Part shown: positions 1-64,000 of the stretch, one piece after another
How the letters are laid out: each line of letters opens with the position of its first letter
How positions within the stretch are numbered: position 1 is the stretch's first letter
Translations under genes and position numbers: made by a program
NCBI RefSeq assembly: GCF_900107215.1
Contig: NZ_FNPD01000006.1
Span: forward strand, 49,403 to 113,402
Direction: 5' to 3'
Length of the DNA stretch: 64,000 bases
Origin: Acetomicrobium thermoterrenum DSM 13490
GTDB taxonomy: Bacteria; Synergistota; Synergistia; Synergistales; Acetomicrobiaceae
Notes under the pieces: generated by a model
What the model saw: only the letters and a program-made list of their open reading frames with translations
The model's database searches: none
Told to the model about the DNA's origin: nothing

Positions 1-108
1 CTTCGAACAGGCATAGGCCAAAAAAGAACTATCCAATCCGCCCGACAACAATATCAAGATGTTGTCGTATTTATTTATGTATTCCAACAACTTTGTCCAT
101 TTGGACAT
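1..108 (-). CDS. PP-loop ATPase family protein (SGGxDS motif), N-terminal fragment; the gene continues left of the window
   Basis: Minus-strand translation from ATG at 106-108 reads MSKWTKLLEYINKYDNILILLSGGLDSSFLAYACSK. This carries the SGGLDSS PP-loop seen in QueC, LarE and TIGR00268-type enzymes. AGAGGT Shine-Dalgarno sits 6 nt upstream. Confidence 0.45.
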   Translation of the reverse strand, partial: MSKWTKLLEYINKYDNILILLSGGLDSSFLAYACSK

Positions 109-314
109 CCTATTACCTCTTTTCGCCGTAGAGTGCTTCGCAGTTTATTATACATTTTGGCTTATAATAAGTGTAGAAAGTCTGCCGGTCCAGTCTTTAG
201 GTTGATGCATTTAGCCATTGATTGAAAAAGGTAGGCAAAATTACCCTTATCCCTTTTCGGGGTCATGAATTAATATTTAAAAAAACTATGACATTCTAGA
301 AGGATTTTATTTAA

Positions 315-3300
315 ATGTCAAAAAAATTTTTGACAAAAAGAACGCTCAAAACCATAGCATTCCTGTTCTGTCTTTTTCTCTTATCCTTGGTATTGGTCGC
401 CTCGGTGGTTTTAAAAAGGGGAGGCGACTTCGGGTCGGCCTTTGTCGTTGAAGAGATAGAAAAGGCCCTGAAAAATGCCGCAGGTCTTGACCTTCGCTTT
501 GTCTCCTTTTCCGGCAACCCTATCACCGGATACGTAGGTAGCGGCGTCGAGATAATCCTGGACGGCAATGAATTGCTGCTCGCCAAATCTATAGAAATCA
601 AACCATCCGTCAAATCGCTTATCAAAGGGAAACCCGCCGTCAAAAGCATCGAAATAAATTCTATAGATATATCGAAGGATGAAGCTTCGAGATTAGCAAC
701 TGTTATCTCTGCAATCAAAGAAACAAATGCATCGCCCCCTCCACCGATAGAAGAGATCGTCTTGAAAGATGTGGAGATCTCAGGAAAAAGAAACTACAGC
801 ATAAGCCAAGCCAGGTTTAAGCCTCATGACGATTCGATCGACGTCGACTTTCGCGGTGAGATTAATTCCTTAAAAATCTCCGGTAAATTCAGGGCTTTGA
901 GGGCCGACGAAAAGGTAATTTTAGAAGACTGCCATGTTAAGGTGAATGATACAAACCTAAAACTTGAAGGGACGTTGGCACCTCGCATCAATCTAACCGG
1001 TGAAGTCGAGGAGTTGGGCGCCGGAGAGATAGTGGCCCTATTTCCAAAATTCAAAGCGGCACAACCTAGGGGCTTCCTTTCGGGCACTATGGCTATATCT
1101 TACGACGATAGCGGTTCCTTCGCCGTTGAAGGACGTTTTTACGTGCCTTCCGGCGAAATTGTCGATATACCCTTAAACAGCGCTTCATTCACCATGATCT
1201 ACAAAGAAGGCAAACTTAACTTTGAGCTGCTCGAAAATAGGTCTTTCGAGACGGAAGTTACGGGAAACATAGAAGTCGCCTTTAACCCTTTGATTTTGAA
1301 GTTAGACTTATTCTCAGATAAAGCTTCAACAGAAATGTGGCAGGGTCGTTTTCCCTGGCTTTCATCCTTTGGCGGAACGGCAGACGATGTCCGCCTGCAT
1401 CTGGAGGGACATCCGAAGAAGCTCTCGGGAAGGATTCATTTCACGTCCGACGAATTTACCGCCACTTGGTTAACCTTAAAGGATGCTGAAATTGCCGCAG
1501 ATATATCCGGTAAGGAGGTTTCCTTCAAAGGCAGGGGATATTGGCAGGGAATCCCCATCGCTGTGGAGGGATCGGCTCTGCATAACGGCTCCTTGATGCT
1601 CGATGCCTTGGTCTCTACCGAAGGGTTAGAAATCGGTAAGTTGGGCCGACTTTTCAATTCCCTTTCGGACGTGAACCTCGAGGGCCAATGCGACATTACC
1701 GTCAAAGTACAGGGTAAACCTGACGAATTGGCCTTAGAAGGGGTCGCGAAATCTAATCAACTCAAAGCAGGCTTCGCCGATTTGAGAGATCTAAAGATGG
1801 AATTCACCCTTAAAAAGGACGGATTAAAGATCTCGTCTTTACAGGCAAAACTTTACGATGGCAAAGTGACAGGGCAGGGGACTGTCTCAGATCTCTTTTC
1901 GCCGAGCCCTAACATTGACCTATCGGGAATTGCAAGAGATATCGAGTTAGGCGGAATATTCGACTCCATCAATCCAAAGATAAAGGGAAAAACCGAAGTG
2001 AAATGGAGCATTTCAAAGGAAAAGGAGGGGGCCATTTTTTCGGTAGAGGCCGACGCACCTGCTTTAGTCTTTGGCGATTTGTTGAAGCTACAAGACCTGC
2101 ACGCCGAGGCAACTTCCTTTGAAGGCGGCTTAAACTTAAAGGGGCGGGCCCTGTGCAATGGCGGAAAGGTGGAGTTTCTGGGAAAAATAAAAGATGAAAG
2201 GGGCGAGCTTTTTACGGACATCTCAGGGACGATTTCCGATTTGCGCCTCGAGCCGAAAACATGGCCTATTCATGGTATGTTAAGAGGAAATTTCAAAGCG
2301 GAAGAACGCAGCGGAGATCTAAATTTCTATGCAGAGATGTACGGCCAGGATATAACGGTAAAAGACATCCCACTAAGGGACCTAAAATTGGCCGTGGGCG
2401 GAAAGAATTCTTCGATGGAAGTGCAGTCCCTCTCCTTCGGTCTCTGCAATGGCATTGTCTCCTTGGGCGGAATAATTGAGGGGAATAGCTTGCATTTAAC
2501 GGGAGATTTCAATGCCGTCGATCTCTCGGGACTTCCCTTTCCTTCTCTTTGGTTTGTTCGGGGTATAACGGGCGGGAAATTGGTCATAGAAGGTGAGTTG
2601 ACCTCTCCTCAGATTGAGATAGATGGGGTGATCAAAGAGGCAGCAATAAACGGCTTAACTTTTGAAACCGTAAAATTCAAGGCTAAAAGCGATACGGTCA
2701 ATCTTGCATTAGACGTCACGGAGGCCAGCGGTGAAAATTGGACAATAAAGGGGAAAGCTAAGGGCAACATCAAGCCCGATCCGTCCTTCGAATTCGACGT
2801 CGGCGGAGACAACGTCCCCATAGATATGTTTTCCCAACTGCTTTCGCCAAATCTAAAAGGAAAGCTTAAAGGCAGGGCCAAGATGAGTTTTGCCGGCGAA
2901 TACGACGGAGCCTTAACCTATCGGGGCCATATCCGATCAGAGGAGCTTTCTCTTTTCGACGTAAAGTTCCAAGACGTGGAAATTCCCCTTGTTTTTAGCT
3001 CCGATTCCCTTCGGATCGATGGCTTGAAGGCCTCGCTATTTGGAGGAACCTTGAATATGAACTATTTCGCTCAAATTGGAAAGCTCCTAACGTGGCAAAG
3101 CGATATAGATATAAAAAACGCTCCACTGAACGTATTTTTGCAAAATTTTCTGGCGGAATCAGTTTCATCGGATGGCGCCTTAAACCTTTCACTCAATTTG
3201 AAGGGCGAAGGTACGCGATTGGTGAACCTGTCGGGCTACGGCAAATTAGATGTGACAGACGGTAAAATCGTAGGATTTGCTGGAAAAAACGACGGGCTGA

Positions 3301-3929
3301 AAAGTATTGGACTTGATAGCCTGAATTTTCAGAAGGCCTCACTGGACTTTTATATCAACGGTCCGTCACTTTACATTTTGCCGGGAAGCATGATAACCTC
3401 TCAACCCAACGATTCCCTGTACCGATATATCTCCATTGACGGTATTCTAACTTTAGACGGGATGATCGATCTGTTCTGCTCGGGAAATATAAATGTCAAA
3501 GCTTTAAATGCCCTGACCAGGGCCTTAAAGGAAGTAGCGATACTTGAAAATCCGACGGAACAAGAACTTGCCCAAAATTTACTAAAGGGCTTCATCGGCG
3601 GATTTTCCCTCAACGACTTTAAAGACGTTTCTCTGTACATAAAAGGCAACTGGCCATCTCTGACGATCTCAAATCTAAGGGTAAACGAACCTCTCATGGC
3701 CAAAGGCCCATCATATTACCAATTCGATGATGACGAAGATGAGTGGAGATTCAACCTCCATTTTAACTTCCAGACGGGCAGCGGCAAACCTTCTGAGGGG
3801 GATTTCGGGGAGCAGTTCGTTTCACAGATCCTGGAAGGACTTTTAAACGGCATTTTCAACCCCACCTCAGAGAATAACAGTAAAAAAGGCACCTTCTCCA
3901 GCGCGGACGAAATCAAGGGAAATCATTAA
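315..3929 (+). CDS. AsmA/TamB-like large envelope protein (1204 aa) with one N-terminal transmembrane anchor
   Basis: N-terminal hydrophobic helix (IAFLFCLFLLSLVLVASVV) followed by a long beta-rich repetitive region, typical of the AsmA family. TATAAT-like -10 box near 163-168. Confidence 0.5.
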   Translation: MSKKFLTKRTLKTIAFLFCLFLLSLVLVASVVLKRGGDFGSAFVVEEIEKALKNAAGLDLRFVSFSGNPITGYVGSGVEIILDGNELLLAKSIEIKPSVKSLIKGKPAVKSIEINSIDISKDEASRLATVISAIKETNASPPPPIEEIVLKDVEISGKRNYSISQARFKPHDDSIDVDFRGEINSLKISGKFRALRADEKVILEDCHVKVNDTNLKLEGTLAPRINLTGEVEELGAGEIVALFPKFKAAQPRGFLSGTMAISYDDSGSFAVEGRFYVPSGEIVDIPLNSASFTMIYKEGKLNFELLENRSFETEVTGNIEVAFNPLILKLDLFSDKASTEMWQGRFPWLSSFGGTADDVRLHLEGHPKKLSGRIHFTSDEFTATWLTLKDAEIAADISGKEVSFKGRGYWQGIPIAVEGSALHNGSLMLDALVSTEGLEIGKLGRLFNSLSDVNLEGQCDITVKVQGKPDELALEGVAKSNQLKAGFADLRDLKMEFTLKKDGLKISSLQAKLYDGKVTGQGTVSDLFSPSPNIDLSGIARDIELGGIFDSINPKIKGKTEVKWSISKEKEGAIFSVEADAPALVFGDLLKLQDLHAEATSFEGGLNLKGRALCNGGKVEFLGKIKDERGELFTDISGTISDLRLEPKTWPIHGMLRGNFKAEERSGDLNFYAEMYGQDITVKDIPLRDLKLAVGGKNSSMEVQSLSFGLCNGIVSLGGIIEGNSLHLTGDFNAVDLSGLPFPSLWFVRGITGGKLVIEGELTSPQIEIDGVIKEAAINGLTFETVKFKAKSDTVNLALDVTEASGENWTIKGKAKGNIKPDPSFEFDVGGDNVPIDMFSQLLSPNLKGKLKGRAKMSFAGEYDGALTYRGHIRSEELSLFDVKFQDVEIPLVFSSDSLRIDGLKASLFGGTLNMNYFAQIGKLLTWQSDIDIKNAPLNVFLQNFLAESVSSDGALNLSLNLKGEGTRLVNLSGYGKLDVTDGKIVGFAGKNDGLKSIGLDSLNFQKASLDFYINGPSLYILPGSMITSQPNDSLYRYISIDGILTLDGMIDLFCSGNINVKALNALTRALKEVAILENPTEQELAQNLLKGFIGGFSLNDFKDVSLYIKGNWPSLTISNLRVNEPLMAKGPSYYQFDDDEDEWRFNLHFNFQTGSGKPSEGDFGEQFVSQILEGLLNGIFNPTSENNSKKGTFSSADEIKGNH

Positions 3930-3955
3930 GATCCCGCTTTACGTCGAGATTAGCC

Positions 3956-4924
3956 TCAATTTTCGGACAGGACTCTCATCAAAACTTCGTGATCGATGTT
4001 GCCTCCCGATATGACCACTCCGACATTACGCCCCACAGCCGATATCCGTCCCGATAATAACGCAGCAACACCGATAGCCCCCGCTCCCTCAACTACCTGA
4101 TGGTGTTTTTTATGAAGGAAAGAGATTGCCCCGGCAATGTCCTTTTCTTCTACGGCAATGAAATCATCAACGCGAACCCTGGCAAGATCGAGCAAAGACT
4201 GCGGTATTCCGCCCGTCAGGCCATCGGCCAATGTGTCTGAATAGGATACATCTACGACCCTTCCCGACTGCCAAGATGCAACCCAGGGCATGGATGCCAC
4301 CGATTGAACTCCGACGATCCTTATACGGGGAGAAAGGGCCTTAGCAGCGGTAGCGATGCCGGTTATTAAACCGCCGCCCCCTGCCGGCACAACGATCATA
4401 TCGAGCTCAGGTTCGTCCAACAACATCTCAAGCCCCACGGTACCGGCGCCACTTACGATGTAATGATCCTCATAGGAAGAGACATAGGTCAAACCTTCGG
4501 TTCTCGACAGCTCCTTTGCAGCCGCCTCCGCTTCGTCGTACAGGCCTTCGGTCACCCTAAGCTCTACTGTATCGCCGCCCAACCTTTTAATAGCCTTTCG
4601 TTTGGTTATAGGACATACCGACGGTACAAAGACTACCGCCCTGACGCCAAGCATTTTGGCAGCCATGGCCACCCCTTGAGCGTGATTGCCGCTTGAAGCG
4701 GTCACGACTCCCCGCTTTCTCTCGCCCTCGGACATGTGAAACATTTTATTAAGAGATCCTCTGATCTTAAAGGATCCGCAAGGTTGCATGTTCTCCCACT
4801 TGAGAAAAACTCTTCCTCCCGCTATCTCGCTCAAATCGGCCGATTCTTCCGTTGGAGTGCGCCTCGCCTTGCCTTCTAAAAATTTTGCCGCCCTCAATAC
4901 GTCCCTCATTTCAGGCCATATCAT
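3956..4924 (-). CDS. PLP-dependent threonine/serine dehydratase (tryptophan-synthase-beta fold)
   Basis: SFKIRGS motif holds the PLP lysine and a glycine-rich SGNHAQG loop follows. The 322-aa length matches catabolic threonine dehydratase or serine racemase-like enzymes. Confidence 0.7.
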   Translation of the reverse strand: MIWPEMRDVLRAAKFLEGKARRTPTEESADLSEIAGGRVFLKWENMQPCGSFKIRGSLNKMFHMSEGERKRGVVTASSGNHAQGVAMAAKMLGVRAVVFVPSVCPITKRKAIKRLGGDTVELRVTEGLYDEAEAAAKELSRTEGLTYVSSYEDHYIVSGAGTVGLEMLLDEPELDMIVVPAGGGGLITGIATAAKALSPRIRIVGVQSVASMPWVASWQSGRVVDVSYSDTLADGLTGGIPQSLLDLARVRVDDFIAVEEKDIAGAISFLHKKHHQVVEGAGAIGVAALLSGRISAVGRNVGVVISGGNIDHEVLMRVLSEN

Positions 4925-5119
4925 AATTTTTTTACGATTCTCCTTTGTGTGCTTTAATTTTATAAAGGTTTTTACAACACTTCATGGTAATATTATAATA
5001 TTAATAATTCCATGTCAAAGCAGCAGGATACCGTCTGCTCCTGTCCTCTTTGAGGCAGAAATGGCCTTTTGGGTGCGCCGTTTTAAAAATTGATATTTTG
5101 TAGAGGTGACTTCAGCCCA

Positions 5120-6205
5120 ATGAAGCTAATAAGCACGGAAAAGCTGAAACCGGGGATGATAGTAGCGCGTCCTATTATATCGGATGTAGGTATCCTCTTG
5201 CTTAATAGTGATGTAACACTCAATGATAGCCTGATAGAGCTCATAAAAAGAAGGGGCATTCCCTTTCTTTACGTCAAGGACGATAGGATAGATACAGACC
5301 TTAAACCCCTCATAGCGCCTGAGGATACGGCAAAGGCAGTATACGTCATCAAAAAAGCTTTTGACCAAGCCCTTCAAAGCAGCCTCAGGCGTTCCTCACA
5401 GATGAACCTGGAACTTCTGAATGATATAGTTTCAGGCATCGTGGAAATCATTTCAAGACAAAATGACCTGATCGTTCACCTAATTGACATTAAAAACGCC
5501 GATTCCTACACCTTCCAACATAGCCTCCAAGTTATGACCATCTCTCTCATGATCGGCAAGAGCCTGGACATGACCAAAAACCAGCTTCATAATCTGGGCA
5601 TGGGCGCGGTCCTGCACGACATAGGGAAGGTCGGAATTCCTAAGTCAATCTTGAACAAAGAAGGGCCTTTGACGGAGGAAGAGAGAAATATAGTAAGACA
5701 ACACCCCAAAACAGGTTTTGAATTGCTGCAGGATTGCCCGTTAGTTTGGCCCACGGCCAGGGCCGTCGTCCTGCAGCACCATGAAAAATGGGACGGCTCG
5801 GGTTACCCCCGAGGCCTTGCAGGAGAGGACATCCACATCTATTCTCGCATAGTAGCCCCAGTGAACGTTTACGATGCTTTGATATCGAAAAGGCCCTATC
5901 GAGAATCCATGCTCCCTCATCAAGCCTATTATTACATAAAGGGAAAAGCCGGCTTGTTGTTCGACCCCCTCGTGGTAGAAAAATTCCTAGATATAGTAGC
6001 CCCCTATCCGATTGGCACTTGGGTCAAACTAAACTCCGGCGAGATTGGATTGGTCACGTCGATAGAGCCAGGGAAAGTAGCCTATCCCGTGGTCAAGATC
6101 TTTTACGATAATAATTTAAAGCCTATGAAAAACCCAACCACAATATCCTTGTCCGAAAACTCAATATTATCTATAGATGAAGTTGTAGAGGAACCATCAG
6201 AATAA
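5120..6205 (+). CDS. HD-GYP domain c-di-GMP phosphodiesterase
   Basis: HDIGK and HHEKWDGSGYP motifs. Probable start is MKLISTEKL at 5120, with GAGGTGA Shine-Dalgarno 8 nt upstream; the ORF-track start at 5090 is likely an extension. Confidence 0.8.
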   Translation: MKLISTEKLKPGMIVARPIISDVGILLLNSDVTLNDSLIELIKRRGIPFLYVKDDRIDTDLKPLIAPEDTAKAVYVIKKAFDQALQSSLRRSSQMNLELLNDIVSGIVEIISRQNDLIVHLIDIKNADSYTFQHSLQVMTISLMIGKSLDMTKNQLHNLGMGAVLHDIGKVGIPKSILNKEGPLTEEERNIVRQHPKTGFELLQDCPLVWPTARAVVLQHHEKWDGSGYPRGLAGEDIHIYSRIVAPVNVYDALISKRPYRESMLPHQAYYYIKGKAGLLFDPLVVEKFLDIVAPYPIGTWVKLNSGEIGLVTSIEPGKVAYPVVKIFYDNNLKPMKNPTTISLSENSILSIDEVVEEPSE

Positions 6206-6226
6206 CATACGAAGGGGGATCGCTGA

Positions 6227-7225
6227 ATGTTTTTGCTTTGCATTGCCAACACCGAATTGAGCAAAATACCTAGCCTTTCTGCCGCAGGAGAAAACGTCGA
6301 AGCCATAAAGTACACAGTGCCTTCCGATGCAGAACTCGTCTATTGGGGAAAATGCCTCACAAGCTCTTTCCTGCCGGTCGACCCTGAAGGACATCCCACA
6401 CCTGCAATACTTACAAGGGCAGCTTACGAAGAGGCCCAATTTCCCGTTATGGTCGTAAGGACAGGAAGCTTCATCCCTCCCGCCTGTCCCTATGTAGAGA
6501 TATCGTCGACGCCCGGCGCAAATCCCCTAGAAAGACCTGCCGTAATTGAAGCGAAGAGAATATATTCCTGGGCAAAAACCTTGGGACATAACATATCGGC
6601 AATTGAGCCCCTTGTGGTCATAGGAGAATCCATACCTGGAGGGACCACCTCCGCATTTCTCGTTCTTAAGGCCCTGGGCTACGACGGCATGGTCTCCTCG
6701 GCAAGCCCCAAAAACCCGACGAACCTGAAAGTAGAGATTTGGAAAAAATGTTGTGAGGTCTACGGCATAAGCGAAGGTTCGCTTCGACATAAAGGGCTAG
6801 ATGCCCTCTCTCTTTTGGGAGATCCTATGCAGGCAGCGGTAGCAGGGATTGCCATGGGATCCTTTAACAGGTCTCGCGTTGTCCTTGCAGGCGGAACTCA
6901 AATGCTTGCCGTAGCAGCCATCTTGAGGCATGAAGGGTACAATGGGGAAATCGAGATAGCCACAACGAAATACGTGGCCACGGACAAGACGGCAAACTTC
7001 GCCGATTTGGCTGAAAGCCTGGGAATCAAAATTCATGTCGTTCCCGTCGACCTATCCCGCTCAGCCTTCAAAGGGCTTTCGGATTACGAAAGAGGTTACG
7101 TAAAGGAGGGCGTTGGCGCCGGAGGCGCCCTGTGGTATGCAACTTATCTGGGCCTTTCCCTTGATAGGTTGACCGACAAAATAGAGAAACTATACGACAA
7201 CTTAATCAAGGGTGCTCTTCAATGA
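6227..7225 (+). CDS. cobT: CobT-like nicotinate-nucleotide--dimethylbenzimidazole phosphoribosyltransferase (archaeal/UPF0284-type)
   Basis: GESIPGGTTSAF nucleotide-loop motif. Its stop overlaps the cobU start (ATGA) and cobS lies downstream. GAAGGGGG Shine-Dalgarno precedes the start. Confidence 0.55.
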   Translation: MFLLCIANTELSKIPSLSAAGENVEAIKYTVPSDAELVYWGKCLTSSFLPVDPEGHPTPAILTRAAYEEAQFPVMVVRTGSFIPPACPYVEISSTPGANPLERPAVIEAKRIYSWAKTLGHNISAIEPLVVIGESIPGGTTSAFLVLKALGYDGMVSSASPKNPTNLKVEIWKKCCEVYGISEGSLRHKGLDALSLLGDPMQAAVAGIAMGSFNRSRVVLAGGTQMLAVAAILRHEGYNGEIEIATTKYVATDKTANFADLAESLGIKIHVVPVDLSRSAFKGLSDYERGYVKEGVGAGGALWYATYLGLSLDRLTDKIEKLYDNLIKGALQ

Positions 7226-7776
7226 GACTGATATTTATCCTAGGAGGGGCGAGAAGCGGAAAGAGCAGCTTCGCTAAAGCTATATTGGAGAAATATGAAG
7301 GGCCCGTCACCTTTCTGGCCACCGCAAAACCGGGTGACGAAGAAATGAGGAGGCGCATCTTTTTTCACAAAAGAGAAAGGCCTGCCTCATGGAGCACCTG
7401 GGAGGGCAATCCCAAGGATCTCATAGATTTCGCCGACGCGATCAAAGGGGCCGCTTTGATGGATTGTCTCACCACGTGGCTGTCGGAACTCATATTCGAC
7501 AATTACGATATCGAAAACCTCTCCGAAGGGGAGTGGAAAAGGGCCGAAGGAGAGCTTCTCTCCAATGTAGAGGATTTATGTGGAGTCAGAGGACCGGAAG
7601 TATTCGTCATAGTTAGCAACGAGTTAGGTTGCGGAATTACACCCCTCTCGTTAATGGGACGAAGATTTCGGGACCTCCACGGCAGAGCCAATCAAATTGT
7701 CGCCTCGCGAGCGGAAAGGGTCGCCATGATCATGGCCGGATTGCCCCTGTGGCTTAAAGGCAAACCACTCTTTTGA
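7222..7776 (+). CDS. cobU: Adenosylcobinamide kinase / adenosylcobinamide-phosphate guanylyltransferase
   Basis: P-loop ILGGARSGKSSFA. Length of 184 aa fits CobU/CobP. Confidence 0.8.
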   Translation: MRLIFILGGARSGKSSFAKAILEKYEGPVTFLATAKPGDEEMRRRIFFHKRERPASWSTWEGNPKDLIDFADAIKGAALMDCLTTWLSELIFDNYDIENLSEGEWKRAEGELLSNVEDLCGVRGPEVFVIVSNELGCGITPLSLMGRRFRDLHGRANQIVASRAERVAMIMAGLPLWLKGKPLF

Positions 7777-7890
7777 CTTCAGTGATTTGACAAAAGACGA
7801 GCGATGCTGGCCGCAAAAAAATTTTGCATATAAAATATCTTTTCAAGATAATGTAGAGGTAATTCACAAATTCCAAAAGGGGGGCTGGCC

Positions 7891-8637
7891 TTGCGCATAT
7901 TGGAGTTGATAGCGGCTTCATTTGCTTTTTTCAGCAGAATTCCCGTGCCTAAAATCCTTTTGCCCGAAAAAGAACCACCCTATGCCATGATTCTCGTCGT
8001 ATCTCCTCTAATGGGGGGATTCTTAGGCGCTATATGGGGAGGGATAGGGGCATTCCTCAGCTTGAGGTTTGCTGCGCTCGGTGCCGCCTGGGCCTCGGCA
8101 GTAGTATACGTCCTTTTGGGCTGGGGATTGCACCTGGACGGTCTGAGCGACATTGCCGACGGTTGGGCAAGCGGTAAAAGCGGTGAGGAAATGAGAGAGA
8201 TCGTGAAGGACAGCCGCTGCGGTCCCTATGGCGTTATGGCCCTGGTCTTGACCTTTGGCCTCTGGACTTCCCTCCTGTTCGCCCTCCCTTCATGGCGATG
8301 GATAACGATAGGAATGATAGTGAGCGCATCGGGCAAATGGGCGATGTGTTGCGCTGCCTGTATCGGCAATTGTCCTTGGAAGAACAGTATGGCCTTTTCT
8401 TTCGTTCAAAATTTTTCCCTCAAAGAAACCGCTTACGCTTTTGTCTGTTTTGTGTTAATCTTCTTCTTCGGACCTTGGATGTGGGTCTTGTCCTTTTTAG
8501 CGACGACGGTCGTAGGCGTCCTTATGTCCCTTTGGGCACAATACAGATTGGGGGGGATAAGCGGCGACGTCCTTGGGGCAACGGAGGTTTTGGGCGAAGT
8601 CCTTGCCCTTGCTGCTATAGCTTTATTTACGTCCTAA
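7891..8637 (+). CDS. cobS: Adenosylcobinamide-GDP ribazoletransferase (cobalamin synthase), polytopic membrane protein
   Basis: Multiple transmembrane segments and a CobS-like N-terminus (FFSRIPVP). Position directly after cobU. TTG start. Confidence 0.8.
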   Translation: MRILELIAASFAFFSRIPVPKILLPEKEPPYAMILVVSPLMGGFLGAIWGGIGAFLSLRFAALGAAWASAVVYVLLGWGLHLDGLSDIADGWASGKSGEEMREIVKDSRCGPYGVMALVLTFGLWTSLLFALPSWRWITIGMIVSASGKWAMCCAACIGNCPWKNSMAFSFVQNFSLKETAYAFVCFVLIFFFGPWMWVLSFLATTVVGVLMSLWAQYRLGGISGDVLGATEVLGEVLALAAIALFTS

Positions 8638-8702
8638 ACTACCAAGGGCAGGACAGATCCGCAATTTTTAGCACACTGATAAGGAAAGAAGAAGTGGTAA
8701 GA

Positions 8703-9527
8703 ATGAAAAATCCGGTAAGAAAAAAAATAAAACTGATCGCGATAGATCTGGACGGATCTTTATTGACTTCACAAAACAACATTACCGAAAGGACGGCTCT
8801 GGTCATTAAAGAACTGATCTCCCGCGGGGTTATTTTTGTAATAGCAACGGGGAGGATGTTTCCCTCTGCAAGAAAATATGCCCTTCAATTCGGACCCAAT
8901 ACTCAGGTAATATCTTATAACGGCGCCTTGATAAAAAGCGCTGCTGGCGAGCTGTTGTTGCATAAGCCGATACCGCTGAATTTGGCCAAGGACGTGATGT
9001 CCTTTTTAAGGGAGAGGAAATGGCACGTAAACAGCTACATTGACGATGTGCTCTACGTCAAGGAATTGAACCAAAAGGCCTTGATATATGCCAGAAACTC
9101 GGGTGTAACGCCCCAAGTCGCGGGCGATGAGATATACAACCCAAAAAAAGAGCCGACCAAGCTGCTCGTCGTTGCCAACGACCCAAACCAGACGGAGCAA
9201 ATCAGAGACGAGATAAAACTGAATTTCAACGACCGCCTCTTCGTGGCCATTTCATCACCACTTTATATCGATCTTGGGAATCCGGAGACGAGCAAGGGAA
9301 GGGCTATAAAATTTCTGGCCGATCGCCTTGGCATAGAAAGAGACGAAATATGCGTCATAGGCGATTCCGAAAACGACGTAGAGATGTTCGAAGCGGCAGG
9401 AGTGTCGATCGCCATGGGAAACGCCAGAGAGGACGTGAAATCCAAGGCCTCCTTCGTAACTGCCTCCAACGACGAAGATGGCGTAGCCGTAGCCATTGAA
9501 GAGATCGTCATTCCCCGCTATCTTTAA
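8703..9527 (+). CDS. Cof-type HAD-IIB family hydrolase (sugar-phosphate phosphatase)
   Basis: DLDGSLL motif I, ATGR motif II and GDSENDVEMF motif IV. Real start is ATG at 8703 (MKNPVRKK); the 411-aa ORF-track start at 8292 is an unsupported upstream extension that overlaps cobS. Confidence 0.8.
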   Translation: MKNPVRKKIKLIAIDLDGSLLTSQNNITERTALVIKELISRGVIFVIATGRMFPSARKYALQFGPNTQVISYNGALIKSAAGELLLHKPIPLNLAKDVMSFLRERKWHVNSYIDDVLYVKELNQKALIYARNSGVTPQVAGDEIYNPKKEPTKLLVVANDPNQTEQIRDEIKLNFNDRLFVAISSPLYIDLGNPETSKGRAIKFLADRLGIERDEICVIGDSENDVEMFEAAGVSIAMGNAREDVKSKASFVTASNDEDGVAVAIEEIVIPRYL

Positions 9528-10689
9528 CTAATTCCGACAGAGCATTCAAAAAAAACTCTATATCTTCCTCTTCGTTGAAGGGGCCGGGCGAGACCCTCAA
9601 GGCGCCTTCCGGGAAGGTGCCGAGCGTCCTGTGGGCCAGCGGAGCACAGTGCAGCCCCGGACGGGTCTCAATTTTCCACCTGTCGTTAAGCTTAAACGCC
9701 AGCTCGGCGTTATCCCAACCCTTCACGTTAAAGGCGAATACGGGAAGCCTGCCTGCCATAGTCTTCGGCCCATAAAGGATGGCTTCGGGCATGCCCAGCA
9801 GCCCATCTAAAAGTTTCTCGCCGAGGCGGTTGGATTTTTCTGCGATATTTTTTATCCCACGAGCTTCTATCCAATCGATAGCAGCGCTTAACCCAGCTAT
9901 TCCGGGCAAATTAAGGGTGCCGGACTCGAATTTATCGGGTAGTTTATCCGGTTGAACCTCTTCGTGAGAGAAACTTCCCGTCCCCCCCTCTATAACTGGA
10001 GAAACCGCTTCGGCAAAGTCGGGCCTCCACACAATCCCTCCCGTGCCCTGGGGGCCCAGCAGCCCTTTATGCCCCGTAAAACATAAAGCAGCTATGCCCC
10101 TTTTGGACACCGATATAGGCAGATGACCGGCGGTTTGGGCGGCATCTATAACCACAGGAAGGCCGTAATCAATACATGTCCCGCATAAGGCCTCGATATC
10201 CTGAATCGCTCCGCAGACGTTGCTTGCGTGATTTAAGACGATCAAATTTGGTCTGTGTTTTTTTATCTCCTCTTCAAAAAACGAGGGAGATAGGAAACCA
10301 TTTCGGTCGCACCTCATTACGATGACCTTTACGCCCCTTCTCTCCAAGCTTCTGAGGGGCCTTATCACGGCATTGTGCTCCATGGAGGAGGTTAAGACGG
10401 TCATGCCGGGCCTCAAAAATCCCTTTATGACGACGTTTAGAGCTTCCGTAACGTTGGAAGTAAAGGTTACATACCTGGGATCCCGATCCGAATGGCCGTC
10501 AAAAAGGGCCGCAATTTTGGCACGCGCATCGGCGACCAAACCGAGGGTCCTCACGTCTCTGTCGGAAGCGCTTCCCCTGCCAAGATTGGCGCCGGCATTC
10601 AGAATGAAATTCGACATCTCCTCCGCCACCGCCCTTGGTTTCGGCCAACTGGTCGCAGCGTTGTTAAGATATAAGGACACTAACCTCAC
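9508..10689 (-). CDS. Class V aminotransferase / cysteine desulfurase family protein
   Basis: SMEHNAV motif and FTGHKGLLGPQGTGG, which contains the PLP lysine. Length 393 aa. Confidence 0.75.
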   Translation of the reverse strand: MRLVSLYLNNAATSWPKPRAVAEEMSNFILNAGANLGRGSASDRDVRTLGLVADARAKIAALFDGHSDRDPRYVTFTSNVTEALNVVIKGFLRPGMTVLTSSMEHNAVIRPLRSLERRGVKVIVMRCDRNGFLSPSFFEEEIKKHRPNLIVLNHASNVCGAIQDIEALCGTCIDYGLPVVIDAAQTAGHLPISVSKRGIAALCFTGHKGLLGPQGTGGIVWRPDFAEAVSPVIEGGTGSFSHEEVQPDKLPDKFESGTLNLPGIAGLSAAIDWIEARGIKNIAEKSNRLGEKLLDGLLGMPEAILYGPKTMAGRLPVFAFNVKGWDNAELAFKLNDRWKIETRPGLHCAPLAHRTLGTFPEGALRVSPGPFNEEEDIEFFLNALSELVKDSGE

Positions 10690-10706
10690 TCCTCCTGCAG
10701 TAAAAA

Positions 10707-11831
10707 CTAAATATTCTCCAAAACCTTTTTAACTATGAATTCCCCTGCCCTTGGCCTGGCCAAGCCGCCCGCAATATCCGTAAGCCTTTTTCTCTCCGCA
10801 TCGTTTCTGAGGACGGACAATACAGTATGGGCTGTCCTCCGGGGTTCAAATATGGCTTTTGCAGCACCGCGATCGAGCAGATAATCGGAGTTTCTTTGTT
10901 CCTGCCCCGGGATGACTCCACAAAGAAAGAACGGGCGTTTCATGCACAGCACCTCGGAGGTCGATAAACCGCCCGGCTTCATCACGATAGCGTCAGAGGC
11001 AGCATATATGTTCACCATATCCTTGACAAAACCGAATACCTTCACCTTGAAGTTGTCGTAGAACCTCTCCTCCATTGCCTCTCTTAGGTCGTCATTGTTA
11101 CCACAGAGGGTCAAGACTGTGGCTCCATCTATCCGAGACAGAGATTCGACAACATCTTCCAGAGGGCCGACTCCTATACCGCCCCCCATAACTAAAAATA
11201 CCTCGGACTCCTGCGACAGGCCCAACTTGGCACGAGCGGTAGACTTTGTTGGAGGGTCTGCAAAACAGCGCCTCACAGGAATTCCAGAAACGTGAACTTT
11301 GTTCATGTCGATACCGTCTGCTTCGTATTGTAACCTCGCCTCTTCCGAAGCTATAAACCACTCGTCGTAAACATCCTTATCGCGGTGAAAGATATGACTC
11401 AAAAAGTCCGTATTCACCGAAATAATGGGAATTCTCCCCCTGAATTCCTGAGCAACGGCGGAGGCGGCAAAAAAATGGGTGAATATTATCACATCTGGGG
11501 AAAAATCGTATAAAATTTTGAGCAATTTTCTCGCGTTTAACTTTACGGTCAGTTCGTGAAGTCCAATCAGTAGCCCTATAGATCCTTCGGGCGAATCGGT
11601 GGATTCGTAAAAATATCCCCAAATCTGCGGCGCCTTACGAACCATCTCCAGATAGGAGCGAGCATATATTCCTCGAATTAGCGGGTTTACGTAAGCTAGA
11701 GCATCGAGGCATATCGTCTCTACACCGAACATCGAAAACCACTCACACAATGCATTTGCTGCCGTCTTATGCCCCGTCCCAATGGACGAATGTATTATAG
11801 CTGCCCTTCTTTTCTCATTTGTCATAATCAC
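10707..11831 (-). CDS. GT28-family glycosyltransferase (MGDG synthase / UgtP-like diacylglycerol glycosyltransferase)
   Basis: N-terminal IIHSSIGTGHKTAANAL (GxGH motif) and a C-terminal MurG-like domain. Confidence 0.7.
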   Translation of the reverse strand: MIMTNEKRRAAIIHSSIGTGHKTAANALCEWFSMFGVETICLDALAYVNPLIRGIYARSYLEMVRKAPQIWGYFYESTDSPEGSIGLLIGLHELTVKLNARKLLKILYDFSPDVIIFTHFFAASAVAQEFRGRIPIISVNTDFLSHIFHRDKDVYDEWFIASEEARLQYEADGIDMNKVHVSGIPVRRCFADPPTKSTARAKLGLSQESEVFLVMGGGIGVGPLEDVVESLSRIDGATVLTLCGNNDDLREAMEERFYDNFKVKVFGFVKDMVNIYAASDAIVMKPGGLSTSEVLCMKRPFFLCGVIPGQEQRNSDYLLDRGAAKAIFEPRRTAHTVLSVLRNDAERKRLTDIAGGLARPRAGEFIVKKVLENI

Positions 11832-12865
11832 TTTCGCTCCTCGCTTTGCTTCAGCTTATTTTTAAGCATATCTCCCAGAGTCATGGAAATGGGCGTCTCC
11901 TGCTCTGAAATCAATTTGATCGCCGAGATAATGGAATCGCAAATCTGCTCAAGGGAATAATGGGAAGGGAAGTAGAGGGCAGCTGCATCGCCGTGACCAC
12001 CTCCATGGATCTTTTTGCCATCGCGCAACATCCCCGTTATCTTTCCCGCCAATCCCGTCCTGCTCCTAAGGGAAACGGCCCACTCGCCCGTGACCTTTTT
12101 ATTCGCAACGGCGACCATTTTTGGGGGATCCTCGCTCCTATCCAAAATTAGGCCGCAAAAATCGGAGACATCCCCAAACTGCAACAGTTCGGGACCTACG
12201 GCCACAAGATCGTCTCCAAAACGTTTTACCCTTTCTAGAGCCGTTGCGAACCGCTCTTCCTGATCCCTGACGAAAGTCACGGTCGCCTCGTACTCTCCTT
12301 CTGAGAGGGATGAGGAAGGATTGGCTATAAGCCTGCCTAAAACGCTCCAGGGTCCGCACATCGTGATCAACGCCTGCCAAAGCCTGCTTTCGGGAATCTG
12401 TCCCAGCCAAAGATCCCTGTCGTTTGCTACTTCAACTATGTCAGAAAGCGGCAAGAGGCGTTCCTCTACGTTTTTTGGAAGTTCAAGTGACATGAGCCAA
12501 TTATAGTAAACCTTGGCAGCACAACACGATGTATCTATCTTCAGCCAGGGCCTGTTGCCCCAGCGTTCCAGAGTGGTCTTGTGGTGATCAAAACATATTG
12601 GCGAACCTCCGTCGAAAAAGTTGTCTATTAAATCGATCGTCTCCCTCCTCTGGCAGAATAAATCCAAAACGACAAGGCTTCTTCCCGACTTCACCGAATC
12701 GAAGATAACGTTGTCCACATCCCCATATCCTATTAAATAAATCTGCAGGGGGGAGTTATCCGGATAGAGGGCATGCCAGGCCACGGCAGCGGCCACTACG
12801 CCGTCGAGGTCTGTATGGCTTATTATATTAATCAAAGGCCTCATCAAAATAAACTGCACCTCCAA
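11828..12865 (-). CDS. DHH/DHHA1 phosphoesterase (NrnA-like nanoRNase / pAp phosphatase)
   Basis: DHH motif (ICFDHHKT), GGGHGDAAA DHHA1 motif and N-terminal SHTDLDG. Start could instead be the MRPL codon at 12844. Confidence 0.75.
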   Translation of the reverse strand: MEVQFILMRPLINIISHTDLDGVVAAAVAWHALYPDNSPLQIYLIGYGDVDNVIFDSVKSGRSLVVLDLFCQRRETIDLIDNFFDGGSPICFDHHKTTLERWGNRPWLKIDTSCCAAKVYYNWLMSLELPKNVEERLLPLSDIVEVANDRDLWLGQIPESRLWQALITMCGPWSVLGRLIANPSSSLSEGEYEATVTFVRDQEERFATALERVKRFGDDLVAVGPELLQFGDVSDFCGLILDRSEDPPKMVAVANKKVTGEWAVSLRSRTGLAGKITGMLRDGKKIHGGGHGDAAALYFPSHYSLEQICDSIISAIKLISEQETPISMTLGDMLKNKLKQSEERK

Positions 12866-12886
12866 TATTTGAAAGGGGTGATTTGC

Positions 12887-13687
12887 ATGTGTCTTAAAAA
12901 ACTCATATCACGCAGTATAGAGCTTAATATAAAACGTCCCGACCGTCACGAAAATATGATCAAAAGAAGAAGAGACTTCCCTTTGATAATTATAGGTGAT
13001 CTCCACGGAGAGCGCGATTCCCTGAAAGAAATCTTAGAGATAACAAGCGACGAAAGAGATTCCCTTTTTCTATTTCTAGGGGATTACGTGGACAGGGGTC
13101 CAGATTGTATGGGCTTACTTGAAGACATCATCAACTTTCAAATAAACAACGGAGAAAGAGTGATATTGCTTCGAGGCAACCACGAAGATTGGGATATGAA
13201 TATACGCTATTCCTTCGCCAGCGAATTAATAGCCAAAGGCTACGAAGGGGTAATCGAAGATATTCTCTCCTGGTACGAGTCTCTGCCCTTAATTGCCCTT
13301 TTCGATGACGTTGTCGCTTTACACGGTGGCGTCCCAAAACCGATTCCCTCAAATATAGACGACCTTTCCGGAATAAGGGCCACCGATCCTTTGGGGATGC
13401 AAATTTTGTGGAACGACCCTCTGGACGAAGGCTATTGGCCCCGCGGAGGAGGGACAAAACCCTTTACCGCCGAAGATTTGGAAGCTTTTTTGAAGCTAAC
13501 AGGCGCGAAACTCCTGATAAGGGGACACCAATACGTACCTAACAGAGGGTATAAGTTTAATTTCGACAACAGATGTATGACCATCTTTTCCGCAAGCTAC
13601 GGGTACGGTTGGCCCAGATGCTTTGTTTATCTTCCTCCTTGCGATTTCAACGTAGGCGATGTGGAAAAATACATCATCCGGATATAA
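12887..13687 (+). CDS. PPP-family metallophosphoesterase (Ser/Thr phosphatase-like)
   Basis: GDLHG, GDYVDRG and GNHE motifs. ATG at 12887 has GAAAGGGG Shine-Dalgarno 8 nt upstream. The ORF-track start at 12773 would overlap the divergent DHH gene. Confidence 0.75.
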   Translation: MCLKKLISRSIELNIKRPDRHENMIKRRRDFPLIIIGDLHGERDSLKEILEITSDERDSLFLFLGDYVDRGPDCMGLLEDIINFQINNGERVILLRGNHEDWDMNIRYSFASELIAKGYEGVIEDILSWYESLPLIALFDDVVALHGGVPKPIPSNIDDLSGIRATDPLGMQILWNDPLDEGYWPRGGGTKPFTAEDLEAFLKLTGAKLLIRGHQYVPNRGYKFNFDNRCMTIFSASYGYGWPRCFVYLPPCDFNVGDVEKYIIRI

Positions 13688-13989
13688 GGATTCCCATATT
13701 TATTCACTATGGTGTGATCAATTAGCCAGTAAAGTTTCGATAACTTCGCAAAAAAACTTATACACAGTCGGTGAATAACCTGTGGATAACTACATAATCG
13801 CGCTCACTCACTATAAATTATATATTTCACTAAATTGGTTTTAATAATCGAAATCCCGTGGTTAACGCACAATTAAGAAAAAAGTTATCCACATATTTGG
13901 TCAATAACTTGTGTATATGTGGATAACTTTTGTGGAAAATATGTGGTAATATTTAGAATAACCTGTGGATAACCAAGGGGGGCCTTTTT
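13688..13989. other. oriC part 1: DnaA-box cluster upstream of dnaA
   Basis: Perfect TTATCCACA or its complement at 13781-13789, 13885-13893, 13918-13926 and 13964-13972. One- or two-mismatch boxes at 13758-66, 13770-78, 13931-39 and 13942-50. Confidence 0.85.
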
Positions 13990-15330
13990 GTGGACGACAA
14001 GTTAAACGATACGTGGAAAGACATTCTTTCGATAGCTCGTGAAAAACTCCCTCAGGGGGCTACTGAAATATGGCTTAAGACCTGTTTACCCATTTCCCTT
14101 GACAGAGGAAAACTAGTCCTCGATGTTCCTAACGTTTTCGTAAAGGAACAAATTCAATCTCGCTTCTTGAGCGGGCTTAAAGATCTCGTGGCCGACAGGG
14201 GTATTGCCAGGGAAGTTGAGCTGGTAGTGGGAACGGAGGTGCGCGATGGAGAACAAAAGAGAGCTGAAAATGCCTTAAAACAACCACCACCTCCGAATCC
14301 CGACGGACTCAACCCTAACTATTATTTCGATACCTTCGTAGTAGGGAAATCCAACAGATTAGCCCATGCCGCAAGCCTTGCCGTGGCCGAATCTCCTGGA
14401 GTAGCCTACAATCCCTTATTCATCTGGGGAGGCGTGGGTCTTGGGAAAACTCACCTGATGCATGCCATAGGTCATTACGTATTGGAACACCTGCCGGGCG
14501 CACGTGTAGTTTATGCCAGTTCCGAAAAATTCACTAATGAACTGATATCGGCTATACAAAACAACAAGACACAGGAATTCAAGGCCAAGTTTCGGAATGT
14601 GGATATCCTCTTGATAGACGATATACAGTTTTTGGCCAACAAAGAGAGCACCCAGGAGGAGTTTTTTCACACCTTCAACAGCTTGCACAACGCAAAAAGA
14701 CAGATCGTTTTAAGTTCTGACAGGCCTCCCAAGGAAATTCAGAGTATAGAACAGAGGCTGGTCTCCCGATTTGAATGGGGACTTGTAACGGACATACAAC
14801 CTCCCGATCTGGAAACTAGAATAGCGATACTTCAAAAGAAGGCGGAATTTAGAGGATATGACATCCCCGAGGACGTCGTCTATTTTCTGGCTCAAAACAT
14901 CCCCAGCAACATAAGGGAGCTAGAAGGAGCTTTGAACCGAATAATAGCGTGCTCTCAACTTAACATGGAACCGATAACGGTGGAAAATGCCACGGAGTGG
15001 CTGAAGGACATAATAAAAATACAACAACAGGGGCCTATATCGGTCGATCTCATTCAGGATGCCGTCGCTTCCTACTTTGGCTTCGACGTTGAGGACCTGA
15101 AAAGCTCAAAAAGAACTGCCGATATTGCCTTGGCAAGACAGGTAGCCATGTATTTATCCAGAGAATTGACTGAGTCCAGCTTACAACAGATTGGTATAGC
15201 CTTCAACAAGAAGGATCATACGACCGTCCTTCATGCCTGTAGGAAGATTGAGGAGATGATGAAGGAAGATTTGAAGATGAAAAAGATTGTGGATAACTTA
15301 TTGAGTAATTTGCGGTCTAATAGTGGATAA
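13990..15330 (+). CDS. dnaA: Chromosomal replication initiator protein DnaA
   Basis: AAA+ Walker A GVGLGKTHLM, DnaA signature and C-terminal DNA-binding domain. GTG start. Confidence 0.95.
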   Translation: MDDKLNDTWKDILSIAREKLPQGATEIWLKTCLPISLDRGKLVLDVPNVFVKEQIQSRFLSGLKDLVADRGIAREVELVVGTEVRDGEQKRAENALKQPPPPNPDGLNPNYYFDTFVVGKSNRLAHAASLAVAESPGVAYNPLFIWGGVGLGKTHLMHAIGHYVLEHLPGARVVYASSEKFTNELISAIQNNKTQEFKAKFRNVDILLIDDIQFLANKESTQEEFFHTFNSLHNAKRQIVLSSDRPPKEIQSIEQRLVSRFEWGLVTDIQPPDLETRIAILQKKAEFRGYDIPEDVVYFLAQNIPSNIRELEGALNRIIACSQLNMEPITVENATEWLKDIIKIQQQGPISVDLIQDAVASYFGFDVEDLKSSKRTADIALARQVAMYLSRELTESSLQQIGIAFNKKDHTTVLHACRKIEEMMKEDLKMKKIVDNLLSNLRSNSG

Positions 15331-15543
15331 GTTGTCATAAATCCACATATATAATTTTTATTCCAGCTGATATGCGTATATTGTGGATAGATTCCGAGCT
15401 TCTTCGCACGTCTATCCACTGTGGAAAACTCAAGCAGATCGGCCTTGTTCCACGTTATCCACAATATCCACCGCACCTATTACTGTCACTACTATTTTTT
15501 ATATTATTAAAATAAAAGTAATAAATAGGAGGGCCATTGCAAA
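15331..15543. other. oriC part 2: DnaA boxes plus AT-rich DNA unwinding element between dnaA and dnaN
   Basis: Perfect box at 15455-15463, near-boxes at 15322-30, 15382-90 and 15464-72. AT-rich stretch at 15478-15530 lies immediately before the dnaN Shine-Dalgarno. Confidence 0.7.
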
Positions 15544-16698
15544 ATGAGGATAAAAATTGATGACCAAAAATTAATAAGAAGCTGGCAAATCACAGAAAGG
15601 ACCTCCAGAGGACCAAAGACATCGGCTATCCTGTCAGGCATATATGTAAAGGCATATAACAACGACGTTATCTTGATGGCAACGGACCTCAAGACATCCA
15701 TAAAATGTTTAATACACGATGTCACAATTGAGGAAGAAGGAGAATCCATATTTCCAACAAAGGGAGTAGGGGAGATATTAAAAAAGCTATCCCACGGATT
15801 TACTATAGAGGCCACTAACACAAAAGTAACGATTAGACACGAGAAAAACCAATTTAACTTCACAACCTATCCTACGGAGGAATTCCCAAAGCTACCCTCT
15901 TCGGAATCGGCGAAGCTGGTCTGCCGCATAAAATCAAAGGATCTATCCAGATCGATAAGGGAAGGTTCTTTTACGGGTTCAACTAATGAAGAATTTCCTC
16001 AATACCTATCAAGTGCATTAATTGAATTTAAAAGGAACTCCCTCAAGCTAATTGCCACCGATGGCAAAAGACTCTCCCTTTCGGAAGCGGATCTGATGGA
16101 AGGATCGACCGAGGAAGATAGTATCCTAATACCCATCAGAGGGATAAATGAGCTTGAGAGGATACTTTCGACACTGGATGAAGAAAGTCTTATAGAGATA
16201 TTATACGATGACTCCCAATGTTATTTCAGAGGCGATGATATAGAGCTTTCCATTAGAAGGGTCGAATCTCTTTTTCCCCCTTACGATAGAATTATATCCT
16301 CCGACAGGACTACGTGGATGACGATCGATCGTCAGGCGTTGATTGATGCACTTGAGAAAGTAGAGGTAATAGTGAGAGATTTCAATAAAGTTATAATAAT
16401 GGATTTAAAGCCTGCCGGAAATTTGTCAATATCTGCCTTTGCCAAAAACGTTGGAGAGGGCTTCGTCGAAATGGCTGCCGAGGTGGATGGAGAACCTCTG
16501 AAAGTGGGTTTTAACGTCGCCTATTTATTGCAGGGATTAAAGGCCATAGGGGATTCATCGGTAAGGATGAGTTTTAATGGCCCTCACGGGCAAATGAGGT
16601 TGCAAAAAATAAGCAGCGATAATTTCCTTTACATTCTAATGCCTGTAGTGTTGCCCGAAGAGCTGTTAGACGGGGAAGAAGAGGCAGATGTGGTTTAG
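15544..16698 (+). CDS. dnaN: DNA polymerase III beta sliding clamp
   Basis: Three-domain clamp length (384 aa), position directly after dnaA, AGGAGGG Shine-Dalgarno. Confidence 0.9.
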   Translation: MRIKIDDQKLIRSWQITERTSRGPKTSAILSGIYVKAYNNDVILMATDLKTSIKCLIHDVTIEEEGESIFPTKGVGEILKKLSHGFTIEATNTKVTIRHEKNQFNFTTYPTEEFPKLPSSESAKLVCRIKSKDLSRSIREGSFTGSTNEEFPQYLSSALIEFKRNSLKLIATDGKRLSLSEADLMEGSTEEDSILIPIRGINELERILSTLDEESLIEILYDDSQCYFRGDDIELSIRRVESLFPPYDRIISSDRTTWMTIDRQALIDALEKVEVIVRDFNKVIIMDLKPAGNLSISAFAKNVGEGFVEMAAEVDGEPLKVGFNVAYLLQGLKAIGDSSVRMSFNGPHGQMRLQKISSDNFLYILMPVVLPEELLDGEEEADVV

Positions 16699-17752
16699 CC
16701 AGACCTATTGGCTGAATTATAAAAATTTAAAACCAGTGCGAATATCCTGGCATAAAGGCTTAAATGTCGTCGTAGGACCTAATGCATCGGGAAAGACTAA
16801 CACGCTTGAGGCTTTGTCCATGCTTTGCGGTTGGGGTCAGGTTCAGCGGGGAAAGCTAAGGGATCTCGTAAATTGGGATAGCCCCGGCCAGGCAAAGCTT
16901 TATTCGCAATTTGACGGAGAAGAGAACATATCCGTAGTGGTTTCGATACAGGACAAACGAACAATATCGGTTGCAGGAAAACAATGCAGCGCTTCAACGT
17001 TAAGGCTTCATGTTCCCTGTCTATCCTTTTGGAGTGACGACGTTCGGTTGATAGAAGGATCTCCTGCGATCAGAAGGAATTTCTTAAATCACCTCTGTGC
17101 TACTATAGTTCCGCTGTATGCCAGGAGATTATATGACTACAGAAAGCTCCTGCGCCATAAAAATTATATTCTACGGGCGGGCAGATACGACGATGCCGTG
17201 ATTAAAGCTATGGCACCCGTAGCTGCGTGGCTTTGGTCTTACAGGAGAAGCATTGTAGACCTGTTAAAGGTGGGACTTAAGGAGGTATCGTCCCATTTGG
17301 TCGAGTTCGACTTTGAAGTCGACATCGAAGAGGGAAACAAGGATTATTATGAAGATCCCTTAGAGGCTTTTTATGAATCCCTTGCCTTCTTTAAAAAAGA
17401 AGAAATTGCCCGAAAAGTTTCCTTGGTGGGACCCCATAGAGACGATTTGAGAATAACGGTAAAGGGAAGGCCTGCATTTCAGGCCTTAAGCAGAGGGCAG
17501 AGAAGAAAGCTTGCTGTTGCTTTTATGATGGCATCAGCAAAGGTCGTCGAGTATAAGCTGAAAAGAAGTCCTATAATATTATTGGACGAGGTGACGGCCG
17601 AGCTGGATTGGGAAGGTAAAGAGCAGTTGATAAAGGCGCTGGTTGAGAGCAACTGGCAAGTCATAACTGCCACGGCCGATGAACAGTTAGGCTATATTGA
17701 GGATTTTCCGGCAAAGGTTTGGCATATATGTCGAGGAGGTTTATCCGCATAG
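16688..17752 (+). CDS. recF: DNA replication and repair protein RecF
   Basis: Walker A GPNASGKTN and Walker B/D-loop LLDEVTAELD. Start overlaps the dnaN end. Confidence 0.9.
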   Translation: MWFSQTYWLNYKNLKPVRISWHKGLNVVVGPNASGKTNTLEALSMLCGWGQVQRGKLRDLVNWDSPGQAKLYSQFDGEENISVVVSIQDKRTISVAGKQCSASTLRLHVPCLSFWSDDVRLIEGSPAIRRNFLNHLCATIVPLYARRLYDYRKLLRHKNYILRAGRYDDAVIKAMAPVAAWLWSYRRSIVDLLKVGLKEVSSHLVEFDFEVDIEEGNKDYYEDPLEAFYESLAFFKKEEIARKVSLVGPHRDDLRITVKGRPAFQALSRGQRRKLAVAFMMASAKVVEYKLKRSPIILLDEVTAELDWEGKEQLIKALVESNWQVITATADEQLGYIEDFPAKVWHICRGGLSA

Positions 17753-19639
17753 ATGATATATAAGGACGAAAGAAATTTCGATGTTATAGTGGTGGGAGCA
17801 GGGCATGCCGGATGTGAGGCCGCTTTAGTTTCGGCGAGGATGGGGGCGCGAACCCTCCTTCTCAATTTGTATCTGGATAATATTGCATTGATGCCCTGTA
17901 ATCCCTCGATAGGCGGTCCGGCCAAAGGGCATATTACGAGAGAGATAGACGCCTTGGGCGGAGAACAGGCAAAGGCAGCCGATGCCTCTACCATTCATAT
18001 CAGATGGCTGAATACTTCAAAAGGGCCTGCTGTCAGGGCGCTTAGGGTACAGTGTGATTTGTCGGATTACCATAAATACATGAGAAATACCTTGGAGACT
18101 ACAATTAACCTTTATGTCCACCAAGCTCTGGTAACGGACCTTTGGGTGGAGAAGGGAAGGGTTAGAGGAGTAAAGACATGGTTGGGAGAGGAATATTATT
18201 CCCCCTGTGTGATAATAACCACGGGTCCTTATACGAATGGCAGGGTATTTATAGGTTCGCACAGCTTTCCATCGGGGCCATTGGGCCAGATGGCCTCTTT
18301 AGAGTTATCAAACTCATTAAAACGAATAGGTTTCATAATGGGAAGATTGAGAACTGATACCACACCAAGACTTCATGCTGATAGTATAGATTTTACTTCT
18401 TTAACTAAACAGGATTCTGCAGATGAACCATTATGTTTCAGCCACTGGGGGATACCGCGGATCTATAGTGGCTATTCCTGTTATTTAACGAGGTCGACGG
18501 GGAAGACGCATGAGATAATAAAGTACTCTCTTACCCGTTCTCCCCTGGCAAAGGGAGAGATAAATAGTCCCGGGCCCAGATACTGTCCTTCTATTGAAGA
18601 TAAGGTCATGAGGTTTCCTGAGAAGGAATCTCATCCCATATTTTTGGAGCCCACCTGCCGTCATTCGAAGGAAATTTATATGCAAAACTTCTCCACAAGC
18701 TTGCCCTATGATGTGCAGGTGGAAATGGTAAGAAGCGTTCCAGGATGTGAGAGGGCGCACATATTGAGACCGGGATACGCCATCGAATACGATTATTTTC
18801 CTCCGACACAACTTTATCCCTGGCTAGAGACGAAATTGGTAGAGGGGCTTTTCTTTGCAGGACAAATAAACGGCACATCCGGTTATGAGGAGGCGGCAGC
18901 CCAGGGATTGATGGCGGGCATTAATGCCGTACTGAAATTACGAAAAGAAGACCCCATAATACTAGGCAGAGAGGAAGCCTACATAGGCGTACTCATCGAT
19001 GATCTCGTGACCAAAGGGACGGAAGAGCCCTACAGGATGCTCACGAGCAGATGTGAATACAGACTGCTGATGAGACACGACAATGCTGACAAGAGGCTTG
19101 CGCCTATAGGAAGAAGGTTGGGGCTTATAGACGACGATAAATGGAGCCTCTTATTAAAGAAATGGAAGTCCATGGACGAGGAAATCGATCGCCTTAAGGG
19201 TACGAAGATTTATCCATCTTACGAGGTAAATACTTTATTATCTTCCTTAAATCAACCAAAGTTAGAAGAAACCGTAAGCGCTTACGATTTACTCAAAAGG
19301 CCGGGAATTGACTACGATATTTTATATAAAATAGCTCCATTGGAAGAGAGTTTAAACGAAGAAATAAAATCCAGAATAGAGATCGAGGTCAAGTATTCTG
19401 GCTACATAGAAAGACAGACCAGCCTTGCTTCTAAATTGCAAAGGATAGAGCAATTACGCATACCTTTGGATTTAAATTACGACGAAATTAAGGGCCTTTC
19501 TTCCGAGGGAAAGGAGAAACTCAAAAAAATCCTGCCCGGCACTTTGGGGCAGGCAGGTAGAATATCGGGGGTAACGCCTTCCGACCTTCAAATTTTGTGG
19601 ATGTATTTGGAGATGAGGAGTAAAAATAAAGCGTCATGA
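17753..19639 (+). CDS. mnmG: tRNA uridine 5-carboxymethylaminomethyl modification enzyme MnmG (GidA)
   Basis: FAD-binding DVIVVGAGHAGCEAA. 628 aa. Translationally coupled to the recF stop. Confidence 0.95.
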   Translation: MIYKDERNFDVIVVGAGHAGCEAALVSARMGARTLLLNLYLDNIALMPCNPSIGGPAKGHITREIDALGGEQAKAADASTIHIRWLNTSKGPAVRALRVQCDLSDYHKYMRNTLETTINLYVHQALVTDLWVEKGRVRGVKTWLGEEYYSPCVIITTGPYTNGRVFIGSHSFPSGPLGQMASLELSNSLKRIGFIMGRLRTDTTPRLHADSIDFTSLTKQDSADEPLCFSHWGIPRIYSGYSCYLTRSTGKTHEIIKYSLTRSPLAKGEINSPGPRYCPSIEDKVMRFPEKESHPIFLEPTCRHSKEIYMQNFSTSLPYDVQVEMVRSVPGCERAHILRPGYAIEYDYFPPTQLYPWLETKLVEGLFFAGQINGTSGYEEAAAQGLMAGINAVLKLRKEDPIILGREEAYIGVLIDDLVTKGTEEPYRMLTSRCEYRLLMRHDNADKRLAPIGRRLGLIDDDKWSLLLKKWKSMDEEIDRLKGTKIYPSYEVNTLLSSLNQPKLEETVSAYDLLKRPGIDYDILYKIAPLEESLNEEIKSRIEIEVKYSGYIERQTSLASKLQRIEQLRIPLDLNYDEIKGLSSEGKEKLKKILPGTLGQAGRISGVTPSDLQILWMYLEMRSKNKAS

Positions 19640-20124
19640 GGAGGAAAATAAGAGAACCAAAACACATAGCCGAGGTCATTGATAAGGCTTCATCGGTAAA
19701 CCTGAAGAATTTTCTGGAGTTTTATAAAGTAAGCAGTGCATGGCCTGAACTTGCAGGCAGAGTGTCGAGCAGGTCAAGACCTGTTAGTTTGTTAAAGGGA
19801 AAACTGAAGATTGTAGCCGATTCTCCATCTGTGGCTCAGGAAATCATGATGATGTCGGGGAGAATAATTTCCGAAGCCCTCTCCAAGGGCGTTAAGATCG
19901 AGTCGGTCTTGGTTAATATCGGTAGAGTGAAACCTATTGTCGGATCCCGATCTTTGAATGAAGGCAACCGTCACCGGTTTAAGCCGATTTTAAGGGGTTA
20001 CTCGACAGATGATATAGAAAGGGTAAAAAACAGATTCAATCAGAAAGGCCTGCCTAAAGATGTGTTAGATGGACTTTGCAGGCTATATATAGCTTATAAC
20101 AGAAGGTTTAATTCCTTAAAATAA
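19636..20124 (+). CDS. DUF721 (DciA-like) protein, the conserved recF/gyrB-neighbourhood helicase-operator family
   Basis: SAWPELAGRVSSRSRPVSLLKGKLKIVADSPSVAQEI follows the DUF721 pattern (W..i.G.....rP..l..g.L.v.v.s..wa.el). ATGA overlap with mnmG. Confidence 0.6.
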   Translation: MRRKIREPKHIAEVIDKASSVNLKNFLEFYKVSSAWPELAGRVSSRSRPVSLLKGKLKIVADSPSVAQEIMMMSGRIISEALSKGVKIESVLVNIGRVKPIVGSRSLNEGNRHRFKPILRGYSTDDIERVKNRFNQKGLPKDVLDGLCRLYIAYNRRFNSLK

Positions 20125-20158
20125 TTTTAATAATATTAAGAAAAAGAGGTGGCATTTT

Positions 20159-20950
20159 ATGAAAAAAAGTCACTTATTTAATTTGATTAAAAAATTGACT
20201 TTTATTGCGGTTGTTATAACTCTTATCTATCCTTCATACTTGACAAAAATATCAGGTGCTGAGGAAATAGAAGATCTTTTTGTAATTTACGGCGAAAAAG
20301 AACGTGGTGAGGGTCAAGGTCTGATACTGCAGAAAAATTTATTGGAAAAGGCTCCGAAGAATATGTCACAATACGACATGTGGCGTAGCCTTTTCGAGGA
20401 GGATGTAACGGAAGAGGAAAGGGCTGCTTTAGCTTTGAAGTTAATAGACGAGATTTATCCTCAGGGGAATCCGGCAAAATGGGACGAGATAGGGGGGCTG
20501 TGGATTCCACAGCTGGTTCCAAAACCGCTGGCAGCCTTTGATGCTCTTTATGTAGCAGTAGGATCGTTGCTGTCATTAAATAATGAGGGAGCTGCCTGGC
20601 TTGCTAGGAGCTTACTAGTTCAGCTTTATGAATCCAGAGGAGCCAGAATATACGGAATAAGGACTGCTCCAATAGAAGTCGTTGATATAATTGAAAAGCT
20701 GAAAGTGAGGGCACCCTTGCCGCCTATTGGGGGGTGGCCAAACCCTAAGGTCTTAGGGAGGCTTCCCTATGCAAGAAAAATATACGGATACATATCTGTC
20801 GATACCGCCCTTGTCCATGAAATGACCTTTCTCGATTCCCTTGGAAGGCCAAGAGGTGGATCCGGCGTTTATGCCTGGGATAGGGCGAGGGGTAGGATAT
20901 ACAACGTCAAAGGCGGGCGAAATGAGGACGAGATATGGCCAAATTTTTAA
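20159..20950 (+). CDS. Hypothetical exported or membrane-anchored protein
   Basis: N-terminal signal-anchor (LTFIAVVITLIYPSYL). No motif recognised. Confidence 0.4.
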   Translation: MKKSHLFNLIKKLTFIAVVITLIYPSYLTKISGAEEIEDLFVIYGEKERGEGQGLILQKNLLEKAPKNMSQYDMWRSLFEEDVTEEERAALALKLIDEIYPQGNPAKWDEIGGLWIPQLVPKPLAAFDALYVAVGSLLSLNNEGAAWLARSLLVQLYESRGARIYGIRTAPIEVVDIIEKLKVRAPLPPIGGWPNPKVLGRLPYARKIYGYISVDTALVHEMTFLDSLGRPRGGSGVYAWDRARGRIYNVKGGRNEDEIWPNF

Positions 20951-21003
20951 AGTATGTTAAAATAAAATTGTTTTTAAAAGACTATCGCATATAGAAGGAG
21001 GGA

Positions 21004-21402
21004 TTGGATATGAAATTTGAAACATTAATACAGTCAGGCGACTGGAAGGGTGAAAAACACGTTCCCGTTATCGAAGCTCCCGAAGAGGTGGCCTCGGGCG
21101 AAGCTTTTACCGTTACAGTTAGCGTCGGCAAGGAGATACCGCATCCCAATACTACAGAACATCATATAAGATGGATAAAGTTATTTTTTAAGGGAGAGGA
21201 CGAGAAATTTCCCTTTGAAATTGGTACATACGAGTTCAACGCCCACGGTGAGCACGTAAACGGCCCTAATACAGGCCCGGTCTATAGCGAGCCCTATGCG
21301 GTGGCAAAAATTAAACTCAACAAATCTGGCACGCTTTTGGTGATGTCTTATTGTAATATTCACGGGCTTTGGGAAAACTCCAAAGAGATAAAGGTTAAGT
21401 AG
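21004..21402 (+). CDS. sor: Superoxide reductase (neelaredoxin-type 1Fe-SOR)
   Basis: GDWKGEKHVPVIE, EIPHPNTTEHHIRWI and YCNIHGLWEN match Pyrococcus furiosus SOR almost residue for residue. Confidence 0.9.
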   Translation: MDMKFETLIQSGDWKGEKHVPVIEAPEEVASGEAFTVTVSVGKEIPHPNTTEHHIRWIKLFFKGEDEKFPFEIGTYEFNAHGEHVNGPNTGPVYSEPYAVAKIKLNKSGTLLVMSYCNIHGLWENSKEIKVK

Positions 21403-21434
21403 ATATTAACCATCACAATAATCAAATATAAACA

Positions 21435-21470
21435 AAATCATCCCCCGGTAAATTCCGGGGGATGATTTTG
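21435..21470. terminator. Bidirectional rho-independent terminator between convergent sor and lytic-transglycosylase genes
   Basis: AAAATCATCCCCCGG-taaatt-CCGGGGGATGATTTT perfect stem flanked by T/A runs. Confidence 0.75.
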
Positions 21471-21471
21471 T

Positions 21472-22194
21472 TTATAAGATCTCTTGAAGCGTCCTTAGGT
21501 GATTGTTAACTACGCTTTTATATTTAGAAGAAGCTTTCCCGTAATATCGGTCAAGGGCCTTATGTTCCGAGCCATAGGCTCTTATATAGCGGGATAACAG
21601 CAGGGCTCCGGCAGCTATTCCAAACTCCGGGTCATGCAGTAAGTTTTTCGATGTTATACCGTTGGCAGACAACAATCCTGCATGAATATCCCACATGACC
21701 TGCATCACGCCCACAGCCCCCTTTTTGCTCACCGCCTTGGGGTTAAAGTGACTTTCGGTATTGGCAACTGCCACCAACAGATCTTCCGAAATGCCATATT
21801 TTTTTCCATAGTGAACGAAAGCACAGGCTTCTCTCCACACCGTTTTTGAAGACAGCTTTGGGTTGGCTTTTTTTATGTGTCTGGCCAGCTTGGCTACTTT
21901 ATCCTGTTCCTCAGGGGGCATTTCTTCCAAGAATCTGAGGGACGAATTGGGGTGTTCTTCTTGCCACCGAAGTACGTCTTTGGGGGTATTTCCCATTGCA
22001 GTTAGGGCTTTAATGACTTGTTCCTGAAGATTTAACATTTTTTTTGCAGGTTCGTTGTTTACCACACTATCGCTTCGTGTCGTTATGGATAAAAATATAC
22101 TGAAAAATAGAAATATAGTTACGATCTTTATGATTCGAGAGCTGATATTCAGCGAATGTCTCAATATCATCACAACCTCCTTGAAAAATTGCAC
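21472..22194 (-). CDS. Soluble lytic transglycosylase (SLT domain) with N-terminal membrane anchor
   Basis: ESHFNPKAVSKKGAVGVMQV SLT catalytic motif. Confidence 0.75.
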   Translation of the reverse strand: MQFFKEVVMILRHSLNISSRIIKIVTIFLFFSIFLSITTRSDSVVNNEPAKKMLNLQEQVIKALTAMGNTPKDVLRWQEEHPNSSLRFLEEMPPEEQDKVAKLARHIKKANPKLSSKTVWREACAFVHYGKKYGISEDLLVAVANTESHFNPKAVSKKGAVGVMQVMWDIHAGLLSANGITSKNLLHDPEFGIAAGALLLSRYIRAYGSEHKALDRYYGKASSKYKSVVNNHLRTLQEIL

Positions 22195-22243
22195 TTATGG
22201 CCACGGAAGAGAGAAATTTCCCTTTGGCCTGTCTTAAAAACAC

Positions 22244-22269
22244 AATAGACCGCCCATGGGCGATCTATT
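22244..22269 (-). terminator. Putative terminator hairpin downstream of the pst-pho operon
   Basis: AATAGACCGCCCA/TGGGCGATCTATT near-perfect inverted repeat (1 mismatch), with an A-rich run on the forward side. Confidence 0.45.
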
Positions 22270-22342
22270 GTATACAACAAAATAAGTGGATTATATTTGT
22301 AAATCTGATTTTACATGTTTTGCTGGATTTTGCCAACCCGAC

Positions 22343-24157
22343 TTAATCTTTTTTACGTAGTTTCGGCAAACTTACAAGAAAGGTGGTAGGGTCTATAGGC
22401 GATTTTAACTCTATGATTCCTCCGTGTCCTTCTATTATATTTTTCGCTATGGCAAGGCCAAGACCGTAGCCCGCTGATTTTTCTCTGTATCCTGTTTTAA
22501 AGGAGCCTCTCTTAAACCTGGCGAAGATATCTTCAGTCATGTTCGACGGTACTCCTACGCCGTTGTCCGATATGCTCACATGCCAAAAATTTTTGTTCTC
22601 ATCTAGGGATATACAGATAAGTCCTCCCTTTTGGTCCTTGAATTTTTGCTGTGTATATTTGACCGCGTTATCGATTATATTGCCCAAGGCCTTTTTTATA
22701 GCGTCGTAGGAGGCTTCTATGGGAGCGCGAGAGAAGGGTATGTCCACCTTCCATTCTATATATCTGACCTGCGGGTAGCCTTTATATTCACTCACCAGAT
22801 CTTTAAGTATTGAGACGATATCTACGGTCTCTCTTTCTCCCATTGTAATTGTAGTTTGTTGGCTTTCAAGTTTAGCGAGATACAGAAGGTCGTCTACCAA
22901 CCTGGAGAGTCGATCCTGTTGTTCTGCGATTTTTTGCAACAATTTTTCACGCTCGGAGGTCTCCATATTGGGATTACATGCCAAAATTTCCGTTGCGGCC
23001 TTTATTACGGTGAGAGGGGTTTGAAACTCGTGGCTTGCATCGGCGATGAAGTTCCTTCTGGCGATTTCCATTTGCTTCTGATCGGTGGTGTCTGTGATCA
23101 AGAAGAGATAACCCTTTTCTAGACGCTTTGCTTTGCAATTTAAGTATCTTTTATTCTGATTGGTTACTTCAATGGTCGATTCCGCTTCGGATCTTTCTTT
23201 TAATTCGTCGTAAAGTTCTATCAGTTTGGGAAGGCCTATTATACCTATGAATAGTTTATTGATGTAATCGCCTTGAGCCATATCCAACATATCTATCGTG
23301 CTTTTGTTAAGATAGAGTATCTTCCCCTCGCTGTCTATCAGGATGACGCCTGCGGGGAGATAGTCTATCAATTGTTTTAGATTGTTTCTCTGTTGATTTA
23401 ATAGTTTTAAAGTGTTTTGCAGATTTTCCGCCATCTCTCTCAAGCTCTTCGCTAAATTCGATATCTCTGGAGGGCCGATGAGAGAAAACCTGGCCTCTTT
23501 TCCCTCTGCGAGTTTTGATGCTACGCCGGACAATTCTTCCAAGGGGGTTAATATTTTTCTTATAATAAAATGGCTTAGTAAAACAGCAAAAAAAGAAAGG
23601 ATCAACATCAGCAGGAAAAAGTATAAATTTAAGCCCCCTTTTACCGAGGTCAACAGATTTAATGATCGGGATAACACTACGATCAATTCTTCATCGCTCA
23701 AGGAAATTTTTTTCAACATGTGGGTCAAATAGGTTCTCTTTGCTCTATTGTAAATACTGTCGAAGACCAGCGGTTCTTTTAAAGCTCTTTGAAAATCAGC
23801 GCTCCCCGATAAATATTCTATTTTTGCCTTTTCCGGCTTGCTATCCCATATTATTTTTCCAGTTAAATCGTAAAGAGATATTCTGTCTGAATGGGCAAAA
23901 TTTTTTTGGGCTAAAAAACGGATGGCCTCCGATCGATTTAGCTTTGCAATTGATTTCTCAATATTCTCTAGCGTGAGGCTCTGTTCTTCGAAGGCCTGAT
24001 TTATCAATGAATTTTGAAATGCTTTAGAAGATAAATACCACGATGAGCATATTGTGAGTAAGACTAGAAAGACCGTGAAGAATACTATCTGCCCCTTAAT
24101 GCTTTTCATCATTGATGTCACCGCCGAGCCTGTAGCCTCGATGTCTGACAGTTTCAA
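22343..24157 (-). CDS. phoR: Sensor histidine kinase (transmembrane, HAMP, PAS, HisKA, HATPase), PhoR-like
   Basis: H-box ADASHEFQTPL and G-boxes GYGLGLAIAKNIIEGHGG. Last gene of the pst-phoU-phoB operon. Start may be MMKSIK at 24112. Confidence 0.8.
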   Translation of the reverse strand: MKLSDIEATGSAVTSMMKSIKGQIVFFTVFLVLLTICSSWYLSSKAFQNSLINQAFEEQSLTLENIEKSIAKLNRSEAIRFLAQKNFAHSDRISLYDLTGKIIWDSKPEKAKIEYLSGSADFQRALKEPLVFDSIYNRAKRTYLTHMLKKISLSDEELIVVLSRSLNLLTSVKGGLNLYFFLLMLILSFFAVLLSHFIIRKILTPLEELSGVASKLAEGKEARFSLIGPPEISNLAKSLREMAENLQNTLKLLNQQRNNLKQLIDYLPAGVILIDSEGKILYLNKSTIDMLDMAQGDYINKLFIGIIGLPKLIELYDELKERSEAESTIEVTNQNKRYLNCKAKRLEKGYLFLITDTTDQKQMEIARRNFIADASHEFQTPLTVIKAATEILACNPNMETSEREKLLQKIAEQQDRLSRLVDDLLYLAKLESQQTTITMGERETVDIVSILKDLVSEYKGYPQVRYIEWKVDIPFSRAPIEASYDAIKKALGNIIDNAVKYTQQKFKDQKGGLICISLDENKNFWHVSISDNGVGVPSNMTEDIFARFKRGSFKTGYREKSAGYGLGLAIAKNIIEGHGGIIELKSPIDPTTFLVSLPKLRKKD

Positions 24158-24806
24158 TTAGGTTGAAGTTCAAGCCAGCCTTCTTGACCTTCGTCCTCAA
24201 TCTGCTTATATGAACGTCTATGGTCCTGGTCTCTCCAAGATATGTCCCCCACACCTTCGCCAGCAGCTGTTCCCTCGAGACTATCTTTGGTGCATTTTTC
24301 ATCAATATCTTTATCAGCTCAGTCTCTATGGGGGTTAGTACTATCTTTATATCCTCGTATGTCAGGATATCCGCATCAGCAATGAGTTCCAGCTTACCAA
24401 GCTTTATCGTTTCATTTTGAGGGGAAGCTGGATGGGCTCTGCGAAGGATGGTCTTAATTCTCGCGTGAAGTTCAGCCAGGGAAAAAGGTTTTTTTACGTA
24501 ATCGTCGGCACCAAGCTCTAAACCTTCAATGACGTCTCTTTCGTCGCGCCTTGCGGTCAGGATAATTATGGGTATATCCTTCGTTATGGGGTCTTTTTTA
24601 AGCCTCCTGCACACTTCCCAGCCGTCCATAATTGGCAACATGAGGTCTAATATGATCAAATCCGGCAACGACTCGTAACAAATCTCCAAAGCCCTATCTC
24701 CGTCTGCGGCCTTTATTATTTCATATCTCTGCATTGAGAGGTATTGGCTTAGGAGGGAAGCTATATTCTCTTCGTCTTCTACGAGAAGTATTTTTTCACC
24801 GCTCAA
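24096..24806 (-). CDS. phoB: OmpR/PhoB-family response regulator
   Basis: Receiver domain (LLVEDEENIA, DLIILDLMLP) plus winged-helix (RLRTKV, RGYRL). Confidence 0.85.
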   Translation of the reverse strand: MSGEKILLVEDEENIASLLSQYLSMQRYEIIKAADGDRALEICYESLPDLIILDLMLPIMDGWEVCRRLKKDPITKDIPIIILTARRDERDVIEGLELGADDYVKKPFSLAELHARIKTILRRAHPASPQNETIKLGKLELIADADILTYEDIKIVLTPIETELIKILMKNAPKIVSREQLLAKVWGTYLGETRTIDVHISRLRTKVKKAGLNFNLIETVRHRGYRLGGDINDEKH

Positions 24807-25498
24807 GAGTTTTCCTCCCTAGGCCTCCTTATTTGTGAGGCACTTATCTTTTTCCCGGTGACTATATAGATAACCCTTTCAGCTAAATTTGTAGCATGAT
24901 CTCCGGCTCTTTCAAGCGTTCGGGCGACAAGAAGAAGCTCGGTTGCCTGTTCTATTACTTGCGGTCTTTCTATCATGATCAACAGAAGTTCGCGGAATAT
25001 CTGGCGCTCAAGATCGTCAACTTCATCGTCCATACGACATACATCCTCGGCATTTTTCGTATCCTTTTCCATCAGGGCATTAAGGGCGAGAAAGACCATT
25101 TTACGTATGTCGCTTTCCATTCTAGGTATATCCAGGAGAGGTTTTATATGGGGTCTGTCGGAAAGCTTGATCGCCCTTTTTGCGATGCTTGCGCCGTAAT
25201 CGCCTATACGCTCTAAGTCGACTGCCATATGCATTATTGCCGATACCGTCCTCAAATCCTGTCCCAAGGGTTGAAATCTGGCCATAAACGTCAAACAACT
25301 CATGTCGATATCTTCGGCCATATCGTCAAGATTTTTGTCGCCCTCTATTACTGCCTTGGCCTTTTCTACATCCTGTTCTTTTAAAGCAAGAACCGATTGA
25401 GATACGGCATCTATGGCCAGCTTGCCAAGTTTTAAGAGTTTTTCCTCCAGATTTTTTAATTCTAGGTCTATATGCTCTCTAACGTTAATATCCATCAC
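24803..25498 (-). CDS. phoU: Phosphate-transport regulatory protein PhoU
   Basis: Two PhoU repeats with (E/D)xxxD motifs. Position between pstB and phoB. Confidence 0.85.
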   Translation of the reverse strand: MMDINVREHIDLELKNLEEKLLKLGKLAIDAVSQSVLALKEQDVEKAKAVIEGDKNLDDMAEDIDMSCLTFMARFQPLGQDLRTVSAIMHMAVDLERIGDYGASIAKRAIKLSDRPHIKPLLDIPRMESDIRKMVFLALNALMEKDTKNAEDVCRMDDEVDDLERQIFRELLLIMIERPQVIEQATELLLVARTLERAGDHATNLAERVIYIVTGKKISASQIRRPREENS

Positions 25499-25541
25499 TC
25501 CATCACCGACCCTCTTATGTTAATTAAAATTTGGTTATATT

Positions 25542-26315
25542 TTATCCGAAACGACCCGTGATGTAATCGGCAGTGCGCTGGTCTTCGGGAGAGGTGAATA
25601 TTTTTTCCGTAGGCCCCATTTCCACCAGTTCTCCCATCAGAAGAAATGCTGTCACGTCGGAAATCCTTGCAGCCTGCTGCATATTGTGCGTCACGATCAC
25701 TATCGTGAAATGATTTTTCAAGTTTCTTATCAACTGTTCAATGCGGGCAGTGGCCATAGGGTCTAACGCAGAAGTTGGTTCGTCCATTAAAAGCACCTCA
25801 GGATTTACGGCGATAGCCCTTGCCACGCACAGACGCTGCTGTTGTCCTCCCGACAGGGACAAAGCCGACCTGGTGAGTATATCCTTGACTTCATCCCAAA
25901 GGGCAGATGCTTTTAAACTGTTTTCTACAATTTCGTCCAACCTGTTTCTGTCGGTTACACCGTGGAGGCGAGGTCCGAAGGCCACATTGTCATAAATAGA
26001 CATGGGGAAGGGGTTTGGTCTTTGAAAGACCATTCCCACCTTTTTGCGAAGCTCGATTAAATCCACGCCTGGAGAGTAAATATCGGTATCGTCCAGGTAA
26101 ATCCTGCCTTCGACTTTTGCGTTTGGCACGAAATCGTTCATCCTGTTGAGACATCTTAGCAGACTGCTTTTTCCGCACCCTGAGGGTCCTATGAGAGCCG
26201 TTACGCTTTTGTTAGGTATTTTCATGTTTATGTCTTTTAACGCCATAACGCCTTCATAATAAAGGAATAAATTTTCGATTTTCATTTTCATGATGTCCCT
26301 CGTAATGTCGCTCAT
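25542..26315 (-). CDS. pstB: Phosphate ABC transporter ATP-binding protein
   Basis: Walker [13 protein letters not shown] signature LSGGQQQRL, Walker [12 protein letters not shown]. Confidence 0.9.
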
Positions 26316-26334
26316 ATTAAAAAACCTTCCTTTG

Positions 26335-27210
26335 CTACATTAAGTAACGTCTACGGCTTAATCTGGCGCGCATTATAATGCCTACTAAAGTGATTCCCAA
26401 GACCAAAATGAGCAAGACCAAAATTGCGCCATATTGAAGCGGTCGTGTCTTGTCTATAGATGTGCCTGCAGTAGCCAAAACGTAAACGTGAAAGGGAAGG
26501 GCCATGACTTCCTGAAACAGGCTTTTTGCAATTCCGGGCGTGAAAAAGGCTGCGCCTGTAAACATAATAGGTGCCGTTTCCCCTGCGACGCGGCCAACGG
26601 ACAGTATGGCACCAGTGAGGATGGATGGCATAGCCGTAGGAACTACTACCTTACTGATAGTCTGCCACTTGGAGGCACCAAGGGCATAAGATGCATATCG
26701 AAGGCTTTTGGGGACGGCAAAGAGCGCCGTTTCGGCTGCGCCCACTATAAGCGGTAGGGCAATACAGCCCAAAGTGAGTCCTGCCGATAAGAGGGATGGA
26801 TTGAACTTAAGCATTATGCAGAAAAAGGAAAGTCCGAAAAGACCATAGACTATTGAGGGAACTCCCGCCAAGCTCCTTATGGCCAGTCTCAGTGTTGTTG
26901 TGAATATATCGTCTCTGGCGTACTCCACCAAATATATGGCCGTACAAATTCCGACAGGAAGGGAAAAGGCAATGGAGACCAGTATTAGCTGTACGGTTCC
27001 CACGATCGGTGTTAATATACCGCCCTCCGTCATAGAATTTCTGGGCGGTTGTGTTAAAAATTCTATAGACAAGGCTCCGGCTCCCTGGACGATCACGAAA
27101 CCCAAAATGCCGAATAAAATAAGTATCACAGCGAACATAGAGGCCCACAATATAAAGGTCAATGATTTGTCCTTTAACTTTCTTCCCATCAATGCAATTG
27201 CCACCTCCAT
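26335..27210 (-). CDS. pstA: Phosphate ABC transporter permease PstA
   Basis: Six-transmembrane permease with EAA-like loop. Synteny. Confidence 0.85.
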
Positions 27211-28070
27211 CGCTTTTCTACCCAGATGGCCGCAAAATTAAGCGCCAGGGTCATTAACAATAAGAGTAATCCGGCAAAGAAAAGAGCGTGATAATGAGGA
27301 GAACCGACTGGGGTTTCGCCCATTTCGGCAGCTATAGTAGACGTCAGAGGCCTTATGGGATCGAATAAACTCCTTGGGATAATGGCTGCCCCTCCTGCGG
27401 CCATTAAAACCACCATGGTTTCACCAATTGCCCTCATCATGCCAAGTAGACAGGCCTGCATGATACCGGGCAATGCGGCGGGTAGGACCACTCTGGTGAT
27501 TGTCTCCTGCCTTGTGGCTCCCAGGGCAAAGGAGGCGTCCCTAATGTCGGAAGGTACGGAAGAAATCGCGTCGTCAGCCAGCGACCCAGTTATAGGTATG
27601 ATTAGGATGCCCAGAAGTAGGGAGGCGTTGAAAAGGTTTAATCCAGAGACCAGCTCAAAGGTATTTTGAAGCCAGGGGGCCAAAAGGACCATTCCGACGA
27701 AACCCAGCACCACAGAAGGTAAAAAACCAAGCATTTCGAGCAGAGGTTTCATTATATTTCTTAAAGGGGATGGGCAAATTTCGGATAAGTATATGGCGAC
27801 CAGAACGCTTAATGGAAGGGCGAAGAGGGACGACAGAATAGTTACGGCCAATGACCCCGCTATTAAAGGGAGCATTCCAAAATCCGGAGGAGAGTAAGTG
27901 GGATACCAATATAATCCGAATAAAAGCTCCTTGAGCGACGTCGATTTTAAAACCGGGATTCCTTCCTTTATCAAGAAAAACAAGATAAATATAAGGATAA
28001 AGATACCCACCATAGCTATGCCGCTTATAATGGTCCTGGCTATGAGATCCCGTTGCTTTCTATCCCTCAA
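27189..28070 (-). CDS. pstC: Phosphate ABC transporter permease PstC
   Basis: Polytopic permease and first gene of the operon. No pstS is adjacent. Confidence 0.85.
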   Translation of the reverse strand: MRDRKQRDLIARTIISGIAMVGIFILIFILFFLIKEGIPVLKSTSLKELLFGLYWYPTYSPPDFGMLPLIAGSLAVTILSSLFALPLSVLVAIYLSEICPSPLRNIMKPLLEMLGFLPSVVLGFVGMVLLAPWLQNTFELVSGLNLFNASLLLGILIIPITGSLADDAISSVPSDIRDASFALGATRQETITRVVLPAALPGIMQACLLGMMRAIGETMVVLMAAGGAAIIPRSLFDPIRPLTSTIAAEMGETPVGSPHYHALFFAGLLLLLMTLALNFAAIWVEKRWRWQLH

Positions 28071-28363
28071 ATCAGAACTTCCTCCTTTTGGATAACTGAC
28101 TTACGCTTCTATAAAGCTTCATGAAAAATTCATGCCTGTACATACTTATGAAAACAATAACATTCGCTAAGAGCTTATCATATTCTATGTAACAACAATT
28201 TTACAAAATTGTAAAACCAACGTTACTTTAAAAACAGTCTTTTTTGGCGTCACGCCGCCGTATAGTTTCAGTACTGGCAGGAAATATCCGAAAAAGTTTG
28301 TTGTCTTGGCATTTTCGGCTTTAGGGTGTTAAATTTTGTTGGGTTCCTGGAATAAAACTGGAG

Positions 28364-29833
28364 GTGTTGATGTTGAAAGTTTACAAAAGCTCAGCGAGGC
28401 CAAGCGAGGTGAGCTCGCAGGCATTGGGTATTTTCGTCTTTGAAGGCAAAATTGAGGAGTCTTTGAAAGAGCTTGAAGGTTTGGGCAAGAGGGTCAAAAG
28501 ACAGGCGGAACATGAGCACTTTACCGGTAAGAAGGAAAGTTTGCTCAAAGTCACTTTTTCCGAAGGCCCGACGCCCAGGGTTTTTCTGGCGGGATTGGGA
28601 CAAGAATCGAAAGCGAGAATAGACGATTACAGGGTTGCTGCTGCAATTGTAACGAAGGCCGCTTTAGAATCATATGTCGGAGAACTATATCTTTACTCTC
28701 CAAAAATTAACCCTCCCATTTCACAGGCCTTTGCCGAGGGGGCTTTGCTCGGCGCCTACAAGTTCGACCGATATAAAACCGATGGCCGAAAGGAGGAAGA
28801 TAAAGGGAAAATTGATGACCTCTATATAATAAATGGCGACGACGATGCCATCGAAAGAGGCGTCCTTTTTGCCTGCGGACAGAATTATGCCAGGGATTTG
28901 GCGAACGAGCCTCCAAACCTTGTCAACCCAGCCACCTTGGCGAAGGCGGCCGTTGATTTGGCTGATGATATGGGCTTGGAATGCGAGATATACGACGAAG
29001 TAGAGTTGGAACGCATGGGCATGAATGCCCTCCTTGCTGTCGGGAGGGGATCTGCTAATCCACCCAGGTTGATCCACCTGACGTACAAGCCGTCGTCCAG
29101 GCCTTTAAAGAAAATTGCCCTTGTCGGAAAGGGGCTCACCTTCGATAGCGGCGGATTGGATATAAAAACCTCAGAGAACATGAGGACCATGAAGGGTGAT
29201 AAAACGGGAGCATGTGTCGTCTTGGGAGCGATGAGAAGCCTTGTCAAGTTAAATTTGCCGATGGAAGTGCACGCCTTGATAGGAGCCGTTGAGAACATGC
29301 CGAGCGGTTCGTCATATAAACCCGATGATATAATCAAAACCTATACAGGAAAGACCATAGAGATCGATAACACCGACGCCGAAGGGCGGGTGACTATGGC
29401 AGATGTGTTGGGTTTTGCCTCGAAGTTAAATCCCTCTTGCATGGTCGATATTGCTACTCTTACGGGAGGTTGTGCCGTAGCCCTGGGTCCTTACAGGGCA
29501 GGAATATTTGCGAACGATCAAGCCCTTTGCAACGCATTGCTCGATGCGTCGTCCTTCACGGGAGAAATGCTCTGGCAGCTTCCCATGGACGACGAGCGCT
29601 TGAGAAAGCGCTTGGATTCGCCCTTTGCCGATGTGGCCAATTCAGCGGGAAGATATGGAAGCGCCATCACTGCTGCCATGTTTTTGAGAGAGTTTGTGCC
29701 CGAAGACATTCCCTGGGCTCATATCGATATAGCAGGCGTAAGTTACTATAAGGAGCCTTTCGGGTACTACTCCAGCGGAATATCGGGGTTCGGCACCAGA
29801 ACGATATTGCAATGGCTTTACCGGTTGCAATAA
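28364..29833 (+). CDS. pepA: Leucyl aminopeptidase (M17, PepA)
   Basis: NTDAEGRV motif, VGKGLTFDSGG and MKGDKTGA. ATG at 28370 with GGAGG 5 nt upstream is the more likely start than the track's 28364. Confidence 0.9.
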   Translation: MLMLKVYKSSARPSEVSSQALGIFVFEGKIEESLKELEGLGKRVKRQAEHEHFTGKKESLLKVTFSEGPTPRVFLAGLGQESKARIDDYRVAAAIVTKAALESYVGELYLYSPKINPPISQAFAEGALLGAYKFDRYKTDGRKEEDKGKIDDLYIINGDDDAIERGVLFACGQNYARDLANEPPNLVNPATLAKAAVDLADDMGLECEIYDEVELERMGMNALLAVGRGSANPPRLIHLTYKPSSRPLKKIALVGKGLTFDSGGLDIKTSENMRTMKGDKTGACVVLGAMRSLVKLNLPMEVHALIGAVENMPSGSSYKPDDIIKTYTGKTIEIDNTDAEGRVTMADVLGFASKLNPSCMVDIATLTGGCAVALGPYRAGIFANDQALCNALLDASSFTGEMLWQLPMDDERLRKRLDSPFADVANSAGRYGSAITAAMFLREFVPEDIPWAHIDIAGVSYYKEPFGYYSSGISGFGTRTILQWLYRLQ

Positions 29834-29916
29834 AAAGCCCAAAGGCCCATACAGGAGTTTGATGGTAAGGATCCCTTCTCCTTACGCTCCCTAAAAAATT
29901 CATTTTGAAGGAGCGC

Positions 29917-30564
29917 TTAATAACGTGTCGATACTTCTGCCGCCTTGTTTCTTACATGGATAAGCCTTCTGTCGGTTGGAGGATGCGAATTAAAGCCGCT
30001 GGGACTGGTCTCGTAACCTGCCTCTTTCATCTTTTCCAGTGCCCTAACCAAACCCCATGGATCGTAACCGGCCCTGGCGGCCAACTCTATGCCGTAGTCG
30101 TCTGCTTCCACTTCCTGCTCACGGCTAAAACCGGATTCTGCAAGGGCGTAGCCAATGTCCAAAGGATCTATGCCCGAAGAACTTCCCACCTTGCGGAACA
30201 AGAGGCCCCATAAAATGCTTCGGGTGACCGTTCTGCTGTAGTGATTGAGTTTTATGTGTCCGATCTCGTGGGCCAGCACGCCCGCAAGCTCATCTTCGCT
30301 GTCCAGCAATTCGAGCATTCCCTTTGTCACCGTTATCGAATACTTATTCAAGGAAAAAGAGACCCAGGCGTTCGGCTCCTTTTGGTCGACGACAGCGATT
30401 GGAGCAGAAGGATCGATTCCGGCTGTTTTTGCCAATTTCGCCCAAACACTTTTTACCGAATCGGGTTCCAGCGCAGCCAATGAAGCGTTAGCCGAAAGAA
30501 ATATAATAATTACCGCCCCAACGAGGAAAGAGCGTGCAAATTTTTTCATTTTTATCACCCCCAT
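29917..30564 (-). CDS. M48-family zinc metallopeptidase (small, exported)
   Basis: HEIGHIKLNH (HExxH), signal peptide, downstream EADDYG-type third ligand. Confidence 0.7.
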   Translation of the reverse strand: MGVIKMKKFARSFLVGAVIIIFLSANASLAALEPDSVKSVWAKLAKTAGIDPSAPIAVVDQKEPNAWVSFSLNKYSITVTKGMLELLDSEDELAGVLAHEIGHIKLNHYSRTVTRSILWGLLFRKVGSSSGIDPLDIGYALAESGFSREQEVEADDYGIELAARAGYDPWGLVRALEKMKEAGYETSPSGFNSHPPTDRRLIHVRNKAAEVSTRY

Positions 30565-30693
30565 CCATAGTGGGGTAAATTTCTAGATTTATTTTAATTC
30601 TCATTTCCAATATTAATTCTAATATTTTATACTGGAATTGAAAATGGGAATTTTTACGTAGGATGGAGGGATGAAGGCCTTTGATTCTCGGAG

Positions 30694-31482
30694 GTGGATC
30701 TGTTGATATTAGGTGCAATTGTGGGAGATATAGTCGGATCGGTATATGAGTTTGATCCGGTAAAAGACGAAAAGGCGGTAATTTTCTTTAAAGAAGGCTG
30801 CACCTACACAGACGATACCGTTCTCACTGTAGCGGTGGCCGATTGTCTGTTGCATAGAGGGTCTTACGCCGATTATTATTTAAAATATGCCAGCCGATAT
30901 CCAAACGCTGGCTATGGTCGAATGTTTAAGCTTTGGTTGAAATTTAACGGACAGAGATCTATAAAAAGCCTTGGAAACGGTTCGGCGATGAGGGCGAGCC
31001 CCATAGGATGGGCATGTAACGAAGCGGAGGACCTTTTGAGGGAGGCCGAAAAAAGTGCCCTTCCCACGCATTCAGACCCGGAGGGTATAAAGGGCGCCCA
31101 GGCCGTGGCTTTGGCCGTATTTTTAGCTCGAAAAGGTTATTTGAAGGAGCAGATAAAACGAGAAATAGAACGCCGTTTTGGATACGACCTGTCGAGAGAA
31201 CTCGAGGAAATACGTCCTTCCTACAACTTTGATGCCACCTGTCCCGGTTCCGTCCCAGAAGCGCTTATAGGTTTTTTGGAGTCCGATGATTTCGGAGACG
31301 CCTTGAGAAAAGCGATATCTTTGGGCGGCGACGCCGATACGCAGGCTGCCATAGCAGGAGCCGTGGCCCACGCATATTATGGAGGCATTCCCGGCGAAAT
31401 GGTAGAAAAGTCGAGGATGCTCCTGCCAAGCGAGTTTGTAAAGATAATTGATATATTCGTCAATACCTACGATGTCTTTTGA
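30694..31482 (+). CDS. ADP-ribosylglycohydrolase (ARH/DraG) family protein
   Basis: GAIVGDIVGS N-terminal motif and GNGSAMRASP. Start may be TTG at 30703. Confidence 0.75.
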   Translation: MDLLILGAIVGDIVGSVYEFDPVKDEKAVIFFKEGCTYTDDTVLTVAVADCLLHRGSYADYYLKYASRYPNAGYGRMFKLWLKFNGQRSIKSLGNGSAMRASPIGWACNEAEDLLREAEKSALPTHSDPEGIKGAQAVALAVFLARKGYLKEQIKREIERRFGYDLSRELEEIRPSYNFDATCPGSVPEALIGFLESDDFGDALRKAISLGGDADTQAAIAGAVAHAYYGGIPGEMVEKSRMLLPSEFVKIIDIFVNTYDVF

Positions 31483-31598
31483 TTTTGAAGTCATAGAAAA
31501 AATAAGGGTGCTGATTTGTTATCTGAGACCATAAAATAAGGACCGCGGATTTCTGCGGCCCTTATTTGGCATATCGGTGTAAGCCTTTTATAGGAGCC

Positions 31599-32411
31599 TT
31601 AGTCGACCAGCTTTAAAGGAACGGCAGCTTCCGGGGTGTTTACGTTAAACGTAAATGTTTCAGTATAATATAAGGATACTACTGTATCATTGTGCTCTTT
31701 ATAACCGATCGAGATGTCCTGTCCCGATACGAGCTCGAAATCTCCGCCGCGAAGGGAGACAACTATTCCGTCGTTTATCTGGGAAGATAGGATTATCCTG
31801 CTGTCGCCAAGAATGTCGCTGATTTTCTTGTAAAGGGGATAGCCTTCTCCTGCGGAGTATATCCTGGTATAAAGGGCCGGGCTTGCAACAAGGGCGTAGG
31901 GTCCTTCGATGCCGTGTAAGGTAAAATGCGCCCTTACCTGTGCCAAGCTTGCTAGGAGCTCCGATGGGTCTTGAAGGGGCAGTTCCTGGACAAACTCTTT
32001 TGAGGCAGCGAAAATGCCTTCTATGCAGGCATCGTCCAAACCATAGAATACTGCTTTATCTTCGAAGGATGCTATCTTTCTGGCTGCTTCTTCGAGACTA
32101 GAGAGATCGGGAGATTTGGAGCCTCTGGCTATACTGTCTAATTCGCATAGGGATAGCTCGAAGGGCACGTAAGCTTCTACCAAAGGCAAACTCAGGCGCG
32201 TAGCATAACAAACCTCTTTGGAGGCATCGCCCTTTTTAAGCTTTCCCGTCGGGTAGGCTGCATAGTCCCAACCCAGGGGGCCTATGAAATCCACAAACTT
32301 TCTTGCGGAGAGGTTCTGTTTTAATATCTCTTCCGATCTTTGGAGTATCTCTTCCCACGCAGGGTTATTTACGGGTGCAAGCTCTTTTTTTAAAAAATCC
32401 ATCTGATTCAT
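31599..32411 (-). CDS. Family-1 encapsulin nanocompartment shell protein (HK97 fold)
   Basis: Aligns along its full length to Thermotoga maritima encapsulin (FVDFIGPLGWDYAAYP, SLRGGDFELVSGQDISIGY, YYTETFTFNVNTPEA). Probable start is MDFLKK at 32402. Confidence 0.85.
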   Translation of the reverse strand: MNQMDFLKKELAPVNNPAWEEILQRSEEILKQNLSARKFVDFIGPLGWDYAAYPTGKLKKGDASKEVCYATRLSLPLVEAYVPFELSLCELDSIARGSKSPDLSSLEEAARKIASFEDKAVFYGLDDACIEGIFAASKEFVQELPLQDPSELLASLAQVRAHFTLHGIEGPYALVASPALYTRIYSAGEGYPLYKKISDILGDSRIILSSQINDGIVVSLRGGDFELVSGQDISIGYKEHNDTVVSLYYTETFTFNVNTPEAAVPLKLVD

Positions 32412-32418
32412 CCCTCCT

Positions 32419-32778
32419 TTACTTTTTAAGAGATCCGATGTTTAAGCTCGAAGGGGCTTTATCCTTCGAGGGTGTTTCGTTTGACGTCGCCGATTCTTCA
32501 ATTTCCGTAATGGGCTCTTCGGTAAAAAGGTAGGTACGAAGAGCTTCGTCCCAACTCGGCATATTTCGCCTCAGCCATTCGAGAAGCATGGCTGCGTGTT
32601 CCATTTCTTCGTCGCGATTATGCTCTACTACTGCTTTAATCGCTGGATCCTTTGTGGCTGCAGCTCTGTCGTTGTACCACATGACTGCCTCTATCTCTTC
32701 TTTGAGGCTGGCCAGGGCTCTGTGAAAATCTCTATCCTGTGCAGTGAGCTCTTCTACCGGTTCATGATATTCGGCCAT
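32419..32778 (-). CDS. Encapsulated ferritin-like cargo protein (EncFtn) with C-terminal targeting peptide
   Basis: HNRDEEMEHAAMLLEWLRRN matches the EncFtn di-iron site. The C-terminus SLNIGSLKK matches the encapsulin cargo-loading peptide. 7-nt gap to the shell gene. Confidence 0.85.
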   Translation of the reverse strand: MAEYHEPVEELTAQDRDFHRALASLKEEIEAVMWYNDRAAATKDPAIKAVVEHNRDEEMEHAAMLLEWLRRNMPSWDEALRTYLFTEEPITEIEESATSNETPSKDKAPSSLNIGSLKK

Positions 32779-32916
32779 GGAAAATCCCTCCTTAATTTGA
32801 TATGTTTTCGAAATTTATTATACTTCACAATTGGAGCTTGGGCAAAAGAACTTATTCTTTAGTACAATGAGATAGCTATCAAAGAATCAATATAAACGAT
32901 CAGGGAGAGATATATA

Positions 32917-33852
32917 ATGGAGAACAGGGAATTTCAAGTCGACGAAGCGACCGTCGATACTTCTTTAGATTGGTCGAGCCTCATTGCCTTGGCAGTTACT
33001 CTTTTAGTGTGGTCGTCGGCCTTCGCTGCGATAAAGGCAGCTCTAGAGCATTATACTCCTCTTCATCTTGCTGTCCTCCGTTTTATGATCTCTTCGCTGA
33101 TATTGCTTCCCTTCGTATTTTTTAAGTTCGGTTTGCCCCAATTAAAGGATCTCCCATTTATATTTTTTCTGAGCGCTACGGGCATGCTCCTTTACCATAT
33201 ACCGCTTTGCATTGGAGAACAGACGGTTGCGGCGGGTTCGGCAAGTCTCTTGATCGCCACGGCTCCCGTTTTCACTGCCATATTGGCCGTTATCATCTTA
33301 AAGGAAAAGATGAACCCTTTGGGCTGGGCCGGCATTATCATGAGCTTTACGGGAGCAGCCGTGATTTCACTTGGCGAAGGCGATTTTGGCCTGGAGTTGG
33401 GAGCTCTCTGGATTTTATGTGCGGCCTTTATGGAGTCCTTCTATTTCGTTTACCAGAAAAAGCTTTTACCTAAATATGGTGCCTTTCGTCTTACAACTTA
33501 TGTAATAATGGCCGGAACTATCTTGATGATCCCCTTTGGAAAGGACCTTTTGAAGGCGGTTATAACGGCACCTCCATCTGCCACTATCACTGTCGTGTAT
33601 CTCGCCATTTTCCCGACCTGCATCGGCTATGCGGGCTGGGCTTACGCCACTTCCAGAAATCCTGCCTCTCTGGTTGCCAGCAGTCTATTCCTGAATCCTG
33701 TAATGGCTATATTCATAGCTTGGATATGGCTGGACGAAATGCCCACTTTTATATCGATTATGGGTGGCGTAATCGCAATAGTTGGAGTTTGGATGTTGCA
33801 AAGATCTAGAAGGTCTGGCTCGATAGGGGATGTTTCTAAACGAAAAACATAA
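32917..33852 (+). CDS. DMT-superfamily (EamA-like) transporter
   Basis: Ten predicted transmembrane segments in two EamA repeats. Confidence 0.75.
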   Translation: MENREFQVDEATVDTSLDWSSLIALAVTLLVWSSAFAAIKAALEHYTPLHLAVLRFMISSLILLPFVFFKFGLPQLKDLPFIFFLSATGMLLYHIPLCIGEQTVAAGSASLLIATAPVFTAILAVIILKEKMNPLGWAGIIMSFTGAAVISLGEGDFGLELGALWILCAAFMESFYFVYQKKLLPKYGAFRLTTYVIMAGTILMIPFGKDLLKAVITAPPSATITVVYLAIFPTCIGYAGWAYATSRNPASLVASSLFLNPVMAIFIAWIWLDEMPTFISIMGGVIAIVGVWMLQRSRRSGSIGDVSKRKT

Positions 33853-33891
33853 TACCCAATTAGATTGATATTATAAATTTTAGATAATATT

Positions 33892-34251
33892 TTGTTATCT
33901 ATAGATTATAACATCGACATGATAAGTATAAGTACAAGTATAGAAGATATAAAAGAAGCACAAGAAGCATATGAAAATGAATTTTTAATGTATCAACCTA
34001 TAATAGAGGAAAAGGCTATGGACCTTTATAGTAAAAATCCTGCCGAGGCACAATCTTATTTGACGGATTACGTTAATGACAATATAAATAAGGTTGTTGA
34101 TGGTTGGTGGTCGCTAGCGCAAAGGCTTGTTGGAAAATATTGTGATGGTTATATAACCTATCCTGACGGAAAACAGGATGCTGTTGGATATCCCACGTGG
34201 TGGTTAGAGACTGTCGAATTTGGTAAGGAGGAAATGGAACCAAAGGAATAA
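33892..34251 (+). CDS. Hypothetical small acidic protein inside the AT-rich island
   Basis: ORF of 119 aa in a region of about 30% GC. No recognisable motif, and coding status uncertain. Confidence 0.3.
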   Translation: MLSIDYNIDMISISTSIEDIKEAQEAYENEFLMYQPIIEEKAMDLYSKNPAEAQSYLTDYVNDNINKVVDGWWSLAQRLVGKYCDGYITYPDGKQDAVGYPTWWLETVEFGKEEMEPKE

Positions 34252-34418
34252 GTTTCACTTAAAATATAAAAATCCACCTAAGTTGCTCTCTAAAATTATT
34301 TTTGTATTTCATTTTCAATACGGAGCTCAGGAGAAATTAATTGATAATGTCTATCACACAATAGAGAAGAAGTCTTCTCTATCGTGTGATATTATAATCA
34401 AATAAGAGGTGTAAAAAC

Positions 34419-35408
34419 ATAACCAGATACAAAATCCTTGTTACAGGAACAAGAGGAAAGAGCACTTTGGTAAGGTTAATGACGGCTGGGTTTAAGGCAT
34501 TAGGTATCTCCTGTTTTTCTCGTATTACCGGAGTCGTCCCGATGGAAATATTGCCCAGCGGTGTTCGGCAGATAGTCAGATCGAGAGAGGGGCATATCGA
34601 AGAGCTCCGGTGGTGGCTTTACCATGTGCCCGAAGATTCGGAAGCTATCGTCGTGGAAAACAGTGCTGTCTCCGCCGAGCTTCAGCCTCTGGCGGCAAAG
34701 TGGCTCAAGCCCAACCTAGTAATCTGGACCAACTTAAAGGAAGACCATCCAGAAGCTTGGGGTCCGACGAAAGAAGGTGCGATGCGGGCTTTGCTTTCTG
34801 GGATCCCGAAGGGCGTGCCTGTAGCATTGGGCCCTGACATGCATTTGGAAGAAAAATTGCACGGGATTTTAAAACAAAATCGTAACGAGGTTTTTTTGAC
34901 AGGAGATGCTGTAGATTTTGAGGAAGCAAATAAGGCTTTAGCTATAAATGCTCTAAAGACATATGGACTTAATGTAACAGAGGAATCTCTGAGCAGTAAT
35001 TTAACTGATGATCCAGGTAGATTTAGAGTTCTAAAGATGGGTAATGGTCTTCTGGCATGGGGTTTTTCGGCTAACGACGTAGAAAGCACCGTAAGCCTTC
35101 TTTTTTCCCTTAAATGGCAGAAAGAAGAGACTACTGTGCTTTTTAACAATCGTAGAGATAGGCCGGGAAGGCTGAAGGCGTTTGAACCATGGTTTAATAA
35201 TGCTCAGTACAAAGGTATTTACATTTGCGGTTCCCATCCCCTTCGTCATATAAAAGGTGCTAAATGGATTTATTTTAGGGATGTTGACGAGATCGTTTCT
35301 TTCGTGAGTGAAAGAGGTTTGGTTTTCGGTTGCGGTAATATAGCAGGATTGCCCCTTCGAGAACTGCTCTCTTATGAAGAGGTGAATTATATCTGCGACA
35401 GGATTTAA
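34419..35408 (+). CDS. pgsB: Poly-gamma-glutamate synthase PgsB/CapB-like amide ligase
   Basis: P-loop VTGTRGKST, ENSAVSAEL and LKEDHPE, collinear with B. subtilis PgsB. No ATG/GTG/TTG lies upstream of the P-loop. AAGAGGTG Shine-Dalgarno at 34404-11 sits 7 nt before in-frame ATA at 34419. The track's TTG at 34467 would cut the P-loop. Confidence 0.65.
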   Translation: MTRYKILVTGTRGKSTLVRLMTAGFKALGISCFSRITGVVPMEILPSGVRQIVRSREGHIEELRWWLYHVPEDSEAIVVENSAVSAELQPLAAKWLKPNLVIWTNLKEDHPEAWGPTKEGAMRALLSGIPKGVPVALGPDMHLEEKLHGILKQNRNEVFLTGDAVDFEEANKALAINALKTYGLNVTEESLSSNLTDDPGRFRVLKMGNGLLAWGFSANDVESTVSLLFSLKWQKEETTVLFNNRRDRPGRLKAFEPWFNNAQYKGIYICGSHPLRHIKGAKWIYFRDVDEIVSFVSERGLVFGCGNIAGLPLRELLSYEEVNYICDRI

Positions 35409-35806
35409 TCGTTATCGCTGTAAGTATAGCTTTAGGTTTGATATTTTATCGCAGGACAGGTGTAGCTACGGGAGGGATAATTTCGCCGGGCTTGCTGGCT
35501 TTGGGGCCATTTGCACCACGTACGTTTGCCTTCGTCATACTGAGTTCGCTTCTTGTACTCTCTTTACTGGAAGTCCTCGTCAGGGTTTTTGGCCTATACG
35601 GAAGGGAAAGGGTGTCCTTTGCTTTGCTCATCGCAGCATTGCTGGGCTTTTTCTCGAACCCCTTTTTACCATGGGTTGGATGGGTGGTCCCAGGCCTTAT
35701 CGCTGCTGACATGCAGCGTCAAGGCGTCATTCCAACGTCCTTGGCGCTGTTTGTCGTTACCGGATTATCTGTCTTAATGGGGAATTTGGTATATGAGATA
35801 TTTTAA
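35393..35806 (+). CDS. pgsC: Poly-gamma-glutamate synthase membrane component PgsC/CapC
   Basis: VPGLIAADMQRQG matches B. subtilis VPGLIANTIQKQG. The upstream in-frame DLIVIAVSIALGLIF matches the PgsC N-terminus DLYIALILGVLLSLIF, so the start must lie upstream of the TTG at 35438. Candidate start is CTG 35393, 8 nt after a second AAGAGGTG. Confidence 0.65.
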   Translation: MRQDLIVIAVSIALGLIFYRRTGVATGGIISPGLLALGPFAPRTFAFVILSSLLVLSLLEVLVRVFGLYGRERVSFALLIAALLGFFSNPFLPWVGWVVPGLIAADMQRQGVIPTSLALFVVTGLSVLMGNLVYEIF

Positions 35807-36869
35807 CGCCTTCGTGCGTGGCATATTTTCGATGATCCTGGGAAAGGACACAACTTTATCGCGAAGGTGTAACCTGTATCTTTTCATGCTTGCCGCCGTT
35901 ATATCTTTATTGGTGTGGTCCTGGCCTTCAGGAACTCTCACTGTCGAGGAGGAAAGGGTTTGGGATCGGATCAGAGAAGCTCAATTTTATCTTTACAGCT
36001 TAAAAACGCAAAGAGAAGGAGTTGCTCCCTCTCAAAGCTTGGACCCTTGGCAAAGCGGTCTTATCGGGACCGAATGGAGCATCATAACTACCACAGTGGG
36101 CTCTTTGGCGTCCAAACAGATTTCATGTAATCCCCTCTGGGGCGCGATCTTTCTGCGTTGGTTCGATAAGGCGGGACTAAAGCGAGGAGACAGGATTGCA
36201 ATCTTAAGCTCAGGTTCTTTTCCAGGTTTTTTGATATCTTCCCTGGTCGCCGCAGAGGAAAGGGGGTTAGATGTGCTGCTTGTTGTCTCGCTGGGCGCAT
36301 CTTCCTATGGCGCTAATGATCCGAATTTTCCTATCCCGATAATTCTAAGGGAACTGAGAAGGGCAGGATTTATCTCTACGAAGGCGGCTTTTTATACCTT
36401 TGGCGGAGACTACGAAATAGGAGCAGGCATTCCTCCGGATGGACTTGAAATATTGTCGCAATCTGCGATATCGGACGATGTACCGCTTTTACAAGCGAAG
36501 TCATTGCAAGAAGTGATTGATGCAAAGGTAGGACGTTTGGATATATTTAAACCTGCTTTGGTGGTGCAAATTGGCGGATCTCATGCAAATATGGGAACCG
36601 ACGATGCTGTATTGTCGTTACCACCAGGTTTTTTGGATTCAAGATATGCCGAACGCGCCGGCAATGGGGTTATAGGATTGGTCCTCAAAAGAGGAATACC
36701 AGTTATACATATGCTTAACGTCAAAAGTTTATGCCGGATGACCGGCGTTTCCGAAGGGGTAGAAGTTGCAAAGAAAGGACCGAAGCCCTTCAAATTTTCA
36801 AGGGCCTTTTTAGGCCTACTATTTTTTGCCGTCTTTTTGTATAAGTATGAGCGATGGGCCTTTGAGTAA
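35793..36869 (+). CDS. Membrane-anchored protein coupled to pgsBC (possible PGA-system accessory protein; not CapA-like)
   Basis: Overlaps the pgsC stop. One N-terminal transmembrane helix. No metallophosphatase motifs of CapA/PgsA. Confidence 0.4.
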   Translation: MRYFNAFVRGIFSMILGKDTTLSRRCNLYLFMLAAVISLLVWSWPSGTLTVEEERVWDRIREAQFYLYSLKTQREGVAPSQSLDPWQSGLIGTEWSIITTTVGSLASKQISCNPLWGAIFLRWFDKAGLKRGDRIAILSSGSFPGFLISSLVAAEERGLDVLLVVSLGASSYGANDPNFPIPIILRELRRAGFISTKAAFYTFGGDYEIGAGIPPDGLEILSQSAISDDVPLLQAKSLQEVIDAKVGRLDIFKPALVVQIGGSHANMGTDDAVLSLPPGFLDSRYAERAGNGVIGLVLKRGIPVIHMLNVKSLCRMTGVSEGVEVAKKGPKPFKFSRAFLGLLFFAVFLYKYERWAFE

Positions 36870-37069
36870 AGGTGTAAGTATCCTCTTTTTAAATGATATA
36901 CATAGCAGCTTAATATAACAATGAACTCGCCTTAATTCCTTTTTATATCAGGATAAAAATATATTTTTTTGATATTCGTGATACAATTAATCTTAACCTC
37001 TAAGTTCCTCTTTATTAAAAGATGTTGCGGAGGTGATTCGGAAGCGGGAGCTTCAAGGGGGTGTTTTGA

Positions 37070-38200
37070 TTGAATGACGAAAGATTTGATCGACTGGCCG
37101 GTGAGCTTTTGAGGCTCATAGAAATTCCAAGTCCGAGCGGAAATGAAGGACCTATCTTGGGATACCTCGAAAAAAGGCTGCAGTTTCTTGACCTTCCTTC
37201 AAAAAGGCAAATGATAACCGAAAATATGGGAAATTTAGTCTTTAACCCGGGTTCTAAGGTGTTGTTCGATCTTCATGTAGACACCGTTCCTGAAATCATG
37301 GAAGGTATTAAGTGTAACCCGTATCTGGACGGAGATTTGGTTTACGGCAGAGGGGCATCCGACATAAAAGGGTCAATAGCATCGCTCATAATTGCCCTGG
37401 AAGACTATGCACAGATAACCAAAGGGGATGTTGACTTTCCTGCGAGCATAGTTTTTACCGTCGACGAAGAACAGGGCGGCAGAGGAGCCTGCGAAGCAGT
37501 GAACCTAAAGCCGGAAGAGGTCATCGTCTTTGAGCCGACGGAGCTTGATATATGCACAATGGAAGCAGGAGCCATAGGAGTCAGACTGAATTTTTCAGGT
37601 AGGCCCGCCCATGGAAGCGATTTCGAGGCGGGAGAAAACGCCATTACAAAGGCCATCGAATTTTTGTCCAAATTGAAGGAATTACCCTTTCTCGAAGGGG
37701 AGCATCCTCGCATTGGCGAGGCCGGATTCAACGTGCAGGCTCTGTTTGGCGGTTCTGTCGACGAACTGGTCATTCCAAGCCGAAGCGAGATGTACGTCGA
37801 TTTCAGGTTATTGCCAGGGGTAGATCACAGAGAGGCAGAGATTCAGTTAAGGCAGTTCTTTGAGGAGAAGGGGGTCGACTACGAGATCGACGATGTCTCG
37901 CCTTCCTTTCAGTTGGACGATGAAGTTCCAATCGCCAGGAAACTTAAGGAAGTTGCTTCAGCAAAGTTAGGCCTGAGCTTGCAAACGGGAGCTTTTAAAA
38001 GTTGGAGCGATGCAGAGCCTTACGTTACAGCGGGCATCCCCGCGATAGTTTTTGGTCCAGGAAAGCTCTCCATATCCCATACGCCCTTTGAACACATCTC
38101 CTTGGGGGAAATGGATGTTGCAAGCAGGATTTTGACGGCCTTTTTGGCCTCCCTTACAGATATCTCGAGGGATGAGTTGAATATTTCAAGGGTTCGCTGA
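37070..38200 (+). CDS. M20-family metallopeptidase (ArgE/DapE-type deacylase)
   Basis: LFDLHVDTV and GRGASDIKGSIAS metal-binding motifs. Confidence 0.75.
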   Translation: MNDERFDRLAGELLRLIEIPSPSGNEGPILGYLEKRLQFLDLPSKRQMITENMGNLVFNPGSKVLFDLHVDTVPEIMEGIKCNPYLDGDLVYGRGASDIKGSIASLIIALEDYAQITKGDVDFPASIVFTVDEEQGGRGACEAVNLKPEEVIVFEPTELDICTMEAGAIGVRLNFSGRPAHGSDFEAGENAITKAIEFLSKLKELPFLEGEHPRIGEAGFNVQALFGGSVDELVIPSRSEMYVDFRLLPGVDHREAEIQLRQFFEEKGVDYEIDDVSPSFQLDDEVPIARKLKEVASAKLGLSLQTGAFKSWSDAEPYVTAGIPAIVFGPGKLSISHTPFEHISLGEMDVASRILTAFLASLTDISRDELNISRVR

Positions 38201-38215
38201 ACATTCAAAAATAAA

Positions 38216-38244
38216 GGCTGTTTTAGGTTAAACCTAAAACAGCC
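38216..38244. terminator. Bidirectional terminator between convergent M20 and GNAT genes
   Basis: GGCTGTTTTAGGTT/AACCTAAAACAGCC perfect 14-bp inverted repeat. Confidence 0.7.
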
Positions 38245-38268
38245 AATGTTAACTTAAAAAGCATCCCT

Positions 38269-38793
38269 TCAAAGATTTTTTATAAACCTTATCCATTTTC
38301 CTCTTTTTTCTTTTTCTTCGAAACCCTGGCTTTTGTAAAAATTTTGGGCGTGGAAATTCTTTTCGCCCGCCCACAGCTCTATCATCTTGACGCCTCTTTT
38401 AGCCAATAAGTCCACGGCCTTTTCCAATAGCAGTTTCCCGATTCTTTTGCCCTGGTAATCGGGGTCGACCAAGATTTCATGTATTTCTCCCACGATATGG
38501 CTCTCCGGGGAAAGCCATTTGTGGTCTATGGACACGAAACCTACGATTCGCGATCCGTCAAAGGCGACCAAAAAACCGCCATCGGCTCGCCTGTAAAGCC
38601 ATCCGAGATATCTTTTGATCGTCTCGATATCGGTGTCAGCGTACTCCTCTAAGCCTTTGTAAGCACGTCTGTAGAGGTCAACGATCTCCGATTCGTAGTC
38701 GGCGGGGTTCACGCTCTTTATTTCGATAGTACCTGAGGCCTCTCCCTGTTCAAAACCCCATGGCTCACCACCTCCTTCCCTAAAGAAATTCAT
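38269..38793 (-). CDS. GNAT-family N-acetyltransferase
   Basis: Acetyl-CoA binding motif QGKRIGKLLLEKA. Translationally coupled to murB. Confidence 0.75.
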   Translation of the reverse strand: MNFFREGGGEPWGFEQGEASGTIEIKSVNPADYESEIVDLYRRAYKGLEEYADTDIETIKRYLGWLYRRADGGFLVAFDGSRIVGFVSIDHKWLSPESHIVGEIHEILVDPDYQGKRIGKLLLEKAVDLLAKRGVKMIELWAGEKNFHAQNFYKSQGFEEKEKRGKWIRFIKNL

Positions 38794-39736
38794 GTAAAGG
38801 CGCTATCTTTCCCTTGGGGGTAACATACCTTACCTCGCATTCGAGCCAAAAACCAGTCCTTTTGTGGACTGTCTCTCTAATCATGGAAATTAGCTCGAAG
38901 GCGTCTTTGCAGCGCCCGCCTCCCACATTAACTATAAAGTTGGCATGCATTGTGCTAACCATGAGCCCCCCCACGCGAAGTCCCTTCAAACCCGCCTCTT
39001 CTATTATCTTGCCCGGCGGGCCGCATACTTCGTATATTTCCGCATTGTTCGTGAAGACGGAGCCGCAACTTGGAAATTTAAGGGGAAATTTGCATTTTCG
39101 CTCGGCCAGTATGTCTAAAATGCGCCTTTTGATGTTTTTGGGGTCATCGCCTTTGCCCTCGATGCAGGCCTTGAGGATTACATAATTTTTTCTTTGAAAA
39201 AGAGAGCTGCGATAAGAAAATTCGCACTTATCGCGAGATATCTCGATGAGATTTGCACTTTCGTCCAAAGCCAAAACGCTTTTTACATTATCGCCGATTG
39301 AACGCCTCAAGCTGCCTCCATTCATGTAGATAAGCCCGCCCAAGGTACCAGGTATTCCGCTGACGTGCTCAAGTCCCGAGATGCCTTTTGAGGCGGCGAT
39401 CTTTGCCAAGCGAGGAGTCCACACACCGGCATCGGCGACAATACTTGTGCCGCTTGTCCGAACACTTGCGAAGGCTTTGCCGAATTTTGCCACTATGCCA
39501 CGCAGGCCTTCGTCGGGAAAAAGTATATTGCTTCCCCTTCCGATGACGATAAAGGGGATGTCCCACTCCTTGGCGAAGACGATCAACTTCTGCAGGGAGG
39601 GTATGTCGCTCACATTTACCAACACATCGGCAGGTCCGCCGATCTTCCAGCTCGAGTGGAGGGCCAGCGGCTCGTCTTTTTTTAGGTCCTTTATGCCTAT
39701 TTCTCTCAGTCTGTTGGCCAATATTTCAAGTTTCAA
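38780..39736 (-). CDS. murB: UDP-N-acetylenolpyruvoylglucosamine reductase
   Basis: FAD-binding PCMH domain (WKIGGPADVLV, IGRGSNILF) and C-terminal MurB domain. Confidence 0.85.
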   Translation of the reverse strand: MKLEILANRLREIGIKDLKKDEPLALHSSWKIGGPADVLVNVSDIPSLQKLIVFAKEWDIPFIVIGRGSNILFPDEGLRGIVAKFGKAFASVRTSGTSIVADAGVWTPRLAKIAASKGISGLEHVSGIPGTLGGLIYMNGGSLRRSIGDNVKSVLALDESANLIEISRDKCEFSYRSSLFQRKNYVILKACIEGKGDDPKNIKRRILDILAERKCKFPLKFPSCGSVFTNNAEIYEVCGPPGKIIEEAGLKGLRVGGLMVSTMHANFIVNVGGGRCKDAFELISMIRETVHKRTGFWLECEVRYVTPKGKIAPLHEFL

Positions 39737-39928
39737 TTCTATCCCTCATGTCTGCTTTGTATGTGAGATGCTCGACATTTCGTCTCGTAATAGGATATCA
39801 AACTTTCGTCATATTTCTAGGGGGAACTTCTCGAAAAAAAAGCTTCCTTCCAGAGCGCGATTTATCCTCATTAATATAATACAATATACAGATAATTTAC
39901 TTTTAAAGCGTAGTATAATATAAAAAAC

Positions 39929-40462
39929 ATGTTACTAGTCAAACATATCACTATCACTAAAGAAGGGAAAGAGGTGAGGTGTGTGACTAAAGGCACTAAA
40001 GAAGTCGAGCTCGACATTAAGGAGCTAGAGGATATCGTAAACAAGGCTAAGGAAGAGAATTTAGGTTTAATACCTCTGCTCCAGAGAACCCAGGAGGTAA
40101 TCGGCTATTTGCCGAAGGAGACCCTGGTAGTATTGTCGGAGATGTTGCACCTTCCCTACAGCAAGGTCTTCGGAGTAGCTACATTTTATGCACAGTTCCA
40201 TTTGACGCCAAGAGGACGTCACGTGATCCAACAATGCGACGGTACTGCCTGCCATGTCAAGGGAGGTCCCAGGATAAGGCGTGTCATAGAGGAAAAATTG
40301 GGCATCTCTCCCGGCGAAACTACCGAGGATTTGAAGGCTACATACGAGATCGTCTATTGTTTGGGTTCCTGCGGCCTGGCGCCAGCTGCAATGATCGATG
40401 GCAAGGTGATTGGAAGGCTGACTCAGGAGAAAATGAAGAGAATTTTAGATTCGATGGAGTGA
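39929..40462 (+). CDS. NuoE/HoxE-like [2Fe-2S] thioredoxin-fold subunit (StnA/HndA-like)
   Basis: CDGTACHVKG....CLGSCGLAPA four-cysteine motif. Confidence 0.8.
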   Translation: MLLVKHITITKEGKEVRCVTKGTKEVELDIKELEDIVNKAKEENLGLIPLLQRTQEVIGYLPKETLVVLSEMLHLPYSKVFGVATFYAQFHLTPRGRHVIQQCDGTACHVKGGPRIRRVIEEKLGISPGETTEDLKATYEIVYCLGSCGLAPAAMIDGKVIGRLTQEKMKRILDSME

Positions 40463-40472
40463 GGGGAGCGAA

Positions 40473-40874
40473 ATGTGCAGCTTTAAGTTGAAAGGCCCCG
40501 AGGATCTTGAGAAGTTGGCCGAAGAGGCCAGGAAGGAGCTGGTAATTAGGGAGGGTGCTGAATTTACGGTAAAAGTCTTCATCGGATCGCTAAATAACAG
40601 AGAGACATATAAAAAAGTGGCCAAGGCCTTTGTGGATGAAACGAAAAGGGCTAACGTCAGAGCCAGGGTGATAATTGCAGAGGGTGAAGCTGCTTCTGGT
40701 TTCGACCCCCTCGTCGAGATAAATACACCGCGGGACGGCGTTGTTCTTTACGCAAACATCACTCCCGACAAAGTTCCCATCCTGGTAAGAGAGCATTTGG
40801 TAAGGGGAAAAATTGTTTCTGAGTGGATCATCTCTCAGAAGCGCAGCCAGCATGTGCTCTTTAGCTGGCATTAA
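40473..40874 (+). CDS. Small HndB-like thioredoxin-fold protein lacking cluster-binding cysteines
   Basis: Sits between the NuoE-like and NuoF-like genes, as hndB does in hnd operons. Only one Cys in 133 aa. Confidence 0.35.
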   Translation: MCSFKLKGPEDLEKLAEEARKELVIREGAEFTVKVFIGSLNNRETYKKVAKAFVDETKRANVRARVIIAEGEAASGFDPLVEINTPRDGVVLYANITPDKVPILVREHLVRGKIVSEWIISQKRSQHVLFSWH

Positions 40875-40902
40875 TTTCTAATGATATATTGGAGAGATTG
40901 TC

Positions 40903-43900
40903 ATGTCAGTTAATTATCGTGCAAATATTTTGTGTTGCAGAGGTACGAGTTGTACGGCGGGCGGATCCCGTGAGATATTGGAATCCTTTAGAGAACAAAT
41001 AAAGTTGCATGACCTAGAAGATGAGGTCTCCCTTTCCTTTTCCGGTTGTCACGGGTTGTGCTCCATAGGTCCTATCGTGGTGATATATCCGGAGGATATA
41101 TTTTATTGTCAAGTAGAGCCAGAAGATGTGCCTGAAATAGTGGAGAAAACCCTTATTCGGGGCAAATTGGTGGATCGACTTTTGTTTAAAGATCCTATAA
41201 CGTATGAAGCTATCCCTCACTATCATCAGATTCCCTTTTACATGAATCAGACGAGAATTTTGTTGAGAAATTGTGGCCTCATAAATCCGGAACGCATCGA
41301 GGAATACATAGCAAGAGAAGGTTACCAGGGTTTGGCCAAGGCGCTTTATAAAATGTCTCCGCAACATGTCATAGAAGAAGTAAAAAGCTCAAATTTGAGA
41401 GGGCGAGGAGGCGGCGGTTTCCCAACGGGGGTTAAATGGGATTTAACAAGAAAAAACCCCGCGGAACCTAAATACGTGATTTGCAACGCCGACGAAGGGG
41501 ATCCGGGAGCCTTCATGGATCGAAGCTTGATCGAGGGAGATCCTCATGCTTTGATCGAAGGGATGCTCATCGCAGGCTATGCTATAGGAGCGCAAAAAGG
41601 ATTCATTTACTGTAGGGCCGAATACCCTTTGGCCATACAGAGGCTGAAAATAGCCATTGACCAGGCTAAGGAATATGGTTTGTTGGGAGAAGGCATTTTA
41701 GGTTCCAACTTTAATTTCGACATAGAAATAAAGGAAGGCGCCGGAGCCTTCGTCTGTGGCGAAGAGACGGCCTTGATTGCCTCTATAGAGGGCCGAAGGG
41801 GAGAGCCCAGGCCGCGGCCACCCTTTCCCGCAGAAAGGGGTCTCTGGGACAAGCCGACGAATATAAACAACGTAAAAAGCTACGCCTTCGTCCCCCAAAT
41901 CATTTTAAACGGTCATGAGTGGTTTTCCTCCATCGGCACGGAAAAAAGCAAGGGGACGGCAGTGTTTGCCCTGACCGGCAAGGTAAAAAACACCGGATTG
42001 CTTGAAATTCCAATGGGAACGACTATAGGGGAAATCATTTTCGATGTGGGAGAAGGTGTGGCCAAGGACAGGCAGTTCAAGGCAGTGCAAACGGGAGGCC
42101 CTTTGGGAGGATGTCTTCCCTCTGACGCTTTAAACCTCCCCGTCGATTTCGATTCCCTCACGGCTTCCGGCGCCCTGATGGGTTCCGGCGGAATGATCGT
42201 CGTGGATGAGACTACCTGCATGGTGGAGCTCGCTAGGTTCTTCCTGCAGTTTGCCGTGGCTGAATCCTGCGGGCAATGCACCCCCTGTCGGGTTGGCGGA
42301 AACAAGATGCTCGAGATACTCACGCGGATAACAAAAGGACAGGGCAAGATGGAAGATTTGGATATGCTGGAAGAGATAGCGAAGTTCATGAAAAAAGCTT
42401 CTCTCTGTGCTCTCGGACAAGGTGCTCCAAATCCGGTGTTGTCGACGCTCCGTTATTTTAGAGATGAATACGAAAGGCATATATTGGACTTAAGATGTCC
42501 TGCTGGGGCGTGTACGACTCTTGCGCCCTCCCCCTGTCAAAGTGCCTGCCCTGCAGAGGTAAAAATTCCCATCTATGTTTCTTTAATATCGGAAGGAAGG
42601 TATGACGAAGCGCTGGATATACACAGGGCATCCAATCCCTTCCCTTCCGTTTGTGGGCGGGTTTGTCCCTCTTTCTGCGAAGATAAATGTAGGAGAGGAG
42701 AGGTCGATGAACCCGTTGCAATAAGAGATTTGAAGCGCTTCATGGCCGATCGCGAATCTGAAGAATGGTTCCCTAAAGCTTACGAACCAGATAAAGGAAA
42801 AAGCGTAGGTATAGTTGGGGGCGGACCGGGAGGCCTTACCGCAGCTTTAAGATTGGCTCAACTTGGATATGAAGTTTGCATTTATGAAGAAAGCTCGGAA
42901 CTGGGCGGCATGATGAGGTGGGGCATTCCCGATTACAGGTTGCCCAAGGACGTGTTGAGAAAGGAAATAAATTCGATCTTGAACGTCGGGAAAATCGATG
43001 TCAAGTTAAATACTAAAGTAAGTCGCGATATCACAATTGAAGACCTGTTAAAAACTCATGATGCCCTTTTGCTGGCCATAGGGGCACAGGGCTCCAGGGA
43101 TTTAGGAATTCCTGGCTATGAGCTTTCCGGCGTCGAAAGCGGCGTTTCCTTGCTGCGAAAGCTAAATATGGGCGATGACCTCTCCTTCGTCAAGGGTAAA
43201 AGGGTAGTAGTGGTAGGCGGAGGAAATGTCGCCATGGATGCCGCACGATCCCTTCTCAGGCTAGGGGCCAAGGAAGTTCACCTGGTCTATCGAAGGGAGC
43301 GCAAAGATATGCCTGCCCTTGTGGAAGAAGTCGAGGCTGCCGAGGAGGAGGGAATCCACTTCGACCTCAGCACACGCAGGTGGCGCAGACGGAGAATATC
43401 GGCAGAAGAGGAGAGGGTTATATTCCATTATTTAACATCTCCCGTAAAGGTGCTCGGAGAGAATGGAAGGGTTACAGGATTGCTTTGTCAAAAACTTAAA
43501 CTTCACGACGAAAGTGGTAAAAGCCAGTTCGATTCCTCGGCCAGGAAGGTCTCCTTTCCGGTGAAAGGAAGCGAGTTTGTTCTTGACGCTGATGTAATCG
43601 TTGCCGCCATAGGGCAAAAGGTAGAGCAACCCTCATTGGAGGATTTGGGCATCAAACAACACAGGAATGGCACGATCTTGGTAGATGAGAGGAGCTTGAT
43701 GACCAGTCGGGAGGGCGTATTTGCAGTTGGAGATGTAGTGTTGGGGCCAGCAAGCATAGTGGAAGCCGTCGGCCAGGGAAACAAAGCGGCACGGGCAATC
43801 GACAGGTTCCTAAGAGGGCTATCCCTTCCTGAACCGCCTTCATTTATCGAAAGACCGGAGCCGCAAAAGTATGAAATTTCCGAAGAAGATGCGGAGCGAC

Positions 43901-44037
43901 CGAGGGCTAAGACGTCCATATTGTCGCCCGAAACGAGGGTTTACGATTTCAGGGAGGTCAACTTGGGTTTTCCCAACGAAGCTGTGGCCAGGTCGGAAGC
44001 GAGAAGATGCCTTCGATGCGACCTGGAAGAGCGCTAA
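40903..44037 (+). CDS. Fusion protein: N-terminal [2Fe-2S] domain, NuoF-like NAD(H)/FMN/[4Fe-4S] module, 2x[4Fe-4S] ferredoxin, and GltD-like NAD(P)H/FAD oxidoreductase (StnB-like)
   Basis: GRGGGGFPTGVKW FMN site, SCGQCTPCR, CxxCxxC clusters, then GIVGGGPGGLTAA and VVVVGGGNVAMD dinucleotide folds typical of GltD/NfnB. Confidence 0.85.
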   Translation: MSVNYRANILCCRGTSCTAGGSREILESFREQIKLHDLEDEVSLSFSGCHGLCSIGPIVVIYPEDIFYCQVEPEDVPEIVEKTLIRGKLVDRLLFKDPITYEAIPHYHQIPFYMNQTRILLRNCGLINPERIEEYIAREGYQGLAKALYKMSPQHVIEEVKSSNLRGRGGGGFPTGVKWDLTRKNPAEPKYVICNADEGDPGAFMDRSLIEGDPHALIEGMLIAGYAIGAQKGFIYCRAEYPLAIQRLKIAIDQAKEYGLLGEGILGSNFNFDIEIKEGAGAFVCGEETALIASIEGRRGEPRPRPPFPAERGLWDKPTNINNVKSYAFVPQIILNGHEWFSSIGTEKSKGTAVFALTGKVKNTGLLEIPMGTTIGEIIFDVGEGVAKDRQFKAVQTGGPLGGCLPSDALNLPVDFDSLTASGALMGSGGMIVVDETTCMVELARFFLQFAVAESCGQCTPCRVGGNKMLEILTRITKGQGKMEDLDMLEEIAKFMKKASLCALGQGAPNPVLSTLRYFRDEYERHILDLRCPAGACTTLAPSPCQSACPAEVKIPIYVSLISEGRYDEALDIHRASNPFPSVCGRVCPSFCEDKCRRGEVDEPVAIRDLKRFMADRESEEWFPKAYEPDKGKSVGIVGGGPGGLTAALRLAQLGYEVCIYEESSELGGMMRWGIPDYRLPKDVLRKEINSILNVGKIDVKLNTKVSRDITIEDLLKTHDALLLAIGAQGSRDLGIPGYELSGVESGVSLLRKLNMGDDLSFVKGKRVVVVGGGNVAMDAARSLLRLGAKEVHLVYRRERKDMPALVEEVEAAEEEGIHFDLSTRRWRRRRISAEEERVIFHYLTSPVKVLGENGRVTGLLCQKLKLHDESGKSQFDSSARKVSFPVKGSEFVLDADVIVAAIGQKVEQPSLEDLGIKQHRNGTILVDERSLMTSREGVFAVGDVVLGPASIVEAVGQGNKAARAIDRFLRGLSLPEPPSFIERPEPQKYEISEEDAERPRAKTSILSPETRVYDFREVNLGFPNEAVARSEARRCLRCDLEER

Positions 44038-45752
44038 AGGAAGTGTTGACGATGTCTGATATTACCTTGGAAATTAACGGCAGGAAAGTTCAGGGGAGCT
44101 CGGGAGATACGATACTAAAGGTATGCGAGAAAAATGCTATTGTCGTGCCTACACTGTGTCATTTCGAGGGCCTTGCCGATATCGGAGTTTGCCGCATGTG
44201 TCTGGTTGAGGTAAAGGGCGCAAGAGGTCTCGTTCCAGCCTGCACAACGCAAGCTACGGATGGCATGGCGATAGTTACCGAAAACGATGAAATCAGGGAT
44301 CTCAGGCGTTCAAATCTCGAAATGCTCTTTTCCGAGCGAAACCATTTTTGCATGTTTTGCGAAAAGAGCGGAGATTGCGAACTTCAGAAATTGGCCTACG
44401 AGTACGGCTTGGACCACATCAGCTATGGTTTCTTTTGGCCCGAATTGCCCATGGATATCAGCAGAAAATATTTTTTATACGATCAAAACCGCTGTATTCT
44501 CTGCAGGAGATGTCTGAGGGCCTGCGAAGAGTTGGCCGGACATTCCGTTTTGACAGTTCGAGACAGGGGGCCCAAAAGTATGATATGTGCTGACGTCGAC
44601 CTTCCCTTCATCGAATCTACCTGTGTCTCTTGCGGAACCTGTTTGCAAGTCTGCCCAACCGGGGCCTTGGCGGACAGGAAGAGCACATACATCGGAAGGC
44701 AAGAACATATGACTAAAACGAGAAGTGCCTGTGCCTTCTGTAGCGTTGGCTGTGAAGTAGAGATATCCTCGCGAGACGGCGAGCCATTGCGAATAGAAGG
44801 AATATTCGGCCAGGGGCCTACTTCCGGGATTTTGTGTTCAAAGGGAAGGTTTGAGCCCCTTTTCGAGGTAAATAAAAGGCTGGACAGACCGCTATTGAGG
44901 GAAGATGAGGGCAAAAGAAGCTTAAATCTAAATGAAGCCTTGTCTGTTTTAGCAAAAAAGATCAAAGAATGGGGAATTAATTCCTTTGCGGGATTGATAT
45001 CCCCTCGAGCCACAAACGAAGCTGCGTTTCAATTCAAAATGCTGTTTGGCGATAACGTCTTTTTAATCGATTCCTTTTCTGTGCCCCTTGGCAATGCCTC
45101 TATTGAAGAAATCGACGATGCAGATTGTATAGTCGTTGTCGGTGCAAATCTGGACGAGGAATTTAAGGCCCTAAGTTCCTTCGTCAAGAGGGGCGCGAAT
45201 CTAGGATCGACCGTCGTAGTCATGGGTTCTGCCGGGGCAAAGGTAGATATTCGTGCGACATATCGCTTTCATGATGAAGATATTGACTCTCTGAGCGAGG
45301 TCATGGGAAGGTTCTCTAATCCCCTTGTCGTCTATGGGCCGGGGACGAAAAGATCGGTTATGGAGTTTTTATGGGGGCTACGTCCCGGCGTCAGACAGCT
45401 TGGCCTGGCTCGAGGAAGCAACATTCGCGGTATTGAAAAGTTGAAGATCAAACCTTGGAAGAAAGACAAAGGGTTCAGAGGCTTATACGCTCTGCTGGGC
45501 GATTTCGAAGTTTCCGACGATTTGTTGGGACAACTGGGCAATGCCGAATTCCTTGCGGTACAGTCTTGCTACGAAAATGAAGCGGTAAATTACGCCGATT
45601 TGGCCTTGCCTTCCAGGCTTTGGTTCGAACGTTCGGGCACTTATATAAATACCGAAGGAAAAGTTAGACATCTCGAGGCCATACCTGAAATTGCGCTGTC
45701 CCTCCCTTCGGATGAGGAAATCTTAAAGGGTTTAATTAAACTGTTGAGTTAA
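44007..45752 (+). CDS. NuoG-like Fe-S subunit with a truncated molybdopterin-oxidoreductase domain (StnC-like; no catalytic module)
   Basis: 2Fe-2S N-terminus (CHFEGLADIGVCRMC), NuoG HxxxC and 4Fe-4S motifs, and an MopB Fe4S4 start ACAFCSVGC...LCSKGRF. Only 581 aa. Likely start is MSDITLEING at 44052. Confidence 0.75.
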   Translation: MPSMRPGRALKEVLTMSDITLEINGRKVQGSSGDTILKVCEKNAIVVPTLCHFEGLADIGVCRMCLVEVKGARGLVPACTTQATDGMAIVTENDEIRDLRRSNLEMLFSERNHFCMFCEKSGDCELQKLAYEYGLDHISYGFFWPELPMDISRKYFLYDQNRCILCRRCLRACEELAGHSVLTVRDRGPKSMICADVDLPFIESTCVSCGTCLQVCPTGALADRKSTYIGRQEHMTKTRSACAFCSVGCEVEISSRDGEPLRIEGIFGQGPTSGILCSKGRFEPLFEVNKRLDRPLLREDEGKRSLNLNEALSVLAKKIKEWGINSFAGLISPRATNEAAFQFKMLFGDNVFLIDSFSVPLGNASIEEIDDADCIVVVGANLDEEFKALSSFVKRGANLGSTVVVMGSAGAKVDIRATYRFHDEDIDSLSEVMGRFSNPLVVYGPGTKRSVMEFLWGLRPGVRQLGLARGSNIRGIEKLKIKPWKKDKGFRGLYALLGDFEVSDDLLGQLGNAEFLAVQSCYENEAVNYADLALPSRLWFERSGTYINTEGKVRHLEAIPEIALSLPSDEEILKGLIKLLS

Positions 45753-45791
45753 ACCGTAACATTAAATTAGTATATGTCCTTAAAATATAAT

Positions 45792-45828
45792 ATATGGGAA
45801 TGTCTCAGACATTCCCATATATTTTTAG
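45792..45828 (+). terminator. Rho-independent terminator after the stn-like operon
   Basis: ATATGGGAATGTCT/AGACATTCCCATAT perfect palindrome followed by ATTTTT. Confidence 0.65.
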
Positions 45829-45865
45829 GATATATATTATTATTTTATTTAAAAGCTATTATCGC

Positions 45866-46024
45866 TTATGCCGTCAATGAAACCTGACTCATCTCAACGG
45901 GTTGCATATCTTTAATCCAATCGCCGTTCTCGTCTTTAAACCATGTGCCATAGCTTCCAAATATTTCGGTAAAAAGAGTATCTTGTAATATAAACCAGTT
46001 ACCGCTTTTATCTTTCAACCACAT
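45866..46024 (-). CDS. Small orphan protein (52 aa) with a tandem W-x-KD-x-x-G-[ND]-W repeat
   Basis: GGGAGG Shine-Dalgarno sits 9 nt before ATG at 46024. Translation is MWLKDKSGNWFILQDTLFTEIFGSYGTWFKDENGDWIKDMQPVEMSQVSLTA. Below the 60-aa cut-off of the ORF track. Confidence 0.4.
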   Translation of the reverse strand: MWLKDKSGNWFILQDTLFTEIFGSYGTWFKDENGDWIKDMQPVEMSQVSLTA

Positions 46025-46332
46025 ATTTAAAACCTCCCAACCAGGAAAATTTTTTGGTGAAAATCAGCCCTTCCTTGTTGTGAGGCTTCGTCTTATTCGT
46101 CCTGGGCGTCGAAAGAAACCGTTCATATCTGTGATCCCCCTTTTTTCCTTGGAAGATTTATATCACATCCGAAGAACATTGTCAACTTAGGTTTACTAAA
46201 AATCTATAAATCTTATATAAGTTTATGCAATCGTTTGCATTTCGATCCCTTGCGCTTTATTAGCGGCCGAACGCTTTTTTTGCTATAATATATTTGGCTT
46301 AATAAAGTGGATACCCCGATGGAGGTCCTGTC

Positions 46333-46524
46333 TTGAAATTTTCGTCTAATAACGATGATTTTGCTTTTTTGGGTGACGTTGTGGCTTTGATCAATGCAGA
46401 GAAAGGTGCGTTGATCTACATGCGGAATGGGAAGATACTGGAGACAGATAAAAGCGTCAAGGCATTGAAGAGAAAATACGAGGAAATCTTGGATTATTAT
46501 CAAAAAAATTGGCGGGATAGATAA
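46333..46524 (+). CDS. Small protein immediately upstream of gyrB, possibly DUF370/RemB-like
   Basis: 63 aa. [18 protein letters not shown] loosely fits the DUF370 core. The slot directly before gyrB is conserved for this family in Firmicutes. Confidence 0.35.
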
Positions 46525-46570
46525 AACCAAGACTATGGGATATGAAATGCAAAGGGGAAGTGGTGAGTCG

Positions 46571-48484
46571 ATGAAGACAACAGTCGCTGATTTAAAGGAA
46601 TATACTGCAAACGATATACAGATTTTGGAAGGCCTTGAGGCGGTCCGCCGCAGGCCGAGCATGTACATCGGCGATACGGGCATCAGAGGCTTGCATCATC
46701 TGGTCTACGAAGTGGTGGATAACGCCATAGATGAAGCAATGGCGGGATATTGCGATCAGGTGAGCGTGATCGTTTATCCCGATGGCAGCGTGTCCGTGGA
46801 GGATAACGGAAGGGGTATACCCGTAGATACCCATCCGAAGGTGAATAAGCCTGCGGCGGAAGTGGTGTTGACGATTCTCCACGCCGGGGGCAAATTCGAC
46901 AACAAAGCCTACCAGGTATCGGGTGGGCTGCACGGTGTCGGCGTATCCGTCGTCAACGCCCTTTCGACATGGCTTGAGCTTATCATATGGCGTGACGGGA
47001 TGGAGTGGCATCAACGCTATTCCAGGGGTGTTCCCCAGTGCGAATTGACCCCTGTGGGCAAGGCCGATCGGACTGGCACTAAAGTGCACTTCTTGCCCGA
47101 CGATACTATCTTTGAAGAAAAGGATTTTTCCTTTGACGTTTTAAGCTCCAGGTTGCGGGAAATTGCCTTTTTGGTGCCTGGCTTGAAGATAGATCTGAAG
47201 GATTTGAGGAACAACAAATCTGTTGCCTTTAAATACGATGGCGGTGTGATTTCCTTTGTGGAGTATCTGAACAGAGACAAAAACCCTCTGTTCAAGGAAC
47301 CAATTTACATAAAGGGAGATAAGGACGATGTCCTTGTGGAAGTTGCCCTCCAGTACAACGATTCCTTTCAGGAGAGGGTCTTTGCCTTCGCCAACCTAAT
47401 CCATACAGTAGAAGGCGGCACACATGTGGTGGGTTTCAGGACGGCTTTGACCAGGGCTGTAAACGAAATGGCGAGGAGGCAGAAACTTTTAAAGGACAAG
47501 GATGCAAACTTGTCGGGCGATGATTTGAAAGAGGGGCTTACTGCGATAATATCGGTTAAGCTTAAGGAGCCCCAATTCGAAGGACAGACCAAGACGAAGC
47601 TTGGTAACAGCGATGTCAGGGGTATAGTGGATTCGATCGTTTACGATGGGCTGATGGCCTTTTTGGAGGAAAAGCCCGATTGTTTGAGGCCTATCGTTGA
47701 AAAGGCCATAAAGGCAAGGCAGGCGAGGGATGCAGCGAAAAAGGCGAGGGAGCTGGTCAGGCGAAAATCGGCCTTTGGAGGGCTGGACTTGCCGGGCAAG
47801 CTGGCCGACTGTTCCAGCAAAGATCCCGAAGAGTGCGAGCTTTACATAGTGGAGGGAGATTCGGCGGGAGGCAGCGCAAAACAGGGCAGGAACAGGACCT
47901 TTCAAGCGATACTACCCCTTCGCGGCAAGATACTCAACGTCGAAAAGGCGCGCCTCGACAAAGTTCTGTCAAATGCCGAAATCAGGACGATTATTCAAGC
48001 CCTAGGTTGCGGAATAGGGGAGGATTTCGACGTCAATAAACTTCGCTACCATAGGGTCATAATAATGACCGATGCCGACGTCGACGGCGCACATATCAGG
48101 ACCCTTTTGCTCGCCTTCTTTTATCGTTTCATGCCGGGAATAATCGAGGGAGGGCACCTCTATATCGCTCAGCCCCCTCTTTATAGGGTACAGGCGGGCA
48201 AAAGCGAATATTACTGTTACTCCGATAAGGAGTTGCGCAATCTGGCGGACAAACTTGCTAACAAGAAGATATCGGTGCAGCGTTACAAGGGCCTTGGCGA
48301 GATGAACCCCGAACAGCTGTGGAAGACGACGATGGATCCCAACGAAAGAATACTGAAGCGCGTTGATGTAGAAGATGCCCTCGCTGCCGACGAGTATTTC
48401 ACGATATTGATGGGAGACAAGGTGGAGCCCCGAAGGGAGTTTATAGAGAGCCACGCTAACGAAGTGAGAAATTTGGATGTATAA
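46571..48484 (+). CDS. gyrB: DNA gyrase subunit B
   Basis: [38 protein letters not shown], Toprim [10 protein letters not shown] and C-terminal [10 protein letters not shown]. The ATG at 46571 gives an N-terminal length comparable to B. subtilis GyrB; 46535 is the alternative. Confidence 0.95.
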
Positions 48485-48699
48485 TTTGCTATAATGACTA
48501 AAGTAATAGATTTTTCGATAAAGGGGCTACATTATATCAGATATATTTCACGAAAGAGTATACCTGCGTGTTAATGAAAGATTCTAAAGATGAGCACAGC
48601 TTTTGCAAGCTCGAGAGATTTGGGAGCGCGGGTTTGGTTCCCCTGGATTAACCTTGAATAAATAATTTTGGAAGTCTTTGCGGCTTAAAGATATAAAAT

Positions 48700-48732
48700 A
48701 AAGGGAGGAGGATTTCCTCCCTTTATTTTATA
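48700..48732 (+). terminator. Rho-independent terminator downstream of gyrB
   Basis: AAAGGGAGG-aggattt-CCTCCCTTT followed by ATTTTAT. Confidence 0.65.
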
Positions 48733-48765
48733 GTTTTTATTATCTTCGCGAAGGAGGAAGGCCAC

Positions 48766-49968
48766 ATGGAAATTTCGTACGAAAGATTGGTTTCTAAGGC
48801 AGAAGATGCGGTCGATCGATATTCGGGCGAAGCTGTCGCTTTGAGCGATTATCTGGCAGAACATCCCGAGGTCTCGGAAAGGGAATTTCAGTCTAGCAAA
48901 AGACACGCGGAGCTGCTCCGCCGTCACGGTTTTGAGGTCGAATACCCCTTTTTAGACATTCCCACGGCATTTTGTGCAAAAAAATCCAACGGAGAGGGTG
49001 CGAAGGTGGCTTTATTGGTCGAATACGACGCCCTTCCCGAGATCGGCCATGCTTGCGGGCATTGTCTCCATGGTGCCATGTCTACCCTTGCCGGCATAGG
49101 GCTGGCTCCTCTCCTGGATGAGGGAGATATCAAAGGCACCTTATTTGTTATAGGGACTCCAGCAGAGGAGACGAACGGAGCGAAGGTCACTATGGCGGAA
49201 AAGGGCGTGTTCGATGATCTTGATCTTGCCGTCATGATTCACTCTTCCGGGAATAAAAGCTACGTCAGATACAGGAGCCTCGCCATGGATGCCATGGAAT
49301 TTAGCTTCAAAGGAAAACCCGCCCATGCGGCAAGTTGCCCCTGGGAGGGCCGTAACGCCTTGAATGGCGTTCAGCTGTTTTTTCACGCCCTGGACATGTT
49401 GCGCCAGCACATTCGATCGGAAGCGAGGATGCACGGGATAATACATAGAGGTGGCGATGCGCCAAATATCGTTCCGGAAGCTGCTGCCTGCAGATTTTAC
49501 TTCAGAGCGCCCACCAGGGCTTATCTGGATCATTTGGTAGAACGAATCAGGAAAATCTCCCTGGGCGCGGCCATGGCAACGGAGACGGAAGTAGAGATGA
49601 AGAACTTCGAATTTAGCTTCGACAATATGTTGAGCAACGAGGCGGCGGAAAGTAAGATGGAGGAAATAATGAAAGGCCTTGGCATAGAAATAAGCGAAGA
49701 GGAGGGTTATGAGGGTTCTTCCGACATGGGCAACGTGAGCCATCGCTGCCCCGCTTTGCAGCCAAAACTGGCTATAAGCGATGAACCTCTGGTGACCCAC
49801 AGTCGAGAGTTCGCAGAAGCAGTGACGACTTCCAGGGCGCACGAGGCTTTGATCTTAGGCAGCAGGGCTTTGGTCAGGATGGCCCTGGCCATTTATTGCG
49901 ACGGAGATCTTAGGAGGGCTGTCAGGGAGGATTTTGAAAGGGCCAAGCATGGGGAAGAACTTTTTTGA
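48766..49968 (+). CDS. M20D-family amidohydrolase (aminoacylase/hippuricase-like)
   Basis: HACGHCLHG and GTPAEE metal-binding motifs. Confidence 0.8.
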   Translation: MEISYERLVSKAEDAVDRYSGEAVALSDYLAEHPEVSEREFQSSKRHAELLRRHGFEVEYPFLDIPTAFCAKKSNGEGAKVALLVEYDALPEIGHACGHCLHGAMSTLAGIGLAPLLDEGDIKGTLFVIGTPAEETNGAKVTMAEKGVFDDLDLAVMIHSSGNKSYVRYRSLAMDAMEFSFKGKPAHAASCPWEGRNALNGVQLFFHALDMLRQHIRSEARMHGIIHRGGDAPNIVPEAAACRFYFRAPTRAYLDHLVERIRKISLGAAMATETEVEMKNFEFSFDNMLSNEAAESKMEEIMKGLGIEISEEEGYEGSSDMGNVSHRCPALQPKLAISDEPLVTHSREFAEAVTTSRAHEALILGSRALVRMALAIYCDGDLRRAVREDFERAKHGEELF

Positions 49969-49989
49969 TCAATGTTTAAGAGGTGATAA

Positions 49990-50955
49990 TTGATGATTTC
50001 TTTGGAAGACGTAAAGAAGGCGAGAGAACGAATAAAGGATTGGATTCACGAGACGCCGCTTTTTTCTTCGGCTACCTTCAGCTTATGGTCCGGAAACGAG
50101 GTTTATCTAAAGGCGGAAAATTTACAGAAAAGCGGAGCCTTTAAATTCAGGGGAGCGATGAACTTCATGCTTTCTATGGATGAAGAGGAGAGAAAAAAGG
50201 GAGTGGTTACGGGATCCTCGGGAAATCACGGTCAGGCCCTTGCCTGCGCAGCCAAGATTTTGGGTGTAAAGGCGATAGTGGTAGTTCCTGAAGATGCTTC
50301 TTCCGCTAAAGTGGCTGCTATCGAAGGATACGGAGCACTTGTAGAAAGATGCGGACGTTCGTCGACGGAACGCATATCAAGAGCTATGGAGATAGCAGAA
50401 CAAAGAGGGATGACCTTTGTACCCCCCTTTGACCATCCTTGGATCATGGCAGGTCAGGGAACGACTGGTCTCGAGATCCTGGACGAATTGCCCGACGTCG
50501 ATGCCGTCCTTGTCCCATGTGGTGGTTGTGGTCTGATCTCAGGAGTGGCCACGGCCCTAAAGGAATCCTCTAAAAAGGTCAAAGTTTACGGTGTAGAACC
50601 TGAGAGGAGCAACAGCACCTATTTGTCCCTTAAGGCCGGTCACATAGTAGAACTTAAAAACATCGAGACGATTGCAGATGGCCTGAGGACTGCAAGCCCC
50701 GGGAAGATTACCTTTCCGATAGTTCAGAAATATGTAGATGATGTCCTTCTGGTGTCGGAGGAGGAAATTAAAAATACGGTTCTCTTGCTTCTGGAAAGGG
50801 CTAAATTGCTCGTGGAGCCGTCGGGAGCGGTACCCGTTGCCGCACTTTTATACGGGAAAGTTCCCTTTAAGTCCAAGAAAACAGTGGCCTTGATGTCGGG
50901 CGGAAACGTAGACCTCTTGACCCTTAGTAAGTGGATAGAAGAATCGAAGGCATAA
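49990..50955 (+). CDS. PLP-dependent threonine/serine dehydratase-like enzyme (second paralogue in window)
   Basis: SGAFKFRGAMN motif with the PLP lysine, SSGNHGQA, and glycine loop GGGGLISG. Confidence 0.75.
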   Translation: MMISLEDVKKARERIKDWIHETPLFSSATFSLWSGNEVYLKAENLQKSGAFKFRGAMNFMLSMDEEERKKGVVTGSSGNHGQALACAAKILGVKAIVVVPEDASSAKVAAIEGYGALVERCGRSSTERISRAMEIAEQRGMTFVPPFDHPWIMAGQGTTGLEILDELPDVDAVLVPCGGCGLISGVATALKESSKKVKVYGVEPERSNSTYLSLKAGHIVELKNIETIADGLRTASPGKITFPIVQKYVDDVLLVSEEEIKNTVLLLLERAKLLVEPSGAVPVAALLYGKVPFKSKKTVALMSGGNVDLLTLSKWIEESKA

Positions 50956-50957
50956 AA

Positions 50958-51407
50958 GTGAAACTTTTGGTCAGCGCCTGTCTGGTAGGATGTCGCTGTA
51001 GATATGACGGCAAGTCCTATGAGGATGAAATTTTAAGGGCCTTAGTTGAAAAAGGCCTGGCGTTATCGGCTTGCCCGGAGGTGCTTGGAGGGTTTGCAAT
51101 ACCCAGGCCCAGGGCTGAAATAGTCGATGGGACGGGAGAGGACGTTTTGCTTCGACGTGCCAGAGTCATAAATGAAAACGGAGAGGATGTAACGCCACAA
51201 TTTGTTAGAGGAGCTTTTAAGTTTTTGGATTTAGCGATAAAGAACAACATTAAATATGCTATCTTAAAGGATAAAAGTCCATCCTGTGGTGTATATAACA
51301 TTTACGACGGATCCTTCACGGGTAAACTTAAGCAGGGCAGAGGTGTATCCTCTGCCCTGCTTCGTAAATGGGGAATAATTATATATTCCAGCGGTCAGAT
51401 AAAATAA
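50958..51407 (+). CDS. DUF523 family protein (TudS-like Fe-S protein)
   Basis: KLLVSACLVGCRCRYDG and SPSCGV cysteine motifs. GTG start one codon after the upstream stop. Confidence 0.5.
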   Translation: MKLLVSACLVGCRCRYDGKSYEDEILRALVEKGLALSACPEVLGGFAIPRPRAEIVDGTGEDVLLRRARVINENGEDVTPQFVRGAFKFLDLAIKNNIKYAILKDKSPSCGVYNIYDGSFTGKLKQGRGVSSALLRKWGIIIYSSGQIK

Positions 51408-51537
51408 ATGCCCATCGCAAAATACCTCCGTTATTTTCTGTCATGGTCTGCTCTATATTGCTATTTGACATGAATTTATTTAGAGTTTAAAATGAAATAA
51501 GATTAGGGTTACCTAATTATATGGAGGTGATTTATTT

Positions 51538-52158
51538 ATGGACGTTATAGAGGCCATTCAAAAGAGGAGAGCCATTAACTTCTTCGATTCCGCTAAGGAA
51601 GTACCTGATGAAACGATACAGAAATTGCTCGAGCTCGGCAGCCTTGCCCCATCTTCTTTTAATTTGCAACCCTGGGAAGTCATTGTAGTTAAAAATCCCG
51701 AGAGGAAGAAAGCCTTAAGGCGCTGTGCCTCCGGCCAGCCTAAGGTGGAAGAAGCCTCGGCAGTTTTGATATTCATAGCCGATCCAGGTGCTGTGGAAAA
51801 GAACCTGGATAAAATACTGGACAAGAATGTCGAGCTTGGCTATATGAAACCGGAAGGACGCCAGGGAACGACAGAAATGGTCCATAACTTATACGGTCCA
51901 AAGGAAAGCGTCAAAAGGAAGATCTTCGCCGCCAAGAACACGGCCTTTTTCGCCATGACCGTCATGATTGCCGCACAGGGCCTGGGGCTTGAAACCCATC
52001 CCATGGATGGTTTCGATGAGGAGGCCATAAAGAAAGAGTTCGGCATATCGGAAGATAAGATCATACCCTGTATCGTTGCCCTTGGCTATATGAGAGAGGG
52101 GATAAATTTACTGCCCAGGTTCCGCTTCCCCGTAAAGGAGATAGCGAAGTTCCTTTAA
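51538..52158 (+). CDS. Nitroreductase-family NAD(P)H flavin oxidoreductase
   Basis: N-terminal RRAINFF and a length and profile typical of the nitroreductase fold. Confidence 0.75.
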   Translation: MDVIEAIQKRRAINFFDSAKEVPDETIQKLLELGSLAPSSFNLQPWEVIVVKNPERKKALRRCASGQPKVEEASAVLIFIADPGAVEKNLDKILDKNVELGYMKPEGRQGTTEMVHNLYGPKESVKRKIFAAKNTAFFAMTVMIAAQGLGLETHPMDGFDEEAIKKEFGISEDKIIPCIVALGYMREGINLLPRFRFPVKEIAKFL

Positions 52159-52216
52159 ATTCATCGTAAGATCAGGGGGGAAGAAAGAAAAACCTCTTCT
52201 CCCCTGATCTTTATCC

Positions 52217-53110
52217 TTAGAGGGAACCGCCCAATAGTTTATTGGCGATGGAACCTATGACGAAGGAGATGGCGGCGACGCCGAAACTCACCAAAGCCAT
52301 TTCGGTGAACATTGGCTTAAAGCTGACGGACCTCACGACGGAAACGAAGAAGGTAAACAGAGCAATGATAATGAGGGCGTTGATCAAGCTCCATGCCAAC
52401 GCTGCATATACCGAAGAGGATACGAAAAAGGGAAATATGAGCAAAGCGACTGTTATGATGTAAGCCACTCCTGTATATACAGAAGCCCGCAATGGGTGGG
52501 TATCTCTTTCCTCCGACTTTTGGGAGAGGTATTCCGAGGCTGCCATAGATAGCGATGCGGCGATGCCCGTAATCAGGCCGGCTAAACCGACTATTCTGCT
52601 GTTTGCCAAAGCAAAAGTCAGTCCGGCCAAAGTTCCGGTAAGCTCCACCAACGCGTCGTTTAGCCCTAATACTATTGAGCTGGTGTATTTTAGCCTCTCT
52701 TCGTCAATCAAGTCCAGCAGAGCTTGCTCATGTTTTTCCTCTTCCTTTAATACTTCTTCGGCGTCCGGAAGGAGCGTCAGAAACTTCTTGTATTTTTTCT
52801 GAGCCCTGTCTTCGTTTAGCTCCATGAGTTTTAAGGTGAAGGTAATTCCAAATAACATATTCAAAAATGAGTACAAGATAACGGCCACAGGATTTGGCCT
52901 TACTTTTGTGTTCGTATATCTTTCCCATATTGAAGCATGTCGAGCCTCGTCTTCAGATATTTGTTCTAAAATTTCCGCGTTCCTGCCGCGCTGTTTTTTA
53001 GCTAACCTCTTGTAGACGACATGTTCCGTCATTTCAGTCTTTTGCGATTTTAAAACTGCCTCTTTAGTTTTTGCGTCCAGTTTCGTTTCAATATCCTTCA
53101 TCGTCATCAC
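52217..53110 (-). CDS. mbfA: Erythrin-VIT1 fusion (MbfA-like membrane-bound ferritin / iron exporter)
   Basis: N-terminal ferritin-like ExxH motifs (EDEARHASIWE, EEKHEQ) followed by a VIT1/CCC1 five-transmembrane domain. Confidence 0.7.
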   Translation of the reverse strand: MMTMKDIETKLDAKTKEAVLKSQKTEMTEHVVYKRLAKKQRGRNAEILEQISEDEARHASIWERYTNTKVRPNPVAVILYSFLNMLFGITFTLKLMELNEDRAQKKYKKFLTLLPDAEEVLKEEEKHEQALLDLIDEERLKYTSSIVLGLNDALVELTGTLAGLTFALANSRIVGLAGLITGIAASLSMAASEYLSQKSEERDTHPLRASVYTGVAYIITVALLIFPFFVSSSVYAALAWSLINALIIIALFTFFVSVVRSVSFKPMFTEMALVSFGVAAISFVIGSIANKLLGGSL

Positions 53111-53186
53111 CTCATCCAGCGATGTTGTCGTATAATGCTAACCAAGGTATTAAACCATTCTAACATGATAAGGAGAAGGATGCAGA

Positions 53187-53951
53187 ATGAAAATTGTTCG
53201 TTTCGTGGCCCCAAAGGGGTCAATTCATTGGGGTATAGTCGAAGAAAATGAGATCAAAGAGACAGAAGGTTTGTTGGGATCTTTTACGGGAAAGAACTTT
53301 GTTCTTTCCGAAGTGAGGCTCTTGGCCCCCGTTGAGCCGTCAAAGATCGTGTGCGTCGGGAAAAATTACGTCGATCACATCGAGGAAATGGACGGGGATG
53401 TAAGCAGTCTTCCAAAGGAGCCCGGACTTTTTTTAAAGGCACCGAATGCTTTGGCCGATCCTGAGGACATAATACCCTACCCTGCTTTCACTAAGGAATT
53501 CCACTACGAAGGAGAGCTTGCGGTGGTAATCGCTAAACCGATGAAAGAGGTTCCGGAAGATGAAGCATTAAACTATGTGTTGGGTTATACCTGCGCCTTT
53601 GATCTTACAGCTAGGGACGCTCAGAGGGAAGACCTGCAGTGGATAAGGGCCAAATCGGCCGATAAATTTTGTCCCATCGGTCCCTGGATCGAGACCCGGC
53701 TCGATCCCACCGATCTCGGCATAAAAACGGAAGTGAACGGACAGATAAGGCAAAACAGCAGGACATCCCTTATGATATTTTCCGTCAGGAGGATATTGAG
53801 CTACATATCTTCTTTCATGACATTATTTCCTGGAGATGTGGTTTTGACGGGAACTCCTAGCGGCGTTGGAGAGCTTCGCAGGGGGGACGTCGTTTCTGTA
53901 ACAGTGGAGTGGATAGGAACCCTTAAAATTTCCATAGGCAGTCAAAAATAA
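53187..53951 (+). CDS. Fumarylacetoacetate hydrolase (FAH) family protein
   Basis: Motifs FTKEFHYEGELAVVI and GTPSGVG. Confidence 0.8.
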   Translation: MKIVRFVAPKGSIHWGIVEENEIKETEGLLGSFTGKNFVLSEVRLLAPVEPSKIVCVGKNYVDHIEEMDGDVSSLPKEPGLFLKAPNALADPEDIIPYPAFTKEFHYEGELAVVIAKPMKEVPEDEALNYVLGYTCAFDLTARDAQREDLQWIRAKSADKFCPIGPWIETRLDPTDLGIKTEVNGQIRQNSRTSLMIFSVRRILSYISSFMTLFPGDVVLTGTPSGVGELRRGDVVSVTVEWIGTLKISIGSQK

Positions 53952-54000
53952 ATGGGCTGTCCCGAGGCAGGGCGCTGAAGAACCTCTTGCCACATGGCCT

Positions 54001-55239
54001 TTAGTGCCCTGCCTTCCTGAACCAATTTTTACCTTCGAGGAATCGGGCCACAAGCATGGAGGAGGCCGTGTCACCCGTGGCGTTGACCATGGTAGCTGCC
54101 GGATCGACGAGAAAGCCGATGGTTGCTATTATGGGAAAGGCCTCCGGGGGGAAACCGTATAAGCTTACGATCAGCATTTCGCCCACCAGGCCGCCTCCGG
54201 GAATCCCCGAGAGGACTACTCCGCTTAAGGCGGCAATTGCGATGGCGGTGACGAAGGTGTTCACGCCTGAGAAACTCAACCCGTAAAAGCCAAAGAGAAA
54301 GGATATCTTAAGTATGCCGCTCAAGCACGATCCTTCCATGTGAATTGTCGCTCCCAGGGGCAGGACCATGTTTCTTATGTCTTCCGGAACTCCAATATTT
54401 CTCGCGGCCTCCAGATTTACGGGCAGTGTGGCGTTGCTGCTTCCCGTTGCAAGGGCAGTAATGGCGGGGGTGATCATGTTCTTCCAGAAAGGGGCTATGC
54501 CCTCGCCATCCGTCGAAATGTAAGCATAGACGCTGAAGGCGATGAAAAAGTAGGCAAAGGTAACGGTGTGATAGACTATCATGGCTCTTGCGTATGAACC
54601 GAGAAGTTGCGGTCCGAAGTCGCCTACCAGGGTGGCGAAGTAAGCCCCAAGCCCGATGGGGGCATAATACATTACGATCTTGACCAGTTGCAACATGGCA
54701 TCGGATAGTATTGATACGATATTAACTACGGGGCGAGCTTTCTCGCCGAGGGCGTTCAAACTGACGCCCAGCAATATGGAAAAGATTATCAGGGGTAAAA
54801 TGTGCCGTCTCGAAAATAGGTCAGCAAAATCCTCTACCGTGAAGGCTTTTACGATTTGTTCGGCTGTGTTCAAAGGCTCGAAATCCTGAGGAGCAACTCC
54901 CTCTATCACTATGCCCTGTGCAGGAGGAAAAAATACTACGGCGGCGAGCATTAGTACGGCAGCTATGACGCCGGTTATGAGAAAAATAGATATAGTCGTT
55001 CCGAGCACTTTTCCCAAACGTTTAAGAGACGACATTCCGGCAACAGCGTTCGTTATGGTACAAAATACCAATGGCACGACTATCATGAACATTAGATTTA
55101 TAAAGACGTCGCCTAAGGGCTTGAAGACCAATGCCTCTTTGCCCATTAAGGCGCCGATAGTCGAACCTACTGCTATAGATATCAGCAAGATTACGGGAAA
55201 TCCGTAATTCTTTAACAAGCCTATCCTACTATCGGTCAT
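54001..55239 (-). CDS. Dicarboxylate/amino acid:cation symporter (DAACS, GltP/SstT-like)
   Basis: 412 aa, 8-10 transmembrane segments, SDF signature region around GATIHMEGS. Confidence 0.8.
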   Translation of the reverse strand: MTDSRIGLLKNYGFPVILLISIAVGSTIGALMGKEALVFKPLGDVFINLMFMIVVPLVFCTITNAVAGMSSLKRLGKVLGTTISIFLITGVIAAVLMLAAVVFFPPAQGIVIEGVAPQDFEPLNTAEQIVKAFTVEDFADLFSRRHILPLIIFSILLGVSLNALGEKARPVVNIVSILSDAMLQLVKIVMYYAPIGLGAYFATLVGDFGPQLLGSYARAMIVYHTVTFAYFFIAFSVYAYISTDGEGIAPFWKNMITPAITALATGSSNATLPVNLEAARNIGVPEDIRNMVLPLGATIHMEGSCLSGILKISFLFGFYGLSFSGVNTFVTAIAIAALSGVVLSGIPGGGLVGEMLIVSLYGFPPEAFPIIATIGFLVDPAATMVNATGDTASSMLVARFLEGKNWFRKAGH

Positions 55240-55258
55240 TGCTTTCCCCCCCGGCGTC

Positions 55259-56101
55259 TTATTTAAAGCCTTCTTCTTCTGACAAGGCCTCTTCCGTAAT
55301 AAGTCCTTCTGCCACTATTAGAGCTTTACCCGAAAGAGAGGCCTCGAAGACCTTTTCGGATGTGAGCCTCAATGCCACTTTATTTACGCCCCCCGGATTT
55401 TTAACCTTCATCGAAAGAGGAGAACCGAAAAACAGATGGGATGCGAGGCAACAGGCTATGGATCCCGTGCCGCAGGAGAGGGTGAAATCCTCCACCCCTC
55501 GTTCGTATGTCATCGCCACTATGCAGTCTTTATTCCTCTCTGCGAAGTTTACGTTTGTCCCTTCGTCGAAGATCGCGCCCTTCCGGCGCATATGGCGTGC
55601 AAGGAAAAGCAAACTGTCGCGCGGTATGTCCCGAAATCCAGGAAAAAAGAGGACGCAATGAGGTACGCCAACGTAAAAGGCCATATAGGGAATTTCTTTG
55701 TCAAAGGCGTTGATTTTCCCCTCTTTCAGGTTTGAGACATCGATTTCGCCCATGTCAATTGTAGCCCAGGGAGGATTTACGGAAGCCCTTAAGGGGCCGG
55801 CTTTGGTCTCAAAGGTCATGTCGCTTTTCGCATGGCCTTTTTCAAAGGCGTACCTCGCGATACACCTGGCACCGTTCCCGCACATCTCTCCCTCCGATCC
55901 GTCGGCGTTGAAAAGCCTCATATAAAAATCGAACGTTTTCGAACCCTCGAGCACCAGGACTCCATCTGCGCCCAGAGAAGTCTTTCTGCGGCATATCTTC
56001 TTTGCCAGATCGGATAACCCATCGTCGCTGTATGTCCCTTCTTTGTTTTCTATTATAATGAAGTCATTGCCGTTGCCATGGGCTTTTACAAAGGATATCA
56101 T
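55259..56101 (-). CDS. dapF: Diaminopimelate epimerase
   Basis: N-terminal FVKAHGNGNDFIII and active-site GEMCGNGARC. Confidence 0.85.
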   Translation of the reverse strand: MISFVKAHGNGNDFIIIENKEGTYSDDGLSDLAKKICRRKTSLGADGVLVLEGSKTFDFYMRLFNADGSEGEMCGNGARCIARYAFEKGHAKSDMTFETKAGPLRASVNPPWATIDMGEIDVSNLKEGKINAFDKEIPYMAFYVGVPHCVLFFPGFRDIPRDSLLFLARHMRRKGAIFDEGTNVNFAERNKDCIVAMTYERGVEDFTLSCGTGSIACCLASHLFFGSPLSMKVKNPGGVNKVALRLTSEKVFEASLSGKALIVAEGLITEEALSEEEGFK

Positions 56102-56210
56102 TCGTGGGCCGCCTCCTTTTCAGGTAACATCATTACTGAAATTTTACACTAAATGCAGGTATCCGGGACAATGGCCAAGTTTTAAACTCCGTGCTGGAAA
56201 GCGGGACGGA

Positions 56211-57587
56211 CTAGTCCTTGAAGGAAAATTCGCCGTTTTTAAGTAGGCTTGAGCAGGCTTCCACTACCCAAGGATCGTAATACGTGTCTTTGAAGGCCTC
56301 TATTTCCGCAAGGACGGTTACTACGGGGAGCCCCTTTCTGTAGGGCCGGTCTGAAACCATGGCCTCCACTACGTCGGCGGCGGTCAGTATGAGGGCTAAG
56401 GGGTGAATTTCGCTTCTCCATAGCCCTCGCGGGTACCCGCTGCCGTCCAGTTTTTCGTGATGCTGATAGACGATCTCGGCTATGGGCCACGGAAACTCTA
56501 TACTTTTCAAGATTTCAAATCCTACACGGGGGTGCGTCTTCACGAGCTCGTATTCTTCGAAGGTAAGTTTCGACGGTTTGGTCAGTATCTCCGCAGGAAT
56601 GCGAATCTTGCCTATGTCGTGAACTAGGGAAGCCATATAGAGGGCCTTAACGTCATCTTCTGTCAACTGTAACTTCAAGGCTATGGCTTTGGCTAATTCT
56701 GCGACCCTCCGTTGATGACCTGCCGTGTAAGGGTCTCTTTGTTCCAATGCGAAACCCAAAGCCGATATAGTCTGAATCCATGCCCTTTCTAAGTAGCCGA
56801 CGTATTCTTTCAGCTTTCGTGCGGCCCTTTTCCTTTCGGATATATCCCTATAAATAGTGTATATTCCGAAGAATTCGTCACCGAACTTAACGGGGATTGC
56901 GGTAATGGCTACTTCGAAAAGGGTGCCGTCCTTCTTCTTTCTCACCGATTCCAAATCGAGAGCTTTGCCGGAAGTTACCAGGGAGCTCAAATGAGATGCC
57001 TCTTCGAAGTAGGGGGAGTCTTTTGCCACGATCTCGTCGACATGCTTTCCCCTAACTTCCTCTTTATCGTATCCGAAAAGTTTGCAGAAAGGGTCGTTAA
57101 CTTCAACGATAAAGTTGTTTTTATCCGTCAATACTATGGCCTCTGGATTGTCGTAAAATAAATATTGAAGGCGTGCTCTCTCCCTTTTCAATTCCTGTCG
57201 GGCTTTCGTCTCCTTGGAAATATCGCTCCAACTAATTGCTATGCCCTTTGGATTGACGTCTTTTAATAATCCGTGATAGGTGGCCAGCACTAGGTTTTTG
57301 CTCTTTTTTTGAGGGTTTAAGACTTGGTACGCCGTTGTTACGGAACCACCATCTTTCGATAGACATTTCAAAAGGCATTCTTTCGCCGTCGGTAAGTCCT
57401 TTTCATCGACAAATTCACAGATTGATCTTCCGATCAGCTCTTTCGGCGAAAGGCCGATGAAATATACGATGCTCGATGAAGCAGATATAACCTTTCCCAA
57501 TTCGTCCGTAATGATTATTGCGATCTTGAACGGGTTCTCGTCAAATGTAGGCATGAAGGAAACCCTCTCTTTCTTTGATATGGGCAA
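56211..57587 (-). CDS. PAS-PAS-HD-GYP c-di-GMP phosphodiesterase
   Basis: Two PAS-like N-terminal domains, then HDIGKIRIP and HHEKLDGSGYP. Confidence 0.8.
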   Translation of the reverse strand: MPISKKERVSFMPTFDENPFKIAIIITDELGKVISASSSIVYFIGLSPKELIGRSICEFVDEKDLPTAKECLLKCLSKDGGSVTTAYQVLNPQKKSKNLVLATYHGLLKDVNPKGIAISWSDISKETKARQELKRERARLQYLFYDNPEAIVLTDKNNFIVEVNDPFCKLFGYDKEEVRGKHVDEIVAKDSPYFEEASHLSSLVTSGKALDLESVRKKKDGTLFEVAITAIPVKFGDEFFGIYTIYRDISERKRAARKLKEYVGYLERAWIQTISALGFALEQRDPYTAGHQRRVAELAKAIALKLQLTEDDVKALYMASLVHDIGKIRIPAEILTKPSKLTFEEYELVKTHPRVGFEILKSIEFPWPIAEIVYQHHEKLDGSGYPRGLWRSEIHPLALILTAADVVEAMVSDRPYRKGLPVVTVLAEIEAFKDTYYDPWVVEACSSLLKNGEFSFKD

Positions 57588-57722
57588 GCCTGGGTTCTTA
57601 TTATATACGTAATCTGGTTTAATGATTAGTAACTTTTCGGAATTTTCTCATTTCTTACGACAGGCAAAAGTATGATAATGTATATTTAAATCGACTGCAT
57701 CATGACGGAAGATACATCCCTC

Positions 57723-60700
57723 TCAGGCACAAGCGTTTTTCCAGGGACAGGCATTGCAGCGTGAGGTGTCTTTTTCATATGGCCCAACAGCGGCCTTCAG
57801 GGCTGCCTCCTCAATGCTTCTTTTTATCTTTGCGAAGGAAATGTCTTCTGCGTCTAGCAAGATTTCTCTGCTTTCCCTCAACATGTAAAGCCCCATTAGC
57901 AGGTTCTTTTGGGGAAACTCCCGATTGACTGCATATCCGTAAAATTCCAGCTGCTTGCGATAAAGTTCCATGAAGGAGCCTTCGTCGAGGTCTTCGGTTA
58001 TTTTGTAATCCCATATATGGGCAGTCGCGTCGTCCAGGTAAAGGAGGTCTATCTGGCCTGCCAGCCGAGTGCCCGATTCAAGCTCGAAATCGAAGGGTAT
58101 TTCCCTGTAGGTTTTATATTCGGGATCTTTCGACGAAAGGATCCTTCTCAAGGTAGAGCCCAGAAAGCTGCCGGCGAATGCGGTGAGCCATCTTTGAAGA
58201 AGGGGCCAGTGGCTTTTGTCCTTTAGGATCGGGCGAAGTCCCGTGGGGAGCATCCTCAAGGTCCTTTCTAGGTTCTCGTCGTTTTCAGGGAAGAACCTCA
58301 CGAGACTTTCTTCTTTCAAGTCCCAACGGGATAAGATCCAATGCACCAAACTGCCAACGTCGGGGCCTCCGTATTCTTCGGATCTCGGAAGTTCCCATTT
58401 CAACGGCAAACCCTGCCTGCAGCTCATCCTATATGCATGGGGACACCATGAAATTAAGGCATATTCAGTGGCGCTGAACTTATCGAGGGGAGAGTCGGCT
58501 ATGGGCCTTATCAATTTTTTAAGGGATATGCCTCTGGAATGGGACAGTTTATTTTTTTTGCTCCCGGCGTCGCTTGTCTTCGGTGTAATTATTTCAGCTT
58601 CGTCAATGTCGTCGGGATCGGCGTATCTGCGAGCACCCTCCCAATTAAGTACGGTTTTAAGCCAAAGACCCGTTTTTTTTGAAGGGTTGCCCTGCGAATC
58701 GATTTCGTAATTGCCGCAGAGGATCAGGTGTTTCTTGGCGCGGGTGCAGGCGACGTAAAAGAGGCGCAGATTTTCTTCCTCCTGTTTTAAGCCCTCAAGG
58801 TAGTCGTGAGCTGCCTTTGAAGGCGGATTTTTCTTTCTGTCAAAGGGGTCACCGTATGAGCTTGCCACGGTGCCTACGAAAATTGACGGTACCAGGGAGG
58901 AGCCGCTTCTCGGGTGACGGGCGTATTCGAGGCCGAAGACGGCAACAACGGGAAACTCCAATCCCTTTGCGGCGTGGACCGTCATTATCCTCACCACATC
59001 TTCGTCCTCTCCCAGGGGTGTTGCTTCTTCGTAGGGAGCGTTTAGCCTTGCCGTCTTTTTGAGATAGTCGGCTGCCCCGGCGAGGTCCTTTCCGAAGGCG
59101 TCTTCATAGCCTCTTAAAAAGTGTATTAGATACCTGATGTTAGAAAAGGCCCTCATCCTTTTGTTGGAAGGAAGGGCAAGGAGCCACAGGGGTTCTTCCA
59201 GAAGGTAATTTAAGACGTCGGAAGGGCCGCGCAAAATTGCCCTTCTGCGGAGATATTCTATCTTTTCGGCCGTACCTTTGAGGTTTGTCTTGAGGTATCT
59301 CCAGATCCTCCCCTCTCCACCTTCGCCTTCTATAGAGGAAAGGGCCTTCGATACCCTTTCCTGAGATAGTCTCAAAAAGGGAGACGAAAGCATCCCGATC
59401 AGGGCAAAATCATCCTCGGGATTGTTTAAAGCGGTCAACAAAGCCGTGGCATCCAACGTTTCGGACCTTGAGAAAAAGCTCCTTTGGTCCACGAATACTG
59501 CAGGTATTTCTTCCCTTTCAAAAGCCTCTTCCAGAGTGTCGAAATAATTGCGGGTTGGAACCAGGACCACCATATCTTTCCAGAAAACTCCCCCTTCGTG
59601 AAACATCCTGAAGCGGTGCGCCAACTTCGTGGCCAGGGAGTTTTTTCTTTGGGCGGAACTTGCCTTGTTCCCATCTTCGTCTTCAGCGTTCGTCTCAAGC
59701 AGTATTTTTAAATCGCCTGAGCTATTTTCGTTTTTTAACGTTTCCGGATAGACCAACGGTTCGTAAATCTCTTTCAAGGAAGAGCTTATTCCATCCTTCC
59801 AGATATACTCGAAAAGATCGTTTATCCTTTCCAACAGATCCCTGGTCATCCTAAAAGATTCCTTTAAGGCAACGTACTTGCCGGCTCCACTTTTGGCTTT
59901 CTCGATGTAGTCGGCGAAAATCCTTAGGTCGGCGTGGCGAAACCTGTAGATGGACTGCTTAAGGTCTCCCACGATGAACAATTTTGTCGCTCCTTCTTTA
60001 CCGGCGGCGATGTTTTTTATCAGAAGGTTTTGAACGCCGTTTATATCCTGAAATTCGTCGACTAATATGTATTTGTATCGTTCGACAGCCTTGGGATATT
60101 TGTTTACCATATCCTTTGCTTTGGTCAACAAATCATCGAAGGAAAGGATGTTCTTTCTTTTTTTCTGTTCCTCCCATAGGGCCCAAAGCATGCTGGCAAA
60201 CTTGAGCAAGGTTTCGCGAAGGGGTCTGTCTTCATGGGCCTCCTTCGACCATTTGGCAAGAGCCACCTCCTGAGATAGGCTTTCGCGATGGATTTTCAGC
60301 CCCTTATGGCCAAAACGATCGCTTAGAAGCGATTCCAGTTCCTTTTTGAATTTTCCACCGCCTTTGATGTTCGAGAGAAGACTGTCGTTTAAGTCCAGCA
60401 AAAAATTGACCCATGTGGCAGGTGAGTCGGGGTAAATGCCCTTCCACCGATTTTGAAATTCTCTAACCCTCTCGGACAGGCCGTCGTTGTTGTCGTCTTC
60501 TGTCCTAATTTCTTCAACCCAGAAGTCATAGAGGTTGCGATATAAGTTAAAACGTTCCTTTAAGCCGAAGATCATCTCCTCTGCCCTTTTGTCAACCTTT
60601 TCAAGGGAGGCCGATTCTTTGAAGAGGTCCTCGGGGTTTAATCCTCTGCTTCCAAAGAGGGAGGAAGCTGCCTTAGAAAGTTCGACGATGGCATTTGCGC

Positions 60701-61298
60701 CGAAGAAGTCTAAGGCTTTTTTGAAATTATCGTCGGAAATCATTGCTTTAATTCTTTTTTTCCACTTAGTGGGGGCGTTTTGTGCAAACCATTCCCCGTC
60801 GAGAAAATCCAGGGCGCTGAGGGCAGATTGGTAGAACAGGTCTTCCTGTTGTGGCGTAACGATATTAAAAGCGGGGCTTATCTCCAAAAATTGGCTGTAG
60901 GATTTTAGAAGGTTCATGGCAAAGCTGTGAATTGTCGAAATTTGCGCTTCATCGAAACGACTGCAGGCAAGCTCCAGTCTCTTTTCTGTGTCCTCTCTTT
61001 TCTGCCGGGAAAGGTTCGAGCTTCTCACGGCGTTAAGCCAGTCCCCCAGAGTCGATAATATTTTATCTTCCATCTCTTGTGCTGCCTTTTCGGTAAAAGT
61101 GATGGTCAATATCTCATCGTGCCTTGCCCTTCCCGTTGCGACCAGCCATGCAAATCTCCACGAAAGGGTGCGAGTCTTCCCGCTTCCGGCCCCGGCGCTA
61201 ACCACCACTAAATCGTCTTCCGCTAAAACTGCTTCACGTTGATTGGGTGTGGCGGTAGCCAGGAAAATCTCGGCCATTGCTTCATCATTGTTCGCCAT
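57723..61298 (-). CDS. addA: ATP-dependent helicase/nuclease subunit A (AddA-like; UvrD helicase plus C-terminal PD-(D/E)xK nuclease with a Cys cluster)
   Basis: Walker A GAGSGKTR with UvrD motifs. The C-terminal nuclease domain (QIDLLYLDD, DYK) is flanked by C...CNACPWKNAC (C-x2-C-x5-C). Confidence 0.8.
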   Translation of the reverse strand: MANNDEAMAEIFLATATPNQREAVLAEDDLVVVSAGAGSGKTRTLSWRFAWLVATGRARHDEILTITFTEKAAQEMEDKILSTLGDWLNAVRSSNLSRQKREDTEKRLELACSRFDEAQISTIHSFAMNLLKSYSQFLEISPAFNIVTPQQEDLFYQSALSALDFLDGEWFAQNAPTKWKKRIKAMISDDNFKKALDFFGANAIVELSKAASSLFGSRGLNPEDLFKESASLEKVDKRAEEMIFGLKERFNLYRNLYDFWVEEIRTEDDNNDGLSERVREFQNRWKGIYPDSPATWVNFLLDLNDSLLSNIKGGGKFKKELESLLSDRFGHKGLKIHRESLSQEVALAKWSKEAHEDRPLRETLLKFASMLWALWEEQKKRKNILSFDDLLTKAKDMVNKYPKAVERYKYILVDEFQDINGVQNLLIKNIAAGKEGATKLFIVGDLKQSIYRFRHADLRIFADYIEKAKSGAGKYVALKESFRMTRDLLERINDLFEYIWKDGISSSLKEIYEPLVYPETLKNENSSGDLKILLETNAEDEDGNKASSAQRKNSLATKLAHRFRMFHEGGVFWKDMVVLVPTRNYFDTLEEAFEREEIPAVFVDQRSFFSRSETLDATALLTALNNPEDDFALIGMLSSPFLRLSQERVSKALSSIEGEGGEGRIWRYLKTNLKGTAEKIEYLRRRAILRGPSDVLNYLLEEPLWLLALPSNKRMRAFSNIRYLIHFLRGYEDAFGKDLAGAADYLKKTARLNAPYEEATPLGEDEDVVRIMTVHAAKGLEFPVVAVFGLEYARHPRSGSSLVPSIFVGTVASSYGDPFDRKKNPPSKAAHDYLEGLKQEEENLRLFYVACTRAKKHLILCGNYEIDSQGNPSKKTGLWLKTVLNWEGARRYADPDDIDEAEIITPKTSDAGSKKNKLSHSRGISLKKLIRPIADSPLDKFSATEYALISWCPHAYRMSCRQGLPLKWELPRSEEYGGPDVGSLVHWILSRWDLKEESLVRFFPENDENLERTLRMLPTGLRPILKDKSHWPLLQRWLTAFAGSFLGSTLRRILSSKDPEYKTYREIPFDFELESGTRLAGQIDLLYLDDATAHIWDYKITEDLDEGSFMELYRKQLEFYGYAVNREFPQKNLLMGLYMLRESREILLDAEDISFAKIKRSIEEAALKAAVGPYEKDTSRCNACPWKNACA

Positions 61299-64000
61299 TT
61301 TCTAACCATTCTCCTCCTTCGATTTCGCTTTTGCGACAGAGGACCTTATATTGACAGTCCTTGCAGGTCTTTCGATCGTAATGGGGTTCGAAGGACCCGG
61401 AGGTCAAGTCCTTTGCCCAACTGATCAGCTGTTCTTCGGCTCTCTTTGCGATATCCTCGAGTTTCTCGCGTTTTATTTTTATGTTATCGGAGTATCCTTC
61501 CGGGACCAGTCTCTTGTCGAGGCCTTTGTGCTCCTTTGAAATATGCCCCAGACACATGCTGTCACTGTGGCACAGGTAGAAGGCGCCTCCTGTCTTTTGG
61601 TCGGCCTTCGATAGCGCCAGGGCGTAGGAGGCAAGTTGCAATGAATTTTCGTAATTTTTGGAACCCGCAGTCTTGTAGTCCCAAAGGATTTGGCCAATTT
61701 CCTTCAGGTGGTCTATGCGGTCTGCCCTGCCGCGAAAGGAGACATCGTTTATCGTAAACGGAGGAAGCTGCCTTTCCCATTCAGTCGATGCGAAGGCTGT
61801 GCGAAGTTTTAGGTATATCTCTTCCTGAATGCGGGCAAGGCGCAGGACCTGCAGGCGAAGCCTTTCGCGATGGCGATGGAGCTTCCTGATGTGGTTAAGA
61901 AGGGGATAGGTCGATTCCACCACTTCTTCCCACAGTTGCTCCACACAAGCTTCAAGGGAAAGCCCCTTTTCAGAACTTCTCATTTTCCATGCCTTCGACC
62001 AGAGGAGGTGAAGCATATTACCGCACTTTTGAGCGTCCAGCCCTGCTTCTTTCGGTTGAAAGAGCTTTAGAATGCTTCTGTAAGCGTAGAGGGCGGGGCA
62101 TTGAACCCAGGTGTCGATATCGCTTAGATAGCCTTCGTCCTTTGGTTTTACCGAGGGGATAGGCTTCCTTCTCGGGCGGGAAAGCTTGTCTTTGGGAACT
62201 TCCGCTTCGCGAAGGAACCTCTCTCCCTCGGGCAACAACTTGCTCAAGGGCCTTCGTGTCTCTTCTACGATTATATAGAGATCTTCCTTTTCACCGTCCA
62301 TTTCCAAAAAGGGAGAGAGCTTGTTCGGCCTGCCCTGGGCGTCGATAGCTGAAAAGGTTAACCAGGTTTCTTCCGTGGAAGCGTATAAATGCCTTCTGAA
62401 GAGGGCTTCCTTTTGTTGTCGCCTTTCGTGCCTTAAGGGCAAGTGGATTCCTGCAAGATTGGCATTTTCGTGTATCATCCTCCTCGCCTCGTCGTTCAAT
62501 AGGGGGGGATCTGTTATCTTTCCGGGCCATTGTTGTGAAGTTGCGTTTATTACTACGTATAATTTATGGGTTGCCAGAACGGGAGAGCTGTCGAAGTAAA
62601 TCGTTACCGATTCTCTTTTTCTCTTCGGAGGCAGGATTCTCGTCTCTTCGGCGAAGCGATTTAAGTATTCCCATCCTTCGGCCTCGGAGAGCATGTCTTT
62701 CTGAGCCGGCCCCAACTCAGGCAAGGACTCGGCCAAAGAAAGCGCCTTTTTCTCCAAAGCTTCCAAGAATTTAGATACCTCGTACAAACTTTCGTCTAAT
62801 GAGGGGTCGGTTACGCAAGCTCCTGCCCTTTTTCGGATTTCAAGCTCATCGTCGAGCAGTTTGAGAAGTCTTTGAAATAAACTTTCTACATTGGAGCCCC
62901 TTTTGATGTGGTCGAAAAAGGAGTCCCATTTTTTAATGATGCGAGTCAACTCCGTTGCGCCGCTTTTACATAATATATCGGTCCATTCCTTTGCTCCCGA
63001 CGGGATCCTTTCTTTAAGAAATTCTAAGAATTCTTTAGGCAAATCGAATCCGAATAGAGGGTTGGAGAGAAGTCCTATGGTGGCAAGGAAGGGCCAATTT
63101 TCATCCTTGGCGATTTTAAGTCGCTTTACCAAATCCCAGCACATCGTTTCGTTCAAATATTTTCCCGAGCCTGACTTCCATGGAATTCGGTAAGCGTTTA
63201 AAACGTCCTCCGCGATGTTTTTGTAAGAGGAAGGTATCTCTATGGCAATGTCCTTAAAAGTTAAGACTCCCTCTTCGACCTTAAACCATAAATTTCGTGC
63301 GAGCGTTTCTAACTCCTGCCTCGGATCGCCACAGGTGAAAAGACGAATCTTTGCAGGCCTGTCCTCTGAGACCTTGCCGATAAAGGCTTTCTCGGCGAAT
63401 TGTTGTTCTGCATCGTAAAATTTATCGCCCATCGTCGAGTCCGGTTTAAATATGTCTATGCTTGCCCCTATATCGTCCAAGGTATCTATGAACTCTCGCT
63501 GAGCCCTCATGAAACTCATAAAACCCACCAGGACGAAGGGCCTGTCTTTCAATTGGCGGGCAAGACTTTCTGTGTCGAGCAACTTGCGGGCAAGGATGGG
63601 TATCTGGGCACTGTCGGCAAGGTCGTTTTCATTTAAGTAATTCAAGTATTTTTTGTAGATATGACATAAAAGACCCGTCGGTTCTGTCAGGTGGGGGCAA
63701 TCATCGGTGCAGCTTTTGCAATTTAGTGTCGTCGAAAGGTCCTCGGGCAATGTGTCCTCGCCGATTAGCTCGTGAAGTTGCCGTCCTATGGTCTCTATGA
63801 AGGCAGGTTGCCCTACCGCCGGGATCTTTTCTTTCAATTCTTTCGATGATGCGAGGATATCGTGGACCAGATGCCTTACCACTAGCCAATGGTCAGGGGG
63901 GTCCAGCTGTCTTTTGACTACTGTTTCGAACCCAGATCTTCGAAGGATGTCGGAAAGTCCGCTGTACAGGTCTCCCCATTGCCATATCTGGGGCAAATTG
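61285..64000 (-). CDS. addB: Helicase-nuclease subunit B (AddB-like), partial; N-terminus lies beyond the window end
   Basis: The C-terminal RecB-type nuclease domain ends CKDCQYKVLC (Fe-S staple). Translationally coupled to addA. The ORF is open to the window edge. Confidence 0.7.
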   Translation of the reverse strand, partial: NLPQIWQWGDLYSGLSDILRRSGFETVVKRQLDPPDHWLVVRHLVHDILASSKELKEKIPAVGQPAFIETIGRQLHELIGEDTLPEDLSTTLNCKSCTDDCPHLTEPTGLLCHIYKKYLNYLNENDLADSAQIPILARKLLDTESLARQLKDRPFVLVGFMSFMRAQREFIDTLDDIGASIDIFKPDSTMGDKFYDAEQQFAEKAFIGKVSEDRPAKIRLFTCGDPRQELETLARNLWFKVEEGVLTFKDIAIEIPSSYKNIAEDVLNAYRIPWKSGSGKYLNETMCWDLVKRLKIAKDENWPFLATIGLLSNPLFGFDLPKEFLEFLKERIPSGAKEWTDILCKSGATELTRIIKKWDSFFDHIKRGSNVESLFQRLLKLLDDELEIRKRAGACVTDPSLDESLYEVSKFLEALEKKALSLAESLPELGPAQKDMLSEAEGWEYLNRFAEETRILPPKRKRESVTIYFDSSPVLATHKLYVVINATSQQWPGKITDPPLLNDEARRMIHENANLAGIHLPLRHERRQQKEALFRRHLYASTEETWLTFSAIDAQGRPNKLSPFLEMDGEKEDLYIIVEETRRPLSKLLPEGERFLREAEVPKDKLSRPRRKPIPSVKPKDEGYLSDIDTWVQCPALYAYRSILKLFQPKEAGLDAQKCGNMLHLLWSKAWKMRSSEKGLSLEACVEQLWEEVVESTYPLLNHIRKLHRHRERLRLQVLRLARIQEEIYLKLRTAFASTEWERQLPPFTINDVSFRGRADRIDHLKEIGQILWDYKTAGSKNYENSLQLASYALALSKADQKTGGAFYLCHSDSMCLGHISKEHKGLDKRLVPEGYSDNIKIKREKLEDIAKRAEEQLISWAKDLTSGSFEPHYDRKTCKDCQYKVLCRKSEIEGGEWLENGEQ

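Follow-up and report, generated by a model that had tools for sequence, protein, structure and literature searches.

The EncFtn/encapsulin operon of Acetomicrobium (Synergistota), a catalogued bacterial iron-storage system whose shell most likely lacks a T. maritima-type flavin site

Does a pair of adjoining genes in the chromosome of Acetomicrobium, a thermophilic and strictly anaerobic genus, encode a complete encapsulin nanocompartment, and how far does it resemble the systems already described? The pair lies in the chromosome origin region, represented here by a 64-kb stretch of DNA (the window) from a genome that shares 96-97% DNA identity with two MAGs, Acetomicrobium sp. UBA5826 and UBA3949. 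An original prediction from the sequence had described the pair as an encapsulin operon of EncFtn cargo and family-1 shell, and this description is borne out by curated HMMs, alignments with solved structures and a predicted fold. Very probably, the two genes make up an intact family-1 (classical) encapsulin operon that pairs a shell with Flp/EncFtn cargo and belongs to an Acetomicrobium (Synergistota) chromosome. Both ORFs are intact and were confirmed in their positions on the minus strand (EncFtn at 32419-32778, 119 aa; shell at 31599-32411, 270 aa), the shell gene most likely starting at an internal ATG:

32419..32778, minus strand: EncFtn, encapsulated ferritin-like cargo, 119 aa (PF22277, TIGR04535, PDB matches, ligand columns)
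31599..32402, minus strand: family-1 encapsulin shell protein, 267 aa from the most likely start at the second in-frame ATG (NF041155, PF04454, 3DKT, AlphaFold model)

Identity of the cargo and its targeting peptide

The 119-aa protein belongs to the EncFtn family, with profile-search scores of 137.4 bits against PF22277 (cut-off 27, E = 1.4e-40) and 164.4 bits against TIGR04535 (cut-off 125). Its scores against the EncB_fam and EncB models stayed under their cut-offs, and it is therefore not an EncB-type cargo. Matches in the PDB were the EncFtn proteins of R. rubrum, H. ochraceum and N. europaea (E 1e-33 to 1e-28). In the R. rubrum protein, the ferroxidase ligands are Glu32, Glu62 and His65, plus Tyr39, and the entry site consists of Glu31/Glu34 with Trp38 (PMC5012862). 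The alignment to R. rubrum Rru_A0973 is gapless with an offset of +4, so that E28, E58, H61 and Y35 of the Acetomicrobium protein stand for E32, E62, H65 and Y39 and are invariant in the six aligned EncFtn proteins. Likewise, the entry-site residues E31, E34 and W38 of R. rubrum are present as E27, E30 and W34, again invariant in the EncFtn alignment; the role of Trp38 in EncFtn was reportedly treated by Piergentili and colleagues in 2020. The di-iron motif that had been recognised in the sequence is thus real, and careful alignment revealed no loss of any of the Glu/His metal ligands.

Residues ~88-110 form a flexible linker rich in Ser/Thr/Lys that leads into a targeting peptide at the C-terminus (...APSSLNIGSLKK, i.e. 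the peptide SSLNIGSLKK). The final SLNIGSLKK had already been interpreted as a cargo-loading peptide, and rightly so, as it aligns with the shell-bound H. ochraceum peptide GSLGIGSLR, which was resolved docked on the shell P-domain. Among the 305 window ORFs of at least 50 aa, only EncFtn carries such a targeting-peptide-like N- or C-terminal tail, and the gene encoding it adjoins the shell gene upstream, with 16 nt between the EncFtn stop and the conserved shell ATG. Compared with the GxLGIxxL core, SSLNIGSL has both Gly replaced (by Ser and Asn) and keeps the L/I/L anchors. The deviation of SSLNIGSLKK at both Gly positions is a point against this reading.

Identity of the shell and its expected size

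The shell protein scored 273.4 bits against the family-1 equivalog NF041155 (encap_f1, cut-off 100) over model positions 1-261 of 261, and 251 bits against Linocin_M18 (PF04454, E = 1.3e-74) over positions 1-253 of 253. The checks that had been proposed against PF04454 and the EncFtn family therefore both gave matches far beyond chance. Residues 4-268 align with residues 1-265 of T. maritima encapsulin (3DKT/7K5W) at 42% identity (E ~1e-62), in line with the full-length alignment originally claimed for the 270-aa protein, and W45, R70, E77 and Tyr188-Pro189 are kept. An AlphaFold2 model (pLDDT 87.8, pTM 0.83) has low confidence at residues 50-55 and 69-71 only, stretches that are assigned to the E-loop by position alone. 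A Foldseek comparison of this model with the PDB gave encapsulins only among the best 50 matches (TM 0.85-0.88 over 265-270 columns). The model thus supports an HK97-type fold with A-domain, P-domain and E-loop and free of phage-specific extras, and its best matches are T=1 encapsulins.

Encapsulin shells and phage capsids share the HK97 fold and can be mixed up in Pfam-level searches (PMC8346489), which is the one argument for taking the 270-aa gene as a remnant HK97-type prophage capsid with an unrelated small gene upstream. However, the equivalog score (273 bits versus a cut-off of 100), the best sequence and structural matches, which are all encapsulins, and a neighbourhood of ~20 kb with no terminase, portal, protease or tail genes effectively refute this reading, as does the adjoining gene, which encodes a genuine EncFtn equipped with a targeting peptide. 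The locus is also syntenic across species, and we consider the probability of a prophage origin negligible. Equally little can be said for a secreted bacteriocin or protease that forms no compartment, a notion kept alive by ‘linocin M18’ and ‘maritimacin’ annotations and by several homologues still named ‘bacteriocin family protein’ or ‘Maritimacin’ in databases. Structures of the same proteins are closed icosahedral shells with bound cargo peptide (PMC8086157, PMC8791618), no signal peptide or export gene was found at the locus, and the shell gene is coupled to a cargo gene bearing a targeting peptide. On these grounds the bacteriocin reading was rejected as vanishingly improbable.

For the encapsulin that remains, a T=1 shell of 60 subunits and about 24 nm that packages its cargo is a reasonable expectation by homology. 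The close solved relatives are all T=1 shells of 264-266 aa (E 1e-63 to 1e-37, 37-42% identity, TM 0.85-0.88). Were the shell to form a larger cage, T=3 or T=4 like those of M. xanthus or Q. thermotolerans, the same operon would provide a much bigger iron store. Sequence cannot give the T number with certainty, and some shells are polymorphic, the entries of M. xanthus EncA for example comprising both T=1 and T=3. However, the T=3/T=4 shells are far more distant and longer (E 1e-12 or weaker, 18-24% identity, TM 0.72-0.77), and the bacterial shells reported to date with EncFtn-type cargo are T=1 (PMC8346489), making a larger cage highly improbable.

Proposed working of the compartment

What follows on assembly and T number, on the loading of cargo and on activity is extrapolated from homologues that are 40-55% identical. 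By analogy with characterised homologues, the shell protein would self-assemble into an icosahedral T=1 cage built from 60 subunits and about 24 nm in size, and EncFtn would form metal-bridged decameric rings. An annular D5 decamer, metal-dependent assembly and ferroxidase activity are suggested by the 50-55% identity of EncFtn to crystallised decamers. The C-terminal SSLNIGSLKK peptides would dock in a hydrophobic pocket on the inner shell face and thereby lead to the packaging of EncFtn during assembly. Fe(II) would then pass the shell pores and be oxidised at di-iron centres between EncFtn subunits (E28, E58, H61), and ferric mineral would be laid down inside the shell, removing and storing Fenton-reactive iron. 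The oxidant in a strict anaerobe would presumably be O2 or H2O2 encountered during transient exposure, and a physiological role of the Acetomicrobium pair in iron storage is likewise an expectation from its homologues.

Expression signals, conservation and genomic surroundings

Four short elements frame the two genes:

32793..32845, minus strand: promoter-like site and conserved leader AAATTTCGAAAACATATCAAATTA (consensus scan, conservation)
32786..32792, minus strand: Shine-Dalgarno AGGAGGG of EncFtn, 7 nt 5' of the ATG (sequence; kept in all Acetomicrobium-clade loci)
32412..32418, minus strand: Shine-Dalgarno AGGAGGG of the shell gene (read from sequence)
31534..31567, minus strand: terminator hairpin with a 13-bp stem, an 8-nt loop and A-/U-rich flanking arms (RNA fold)

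The shell gene most likely starts at its second ATG (32402, 267 aa) and not at the first, from which the ORF reaches 32411 (270 aa), because orthologues begin with MDFLKK and because the Shine-Dalgarno sequence abuts the first ATG (0 nt) and lies 9 nt from the second. This ribosome-binding site directly follows the EncFtn stop codon (32419-32421), a layout that is identical in the related loci L001, L002, L003 and L006. Upstream of EncFtn, the promoter-like site combines a -35 element TTGCCC (32840-32845) and a -10 element TATAAT (32817-32822) across a spacer of 17 nt, with 10 of 12 consensus matches. The block from TATAAT to the Shine-Dalgarno sequence is nearly invariant across loci with saturated synonymous sites, and the EncFtn leader is a candidate transcription start and operator region. 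The conserved motif has no further copy beyond chance in the window (one match with three mismatches in a coding region at 13558) and was not found 5' of EncFtn in Aminithiophilus and Aminivibrio, and we therefore view it as a clade-specific promoter/leader. By eye, its likeness to a Fur or PerR box was poor. A permissive Rfam search of 31400-33000 detected no known RNA element in the leader, its single hit being an sRNA match at chance level (20 bits; gathering score 50).

At the other end, the terminator hairpin lies 32 nt past the shell stop (-25.1 kcal/mol, z = -3.4; none of 200 shuffles folded as well). It is common to the convergent ADP-ribosylglycohydrolase gene and thus probably bidirectional; a plus-strand terminator-like match is located at 31543-31558. 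EncFtn and the shell gene would accordingly be expected to be co-transcribed, with a promoter in the gap between EamA and EncFtn and with transcription ending at the hairpin 3' of the shell gene.

Both genes are under purifying selection, with pN of 0.08-0.18 at pS of ~0.8 in comparison with L003 and L006. They are conserved as a two-gene unit across Synergistota, and their adjacency is kept in Acetomicrobium, Aminithiophilus, Aminivibrio and Bacteroidales, while the neighbours differ and conservation between genera does not extend beyond the two-gene encapsulin module. Over ~20 kb, the neighbours in the window are genes for EamA, an ADP-ribosylglycohydrolase, M48 and M17 peptidases, pst/phoU and poly-gamma-glutamate functions.

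The original prediction had further noted that, for an anaerobe, the window was unusually rich in functions related to iron and oxidative stress. The genes themselves are real: 21004-21402 encodes a 1Fe superoxide reductase (PF01880 with 118 bits; P. furiosus 1DO6, E = 6e-47) and 52217-53110 a protein with a rubrerythrin plus VIT1 (MbfA-like) architecture. However, they lie 10 and 19 kb from the operon among housekeeping genes and therefore form no cluster with it, leaving the claim of a dense set weakly supported. The stronger version, in which the operon belongs to a larger co-regulated iron and oxidative-stress island, could appeal to the presence of the 1Fe-SOR, the MbfA-like rubrerythrin-VIT1 protein and a nitroreductase (51538-52158) within the same 64 kb and to the rubrerythrin gene that directly follows the shell gene in Aminivibrio. 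Against it stand the distances of 10 and 19 kb, the various strands of these genes and the functions encoded in between (dnaA-dnaN-recF-mnmG-DciA, pstCAB-phoU, peptidases, poly-gamma-glutamate and NuoEF-type genes, gyrB). Moreover, the window contains the EncFtn leader motif convincingly only once and nothing beyond the gene pair is retained between genera, so that such an island seems very unlikely. Elsewhere in the window, 44007-45752 had been suspected to be a truncated or selenocysteine-interrupted molybdopterin oxidoreductase; this was dismissed, as its reading frame seems complete and nothing but small ORFs occurs in the gap downstream.

Flavin site of the shell

Flavin has been proposed to matter for encapsulins of anaerobes, and it is at the flavin site that the Acetomicrobium shell departs from its relatives. 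The column of the flavin-stacking Trp holds a Cys (C86 in 267-aa numbering), while Trp is found in 109 of the 122 aligned sequences and Cys only in the four that belong to the Acetomicrobium clade. The same four members are the only ones with Tyr (Y78 here) in the column of T. maritima R79, which is Arg in the other 118 and may be the residue on the other face of the flavin. In T. maritima encapsulin (TmEnc), the flavin stacks on Trp87/Trp90, with W90E and W90A abolishing binding (PMC8610991), and the FMN site has been described as a Trp/Arg sandwich without a number for the Arg (PMC11664910). The aromatic stacking residue of T. maritima-type flavin binding is missing from the window shell, and because the stacking Trp is replaced by Cys and R79 by Tyr, a T. 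maritima-type FMN site is most likely absent from it.

The two replacements might also mean that the external flavin pocket was remodelled and not merely lost, W to C and R to Y having changed together. Both replacements have persisted in lineages whose identity is no more than 71% and whose synonymous sites are saturated. In such a pocket, the Tyr could stack on the isoalloxazine and the nearby thiol could contact it or a metal, implying either a cofactor that is bound differently or a redox-sensitive thiol on the shell exterior. We consider remodelling unlikely. Alternatively, the clade would offer an Flp encapsulin that naturally lacks flavin in a strictly anaerobic host, and thus a counter-example to the proposed need for flavin in anaerobes. 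The Acetomicrobium lineage might hence serve as a convenient natural control for finding out if flavin on the shell has a bearing on how anaerobes oxidise or release iron, and a thermostable shell with a surface Cys may be of interest to encapsulin engineers.

Comparison with known systems

The Acetomicrobium EncFtn/encapsulin operon is an ordinary example of a well-studied bacterial iron-storage compartment that has already been catalogued. Among encapsulin classes, that of family-1 shells loaded with Flp/EncFtn ranks second in size and has been reported in 23 bacterial phyla (PMC8346489), with several structures solved. The census of Andreas & Giessen 2021 lists Family 1 FLP encapsulins of A. 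hydrogeniformans (A0A0T5XAD4) and A. thermoterrenum (A0A1H3FRD8). Both systems are orthologous to the window operon, belong to its genus, share its cargo class and show its upstream gene order (NuoE-like, MurB, GNAT, M20 peptidase, poly-gamma-glutamate protein, CapC), and the operon is therefore not new. Given its 96-97% DNA identity to UBA5826 and UBA3949, the window genome may represent another species than these two. The census systems were catalogued by computation only, and a full-text literature search for encapsulin together with Acetomicrobium or Synergistetes found nothing, hence no characterised Synergistota encapsulin.

Among characterised cargo proteins, those of H. ochraceum and R. 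rubrum (7OE2/7ODW, 5DA5, 9RZU) share 50-55% identity with the Acetomicrobium EncFtn, along with a gapless core and the same FOC and entry-site residues, and the window shell also matches 7ODW (E = 5e-56). Both hosts are mesophilic Proteobacteria. In contrast to their systems, the EncFtn linker is shorter here and Ser and Asn stand for the two Gly of the peptide core.

The closest solved shell is TmEnc (3DKT/7KQ5/7K5W; 42% identity, TM 0.85-0.86), whose host is also a thermophilic anaerobe and whose operon likewise has Flp/EncFtn followed by the shell. Both shells share W45, R70 and E77, which stabilise the E-loop, and Tyr188-Pro189 at the five-fold pore. Differences from TmEnc concern the pore His187, which is Gly here, the flavin-stacking Trp (W87 in 3DKT, W90 in LaFrance et al.), which is Cys, and R79, which is Tyr. 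The targeting peptides differ as well, being of the GGDLGIRK type in T. maritima and SLNIGSLKK in Acetomicrobium.

The value of the locus as a discovery is small, and the gain is a verified annotation comprising the strand, the probable start codon, operon signals, catalytic residues and the targeting peptide. To this it adds one comparative point, namely that a lineage of anaerobic thermophiles has swapped the Trp that stacks on flavin, and probably the Arg of the flavin site, both of which nearly all of its closest relatives have kept.

Cargo and shell genes of the encapsulin operon

The original prediction read two neighbouring genes as an operon of an EncFtn cargo protein and a family-1 encapsulin shell. 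Both reading frames are present at exactly the coordinates it gave, and its upstream and downstream assignments are correct on the minus strand, which it had left unstated.

32419-32778, minus strand: EncFtn cargo gene, 119 aa
31599-32411, minus strand: shell gene, mechanical ORF of 270 aa

The cargo protein covers the whole Pfam EncFtn-like model PF22277 (137 bits, E=1.4e-40) and scores 164 bits against NCBIfam TIGR04535 “encapsulin-associated ferritin-like protein” (cut-off 125), while EncB-type models scored under their cut-offs. Among solved structures, the EncFtn proteins of R. rubrum, H. ochraceum and N. europaea were matched (E 1e-33 to 1e-28), and the alignment with R. rubrum Rru_A0973 is gapless with an offset of +4. 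In R. rubrum, the inter-subunit di-iron ferroxidase centre consists of Glu32, Glu62 and His65, with Tyr39, and a secondary metal site of Glu31 and Glu34 (He et al. 2016, PMC5012862). The window protein carries E28, E58, H61 and Y35 at the former positions, E27 and E30 at the latter, and W34 at that of Trp38. Since these residues are invariant in 6/6 aligned EncFtn sequences from Synergistota, Bacteroidales and Proteobacteria, the loss of Glu/His ligands that would speak against an EncFtn assignment is not seen; all ligands are kept.

The 119-aa protein ends in ...KDKAPSSLNIGSLKK, and this C-terminus can be aligned, position by position, with H. ochraceum 117-GSLGIGSLR-125, a peptide that Ross et al. 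modelled into density against the inside of the shell P-domain and described by the core GxLGIxxL (PMC8791618). Compared with this core, the window peptide SSLNIGSLKK keeps the Leu/Ile/Leu anchors, whereas the two Gly positions are replaced by Ser and Asn. The peptide is conserved in the three lineages of the Acetomicrobium clade, and its counterparts in Bacteroidales relatives read SLEIGNIK or GSLGISK. A search of the window's ORFs for targeting-peptide-like tails found none besides that of EncFtn.

The shell protein matches PF04454 (251 bits) and, with 273 bits against a cut-off of 100, spans all of the NCBIfam equivalog model NF041155 “family 1 encapsulin nanocompartment shell protein” (1-261/261). 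T. maritima encapsulin aligns at E ~1e-62 (residues 4-268 vs 1-265), H. ochraceum encapsulin at 5e-56, and mycobacterial, Brevibacterium and Klebsiella T=1 shells at 1e-48 to 1e-37, as against values no better than 1e-12 for the T=3/T=4 shells of M. xanthus and Q. thermotolerans. An AlphaFold2 model built with 48 homologues as input was confident (pLDDT 87.8, pTM 0.83) and superposed over its full length on T=1 shells (TM 0.85-0.88); T=3/T=4 shells followed at a clear distance (TM 0.72-0.77, 18-24% identity).

The predicted operon is therefore confirmed as an observation, and its interpretation is supported by family models, residues, peptide and fold. By analogy with homologues, 60 shell subunits would form a T=1 cage in which EncFtn decamers are tethered via their C-terminal peptides; Fe(II) would enter via pores and be oxidised at the di-iron sites, and the ferric mineral would be kept inside the shell. 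The sequence contains nothing against such a mechanism.

Substitutions at the putative flavin site

T. maritima encapsulin binds FMN on its exterior, near the three-fold axis, stacked on Trp87 (W90 of LaFrance et al.), and W90E or W90A abolishes binding (PMC8086157, PMC8610991). The ring is sandwiched between this Trp and an Arg (2024 review, PMC11664910). Unlike T. maritima-type shells, the window shell has Cys at the stacking position and Tyr at the near-invariant column of T. maritima R79, the putative flavin-site Arg.

32145-32147, minus strand: Cys codon at the flavin-stacking Trp, C86 of the 267-aa shell (C89 of the 270-aa ORF)
32169-32171, minus strand: Tyr codon at T. maritima R79, Y78 of the 267-aa shell (Y81 of the 270-aa ORF)

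In an alignment of the window shell, T. maritima encapsulin and the 120 best homologues (122 sequences), the first column holds W in 109/122 and C in 4/122, the second R in 118/122 and Y in 4/122. The Cys and Tyr carriers are the same four sequences, the window and its three closest relatives P0001-P0003, which make up the Acetomicrobium clade. As the pair is retained down to 71% identity, it is a derived state that has been maintained. According to LaFrance et al., Flp encapsulins with the Trp stem almost exclusively from anaerobes, and these authors speculated on a need for flavin there; Acetomicrobium is an anaerobe without the Trp. Given both changes, which among the 122 shells occur in this clade alone, its shell is probably without the external FMN site retained by most anaerobic relatives. 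Loss of the site is the simplest reading; a pocket remodelled instead, in which the Tyr stacks and the Cys offers a thiol, seems unlikely. The substitution is a minor curiosity, open to experiment.

Expression signals

32845-32817, minus strand: promoter-like site TTGCCC-17 nt-TATAAT 5' of EncFtn, 10/12 positions matching
32793-32826, minus strand: EncFtn leader from -10 box to Shine-Dalgarno (SD) sequence, TATAAT-AAATTTCGAAAACATATCAAATTA, near-invariant in Acetomicrobium-clade loci
32421-32419, minus strand: EncFtn stop codon, AGGAGGG directly 3'
32418-32412, minus strand: shell-gene SD AGGAGGG, abutting the first ATG with zero spacer
31534-31567, minus strand: 13-bp hairpin with A/U-rich flanks, 32 nt past the shell stop (-25.1 kcal/mol, z=-3.4)

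EncFtn has its own AGGAGGG 7 nt 5' of its ATG. For the shell, the first ATG leaves no spacer, a second in-frame ATG (32402) lies 9 nt 3' of the SD, and orthologues in the more distant loci L003 (a Synergistaceae MAG) and L006 begin MDFLKK, so that translation most likely starts at 32402 and gives 267 aa. Over the ~45 nt between TATAAT and the SD, lineages with saturated synonymous sites hardly differ, which suggests that a transcription start or operator is under constraint; the leader may act as an operator or form a constrained 5' UTR. The motif is limited to the Acetomicrobium clade (Aminithiophilus and Aminivibrio lack it), occurs only once within the window and matched no Rfam family. A perfect 10-bp palindrome, GATAGCTATC (32871-32880), lies in the divergent EamA/EncFtn intergenic region and is conserved only in L001 and L002, the closest relatives. 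The hairpin probably serves as terminator for the operon and for the convergent ADP-ribosylglycohydrolase gene alike.

Conservation and genomic context

Contigs of two MAGs, Acetomicrobium sp. UBA5826 and UBA3949, share 96-97% DNA identity with the window. Against L003 and L006, the operon proteins share 71-83% amino-acid identity and the genes show pN 0.08-0.18 with pS ~0.8, so that both are under purifying selection. Within the clade, the order EamA / EncFtn-shell / M48 / M17 is kept; in Aminithiophilus, Aminivibrio and Bacteroidales the EncFtn-shell pair alone is kept among different neighbours. The functional unit is the two-gene module. In the more remote Synergistota locus L010, an Aminivibrio-type contig, a rubrerythrin gene (4881-5375) directly follows the shell gene, without a counterpart at that place in the window.

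The ADP-ribosylglycohydrolase gene (30694-31482) lies between the shell and M48 peptidase genes; matching DNA in L001 and L002 and its absence from the syntenic loci L003 and L006-L008 suggest a lineage-specific insertion, convergent on the operon and sharing its terminator hairpin. Between EamA and the M20 peptidase, a poly-gamma-glutamate set (33892-36869) comprises CapC, a poly-gamma-glutamate system protein (351 bits) and a PgsB-like protein that scored under the NCBIfam cut-off. L006 lacks the set, and alignment gaps indicate that part of it is missing from L002, so the operon adjoins a variable region.

The original prediction also described a dense set of iron and oxidative-stress genes. 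Its members are real, but they are scattered singletons with housekeeping genes between them and form no island. At 21004-21402 lies the gene for a 1Fe superoxide reductase, which scores 118 bits against PF01880 and matches the T. maritima (2AMU, E=2e-53) and P. furiosus (1DO6, E=6e-47) structures. Its ORF was called from TTG, but residue 3 (MKFETL...) is the first to align with 2AMU, which makes the ATG at 21010 the probable true start. The gene at 52217-53110 has MbfA-like architecture, an N-terminal rubrerythrin/erythrin domain (23.4 bits, barely over cut-off) plus a VIT1 transporter domain, and its protein matched no NCBIfam model; a nitroreductase gene (51538-52158) adjoins it on the opposite strand. 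The intervals between these genes and the operon hold dnaA, dnaN, recF, mnmG, DciA, pstCAB-phoU, a PAS histidine kinase, peptidases, poly-gamma-glutamate genes, NuoE/NuoF/NuoG-type genes, gyrB and an AddA-like helicase.

The window is a chromosomal origin region. The replication-origin cluster (13990-20124 and 46535-48484) comprises dnaA, dnaN, recF, mnmG (gidA) and a gene for a DciA-domain protein; gyrB lies further along. A run of electron-bifurcating-hydrogenase or formate-dehydrogenase-like genes (39929-45752) encodes a NuoE-like 2Fe-2S protein, a fusion of NuoF-like and GltD-like parts (1044 aa) and a NuoG-like protein (581 aa) whose matches to molybdopterin domains are only partial; the ~780 bp between it and gyrB contain small ORFs only.

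Comparison with known systems

In literature on encapsulins in Acetomicrobium or Synergistetes, no experimentally studied Synergistota encapsulin was apparent. In a published encapsulin census (PMC8346489), Flp-type cargo ranks second in size among the family-1 classes and occurs in 23 bacterial phyla. Two Family 1 FLP systems from Acetomicrobium are entered in its supplementary table: A. hydrogeniformans ATCC BAA-1850 (shell A0A0T5XAD4, cargo A0A0T5XAW5) and A. thermoterrenum DSM 13490 (shell A0A1H3FRD8, cargo A0A1H3FRN0). Both match the window's upstream order of NuoE-like, MurB, GNAT, M20 peptidase, poly-gamma-glutamate protein and CapC, among others. Thus, the system is already known at catalogue level, and the operon is an ordinary representative of the family-1 EncFtn encapsulins.

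Follow-up and report, generated by a model that had tools for sequence, protein, structure and literature searches.

A low-GC island upstream of a pgsB-like gene in Acetomicrobium is very probably the scar of a 6.8-kb deletion

Introduction

Why does a 0.6-kb segment of strikingly low GC content separate an EamA transporter gene from a pgsB-like gene that seems to have lost its start codon? The locus lies in a 64-kb stretch of DNA from an Acetomicrobium-like (Synergistota) genome, the whole of which we refer to as the window. An earlier note based on the sequence described the segment as an AT-rich island carrying an orphan open reading frame (ORF) and an inverted repeat, and offered three explanations: a horizontally acquired insertion, a regulatory leader of the pgs operon or a remnant of the native pgsB 5' end. 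A literature search found no papers linking Acetomicrobium or Synergistetes with PgsB or poly-gamma-glutamate. Here, we compare the locus with its counterparts in related strains and species. Our analysis indicates, with high confidence, that a deletion of approximately 6.8 kb left the island behind as a scar, which contains what remains of a C69 family dipeptidase gene.

Results

The compositional anomaly is genuine. The GC content of positions 33853-34466 is 0.322, versus 0.466 for the 64-kb window, and a sliding-window analysis placed the minimum at the same site: among all 600-bp windows (mean GC 0.466, sd 0.04), the one beginning at 33851 has the lowest value, 0.318, approximately 3.7 sd below the mean. 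The earlier estimate of about 30% GC for the island was therefore sound, but its figure of about 50% for the flanks was too high, as the EamA and pgsB genes have GC contents of 0.467 and 0.447, respectively.

The island is composed of three parts, all described here on the plus strand: an 86-bp spacer 3' of the EamA gene (33853-33938; GC 0.21), a 312-bp relic from the 3' end of a C69 family dipeptidase gene (33940-34251) and a 167-bp spacer leading to pgsB (34252-34418; GC 0.28). Spacers across the window average 37% GC, compared with 21% and 28% for these two. GC at third codon positions (GC3) is 0.29 in the relic and 0.31 in the matching segment of an intact C69 gene from a close relative, L019. 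Because two of the parts are intergenic and the gene tail was already AT-rich when intact, the low GC content does not require a foreign origin; comparison of the sequences indicates that it was inherited from intergenic DNA and a native AT-rich gene tail. We also considered whether AT-biased decay following truncation had lowered GC3, given a value of 0.505 in A. mobile, and rejected this in view of the equally low value in the intact L019 gene.

The relic accounts for most of the 119-codon ORF that had drawn attention to the island (ORF119, 33892-34251, TTG start). This ORF does encode an acidic, tryptophan-containing sequence at the coordinates originally given (pI 4.1; 24 Asp and Glu versus 9 Lys and Arg; 4 Trp), but it is not an orphan. 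A word-indexed protein search with ORF119 returned only two near-identical matches, wrongly pointing to orphan status, and the profile-database search that had been proposed as a check produced nothing significant in Pfam or NCBIfam, including no match to PF03577 or NF033678. It was an exhaustive HMMER search that uncovered the homology, with 370 hits; the full-length ones that we checked are C69 peptidases, aligned at their C-terminal tail. Residues 17-119 of ORF119 correspond to the last 103 codons of a 548-aa dipeptidase (codons 446-548 and the stop), joined in frame to 16 codons of EamA-side spacer. They match the C terminus of P0274, the intact 548-aa protein of L019, at 100 of 103 residues (97%), and are 73% identical to residues 445-547 encoded by the A. 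mobile C69 gene that adjoins pgsB (E 3e-56).

The profile scans missed the relic because the C69 family models extend only to about residue 453, where it begins. The Pfam model spans residues ~25-453 of intact relatives, and solved dipeptidases align to residues 26-447, including the Cys of "aCTTILVGK"; the available C69 structures (5IAU, 5IMG and 5IMH) thus cover only the part absent from the relic. With the catalytic domain wholly missing, and with it the Ntn-hydrolase core and N-terminal nucleophile Cys that define a functional C69 enzyme, the predicted product cannot act as a peptidase. Its homology and its position directly 5' of pgsB identify it as a fragment of a C69 gene.

How the fragment arose is evident from L019, a metagenomic relative that is 95% identical to the window and carries the intact cluster. 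L019 positions 6846-13417 align with window positions 33939-40512 at 94.8% identity, and L019 positions 1-45 align with 33897-33940, within the EamA-side spacer. L019 thus contains both flanks of the island, 6.8 kb apart, with two C69 genes, one DUF6305 gene and three other genes between them, from which it follows that 6.8 kb has been deleted from the window. The polarity of the event is that of a loss. The intact order in L019 is EamA spacer, C69, DUF6305, p442, p54, p387 (AstE/AspA-like), C69 (548 aa), the 167-bp hairpin spacer and pgsB-pgsC-TIGR04332-M20, with the gene for P0274 directly 5' of pgsB-sys-M20-GNAT-MurB. An intact C69 gene likewise lies directly 5' of pgsB in A. mobile and L023, and C69-pgsB adjacency extends to L005-L008. 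A tblastn search of the 64-kb window for the remaining cassette genes found no other part of them. Comparison of the locus in related genomes, which the earlier note had recommended, thus places the AT-rich segment within an intact native gene, in substance the observation that it had named as speaking against an insertion.

The L019 contig begins within the EamA-downstream spacer, so that the EamA gene itself does not appear upstream of the intact cluster, and the link between the two rests on the 45-nt match.

The deletion junction lies at 33939-33940. It corresponds to the absence of L019 nucleotides ~46-6845, displays microhomology of at most 2-3 nt and is the same in strains L001-L003 and L014. 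Tandem Repeats Finder detected a hexamer microsatellite (ATAAGT, 3.5 copies, 33922-33942) at this site with strain-variable copy number; L001-L003 contain 12 extra bases and L014 a different variant. The sequences that inform on the deletion are all metagenomic contigs or metagenome-assembled genomes, any single one of which could contain an assembly artefact; the deletion alleles recur across independent samples.

We propose an illegitimate recombination event, involving almost no microhomology, in which the AT-rich EamA-side spacer was fused to the second C69 gene at its codon 446. This would have left behind 86 bp of intergenic DNA and the last 103 dipeptidase codons, stripped of catalytic domain, promoter and ribosome-binding site. 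The native upstream region of pgsB would have remained unchanged, with its hairpin resembling a terminator, its strong Shine-Dalgarno sequence and ATA start, and a possible extended -10 element. The open 119-codon frame would then be an accident of an in-frame junction within a young relic.

Related strains have lost still more of the locus. In L001-L003 and L014/UBA5826, a further 247 bp is missing (34098-34344, with ends ambiguous by ~9 nt), a length that is not a multiple of three. The fused product of this deletion is the 86-aa P0002; P0135 (59 aa), recovered by the exhaustive search, bears the same fused tail and probably derives from another strain with the 247-bp deletion. A 1,291-bp deletion in L013 takes the island together with the 5' end of pgsB, removing most of that gene, and loss of pgsB, pgsC and sys is seen in a strain of the Acetomicrobium species group. 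The relic is absent from the syntenic loci L009-L012, where the gap between EamA and pgsB is 130 bp.

The relic frame is uninterrupted over its 103 codons, and its dN/dS is 0.51-0.64 versus 0.15-0.30 in neighbouring genes, the relic value deriving from only 7-8 substitutions in the half shared between strains. No Shine-Dalgarno sequence was found before TTG 33892 or ATG 33919. The nested deletions, raised dN/dS and lack of a Shine-Dalgarno sequence suggest that the relic evolves without constraint, and ORF119 is probably not a gene; we expect it to be unexpressed.

The 167-bp spacer that follows (34252-34418) is the native intergenic DNA that led from the C69 stop codon to pgsB; it aligns collinearly with L019 at ~95% identity, interrupted only by 1-nt and 3-nt indels. 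Its hairpin, Shine-Dalgarno sequence and ATA are all preserved there. The previously noted 10-bp inverted repeat, ATAGAGAAGA-ag-TCTTCTCTAT at 34361-34382, is present as described and forms the core of a longer palindrome (34352-34391) with 19-nt arms (34352-34370 and 34373-34391) that are 95% complementary, with one A.C mismatch. RNA folding yields -22.8 kcal/mol (z = -7.4), a stability that none of 200 shuffled sequences reached; the L019 version folds at -24.1 kcal/mol, and A. mobile has at the same place a -26.4 kcal/mol hairpin followed by a U-tract. One pair differs on both sides, T-A in the window and C-G in L001-L003, L014 and L019. Of the features expected of an intrinsic terminator, the hairpin offers a stable stem-loop, but not a G+C-rich stem or an immediate U-run: its tail reads TATTATAATC, whereas a U-run is present in the A. 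mobile counterpart (CTTCTGGTTTTG). Strand preference judged from G.U wobbles favours minus for the window version and plus for that of L019, and so does not discriminate between the strands. The hairpin probably served the former C69 gene as its terminator, or acts as an insulator before pgsB.

Consensus scanning of 33600-34700 found no terminator-like site and six promoter-like sites, versus 3.6 +/- 1.9 in shuffled sequences, a difference too small to be informative. Reading the sequence directly, we noted a candidate extended -10-like motif, TGATATTATAAT, directly 3' of the hairpin (34387-34398), which the scan did not report because it has no -35 match. An 11-nt exact copy from this region occurs at 33866-33876.

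The right edge of the island is the pgsB-like gene (34419-35408, plus strand; 329 codons if initiated at the near-cognate ATA at 34419). No ATG, GTG or TTG occurs between the stop at 34395-34397 and the P-loop codons (GTRGKS, 34443-34460), and the first canonical start is TTG 34467, past the P-loop. The Shine-Dalgarno sequence AAGAGGTG (34404-34411) is positioned 7 nt before the ATA and is invariant in L001-L004, L014 and L019; all six strain sequences examined, L019 included, have this strong site followed by ATA. The earlier note was thus correct that pgsB lacks a canonical start, but mistaken in tying the loss to the island, as the same ATA is found in L019, where nothing is deleted. By this comparison, the missing start predates the deletion. 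A species diverged by 30% also has no ATG, GTG or TTG at Shine-Dalgarno distance; it has an ATA at the proper distance and an ATT at the homologous codon. The A. mobile PgsB-like protein begins MKAKYRVLVTGTRGKS at a position equivalent to the ATA of the window, and homologues are similar. An apparent recurrence of a non-canonical start in an A. mobile-like lineage, suggested by a 311-aa call (P0008), did not hold up; the contig contains a normal TTG that the gene caller missed.

Compared with L014 and L001, pgsB has a dN/dS of 0.24-0.30 and no gaps, and is under purifying selection. Its product passes the Mur_ligase_M model (31 bits, cut-off 24) and falls under the cut-off of the TIGR04012 PgsB equivalog (94.5 bits versus 222.7), for which reason we call it PgsB-like only; sequence similarity places it as a Mur-ligase-family protein of ~330 aa belonging to a distinct Synergistota clade. 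The gene is followed by pgsC (CapC Pfam, 77 bits, cut-off 27) and by a gene matching TIGR04332, "poly-gamma-glutamate system protein" (350.9 bits, cut-off 100), so that the tandem arrangement at 34419-36869 has the makeup of a poly-gamma-glutamate cluster.

Discussion

An origin by horizontal transfer, as DNA inserted between EamA and pgsB, would accommodate both the lowest GC content in the 64-kb window and the mere 130 bp found at this position in the syntenic L009-L012. Yet a native gene and its spacer in L019 run collinear with the whole right-hand 480 bp of the island, which also shows homology to A. mobile, the left 86 bp also occurs in L019, and the intact gene tail shares the low GC3. 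There are no integrase or transposase ORFs, a tRNA scan found no tRNA genes, the flanks carry no notable direct repeats, and searches of plasmid and phage collections with the island DNA returned no match. Judged by absence from relatives, mobility genes, tRNA or direct repeats, and foreign affinity, the segment does not behave as a genomic island, real as its compositional deviation is. The insertion put forward in the earlier note is refuted by the L019 comparison and is therefore extremely unlikely: the island is a deletion product made of lineage-native sequence. Even less credible, to the point that we assign it almost no weight, is that the island represents a degraded native 5' end of pgsB, with the 61-aa ORF at 34220-34405 (plus strand) as a former N-terminal membrane segment. 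Bacillus PgsB does have a hydrophobic N-terminal segment 5' of its P-loop, and the 61-aa ORF contains a hydrophobic stretch. Alignment of N termini refutes the idea, however: Synergistota PgsB-like proteins start 4-20 residues before the P-loop and lack a hydrophobic segment, and the A. mobile protein starts level with the ATA of the window. The 61-aa ORF, which we do not regard as a gene, has no family match in Pfam or NCBIfam, is frame-broken by a 1-nt indel in L019 and is mostly deleted in L001-L003 and L014. "Remnant" was the right word, but for a different gene, as what survives is the 3' end of the C69 dipeptidase gene upstream.

The suggestion of a regulatory leader for the pgs operon holds for the last 167 bp (34252-34418), which is the native upstream region of pgsB and includes a conserved and very stable hairpin, placed 13 nt before the Shine-Dalgarno sequence, in which one pair is changed on both sides between strains. 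Extending it to the whole 0.6 kb, as a selected long 5' leader such as a riboswitch or attenuator, is improbable. Of the remainder, 312 bp is demonstrably a gene fragment, and 247 bp is dispensable in sister strains in which pgsB, pgsC and sys are still under purifying selection. Rfam 15 gave no match across the window at gathering score, and relaxing the island search to E values up to 10 produced only chance matches to eukaryotic snoRNAs and miRNAs (15-25 bits versus thresholds of 35-100); the more distant A. mobile, for its part, has a different hairpin and a U-tract typical of a plain terminator. We are similarly, and slightly more, sceptical that ORF119 encodes a functional small protein, derived from the C-terminal part of the dipeptidase and co-opted after the deletion. 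The frame does stay open over 119 codons, and metagenomic sequences include many proteins of ~105-117 aa that start at a conserved internal Met of the C69 tail and could be stand-alone forms of a tail domain. These are more simply explained as truncated gene calls from fragmentary contigs, and one of them, P0123, differs hardly at all from the tail of full-length P0275. Neither TTG 33892 nor ATG 33919 is preceded by a ribosome-binding motif, the catalytic core is entirely gone, the dN/dS is 0.5-0.6, and sister strains have lost the C-terminal half through a frameshifting 247-bp deletion, with one further strain retaining none of the ORF.

The deletion-scar reading makes the island, by sequence comparison, an ordinary case of gene decay and neither an orphan gene nor foreign DNA. 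Within one Acetomicrobium species group, it points to stepwise loss at strain level, from an intact peptidase cassette beside a poly-gamma-glutamate-type cluster, to a locus lacking 6.8 kb, to one lacking a further 247 bp. The case also carries a caution. An AT-rich, orphan-looking ORF beside a seemingly start-less gene suggests a foreign insertion, and here it is an ordinary deletion scar. Its homology was revealed only by exhaustive search combined with comparison of neighbouring loci; fast word-based searching, Pfam and NCBIfam all missed it.

The arrangement 5' of pgsB suggests that translation may initiate at AUA 34419. In E. coli, AUA supports only ~1-2% of the initiation obtained with AUG (bioRxiv 10.1101/063800). 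We tentatively raise the possibility, which we consider doubtful, that the pgsB-like synthetase starts at AUA, 7 nt after a strong Shine-Dalgarno sequence and ~28 nt after a conserved hairpin, and that poly-gamma-glutamate synthesis could be throttled translationally in this way. Were this so, the throttle might be sensitive to IF3 or growth state, and the strain-level deletions would uncouple the synthetase from the neighbouring peptidase cassette. Gene callers reject ATA as a start, and as a consequence this pgsB gene is truncated to 288-313 aa in public gene calls, which miss the P-loop.

Near-cognate AUU starts occur in E. coli infC and pcnB. The pgsB-like gene resembles these in having a strong Shine-Dalgarno sequence followed by ATA, with no canonical start 5' of the P-loop; it differs in having a start predicted from sequence and no sign of autoregulation or IF3 dependence. 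The hairpin resembles the Rho-independent terminators of convergent or tandem genes in forming a very stable stem-loop, ~100 nt past the former C69 stop codon, and departs from them in having few G-C pairs and, next, UAUUAUAAUC instead of a clean U-run. With the C69 dipeptidase of A. mobile DSM 13181 (CP003198; PF03577, NF033678), the relic shares the last 103 residues at 73% identity, but unlike intact enzymes it lacks residues 1-445, including the N-terminal nucleophile Cys. The closest parallel is with deletion-made gene remnants, the pseudogene fragments of bacteria. Like these, the relic is a 3' fragment whose intact orthologue occupies the equivalent place in close relatives; it has lost its catalytic domain as well as its promoter and ribosome-binding site, sister strains carry nested deletions, and the junction shows the minimal microhomology typical of illegitimate recombination. 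It differs from the usual remnant in being young, with its frame uninterrupted, and in having a junction that is in frame with a start codon in the spacer, which is what gives the ORF the appearance of an orphan gene.

The AT-rich island upstream of pgsB contains the 3′ end of a peptidase gene

Between an EamA-family transporter gene (32917-33852, + strand) and a tandem same-strand cluster encoding a PgsB-like Mur-ligase-family protein, PgsC/CapC, a TIGR04332 "poly-gamma-glutamate system protein" and an M20 peptidase lies an interval (33853-34466) with a GC content of 0.322, compared with 0.466 for the whole window. It is the lowest-GC 600-bp stretch in all 64 kb, ~3.7 standard deviations under the mean, in agreement with the earlier note's description of an AT-rich island at this position. 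That note also listed a 119-aa, acidic, tryptophan-rich orphan open reading frame within the island. Such a frame (ORF119) is present at 33892-34251 (+ strand; acidic, pI 4.1, four tryptophans), but it is not an orphan. Pfam and NCBIfam profiles gave no match to ORF119, and a word-indexed protein search returned only one identical 110-aa call and one 86-aa variant. An exhaustive HMMER search yielded 370 matches at E values up to 0.001; the full-length ones are ~540-580 aa, align via their C-terminal 100 residues and, where checked, are C69 peptidases. In Acetomicrobium mobile, the gene preceding pgsB encodes a 547-aa Peptidase_C69 protein with the C terminus ...VGYPTWWLETVDFGKEEMEPKQ*, nearly identical to the end of ORF119, and BLASTP aligns ORF119 residues 17-119 with residues 445-547 of this protein without gaps (73% identity, 93% positives, E 3e-56). 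Domain libraries missed this C69 relic because the Pfam C69 model stops at ~residue 453 and alignments to C69 dipeptidases of solved structure (5IAU and relatives) are confined to residues 26-447.

Dozens of ~105-117-aa "proteins" in the metagenome library (P0123, P0132, P0157, P0194 and others) start at a conserved internal methionine (MIKDIK...) of C69 tails. These are probably truncated calls on fragmentary or frameshifted contigs, and could conceivably instead form a stand-alone C-terminal-domain family.

The island is a deletion scar

We sought the ancestral allele using full-length A. mobile C69 as query, ranking matches by their similarity to the relic. The final 103 residues of the top pick (P0274, 548 aa) are identical to the relic at 100/103 positions. 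Its source contig, L019 (JGI 3300013884, 13.4 kb), encodes, in order, C69 (508 aa), DUF6305, p442, p54, p387 (weak AstE/AspA-like match), C69 (548 aa), pgsB, the remaining pgs genes, M20, GNAT, MurB and a 2Fe-2S protein; gene calls are fragmentary across the pgs genes after pgsB, and gene order is shared with the window from the pgs cluster onwards. L019 nt 6846-13417 match window 33939-40512 at 94.8% identity, and window 33897-33940, in the spacer directly 3′ of EamA, matches the initial 45 nt of the contig. Both island flanks are therefore present in L019, 6.8 kb apart, and the window equals L019 minus nt ~46-6845; a tblastn search of the window for other parts of the lost peptidase cassette found no further trace. 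The event is a deletion rather than an insertion, because the gene behind the truncated window fragment is found complete at this position in L019, A. mobile (L005-L008) and a further contig, L023. The junction has 2-3 nt of microhomology at most and no flanking mobility genes. It falls inside a hexamer microsatellite, (ATAAGT)n at 33922-33942, whose copy number and sequence vary among the window, L001-L003, L014 and L019, and whose translation gives the chimeric ORF119 its initial ISIS... repeat. That frame owes its existence to chance: the junction left the C69 codons in register with a TTG and an ATG of the spacer. Neither of these is preceded by a Shine-Dalgarno sequence, whereas pgsB has AAGAGGTG.

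The island is thus a 3′ gene remnant plus native intergenic DNA: the EamA-downstream spacer (33853-33938, GC 0.21), C69 codons 446-548 with the stop codon (33940-34251, GC 0.37) and the native C69-pgsB spacer (34252-34418, GC 0.28). This origin contradicts a horizontally acquired insertion, one of the explanations offered earlier, and searches of plasmid and phage collections with the island gave no match. Nor is the remnant a piece of the pgsB 5′ end, as also proposed; it belongs to the upstream C69 gene. In the window, mean GC is 0.37 for spacers of at least 60 bp and 0.47 for coding DNA. The relic equals its A. mobile counterpart in GC at codon positions 1 and 2 (0.52, 0.30) and differs at position 3 (GC3 0.29 versus 0.505). 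AT-biased decay as the source of this low GC3 was ruled out: the intact L019 gene has a GC3 of 0.31 over the same codons, and its whole cassette a GC of 0.40-0.43. Since the intact gene shares the bias, the island's composition is inherited, and is neither an effect of pseudogenization nor a sign of foreign origin. As an observation the island stands, and as a deletion scar it is nothing unusual.

Erosion of the locus among relatives

The window's PgsB-like protein is 65-66% identical to those of A. mobile DSM 13181 and Acetomicrobium sp. metagenome-assembled genomes (MAGs), and its M20 gene is 95-97% identical to that of MAGs Acetomicrobium sp. UBA3949 and UBA5826; a Logan contig from SRR4136398 is 100% identical to the window across the 2.6 kb compared. 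The genome belongs to the Synergistota, in Acetomicrobium or near that genus. The 6.8-kb junction is common to the window, L001-L003 (three samples) and L014 (MAG UBA5826). L001-L003 and L014 carry an additional 247-bp deletion (~34098-34344), not a multiple of three, that takes the C-terminal 47 codons of the relic together with the bulk of the spacer; what is left of the relic runs on into a different frame, giving the 86-aa P0002. P0135 carries the same fused tail. In L013 (MAG UBA3949, 97% identical), two clean deletions with short microhomology (at L013 6803/6804 and 7192) remove window 33860-35150 (1291 bp) and 35540-36259 (720 bp), leaving this genome without the island, with pgsB short of its first 730 bp, pgsC mostly gone and the TIGR04332 gene truncated at its 5′ end. 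Unless L013 is a MAG assembly artefact, the poly-gamma-glutamate-type cluster would be undergoing loss in some strains. The EamA-pgsB gap is just 130 bp in more distant syntenic Acetomicrobium sp. (L009-L012).

Comparing the window with L014 or L001, we obtained dN/dS values of 0.15-0.21 for EamA, 0.24-0.30 for pgsB, 0.06-0.23 for pgsC, 0.13-0.25 for the TIGR04332 gene and 0.18-0.19 for M20; the shared half of the relic gave 0.51-0.64, on just 7-8 changes. Taken together, the nested deletions, the L013 loss, the 130-bp gap and dN/dS point to a relic that is probably young and unconstrained, and substitution patterns show the pgs genes to be, by this measure, functional in the window lineage. 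Strain-level erosion of this peptidase/poly-gamma-glutamate locus is a minor point worth recording.

The lost cassette and other loci

The cassette of DUF6305, ~440-aa, 54-58-aa and ~390-aa proteins occurs at L019 449-7158, L005/L006 1-4893 and L018 6705-8981 and in L020-L022; among its four proteins, only the ~390-aa one has a family match (weak, AstE/AspA-like). In both A. mobile and L019 it neighbours the pgs cluster and is followed by a C69 dipeptidase. In Dethiosulfovibrio peptidovorans it lies downstream of the pgs cluster, the contig view ending before any C69 gene, and in another Acetomicrobium sp. it occupies a different site together with its C69 gene. A role as a conserved partner in the turnover of peptides or poly-gamma-glutamate is possible for this module.

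At 45753-46534, between gyrB and a NuoG/formate-dehydrogenase-like gene, is the stretch that ranks second in AT content within the window (782 bp, GC 0.36, without a long ORF); it contains a perfect 17-bp palindrome (45789-45823), and the L013 and L014 alignments are broken or inverted at this location. Just upstream of EamA, 31599-32778 (- strand) encodes an encapsulin (Linocin_M18 family, 270 aa) and an EncFtn-like ferritin cargo protein (119 aa), a pair kept in syntenic relatives L004 and L009-L012. Three other long stretches (0.5-1.1 kb), at 12866-13989, 24158-24802 and 7777-8291, contain no ORF of at least 110 aa and could represent additional decayed genes, or short ones. No tRNA genes were found anywhere in the 64-kb window, and Rfam searches of the island and of the whole window gave no family match.

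A probable near-cognate start codon for pgsB

As noted earlier, pgsB has no canonical start beside the island: no ATG, GTG or TTG occurs between the stop codon at 34395-97 and the P-loop codons. This is unrelated to the deletion, because L019, with C69 intact, has the same AAGAGGTG-N7-ATA arrangement as the window (34404-34466), with a strong Shine-Dalgarno sequence, as do L001-L004; the start region of L014 differs only at the base immediately before ATA. Homologue N termini read MKAKYRVLVTGTRGKS and similar, and in A. mobile and L023 the start is a TTG, one codon 5′ of the position of ATA in the window. In L011, a contig from a ~30% diverged species (start region 4969-5003), the homologous codon is ATT, an ATA lies 6 nt past its own Shine-Dalgarno sequence, and the lone canonical option is a GTG without a Shine-Dalgarno sequence, four codons ahead of the P-loop. 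Over the 16 codons from ATA to the P-loop end, the window and L011 differ by 9 synonymous and 4 conservative replacement changes, and conservation ends upstream of the ATA/ATT codon; the segment is therefore translated. Near-cognate AUA initiation is the most economical reading and a likely one. In E. coli, AUA starts reach ~1-2% of AUG initiation (bioRxiv 10.1101/063800). Because no canonical start precedes the P-loop, several public calls of the pgsB-like gene are too short (288-313 aa) and omit this motif. The near-cognate start is a minor point, worth recording.

A conserved hairpin upstream of pgsB

The 10-bp inverted repeat reported at 34361-34382 is the core of a larger repeat with 19-nt arms (34352-34391) that folds at -22.8 kcal/mol (z = -7.4). 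L019, L014 and L001-L003 share the stem-loop, in versions from which the window's is distinguished by four transitions: two turn a C-G pair near the outer stem end (34354/34389) into T-A, a third changes G.U to A-U and the fourth creates a lone A.C mismatch. The change on both sides of one pair is suggestive, though it is a single event. The L011 counterpart of the hairpin is weak (-9.2 kcal/mol, z -1.3). Directly after the hairpin, TGATATTATAAT resembles an extended -10 element. The 247-bp deletion ends ~8 nt before the hairpin and leaves the hairpin-to-pgsB stretch intact, a sparing compatible, we infer, with a putative promoter there. Of the regulatory leader suggested in the earlier note, what stands is the island's last 167 bp (34252-34418), the sole part with a plausible function, as the native pgsB upstream region.

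Two short direct repeats bracket the island: an exact 11-nt repeat, TGATATTATAA (33866-33876/34387-34397), like an extended -10 element, and an exact 10-nt repeat, AAAAACATAA (33843-33852/34413-34422), at the EamA end and in the region where pgsB starts. Both could be chance matches in AT-rich DNA or similar promoter elements.

The window hairpin is best read as belonging to the gene formerly upstream, as its terminator or insulator. An unrelated hairpin of equal stability (-26.4 kcal/mol) occupies the equivalent position in A. mobile and, with the CUUCUGGUUUUG that follows, forms a standard intrinsic terminator for the C69 gene there; the window hairpin, in contrast to an intrinsic terminator, lacks a clean U-tract and drew no call in a consensus scan.

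Follow-up and report, generated by a model that had tools for sequence, protein, structure and literature searches.

The organization of the cluster is summarized in Table 1. Three genes on the forward strand of the window, i.e. the complete stretch of 64 kb that was analysed here, encode a PgsB-like amide ligase, a PgsC-like membrane protein and a third protein, and they would constitute a three-gene operon of a poly-gamma-glutamate-type family that is widespread in Synergistota. The same order of pgsB-like, pgsC-like and third gene is present in the loci L003, L006, L007, L088 and L090. The mechanical list of open reading frames (ORFs) shortens the first gene to 34467..35408 and the second one to 35438..35806.

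Table 1. Genes, proposed translation signals and leader elements of the cluster (positions in the window)
Feature	Start	End	Strand	Remarks
Stem-loop	34352	34391	+	Immediately upstream of the pgsB ribosome-binding site; 17 predicted pairs
Candidate -10-like box TGATATTATAAT	34387	34398	+	TATTAT or TATAAT with upstream TG; ends 5 nt before the Shine-Dalgarno sequence
Shine-Dalgarno AAGAGGTG of the pgsB-like gene	34404	34411	+	7-nt spacer to ATA 34419
pgsB-like gene, Mur-ligase-family amide ligase	34419	35408	+	329 aa; proposed ATA start; TAA stop 35406-35408
P-loop coding segment VTGTRGKST	34440	34466	+	Upstream of the sole canonical start TTG 34467
Shine-Dalgarno AAGAGGTG of the pgsC-like gene	35377	35384	+	Within pgsB codons E-E-V; 8-nt spacer to CTG 35393
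pgsC-like gene, CapC-family membrane protein	35393	35806	+	137 aa; proposed CTG start; TAA stop 35804-35806
Alternative pgsC start ATC	35408	35410	+	Overlaps the pgsB stop (TAATC); TAATG in the A. mobile clade
Third gene, 'poly-gamma-glutamate system protein'	35793	36869	+	358 aa; ATG start; 14-nt overlap with the end of pgsC

The original prediction regarded PgsB and PgsC as unambiguous. Both are recognized by Pfam, namely by PF08245 (Mur-ligase middle domain with P-loop; 31 bits, cut-off 24) and PF14102 (80.2 bits over residues 11-115, gathering score 27 bits), but the wording is too strong, because the scores against the NCBIfam equivalogs TIGR04012 (92.9 bits, E 1.7e-26, profile positions 30-321 of 380; cut-off 222.7 bits) and TIGR04011 (67.9 bits; cut-off 96.45 bits) remain below the thresholds. 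Judged by these profiles, the two proteins are a divergent subfamily. The PgsB-like protein is devoid of an N-terminal hydrophobic segment before the P-loop, and the approximately 29 missing N-terminal positions of the TIGR04012 profile form the membrane-anchor segment of Bacillus PgsB. A search of the PDB with the PgsB profile returned P-loop-level matches to Mur ligases only. In the third protein, a Rossmann-like alpha/beta domain is flanked N- and C-terminally by long hydrophobic helices, which are probable membrane anchors. Its comparison with the HMM of the poly-gamma-glutamate system protein family, which had been proposed as a check, revealed a match to NCBIfam TIGR04332 (350.9 bits, E 5.7e-105, profile positions 2-302 of 307; cut-off 100 bits), and the Pfam search was without a match, including PF09587 (PGA_cap). 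On this sequence evidence it is a member of TIGR04332 and not a CapA/PgsA protein, in agreement with the prediction. The suspected variant of a poly-gamma-glutamate (PGA) system is hence a real variant cluster, but one that is already catalogued, since its third gene belongs to TIGR04332. Our literature search retrieved no mention of TIGR04332 and no cryo-EM study of PgsBCA, and the full-text search returned no Synergistota PGA cluster among the matches listed for PgsB.

The reading frame of the pgsB-like gene is delimited by a TAA stop codon at 34395-34397, eight codons upstream of ATA 34419. It continues with TCA AAT AAG AGG TGT AAA AAC ATA ACC AGA TAC AAA ATC CTT GTT and ACA GGA ACA AGA GGA AAG AGC ACT TTG, and direct reading of these codons confirmed that ATG, GTG and TTG are absent from the stop through the P-loop, TTG 34467 being the first of them. 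The perfect Shine-Dalgarno sequences (SDs) that had been noticed in front of ATA 34419 and CTG 35393 both proved to be copies of AAGAGGTG. The VTGTRGKST motif comprises residues 8-16 of the PgsB-like protein and is preceded by seven residues; members of the family start 5-25 codons before the P-loop. A comparison of 14 family members shows no variation at seven positions of the motif (V8, T9, G10, R12, G13, K14, S15). The AlphaFold2 model (pLDDT 88) places strand 1 at residues 4-9, the P-loop at 10-16 and a helix at 14-27. TTG 34467 corresponds to residue 17, and according to the model initiation at this codon would remove strand 1 and the entire P-loop. ATC 34434 was rejected as a start of pgsB; it is located 22 nt from the SD and replaced by GTC in L002 and L008.

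The frame of the pgsC-like gene begins after a TGA stop codon at 35375-35377, is open from 35378 in the -1 register relative to pgsB, and offers TTG 35438 as its first canonical codon. Homology upstream of this TTG had been predicted, and the alignments with the profiles of CapC and PgsC indeed include seven of the first 15 residues. The segments that are encoded upstream of the two TTG codons include YKILVTGTRGK in PgsB and DLIVIAVSIALG in PgsC. CTG 35393 is situated 22 codons before the TG..GGIISPG anchor, which is the position of the GTG start in L049, and the initiation region has less secondary structure than shuffled controls (z +1.26). The AAGAGGTG of pgsC is invariant in seven sequences of the Acetomicrobium clade, and GGAGGT is found at the same position in L010, L085 and L049. 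The conservation of AAGAGGTG and the adjoining CTGC is confounded, however, because the same bases encode the C-terminus of PgsB (EEV..C). In L008, a TTG of the pgsC frame follows the SD at a distance of two bases. It was discarded as a start of pgsC, since this spacer is insufficient and neither the window nor L002 shares the codon.

A second non-canonical candidate for the start of pgsC, which was missing from the original prediction, is ATC 35408. The protein could begin here by termination-reinitiation at the TAATC overlap, because the A. mobile clade (L007, L088, L090) has an ATG at exactly this place (TAATG), from which the gene callers derive a product of 132 aa. The codon is preceded by a weak AGGA 4 nt upstream, and a protein that starts here, i.e. 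with residue 6, would retain the family domain, since the TIGR04011 alignment begins at residue 8. Initiation at ATC would nevertheless leave 17 codons before the anchor, whereas most starts of the family are located 21-26 codons before it, and the strong SD would lie 23 nt upstream instead of the 8 nt that separate it from CTG. The arrangement of SD, 8 nt and CTG is invariant even where the ATG exists, and it matches the GTG start of L049. We consider ATC 35408 a rather unlikely site, and initiation there would be non-canonical as well.

The motif AAGAGGTG occurs seven times in the window (1.8 copies expected), a number that was reached in none of 100 shuffles. Apart from the two copies of the cluster, three of the other five are located 6-7 nt before real gene starts (ATG, ATG, GTG). 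ATG 20159 and ATG 49993 follow the motif after a 7-nt spacer, as does ATA 34419, and the geometry of the SDs in the cluster thus matches that of bona fide starts. The combination of a strong SD close to the 5' end of the ORF with a near-cognate codon and a first canonical codon at least 20 codons further downstream was found only for pgsB and pgsC (53 long ORFs in the window). The ORF 8187-9524 (AAGGA and CTG) was evaluated as a third non-canonical start and rejected as a wrong-frame artefact, because its 5' part is a non-coding-looking frame that overlaps another gene.

A comparison with related loci documents the distribution of the unusual codons. ATA, the SD of pgsB and CTG are retained in L002 (Logan SRR23829990, 97% identity) and L008 (Acetomicrobium sp. 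UBA5826, 95% identity) despite nearby base differences. In the Acetomicrobium lineage with 66% identity, represented by at least five assemblies (L003-L006, L009), pgsB has ATA or ATT and lacks a canonical start with an SD, and the pgsC ORF opens at CTG directly after an in-frame TAA. The A. mobile clade has TTG at the position of the ATA, if a one-residue gap is allowed in the protein alignment. ATG is absent from the pgsB start of every Acetomicrobium-clade locus examined (TTG, ATT/ATA or ATA), and the nearest relatives with a canonical start codon of pgsB possess TTG, not ATG. The CTG position or its immediate neighbourhood is occupied by GTG in L049 and L085 and by ATG in L010, and an SD precedes each of them at the identical site. 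Both genes are under purifying selection, with dN/dS values of 0.17-0.24 for pgsB, whose dS versus L003 is saturated, and 0.13-0.23 for pgsC. The original prediction had left the choice between rare initiation codons and a mutated start such as ATG to ATA. The conserved codons, purifying selection and the starts of the relatives argue for the former, and a step from ATG to ATA is not seen within the clade; the evidence favours rare initiation codons as the present, stable state.

The lack of a canonical pgsB start extends to ten of the 83 distinct loci, and these ten belong to five lineages. Besides Acetomicrobium, it is found in three other Synergistota lineages, two of which have CTG or ATC behind an SD-like motif. 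L085 displays AAGGAGG, 8 nt and CTG, L080 a GGAG and ATC, and L035 and L048 are without a usable canonical start. The public gene calls truncate PgsB to 313 or 288 aa without the ATP-binding loop; pgsC is not called at all in L001 and L003-L005.

The near-cognate codons, which initiate poorly, might alternatively indicate that pgsB and pgsC are decaying pseudogenes that have lost their start codons, so that neither protein is still made. The lack of homologues of the gamma-glutamyltranspeptidase (GGT) and AstE-like genes in the 64-kb window would fit to this scenario, as these genes accompany the cluster in most relatives. However, both ORFs are intact with dN/dS values of 0.13-0.24, the state is common to a lineage with saturated synonymous sites in pgsB, the strong SDs have been retained at a suitable spacing, and no variation is seen in the P-loop codons that precede the first canonical start; we therefore regard decay as very unlikely. 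Even less credible is translation from TTG 34467 and TTG 35438, which would result in the shorter proteins assumed by the gene callers. These codons are the only ATG, GTG or TTG on offer, and in relatives the place of TTG 35438 is taken by an ATG, which one caller used (122 aa). Such starts would deprive PgsB of its strand 1 and P-loop and PgsC of its first 15 residues with their profile matches, neither TTG is preceded by an SD, and the codons upstream of both are conserved as protein. A sequencing or assembly error that hides a true ATG at position 34419 and a canonical pgsC start at 35393 is conceivable for assemblies of metagenomes or sequencing runs, to which the window and its relatives belong, but it has next to no probability given the identical codons in the separately assembled SRR4136398, SRR23829990 and UBA5826 and the ATA/ATT and CTG in at least five more assemblies of the 66% lineage. 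A fusion of PgsB and PgsC by -1 ribosomal frameshifting in the overlap 35378-35406, in which pgsC would need no start codon, accords with the relative register of the two frames, but it is just as improbable, in view of the lack of an X XXY YYZ slippery heptamer in GTG AAT TAT ATC TGC GAC AGG ATT TAA, the strong SD at initiation distance, the separate pgsC genes of the relatives with their own canonical starts and the missing start of pgsB, which it leaves unexplained.

The leader of pgsB harbors a stem-loop whose pairs form runs of eight and nine, separated by a single unpaired position in either arm. The RNA fold of 34345-34445 has a free energy of -26.1 kcal/mol (z -5.3), and in the consensus fold of seven sequences from the Acetomicrobium clade 10 of 16 pairs are changed on both sides with the pairing kept. 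A function of the structure in termination or attenuation is conceivable, as is an operator palindrome. Neither the complete window, scanned at gathering thresholds, nor the leader (33850-34480), scanned at E <= 5, yielded a credible Rfam family, and the terminator scan of 33800-37100 gave none at the hairpin. The sequence TGATATTATAAT, whose position is occupied by TACAAT in L003, is treated as a candidate -10 promoter box only, because the consensus promoter scan of the same region gave no sigma-70 site on the plus strand upstream of pgsB; the lack of a -35 partner accounts for the box not being reported.

We conclude that the cluster is probably a functional operon with pgsB and pgsC as the genes of its catalytic core, in which pgsB would start at ATA 34419, placed by the SD and its 7-nt spacer, and pgsC at a near-cognate codon, most likely CTG 35393 and less likely ATC 35408. 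As far as can be judged from the DNA, it represents a new, well-supported case of near-cognate initiation in an already known type of cluster. The initiator tRNA would read ATA and CTG with one mismatch, thereby providing a normal fMet N-terminus, and such starts are expected to reach only a small part of the efficiency of AUG. PgsB and PgsC would therefore be low relative to the ATG-initiated third protein, and the near-cognate codons probably set expression to a low level. Initiation at AUA, AUC, AUU and CUG amounts to 1-2% of that at AUG in E. coli (bioRxiv 10.1101/063800), values that may not transfer to Synergistota. More tentatively, and with a low probability in our opinion, the weak start codons might represent selected translational control rather than drift. 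Due to these starts, the polymer-forming PgsB-PgsC core would then be kept about 50-100-fold below an AUG gene and rise only when the discrimination of start codons by IF3 relaxes in the manner of infC, e.g. under stress or slow growth, and the covarying 5' hairpin would act alongside as a second gate. The efficiency of near-cognate starts is expected to be sensitive to IF3 discrimination (PMC9723500). If the selected control is true, the recurring CTG, ATC and putatively leaderless starts of pgsB, the last of them in relatives with TAGAAT-N6-7-ATG, would make the family a natural model for the tuning of expression by unusual initiation.

The genes infC and pcnB of E. coli start at AUU. They share with the pgs genes an SD-directed start that is one mismatch away from AUG and an expected low efficiency (bioRxiv 10.1101/063800). 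The pgs case differs in the use of ATA and CTG (or ATC), in affecting two adjacent genes of one operon and in the recurrence of the near-cognate state in several lineages of a single gene family, and the autoregulatory logic of infC is without a known counterpart in pgs genes. The cluster would add an evolutionarily stable example of initiation at ATA and CTG in two adjacent genes, with parallel cases in the same family. To our knowledge, confirmed non-canonical starts of bacteria are very few, which makes the operon a good target for initiation-site profiling outside the model organisms. The lack of a canonical start in pgsB and pgsC causes annotation pipelines to truncate or miss both genes, and a cluster whose gene calls contain a PgsB without its ATP-binding loop and a missing or truncated PgsC is easily misread as broken.

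The gene order of ligase, CapC-family membrane protein and third membrane-anchored protein corresponds to pgsBCA(E) and capBCA(D)(E) of Bacillus, as do the Mur-ligase P-loop and the similarity to PF14102 and TIGR04012/04011. The window differs from Bacillus in the sub-cut-off scores of its PgsB-like and PgsC-like proteins, the N-terminal profile positions lacking in the former, and the TIGR04332 protein in place of PgsA/CapA (PF09587). The three-gene capB-capC-capA locus of Francisella tularensis is comparable by product name, its capA being designated 'poly-gamma-glutamate system protein' (PMC5362203, Table 3) like TIGR04332. PMC4688374 describes this locus as necessary for virulence, though not for a capsule, and gives its function as unknown. 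As opposed to this virulence determinant, the Synergistota clusters are non-pathogenic systems for studying the putative gamma-glutamyl chemistry, and they usually add GGT and AstE-like genes. This linkage supports a gamma-glutamyl chemistry of the family, and a gamma-glutamyl polymer is the predicted product of the cluster. A GGT-like gene is located within 3 kb at 51 loci of the family, and in L085 the GGT gene (PF01019, 540 bits) is found directly upstream of pgsB.

The pgsB-like and pgsC-like frames are each preceded by an in-frame stop codon, and no ATG, GTG or TTG is present in the 23 codons that follow the TAA of the pgsB-like frame. Both frames exhibit a copy of the Shine-Dalgarno (SD) sequence AAGAGGTG at a short distance from a non-canonical codon (see table). 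The original prediction, according to which pgsB lacks a canonical codon before its P-loop and carries an SD 7 nt from ATA, and pgsC an SD 8 nt from CTG with a TTG as its first canonical codon, proved exact to the base. The P-loop residues V8, T9, G10, R12, G13, K14 and S15 are invariant in the PgsB family alignment, and in the AF2 structure model of the PgsB-like protein (pLDDT 88) strand 1 (residues 4-9, YKILVT) is followed by the P-loop and a helix (14-27). The TTG at 34467 corresponds to residue 17, so a start there would lose the ATP-binding site. In the CTG-initiated numbering of PgsC, the alignments with TIGR04011 and Pfam CapC begin at residues 8 and 11, and TTG 35438 is residue 16. 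Judged from the sequence and, for pgsB, from the structure model, translation of both genes must begin upstream of these TTG codons.

Features of the cluster, its start regions and its leader (window positions unless a related locus is named)
Feature	Position	Detail
Encapsulin shell gene (Linocin_M18) and adjacent EncFtn-like ferritin cargo gene	31599-32778	- strand, ~1.6 kb upstream
Small ORF between EamA and pgsB	33892-34251, 34220-34405	119 aa
Stem-loop	34352-34391	17 pairs, directly 5' of ribosome-binding site (RNA fold)
Leader hairpin, L003 (66%-identical lineage)	~2920-2955	
Leader hairpin, L007 (A. mobile clade)	~2865-2905	
Leader hairpin, L088/L090 (A. mobile clade)	~1420-1460	
Stop, pgsB-like frame	34395-97	TAA
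SD of pgsB	34404-11	AAGAGGTG, 7-nt spacer
Proposed pgsB start	34419	ATA, in frame
P-loop	34440-34466	VTGTRGKST
First canonical codon, pgsB	34467	TTG, downstream of P-loop
Stop, pgsC-like frame	35375-77	TGA
SD of pgsC	35377-84	second AAGAGGTG, 8-nt spacer
Proposed pgsC start	35393	CTG
Alternative pgsC start	35408	ATC
First canonical codon, pgsC	35438	TTG
ORFs in mechanical list	34467..35408, 35438..35806	only these, truncated, for pgsB/pgsC
Third gene	35793-36869	ATG start, 14-nt overlap with pgsC end

Gene callers differ on both genes across records. The length called for pgsB is 288 aa in Logan assembly SRR4136398 (L001, same sequence as the window), 313 aa for P0001 of a 97% relative and 325 aa in L003-L006 of the 66%-identical Acetomicrobium lineage; pgsC is not called in L001 and L003-L005, none is listed in L002 (SRR23829990), and among these records only L006 has a call, of 122 aa. 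The window's organism belongs to the Synergistota and is close to Acetomicrobium sp. UBA5826 (L008; 95% protein identity); A. mobile and another Acetomicrobium sp. are 65-66% identical to the window.

Seven copies of AAGAGGTG occur in the window versus 1.8 expected, a number reached by no shuffle. Three of the five other copies are located upstream of genuine gene starts (two ATG, each at 7 nt, and one GTG at 6 nt), thus ATA and CTG occupy the usual ribosome start position in this organism. Among 53 long ORFs surveyed in the window, most other genes have a canonical start with an SD near the 5' end, and the combination of a strong SD, a near-cognate codon and a gap of 20-23 codons before the first canonical codon is confined to pgsB and pgsC. 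The non-canonical start is therefore specific to these two genes and not a genome-wide property. A further candidate, ORF 8187-9524, was rejected as a wrong-frame artefact.

For pgsC, CTG 35393 is on balance the favored start. Measured to the anchor Gly of TG..GGIISPG, most family starts are 21-26 codons upstream and the CTG is 22 codons upstream, exactly the distance of the GTG behind GGAGGT + 9 nt in the relative L049; two others start at 23 codons with the SD at the same site (L010, ATG; L085, GTG). The initiation region is unstructured according to RNA folding (z +1.26). The arrangement AAGAGGTG-N8-CTG does not vary among the seven Acetomicrobium-clade sequences, but this conservation is confounded, as the C-terminus of PgsB is encoded by the same bases. 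In L003-L006 and L009 a TAA immediately precedes the CTG, so that the pgsC ORF opens at CTG there. Initiation at ATC 35408 is rather unlikely, and yet a real alternative, because the A. mobile clade harbors an additional ATG at the pgsB stop/pgsC start overlap (TAATG; TAATC in the window). Sequencing or assembly error does not account for the missing canonical starts: ATA, SD and CTG are retained in L002 and L008 although adjacent bases differ (AAC/AAG, ATC/GTC, TTA/TTG), and ATA or ATT together with CTG recur in at least five assemblies of the 66% lineage (L003-L006, L009). There, the 5' region of pgsB reads ...GGGAGTGTGTA ATA GAT ATT ACA AAA TAT AGA GTG CTC GTT ACG GGT, with ATA or ATT at the N-terminus; the V-L-V-T-G strand supplies the sole canonical codon, a GTG that lacks an SD. 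The genes are not pseudogenes either, given dN/dS values of 0.17-0.24 for pgsB in the close group (synonymous sites are saturated versus L003) and, for pgsC, of 0.14-0.23 within this group and 0.13-0.14 versus distant lineages. The non-canonical state is thus old, and purifying selection acts on both genes.

The A. mobile clade shows TTG at the position of the ATA (TTG AAG GCG AAA TAC.., TTG ACC GCA.., TTG ACA GTA..), if a one-residue gap is allowed, and an ATG start of pgsB is absent from every Acetomicrobium-clade locus examined. Of 83 distinct family loci, 73 possess a canonical start 4-30 codons upstream of the Thr of the P-loop (45 ATG, 14 GTG and 14 TTG, chosen by best SD). The remaining ten represent five lineages (the window group, the L003 group, L085, L080 and L035/L048), among them L085 with AAGGAGG + 8 nt + CTG and L080 with GGAG.. 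+ ATC. This proportion is far above the usual for one gene family; in E. coli, infC and pcnB are the only two confirmed non-canonical starts (bioRxiv 10.1101/063800). In eleven loci (L015, L023, L026, L030, L038, L039, L040, L041, L051, L068, L071) the ~20 nt 5' of the pgsB ATG, which in most lies near position 2975-2985, contain a near-consensus -10 hexamer (TAGAAT in most cases, frequently preceded by TG) that ends exactly 6-7 nt before the ATG, and no SD; L017 was left out, its CATAAT ending 8 nt before ATG. From these motifs, a subset of Synergistota is predicted to have leaderless pgsB mRNAs.

The leader of pgsB is predicted to fold into a hairpin (34345-34445: -26 kcal/mol, z -5.3); each of the three Acetomicrobium sub-clades has one at the equivalent site, with differing sequence. 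Changes on both sides that keep the pairing affect 10 of 16 pairs of the consensus fold, across only about three independent lineages. In the A. mobile clade the hairpin precedes a U-rich tract and resembles a terminator; in the window it precedes TGATATTATAAT, a -10-like box ending 5 nt before the SD, and TACAAT occupies this site in L003. A consensus promoter scan called no promoter at TGATATTATAAT, so we only infer its use, which would place the mRNA 5' end essentially at the SD. Rfam holds no family matching the hairpin, which could be an attenuator, the upstream gene's terminator or an operator. A conserved element, TA(A/G)TCT-WWW-GGGGCGGCC-loop-GGCCGCCCC-TTT, follows a -10-like box and precedes the SD, ~60-20 nt 5' of the pgsB start, in L010, L085, L034, L049 and L054, whose PgsB is only 40-52% identical to that of the window. 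A plain terminator would not usually be so conserved in sequence, hence the element may be a regulatory or stabilizing 5'-UTR hairpin. The 119-aa ORF in front of pgsB is probably not a real gene, as judged by its sequence: it is not conserved, has no Pfam match and no equivalent in L003. In L002 (2667-2948) and L008 a ~200-bp deletion joins its 5' part to another frame, which runs through the hairpin and has its stop (TAA) just 5' of the SD.

Mechanistically, the SD would direct initiation at near-cognate codons that the initiator tRNA reads. In E. coli, AUA, AUC, AUU and CUG initiate at 1-2% of the AUG level (bioRxiv 10.1101/063800), and IF3 is the factor discriminating against codons of this kind (PMC9723500). 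Synthesis of PgsB and PgsC would likely be low compared with the ATG-initiated third protein, and the weak starts may be a selected throttle or IF3-responsive control, or may simply be tolerated. Near-cognate starts are a known phenomenon, of which pgsB and pgsC represent a new, well-documented example in a catalogued, uncharacterised cluster type. They matter for the annotation of both genes, and provide a natural case for initiation studies beyond model bacteria and a way into the function of TIGR04332-type clusters.

The first protein scores 92.9 bits against PgsB (NCBIfam TIGR04012), below the equivalog cut-off of 222.7, and contains a match to the Mur-ligase middle domain; the second scores 80 bits against CapC (PF14102) and 67.9 bits against PgsC (TIGR04011), for which the cut-off is 96.45. 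The third had been thought unlike CapA/PgsA, which its lack of any Pfam match bears out, and the suggested comparison with the "poly-gamma-glutamate system protein" HMM was positive (TIGR04332, 350.9 bits; cut-off 100). The proposed variant system is thus divergent, yet already catalogued; with this refinement, and with ATC 35408 as an additional pgsC candidate, the original interpretation is supported. Among studied systems, Francisella capBCA appears closest, with a capA product listed as "poly-gamma-glutamate system protein" (PMC5362203). This locus, whose function is given as unknown, is required for virulence and dispensable for capsule (PMC4688374).

Among the fetched family loci, 51 harbor a gamma-glutamyltranspeptidase (GGT) gene at most 3 kb away, in L085 directly upstream of pgsB (PF01019, 540 bits), and 45 an AstE/AspA-like gene, neighbors that support gamma-glutamyl chemistry. 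Both genes precede the cluster in most family members (L085:13-2877 and 50 other loci), and many of the GGT genes end ...GGADSRRLGVPVGY*. Neither was found in the 64-kb window; the Acetomicrobium clade has lost this linkage. A Peptidase_C69 gene is located upstream of the cluster in the A. mobile clade, and in the window EamA lies upstream and an M20 peptidase downstream, the latter arrangement being common to L003. Synteny of the encapsulin/EncFtn-like pair extends to L002 and L003. Two MAGs carry two pgsB-like cluster copies on separate contigs, namely, JBFFHJ01 (L025 and L012) and a Fretibacterium MAG (L022 and L028).
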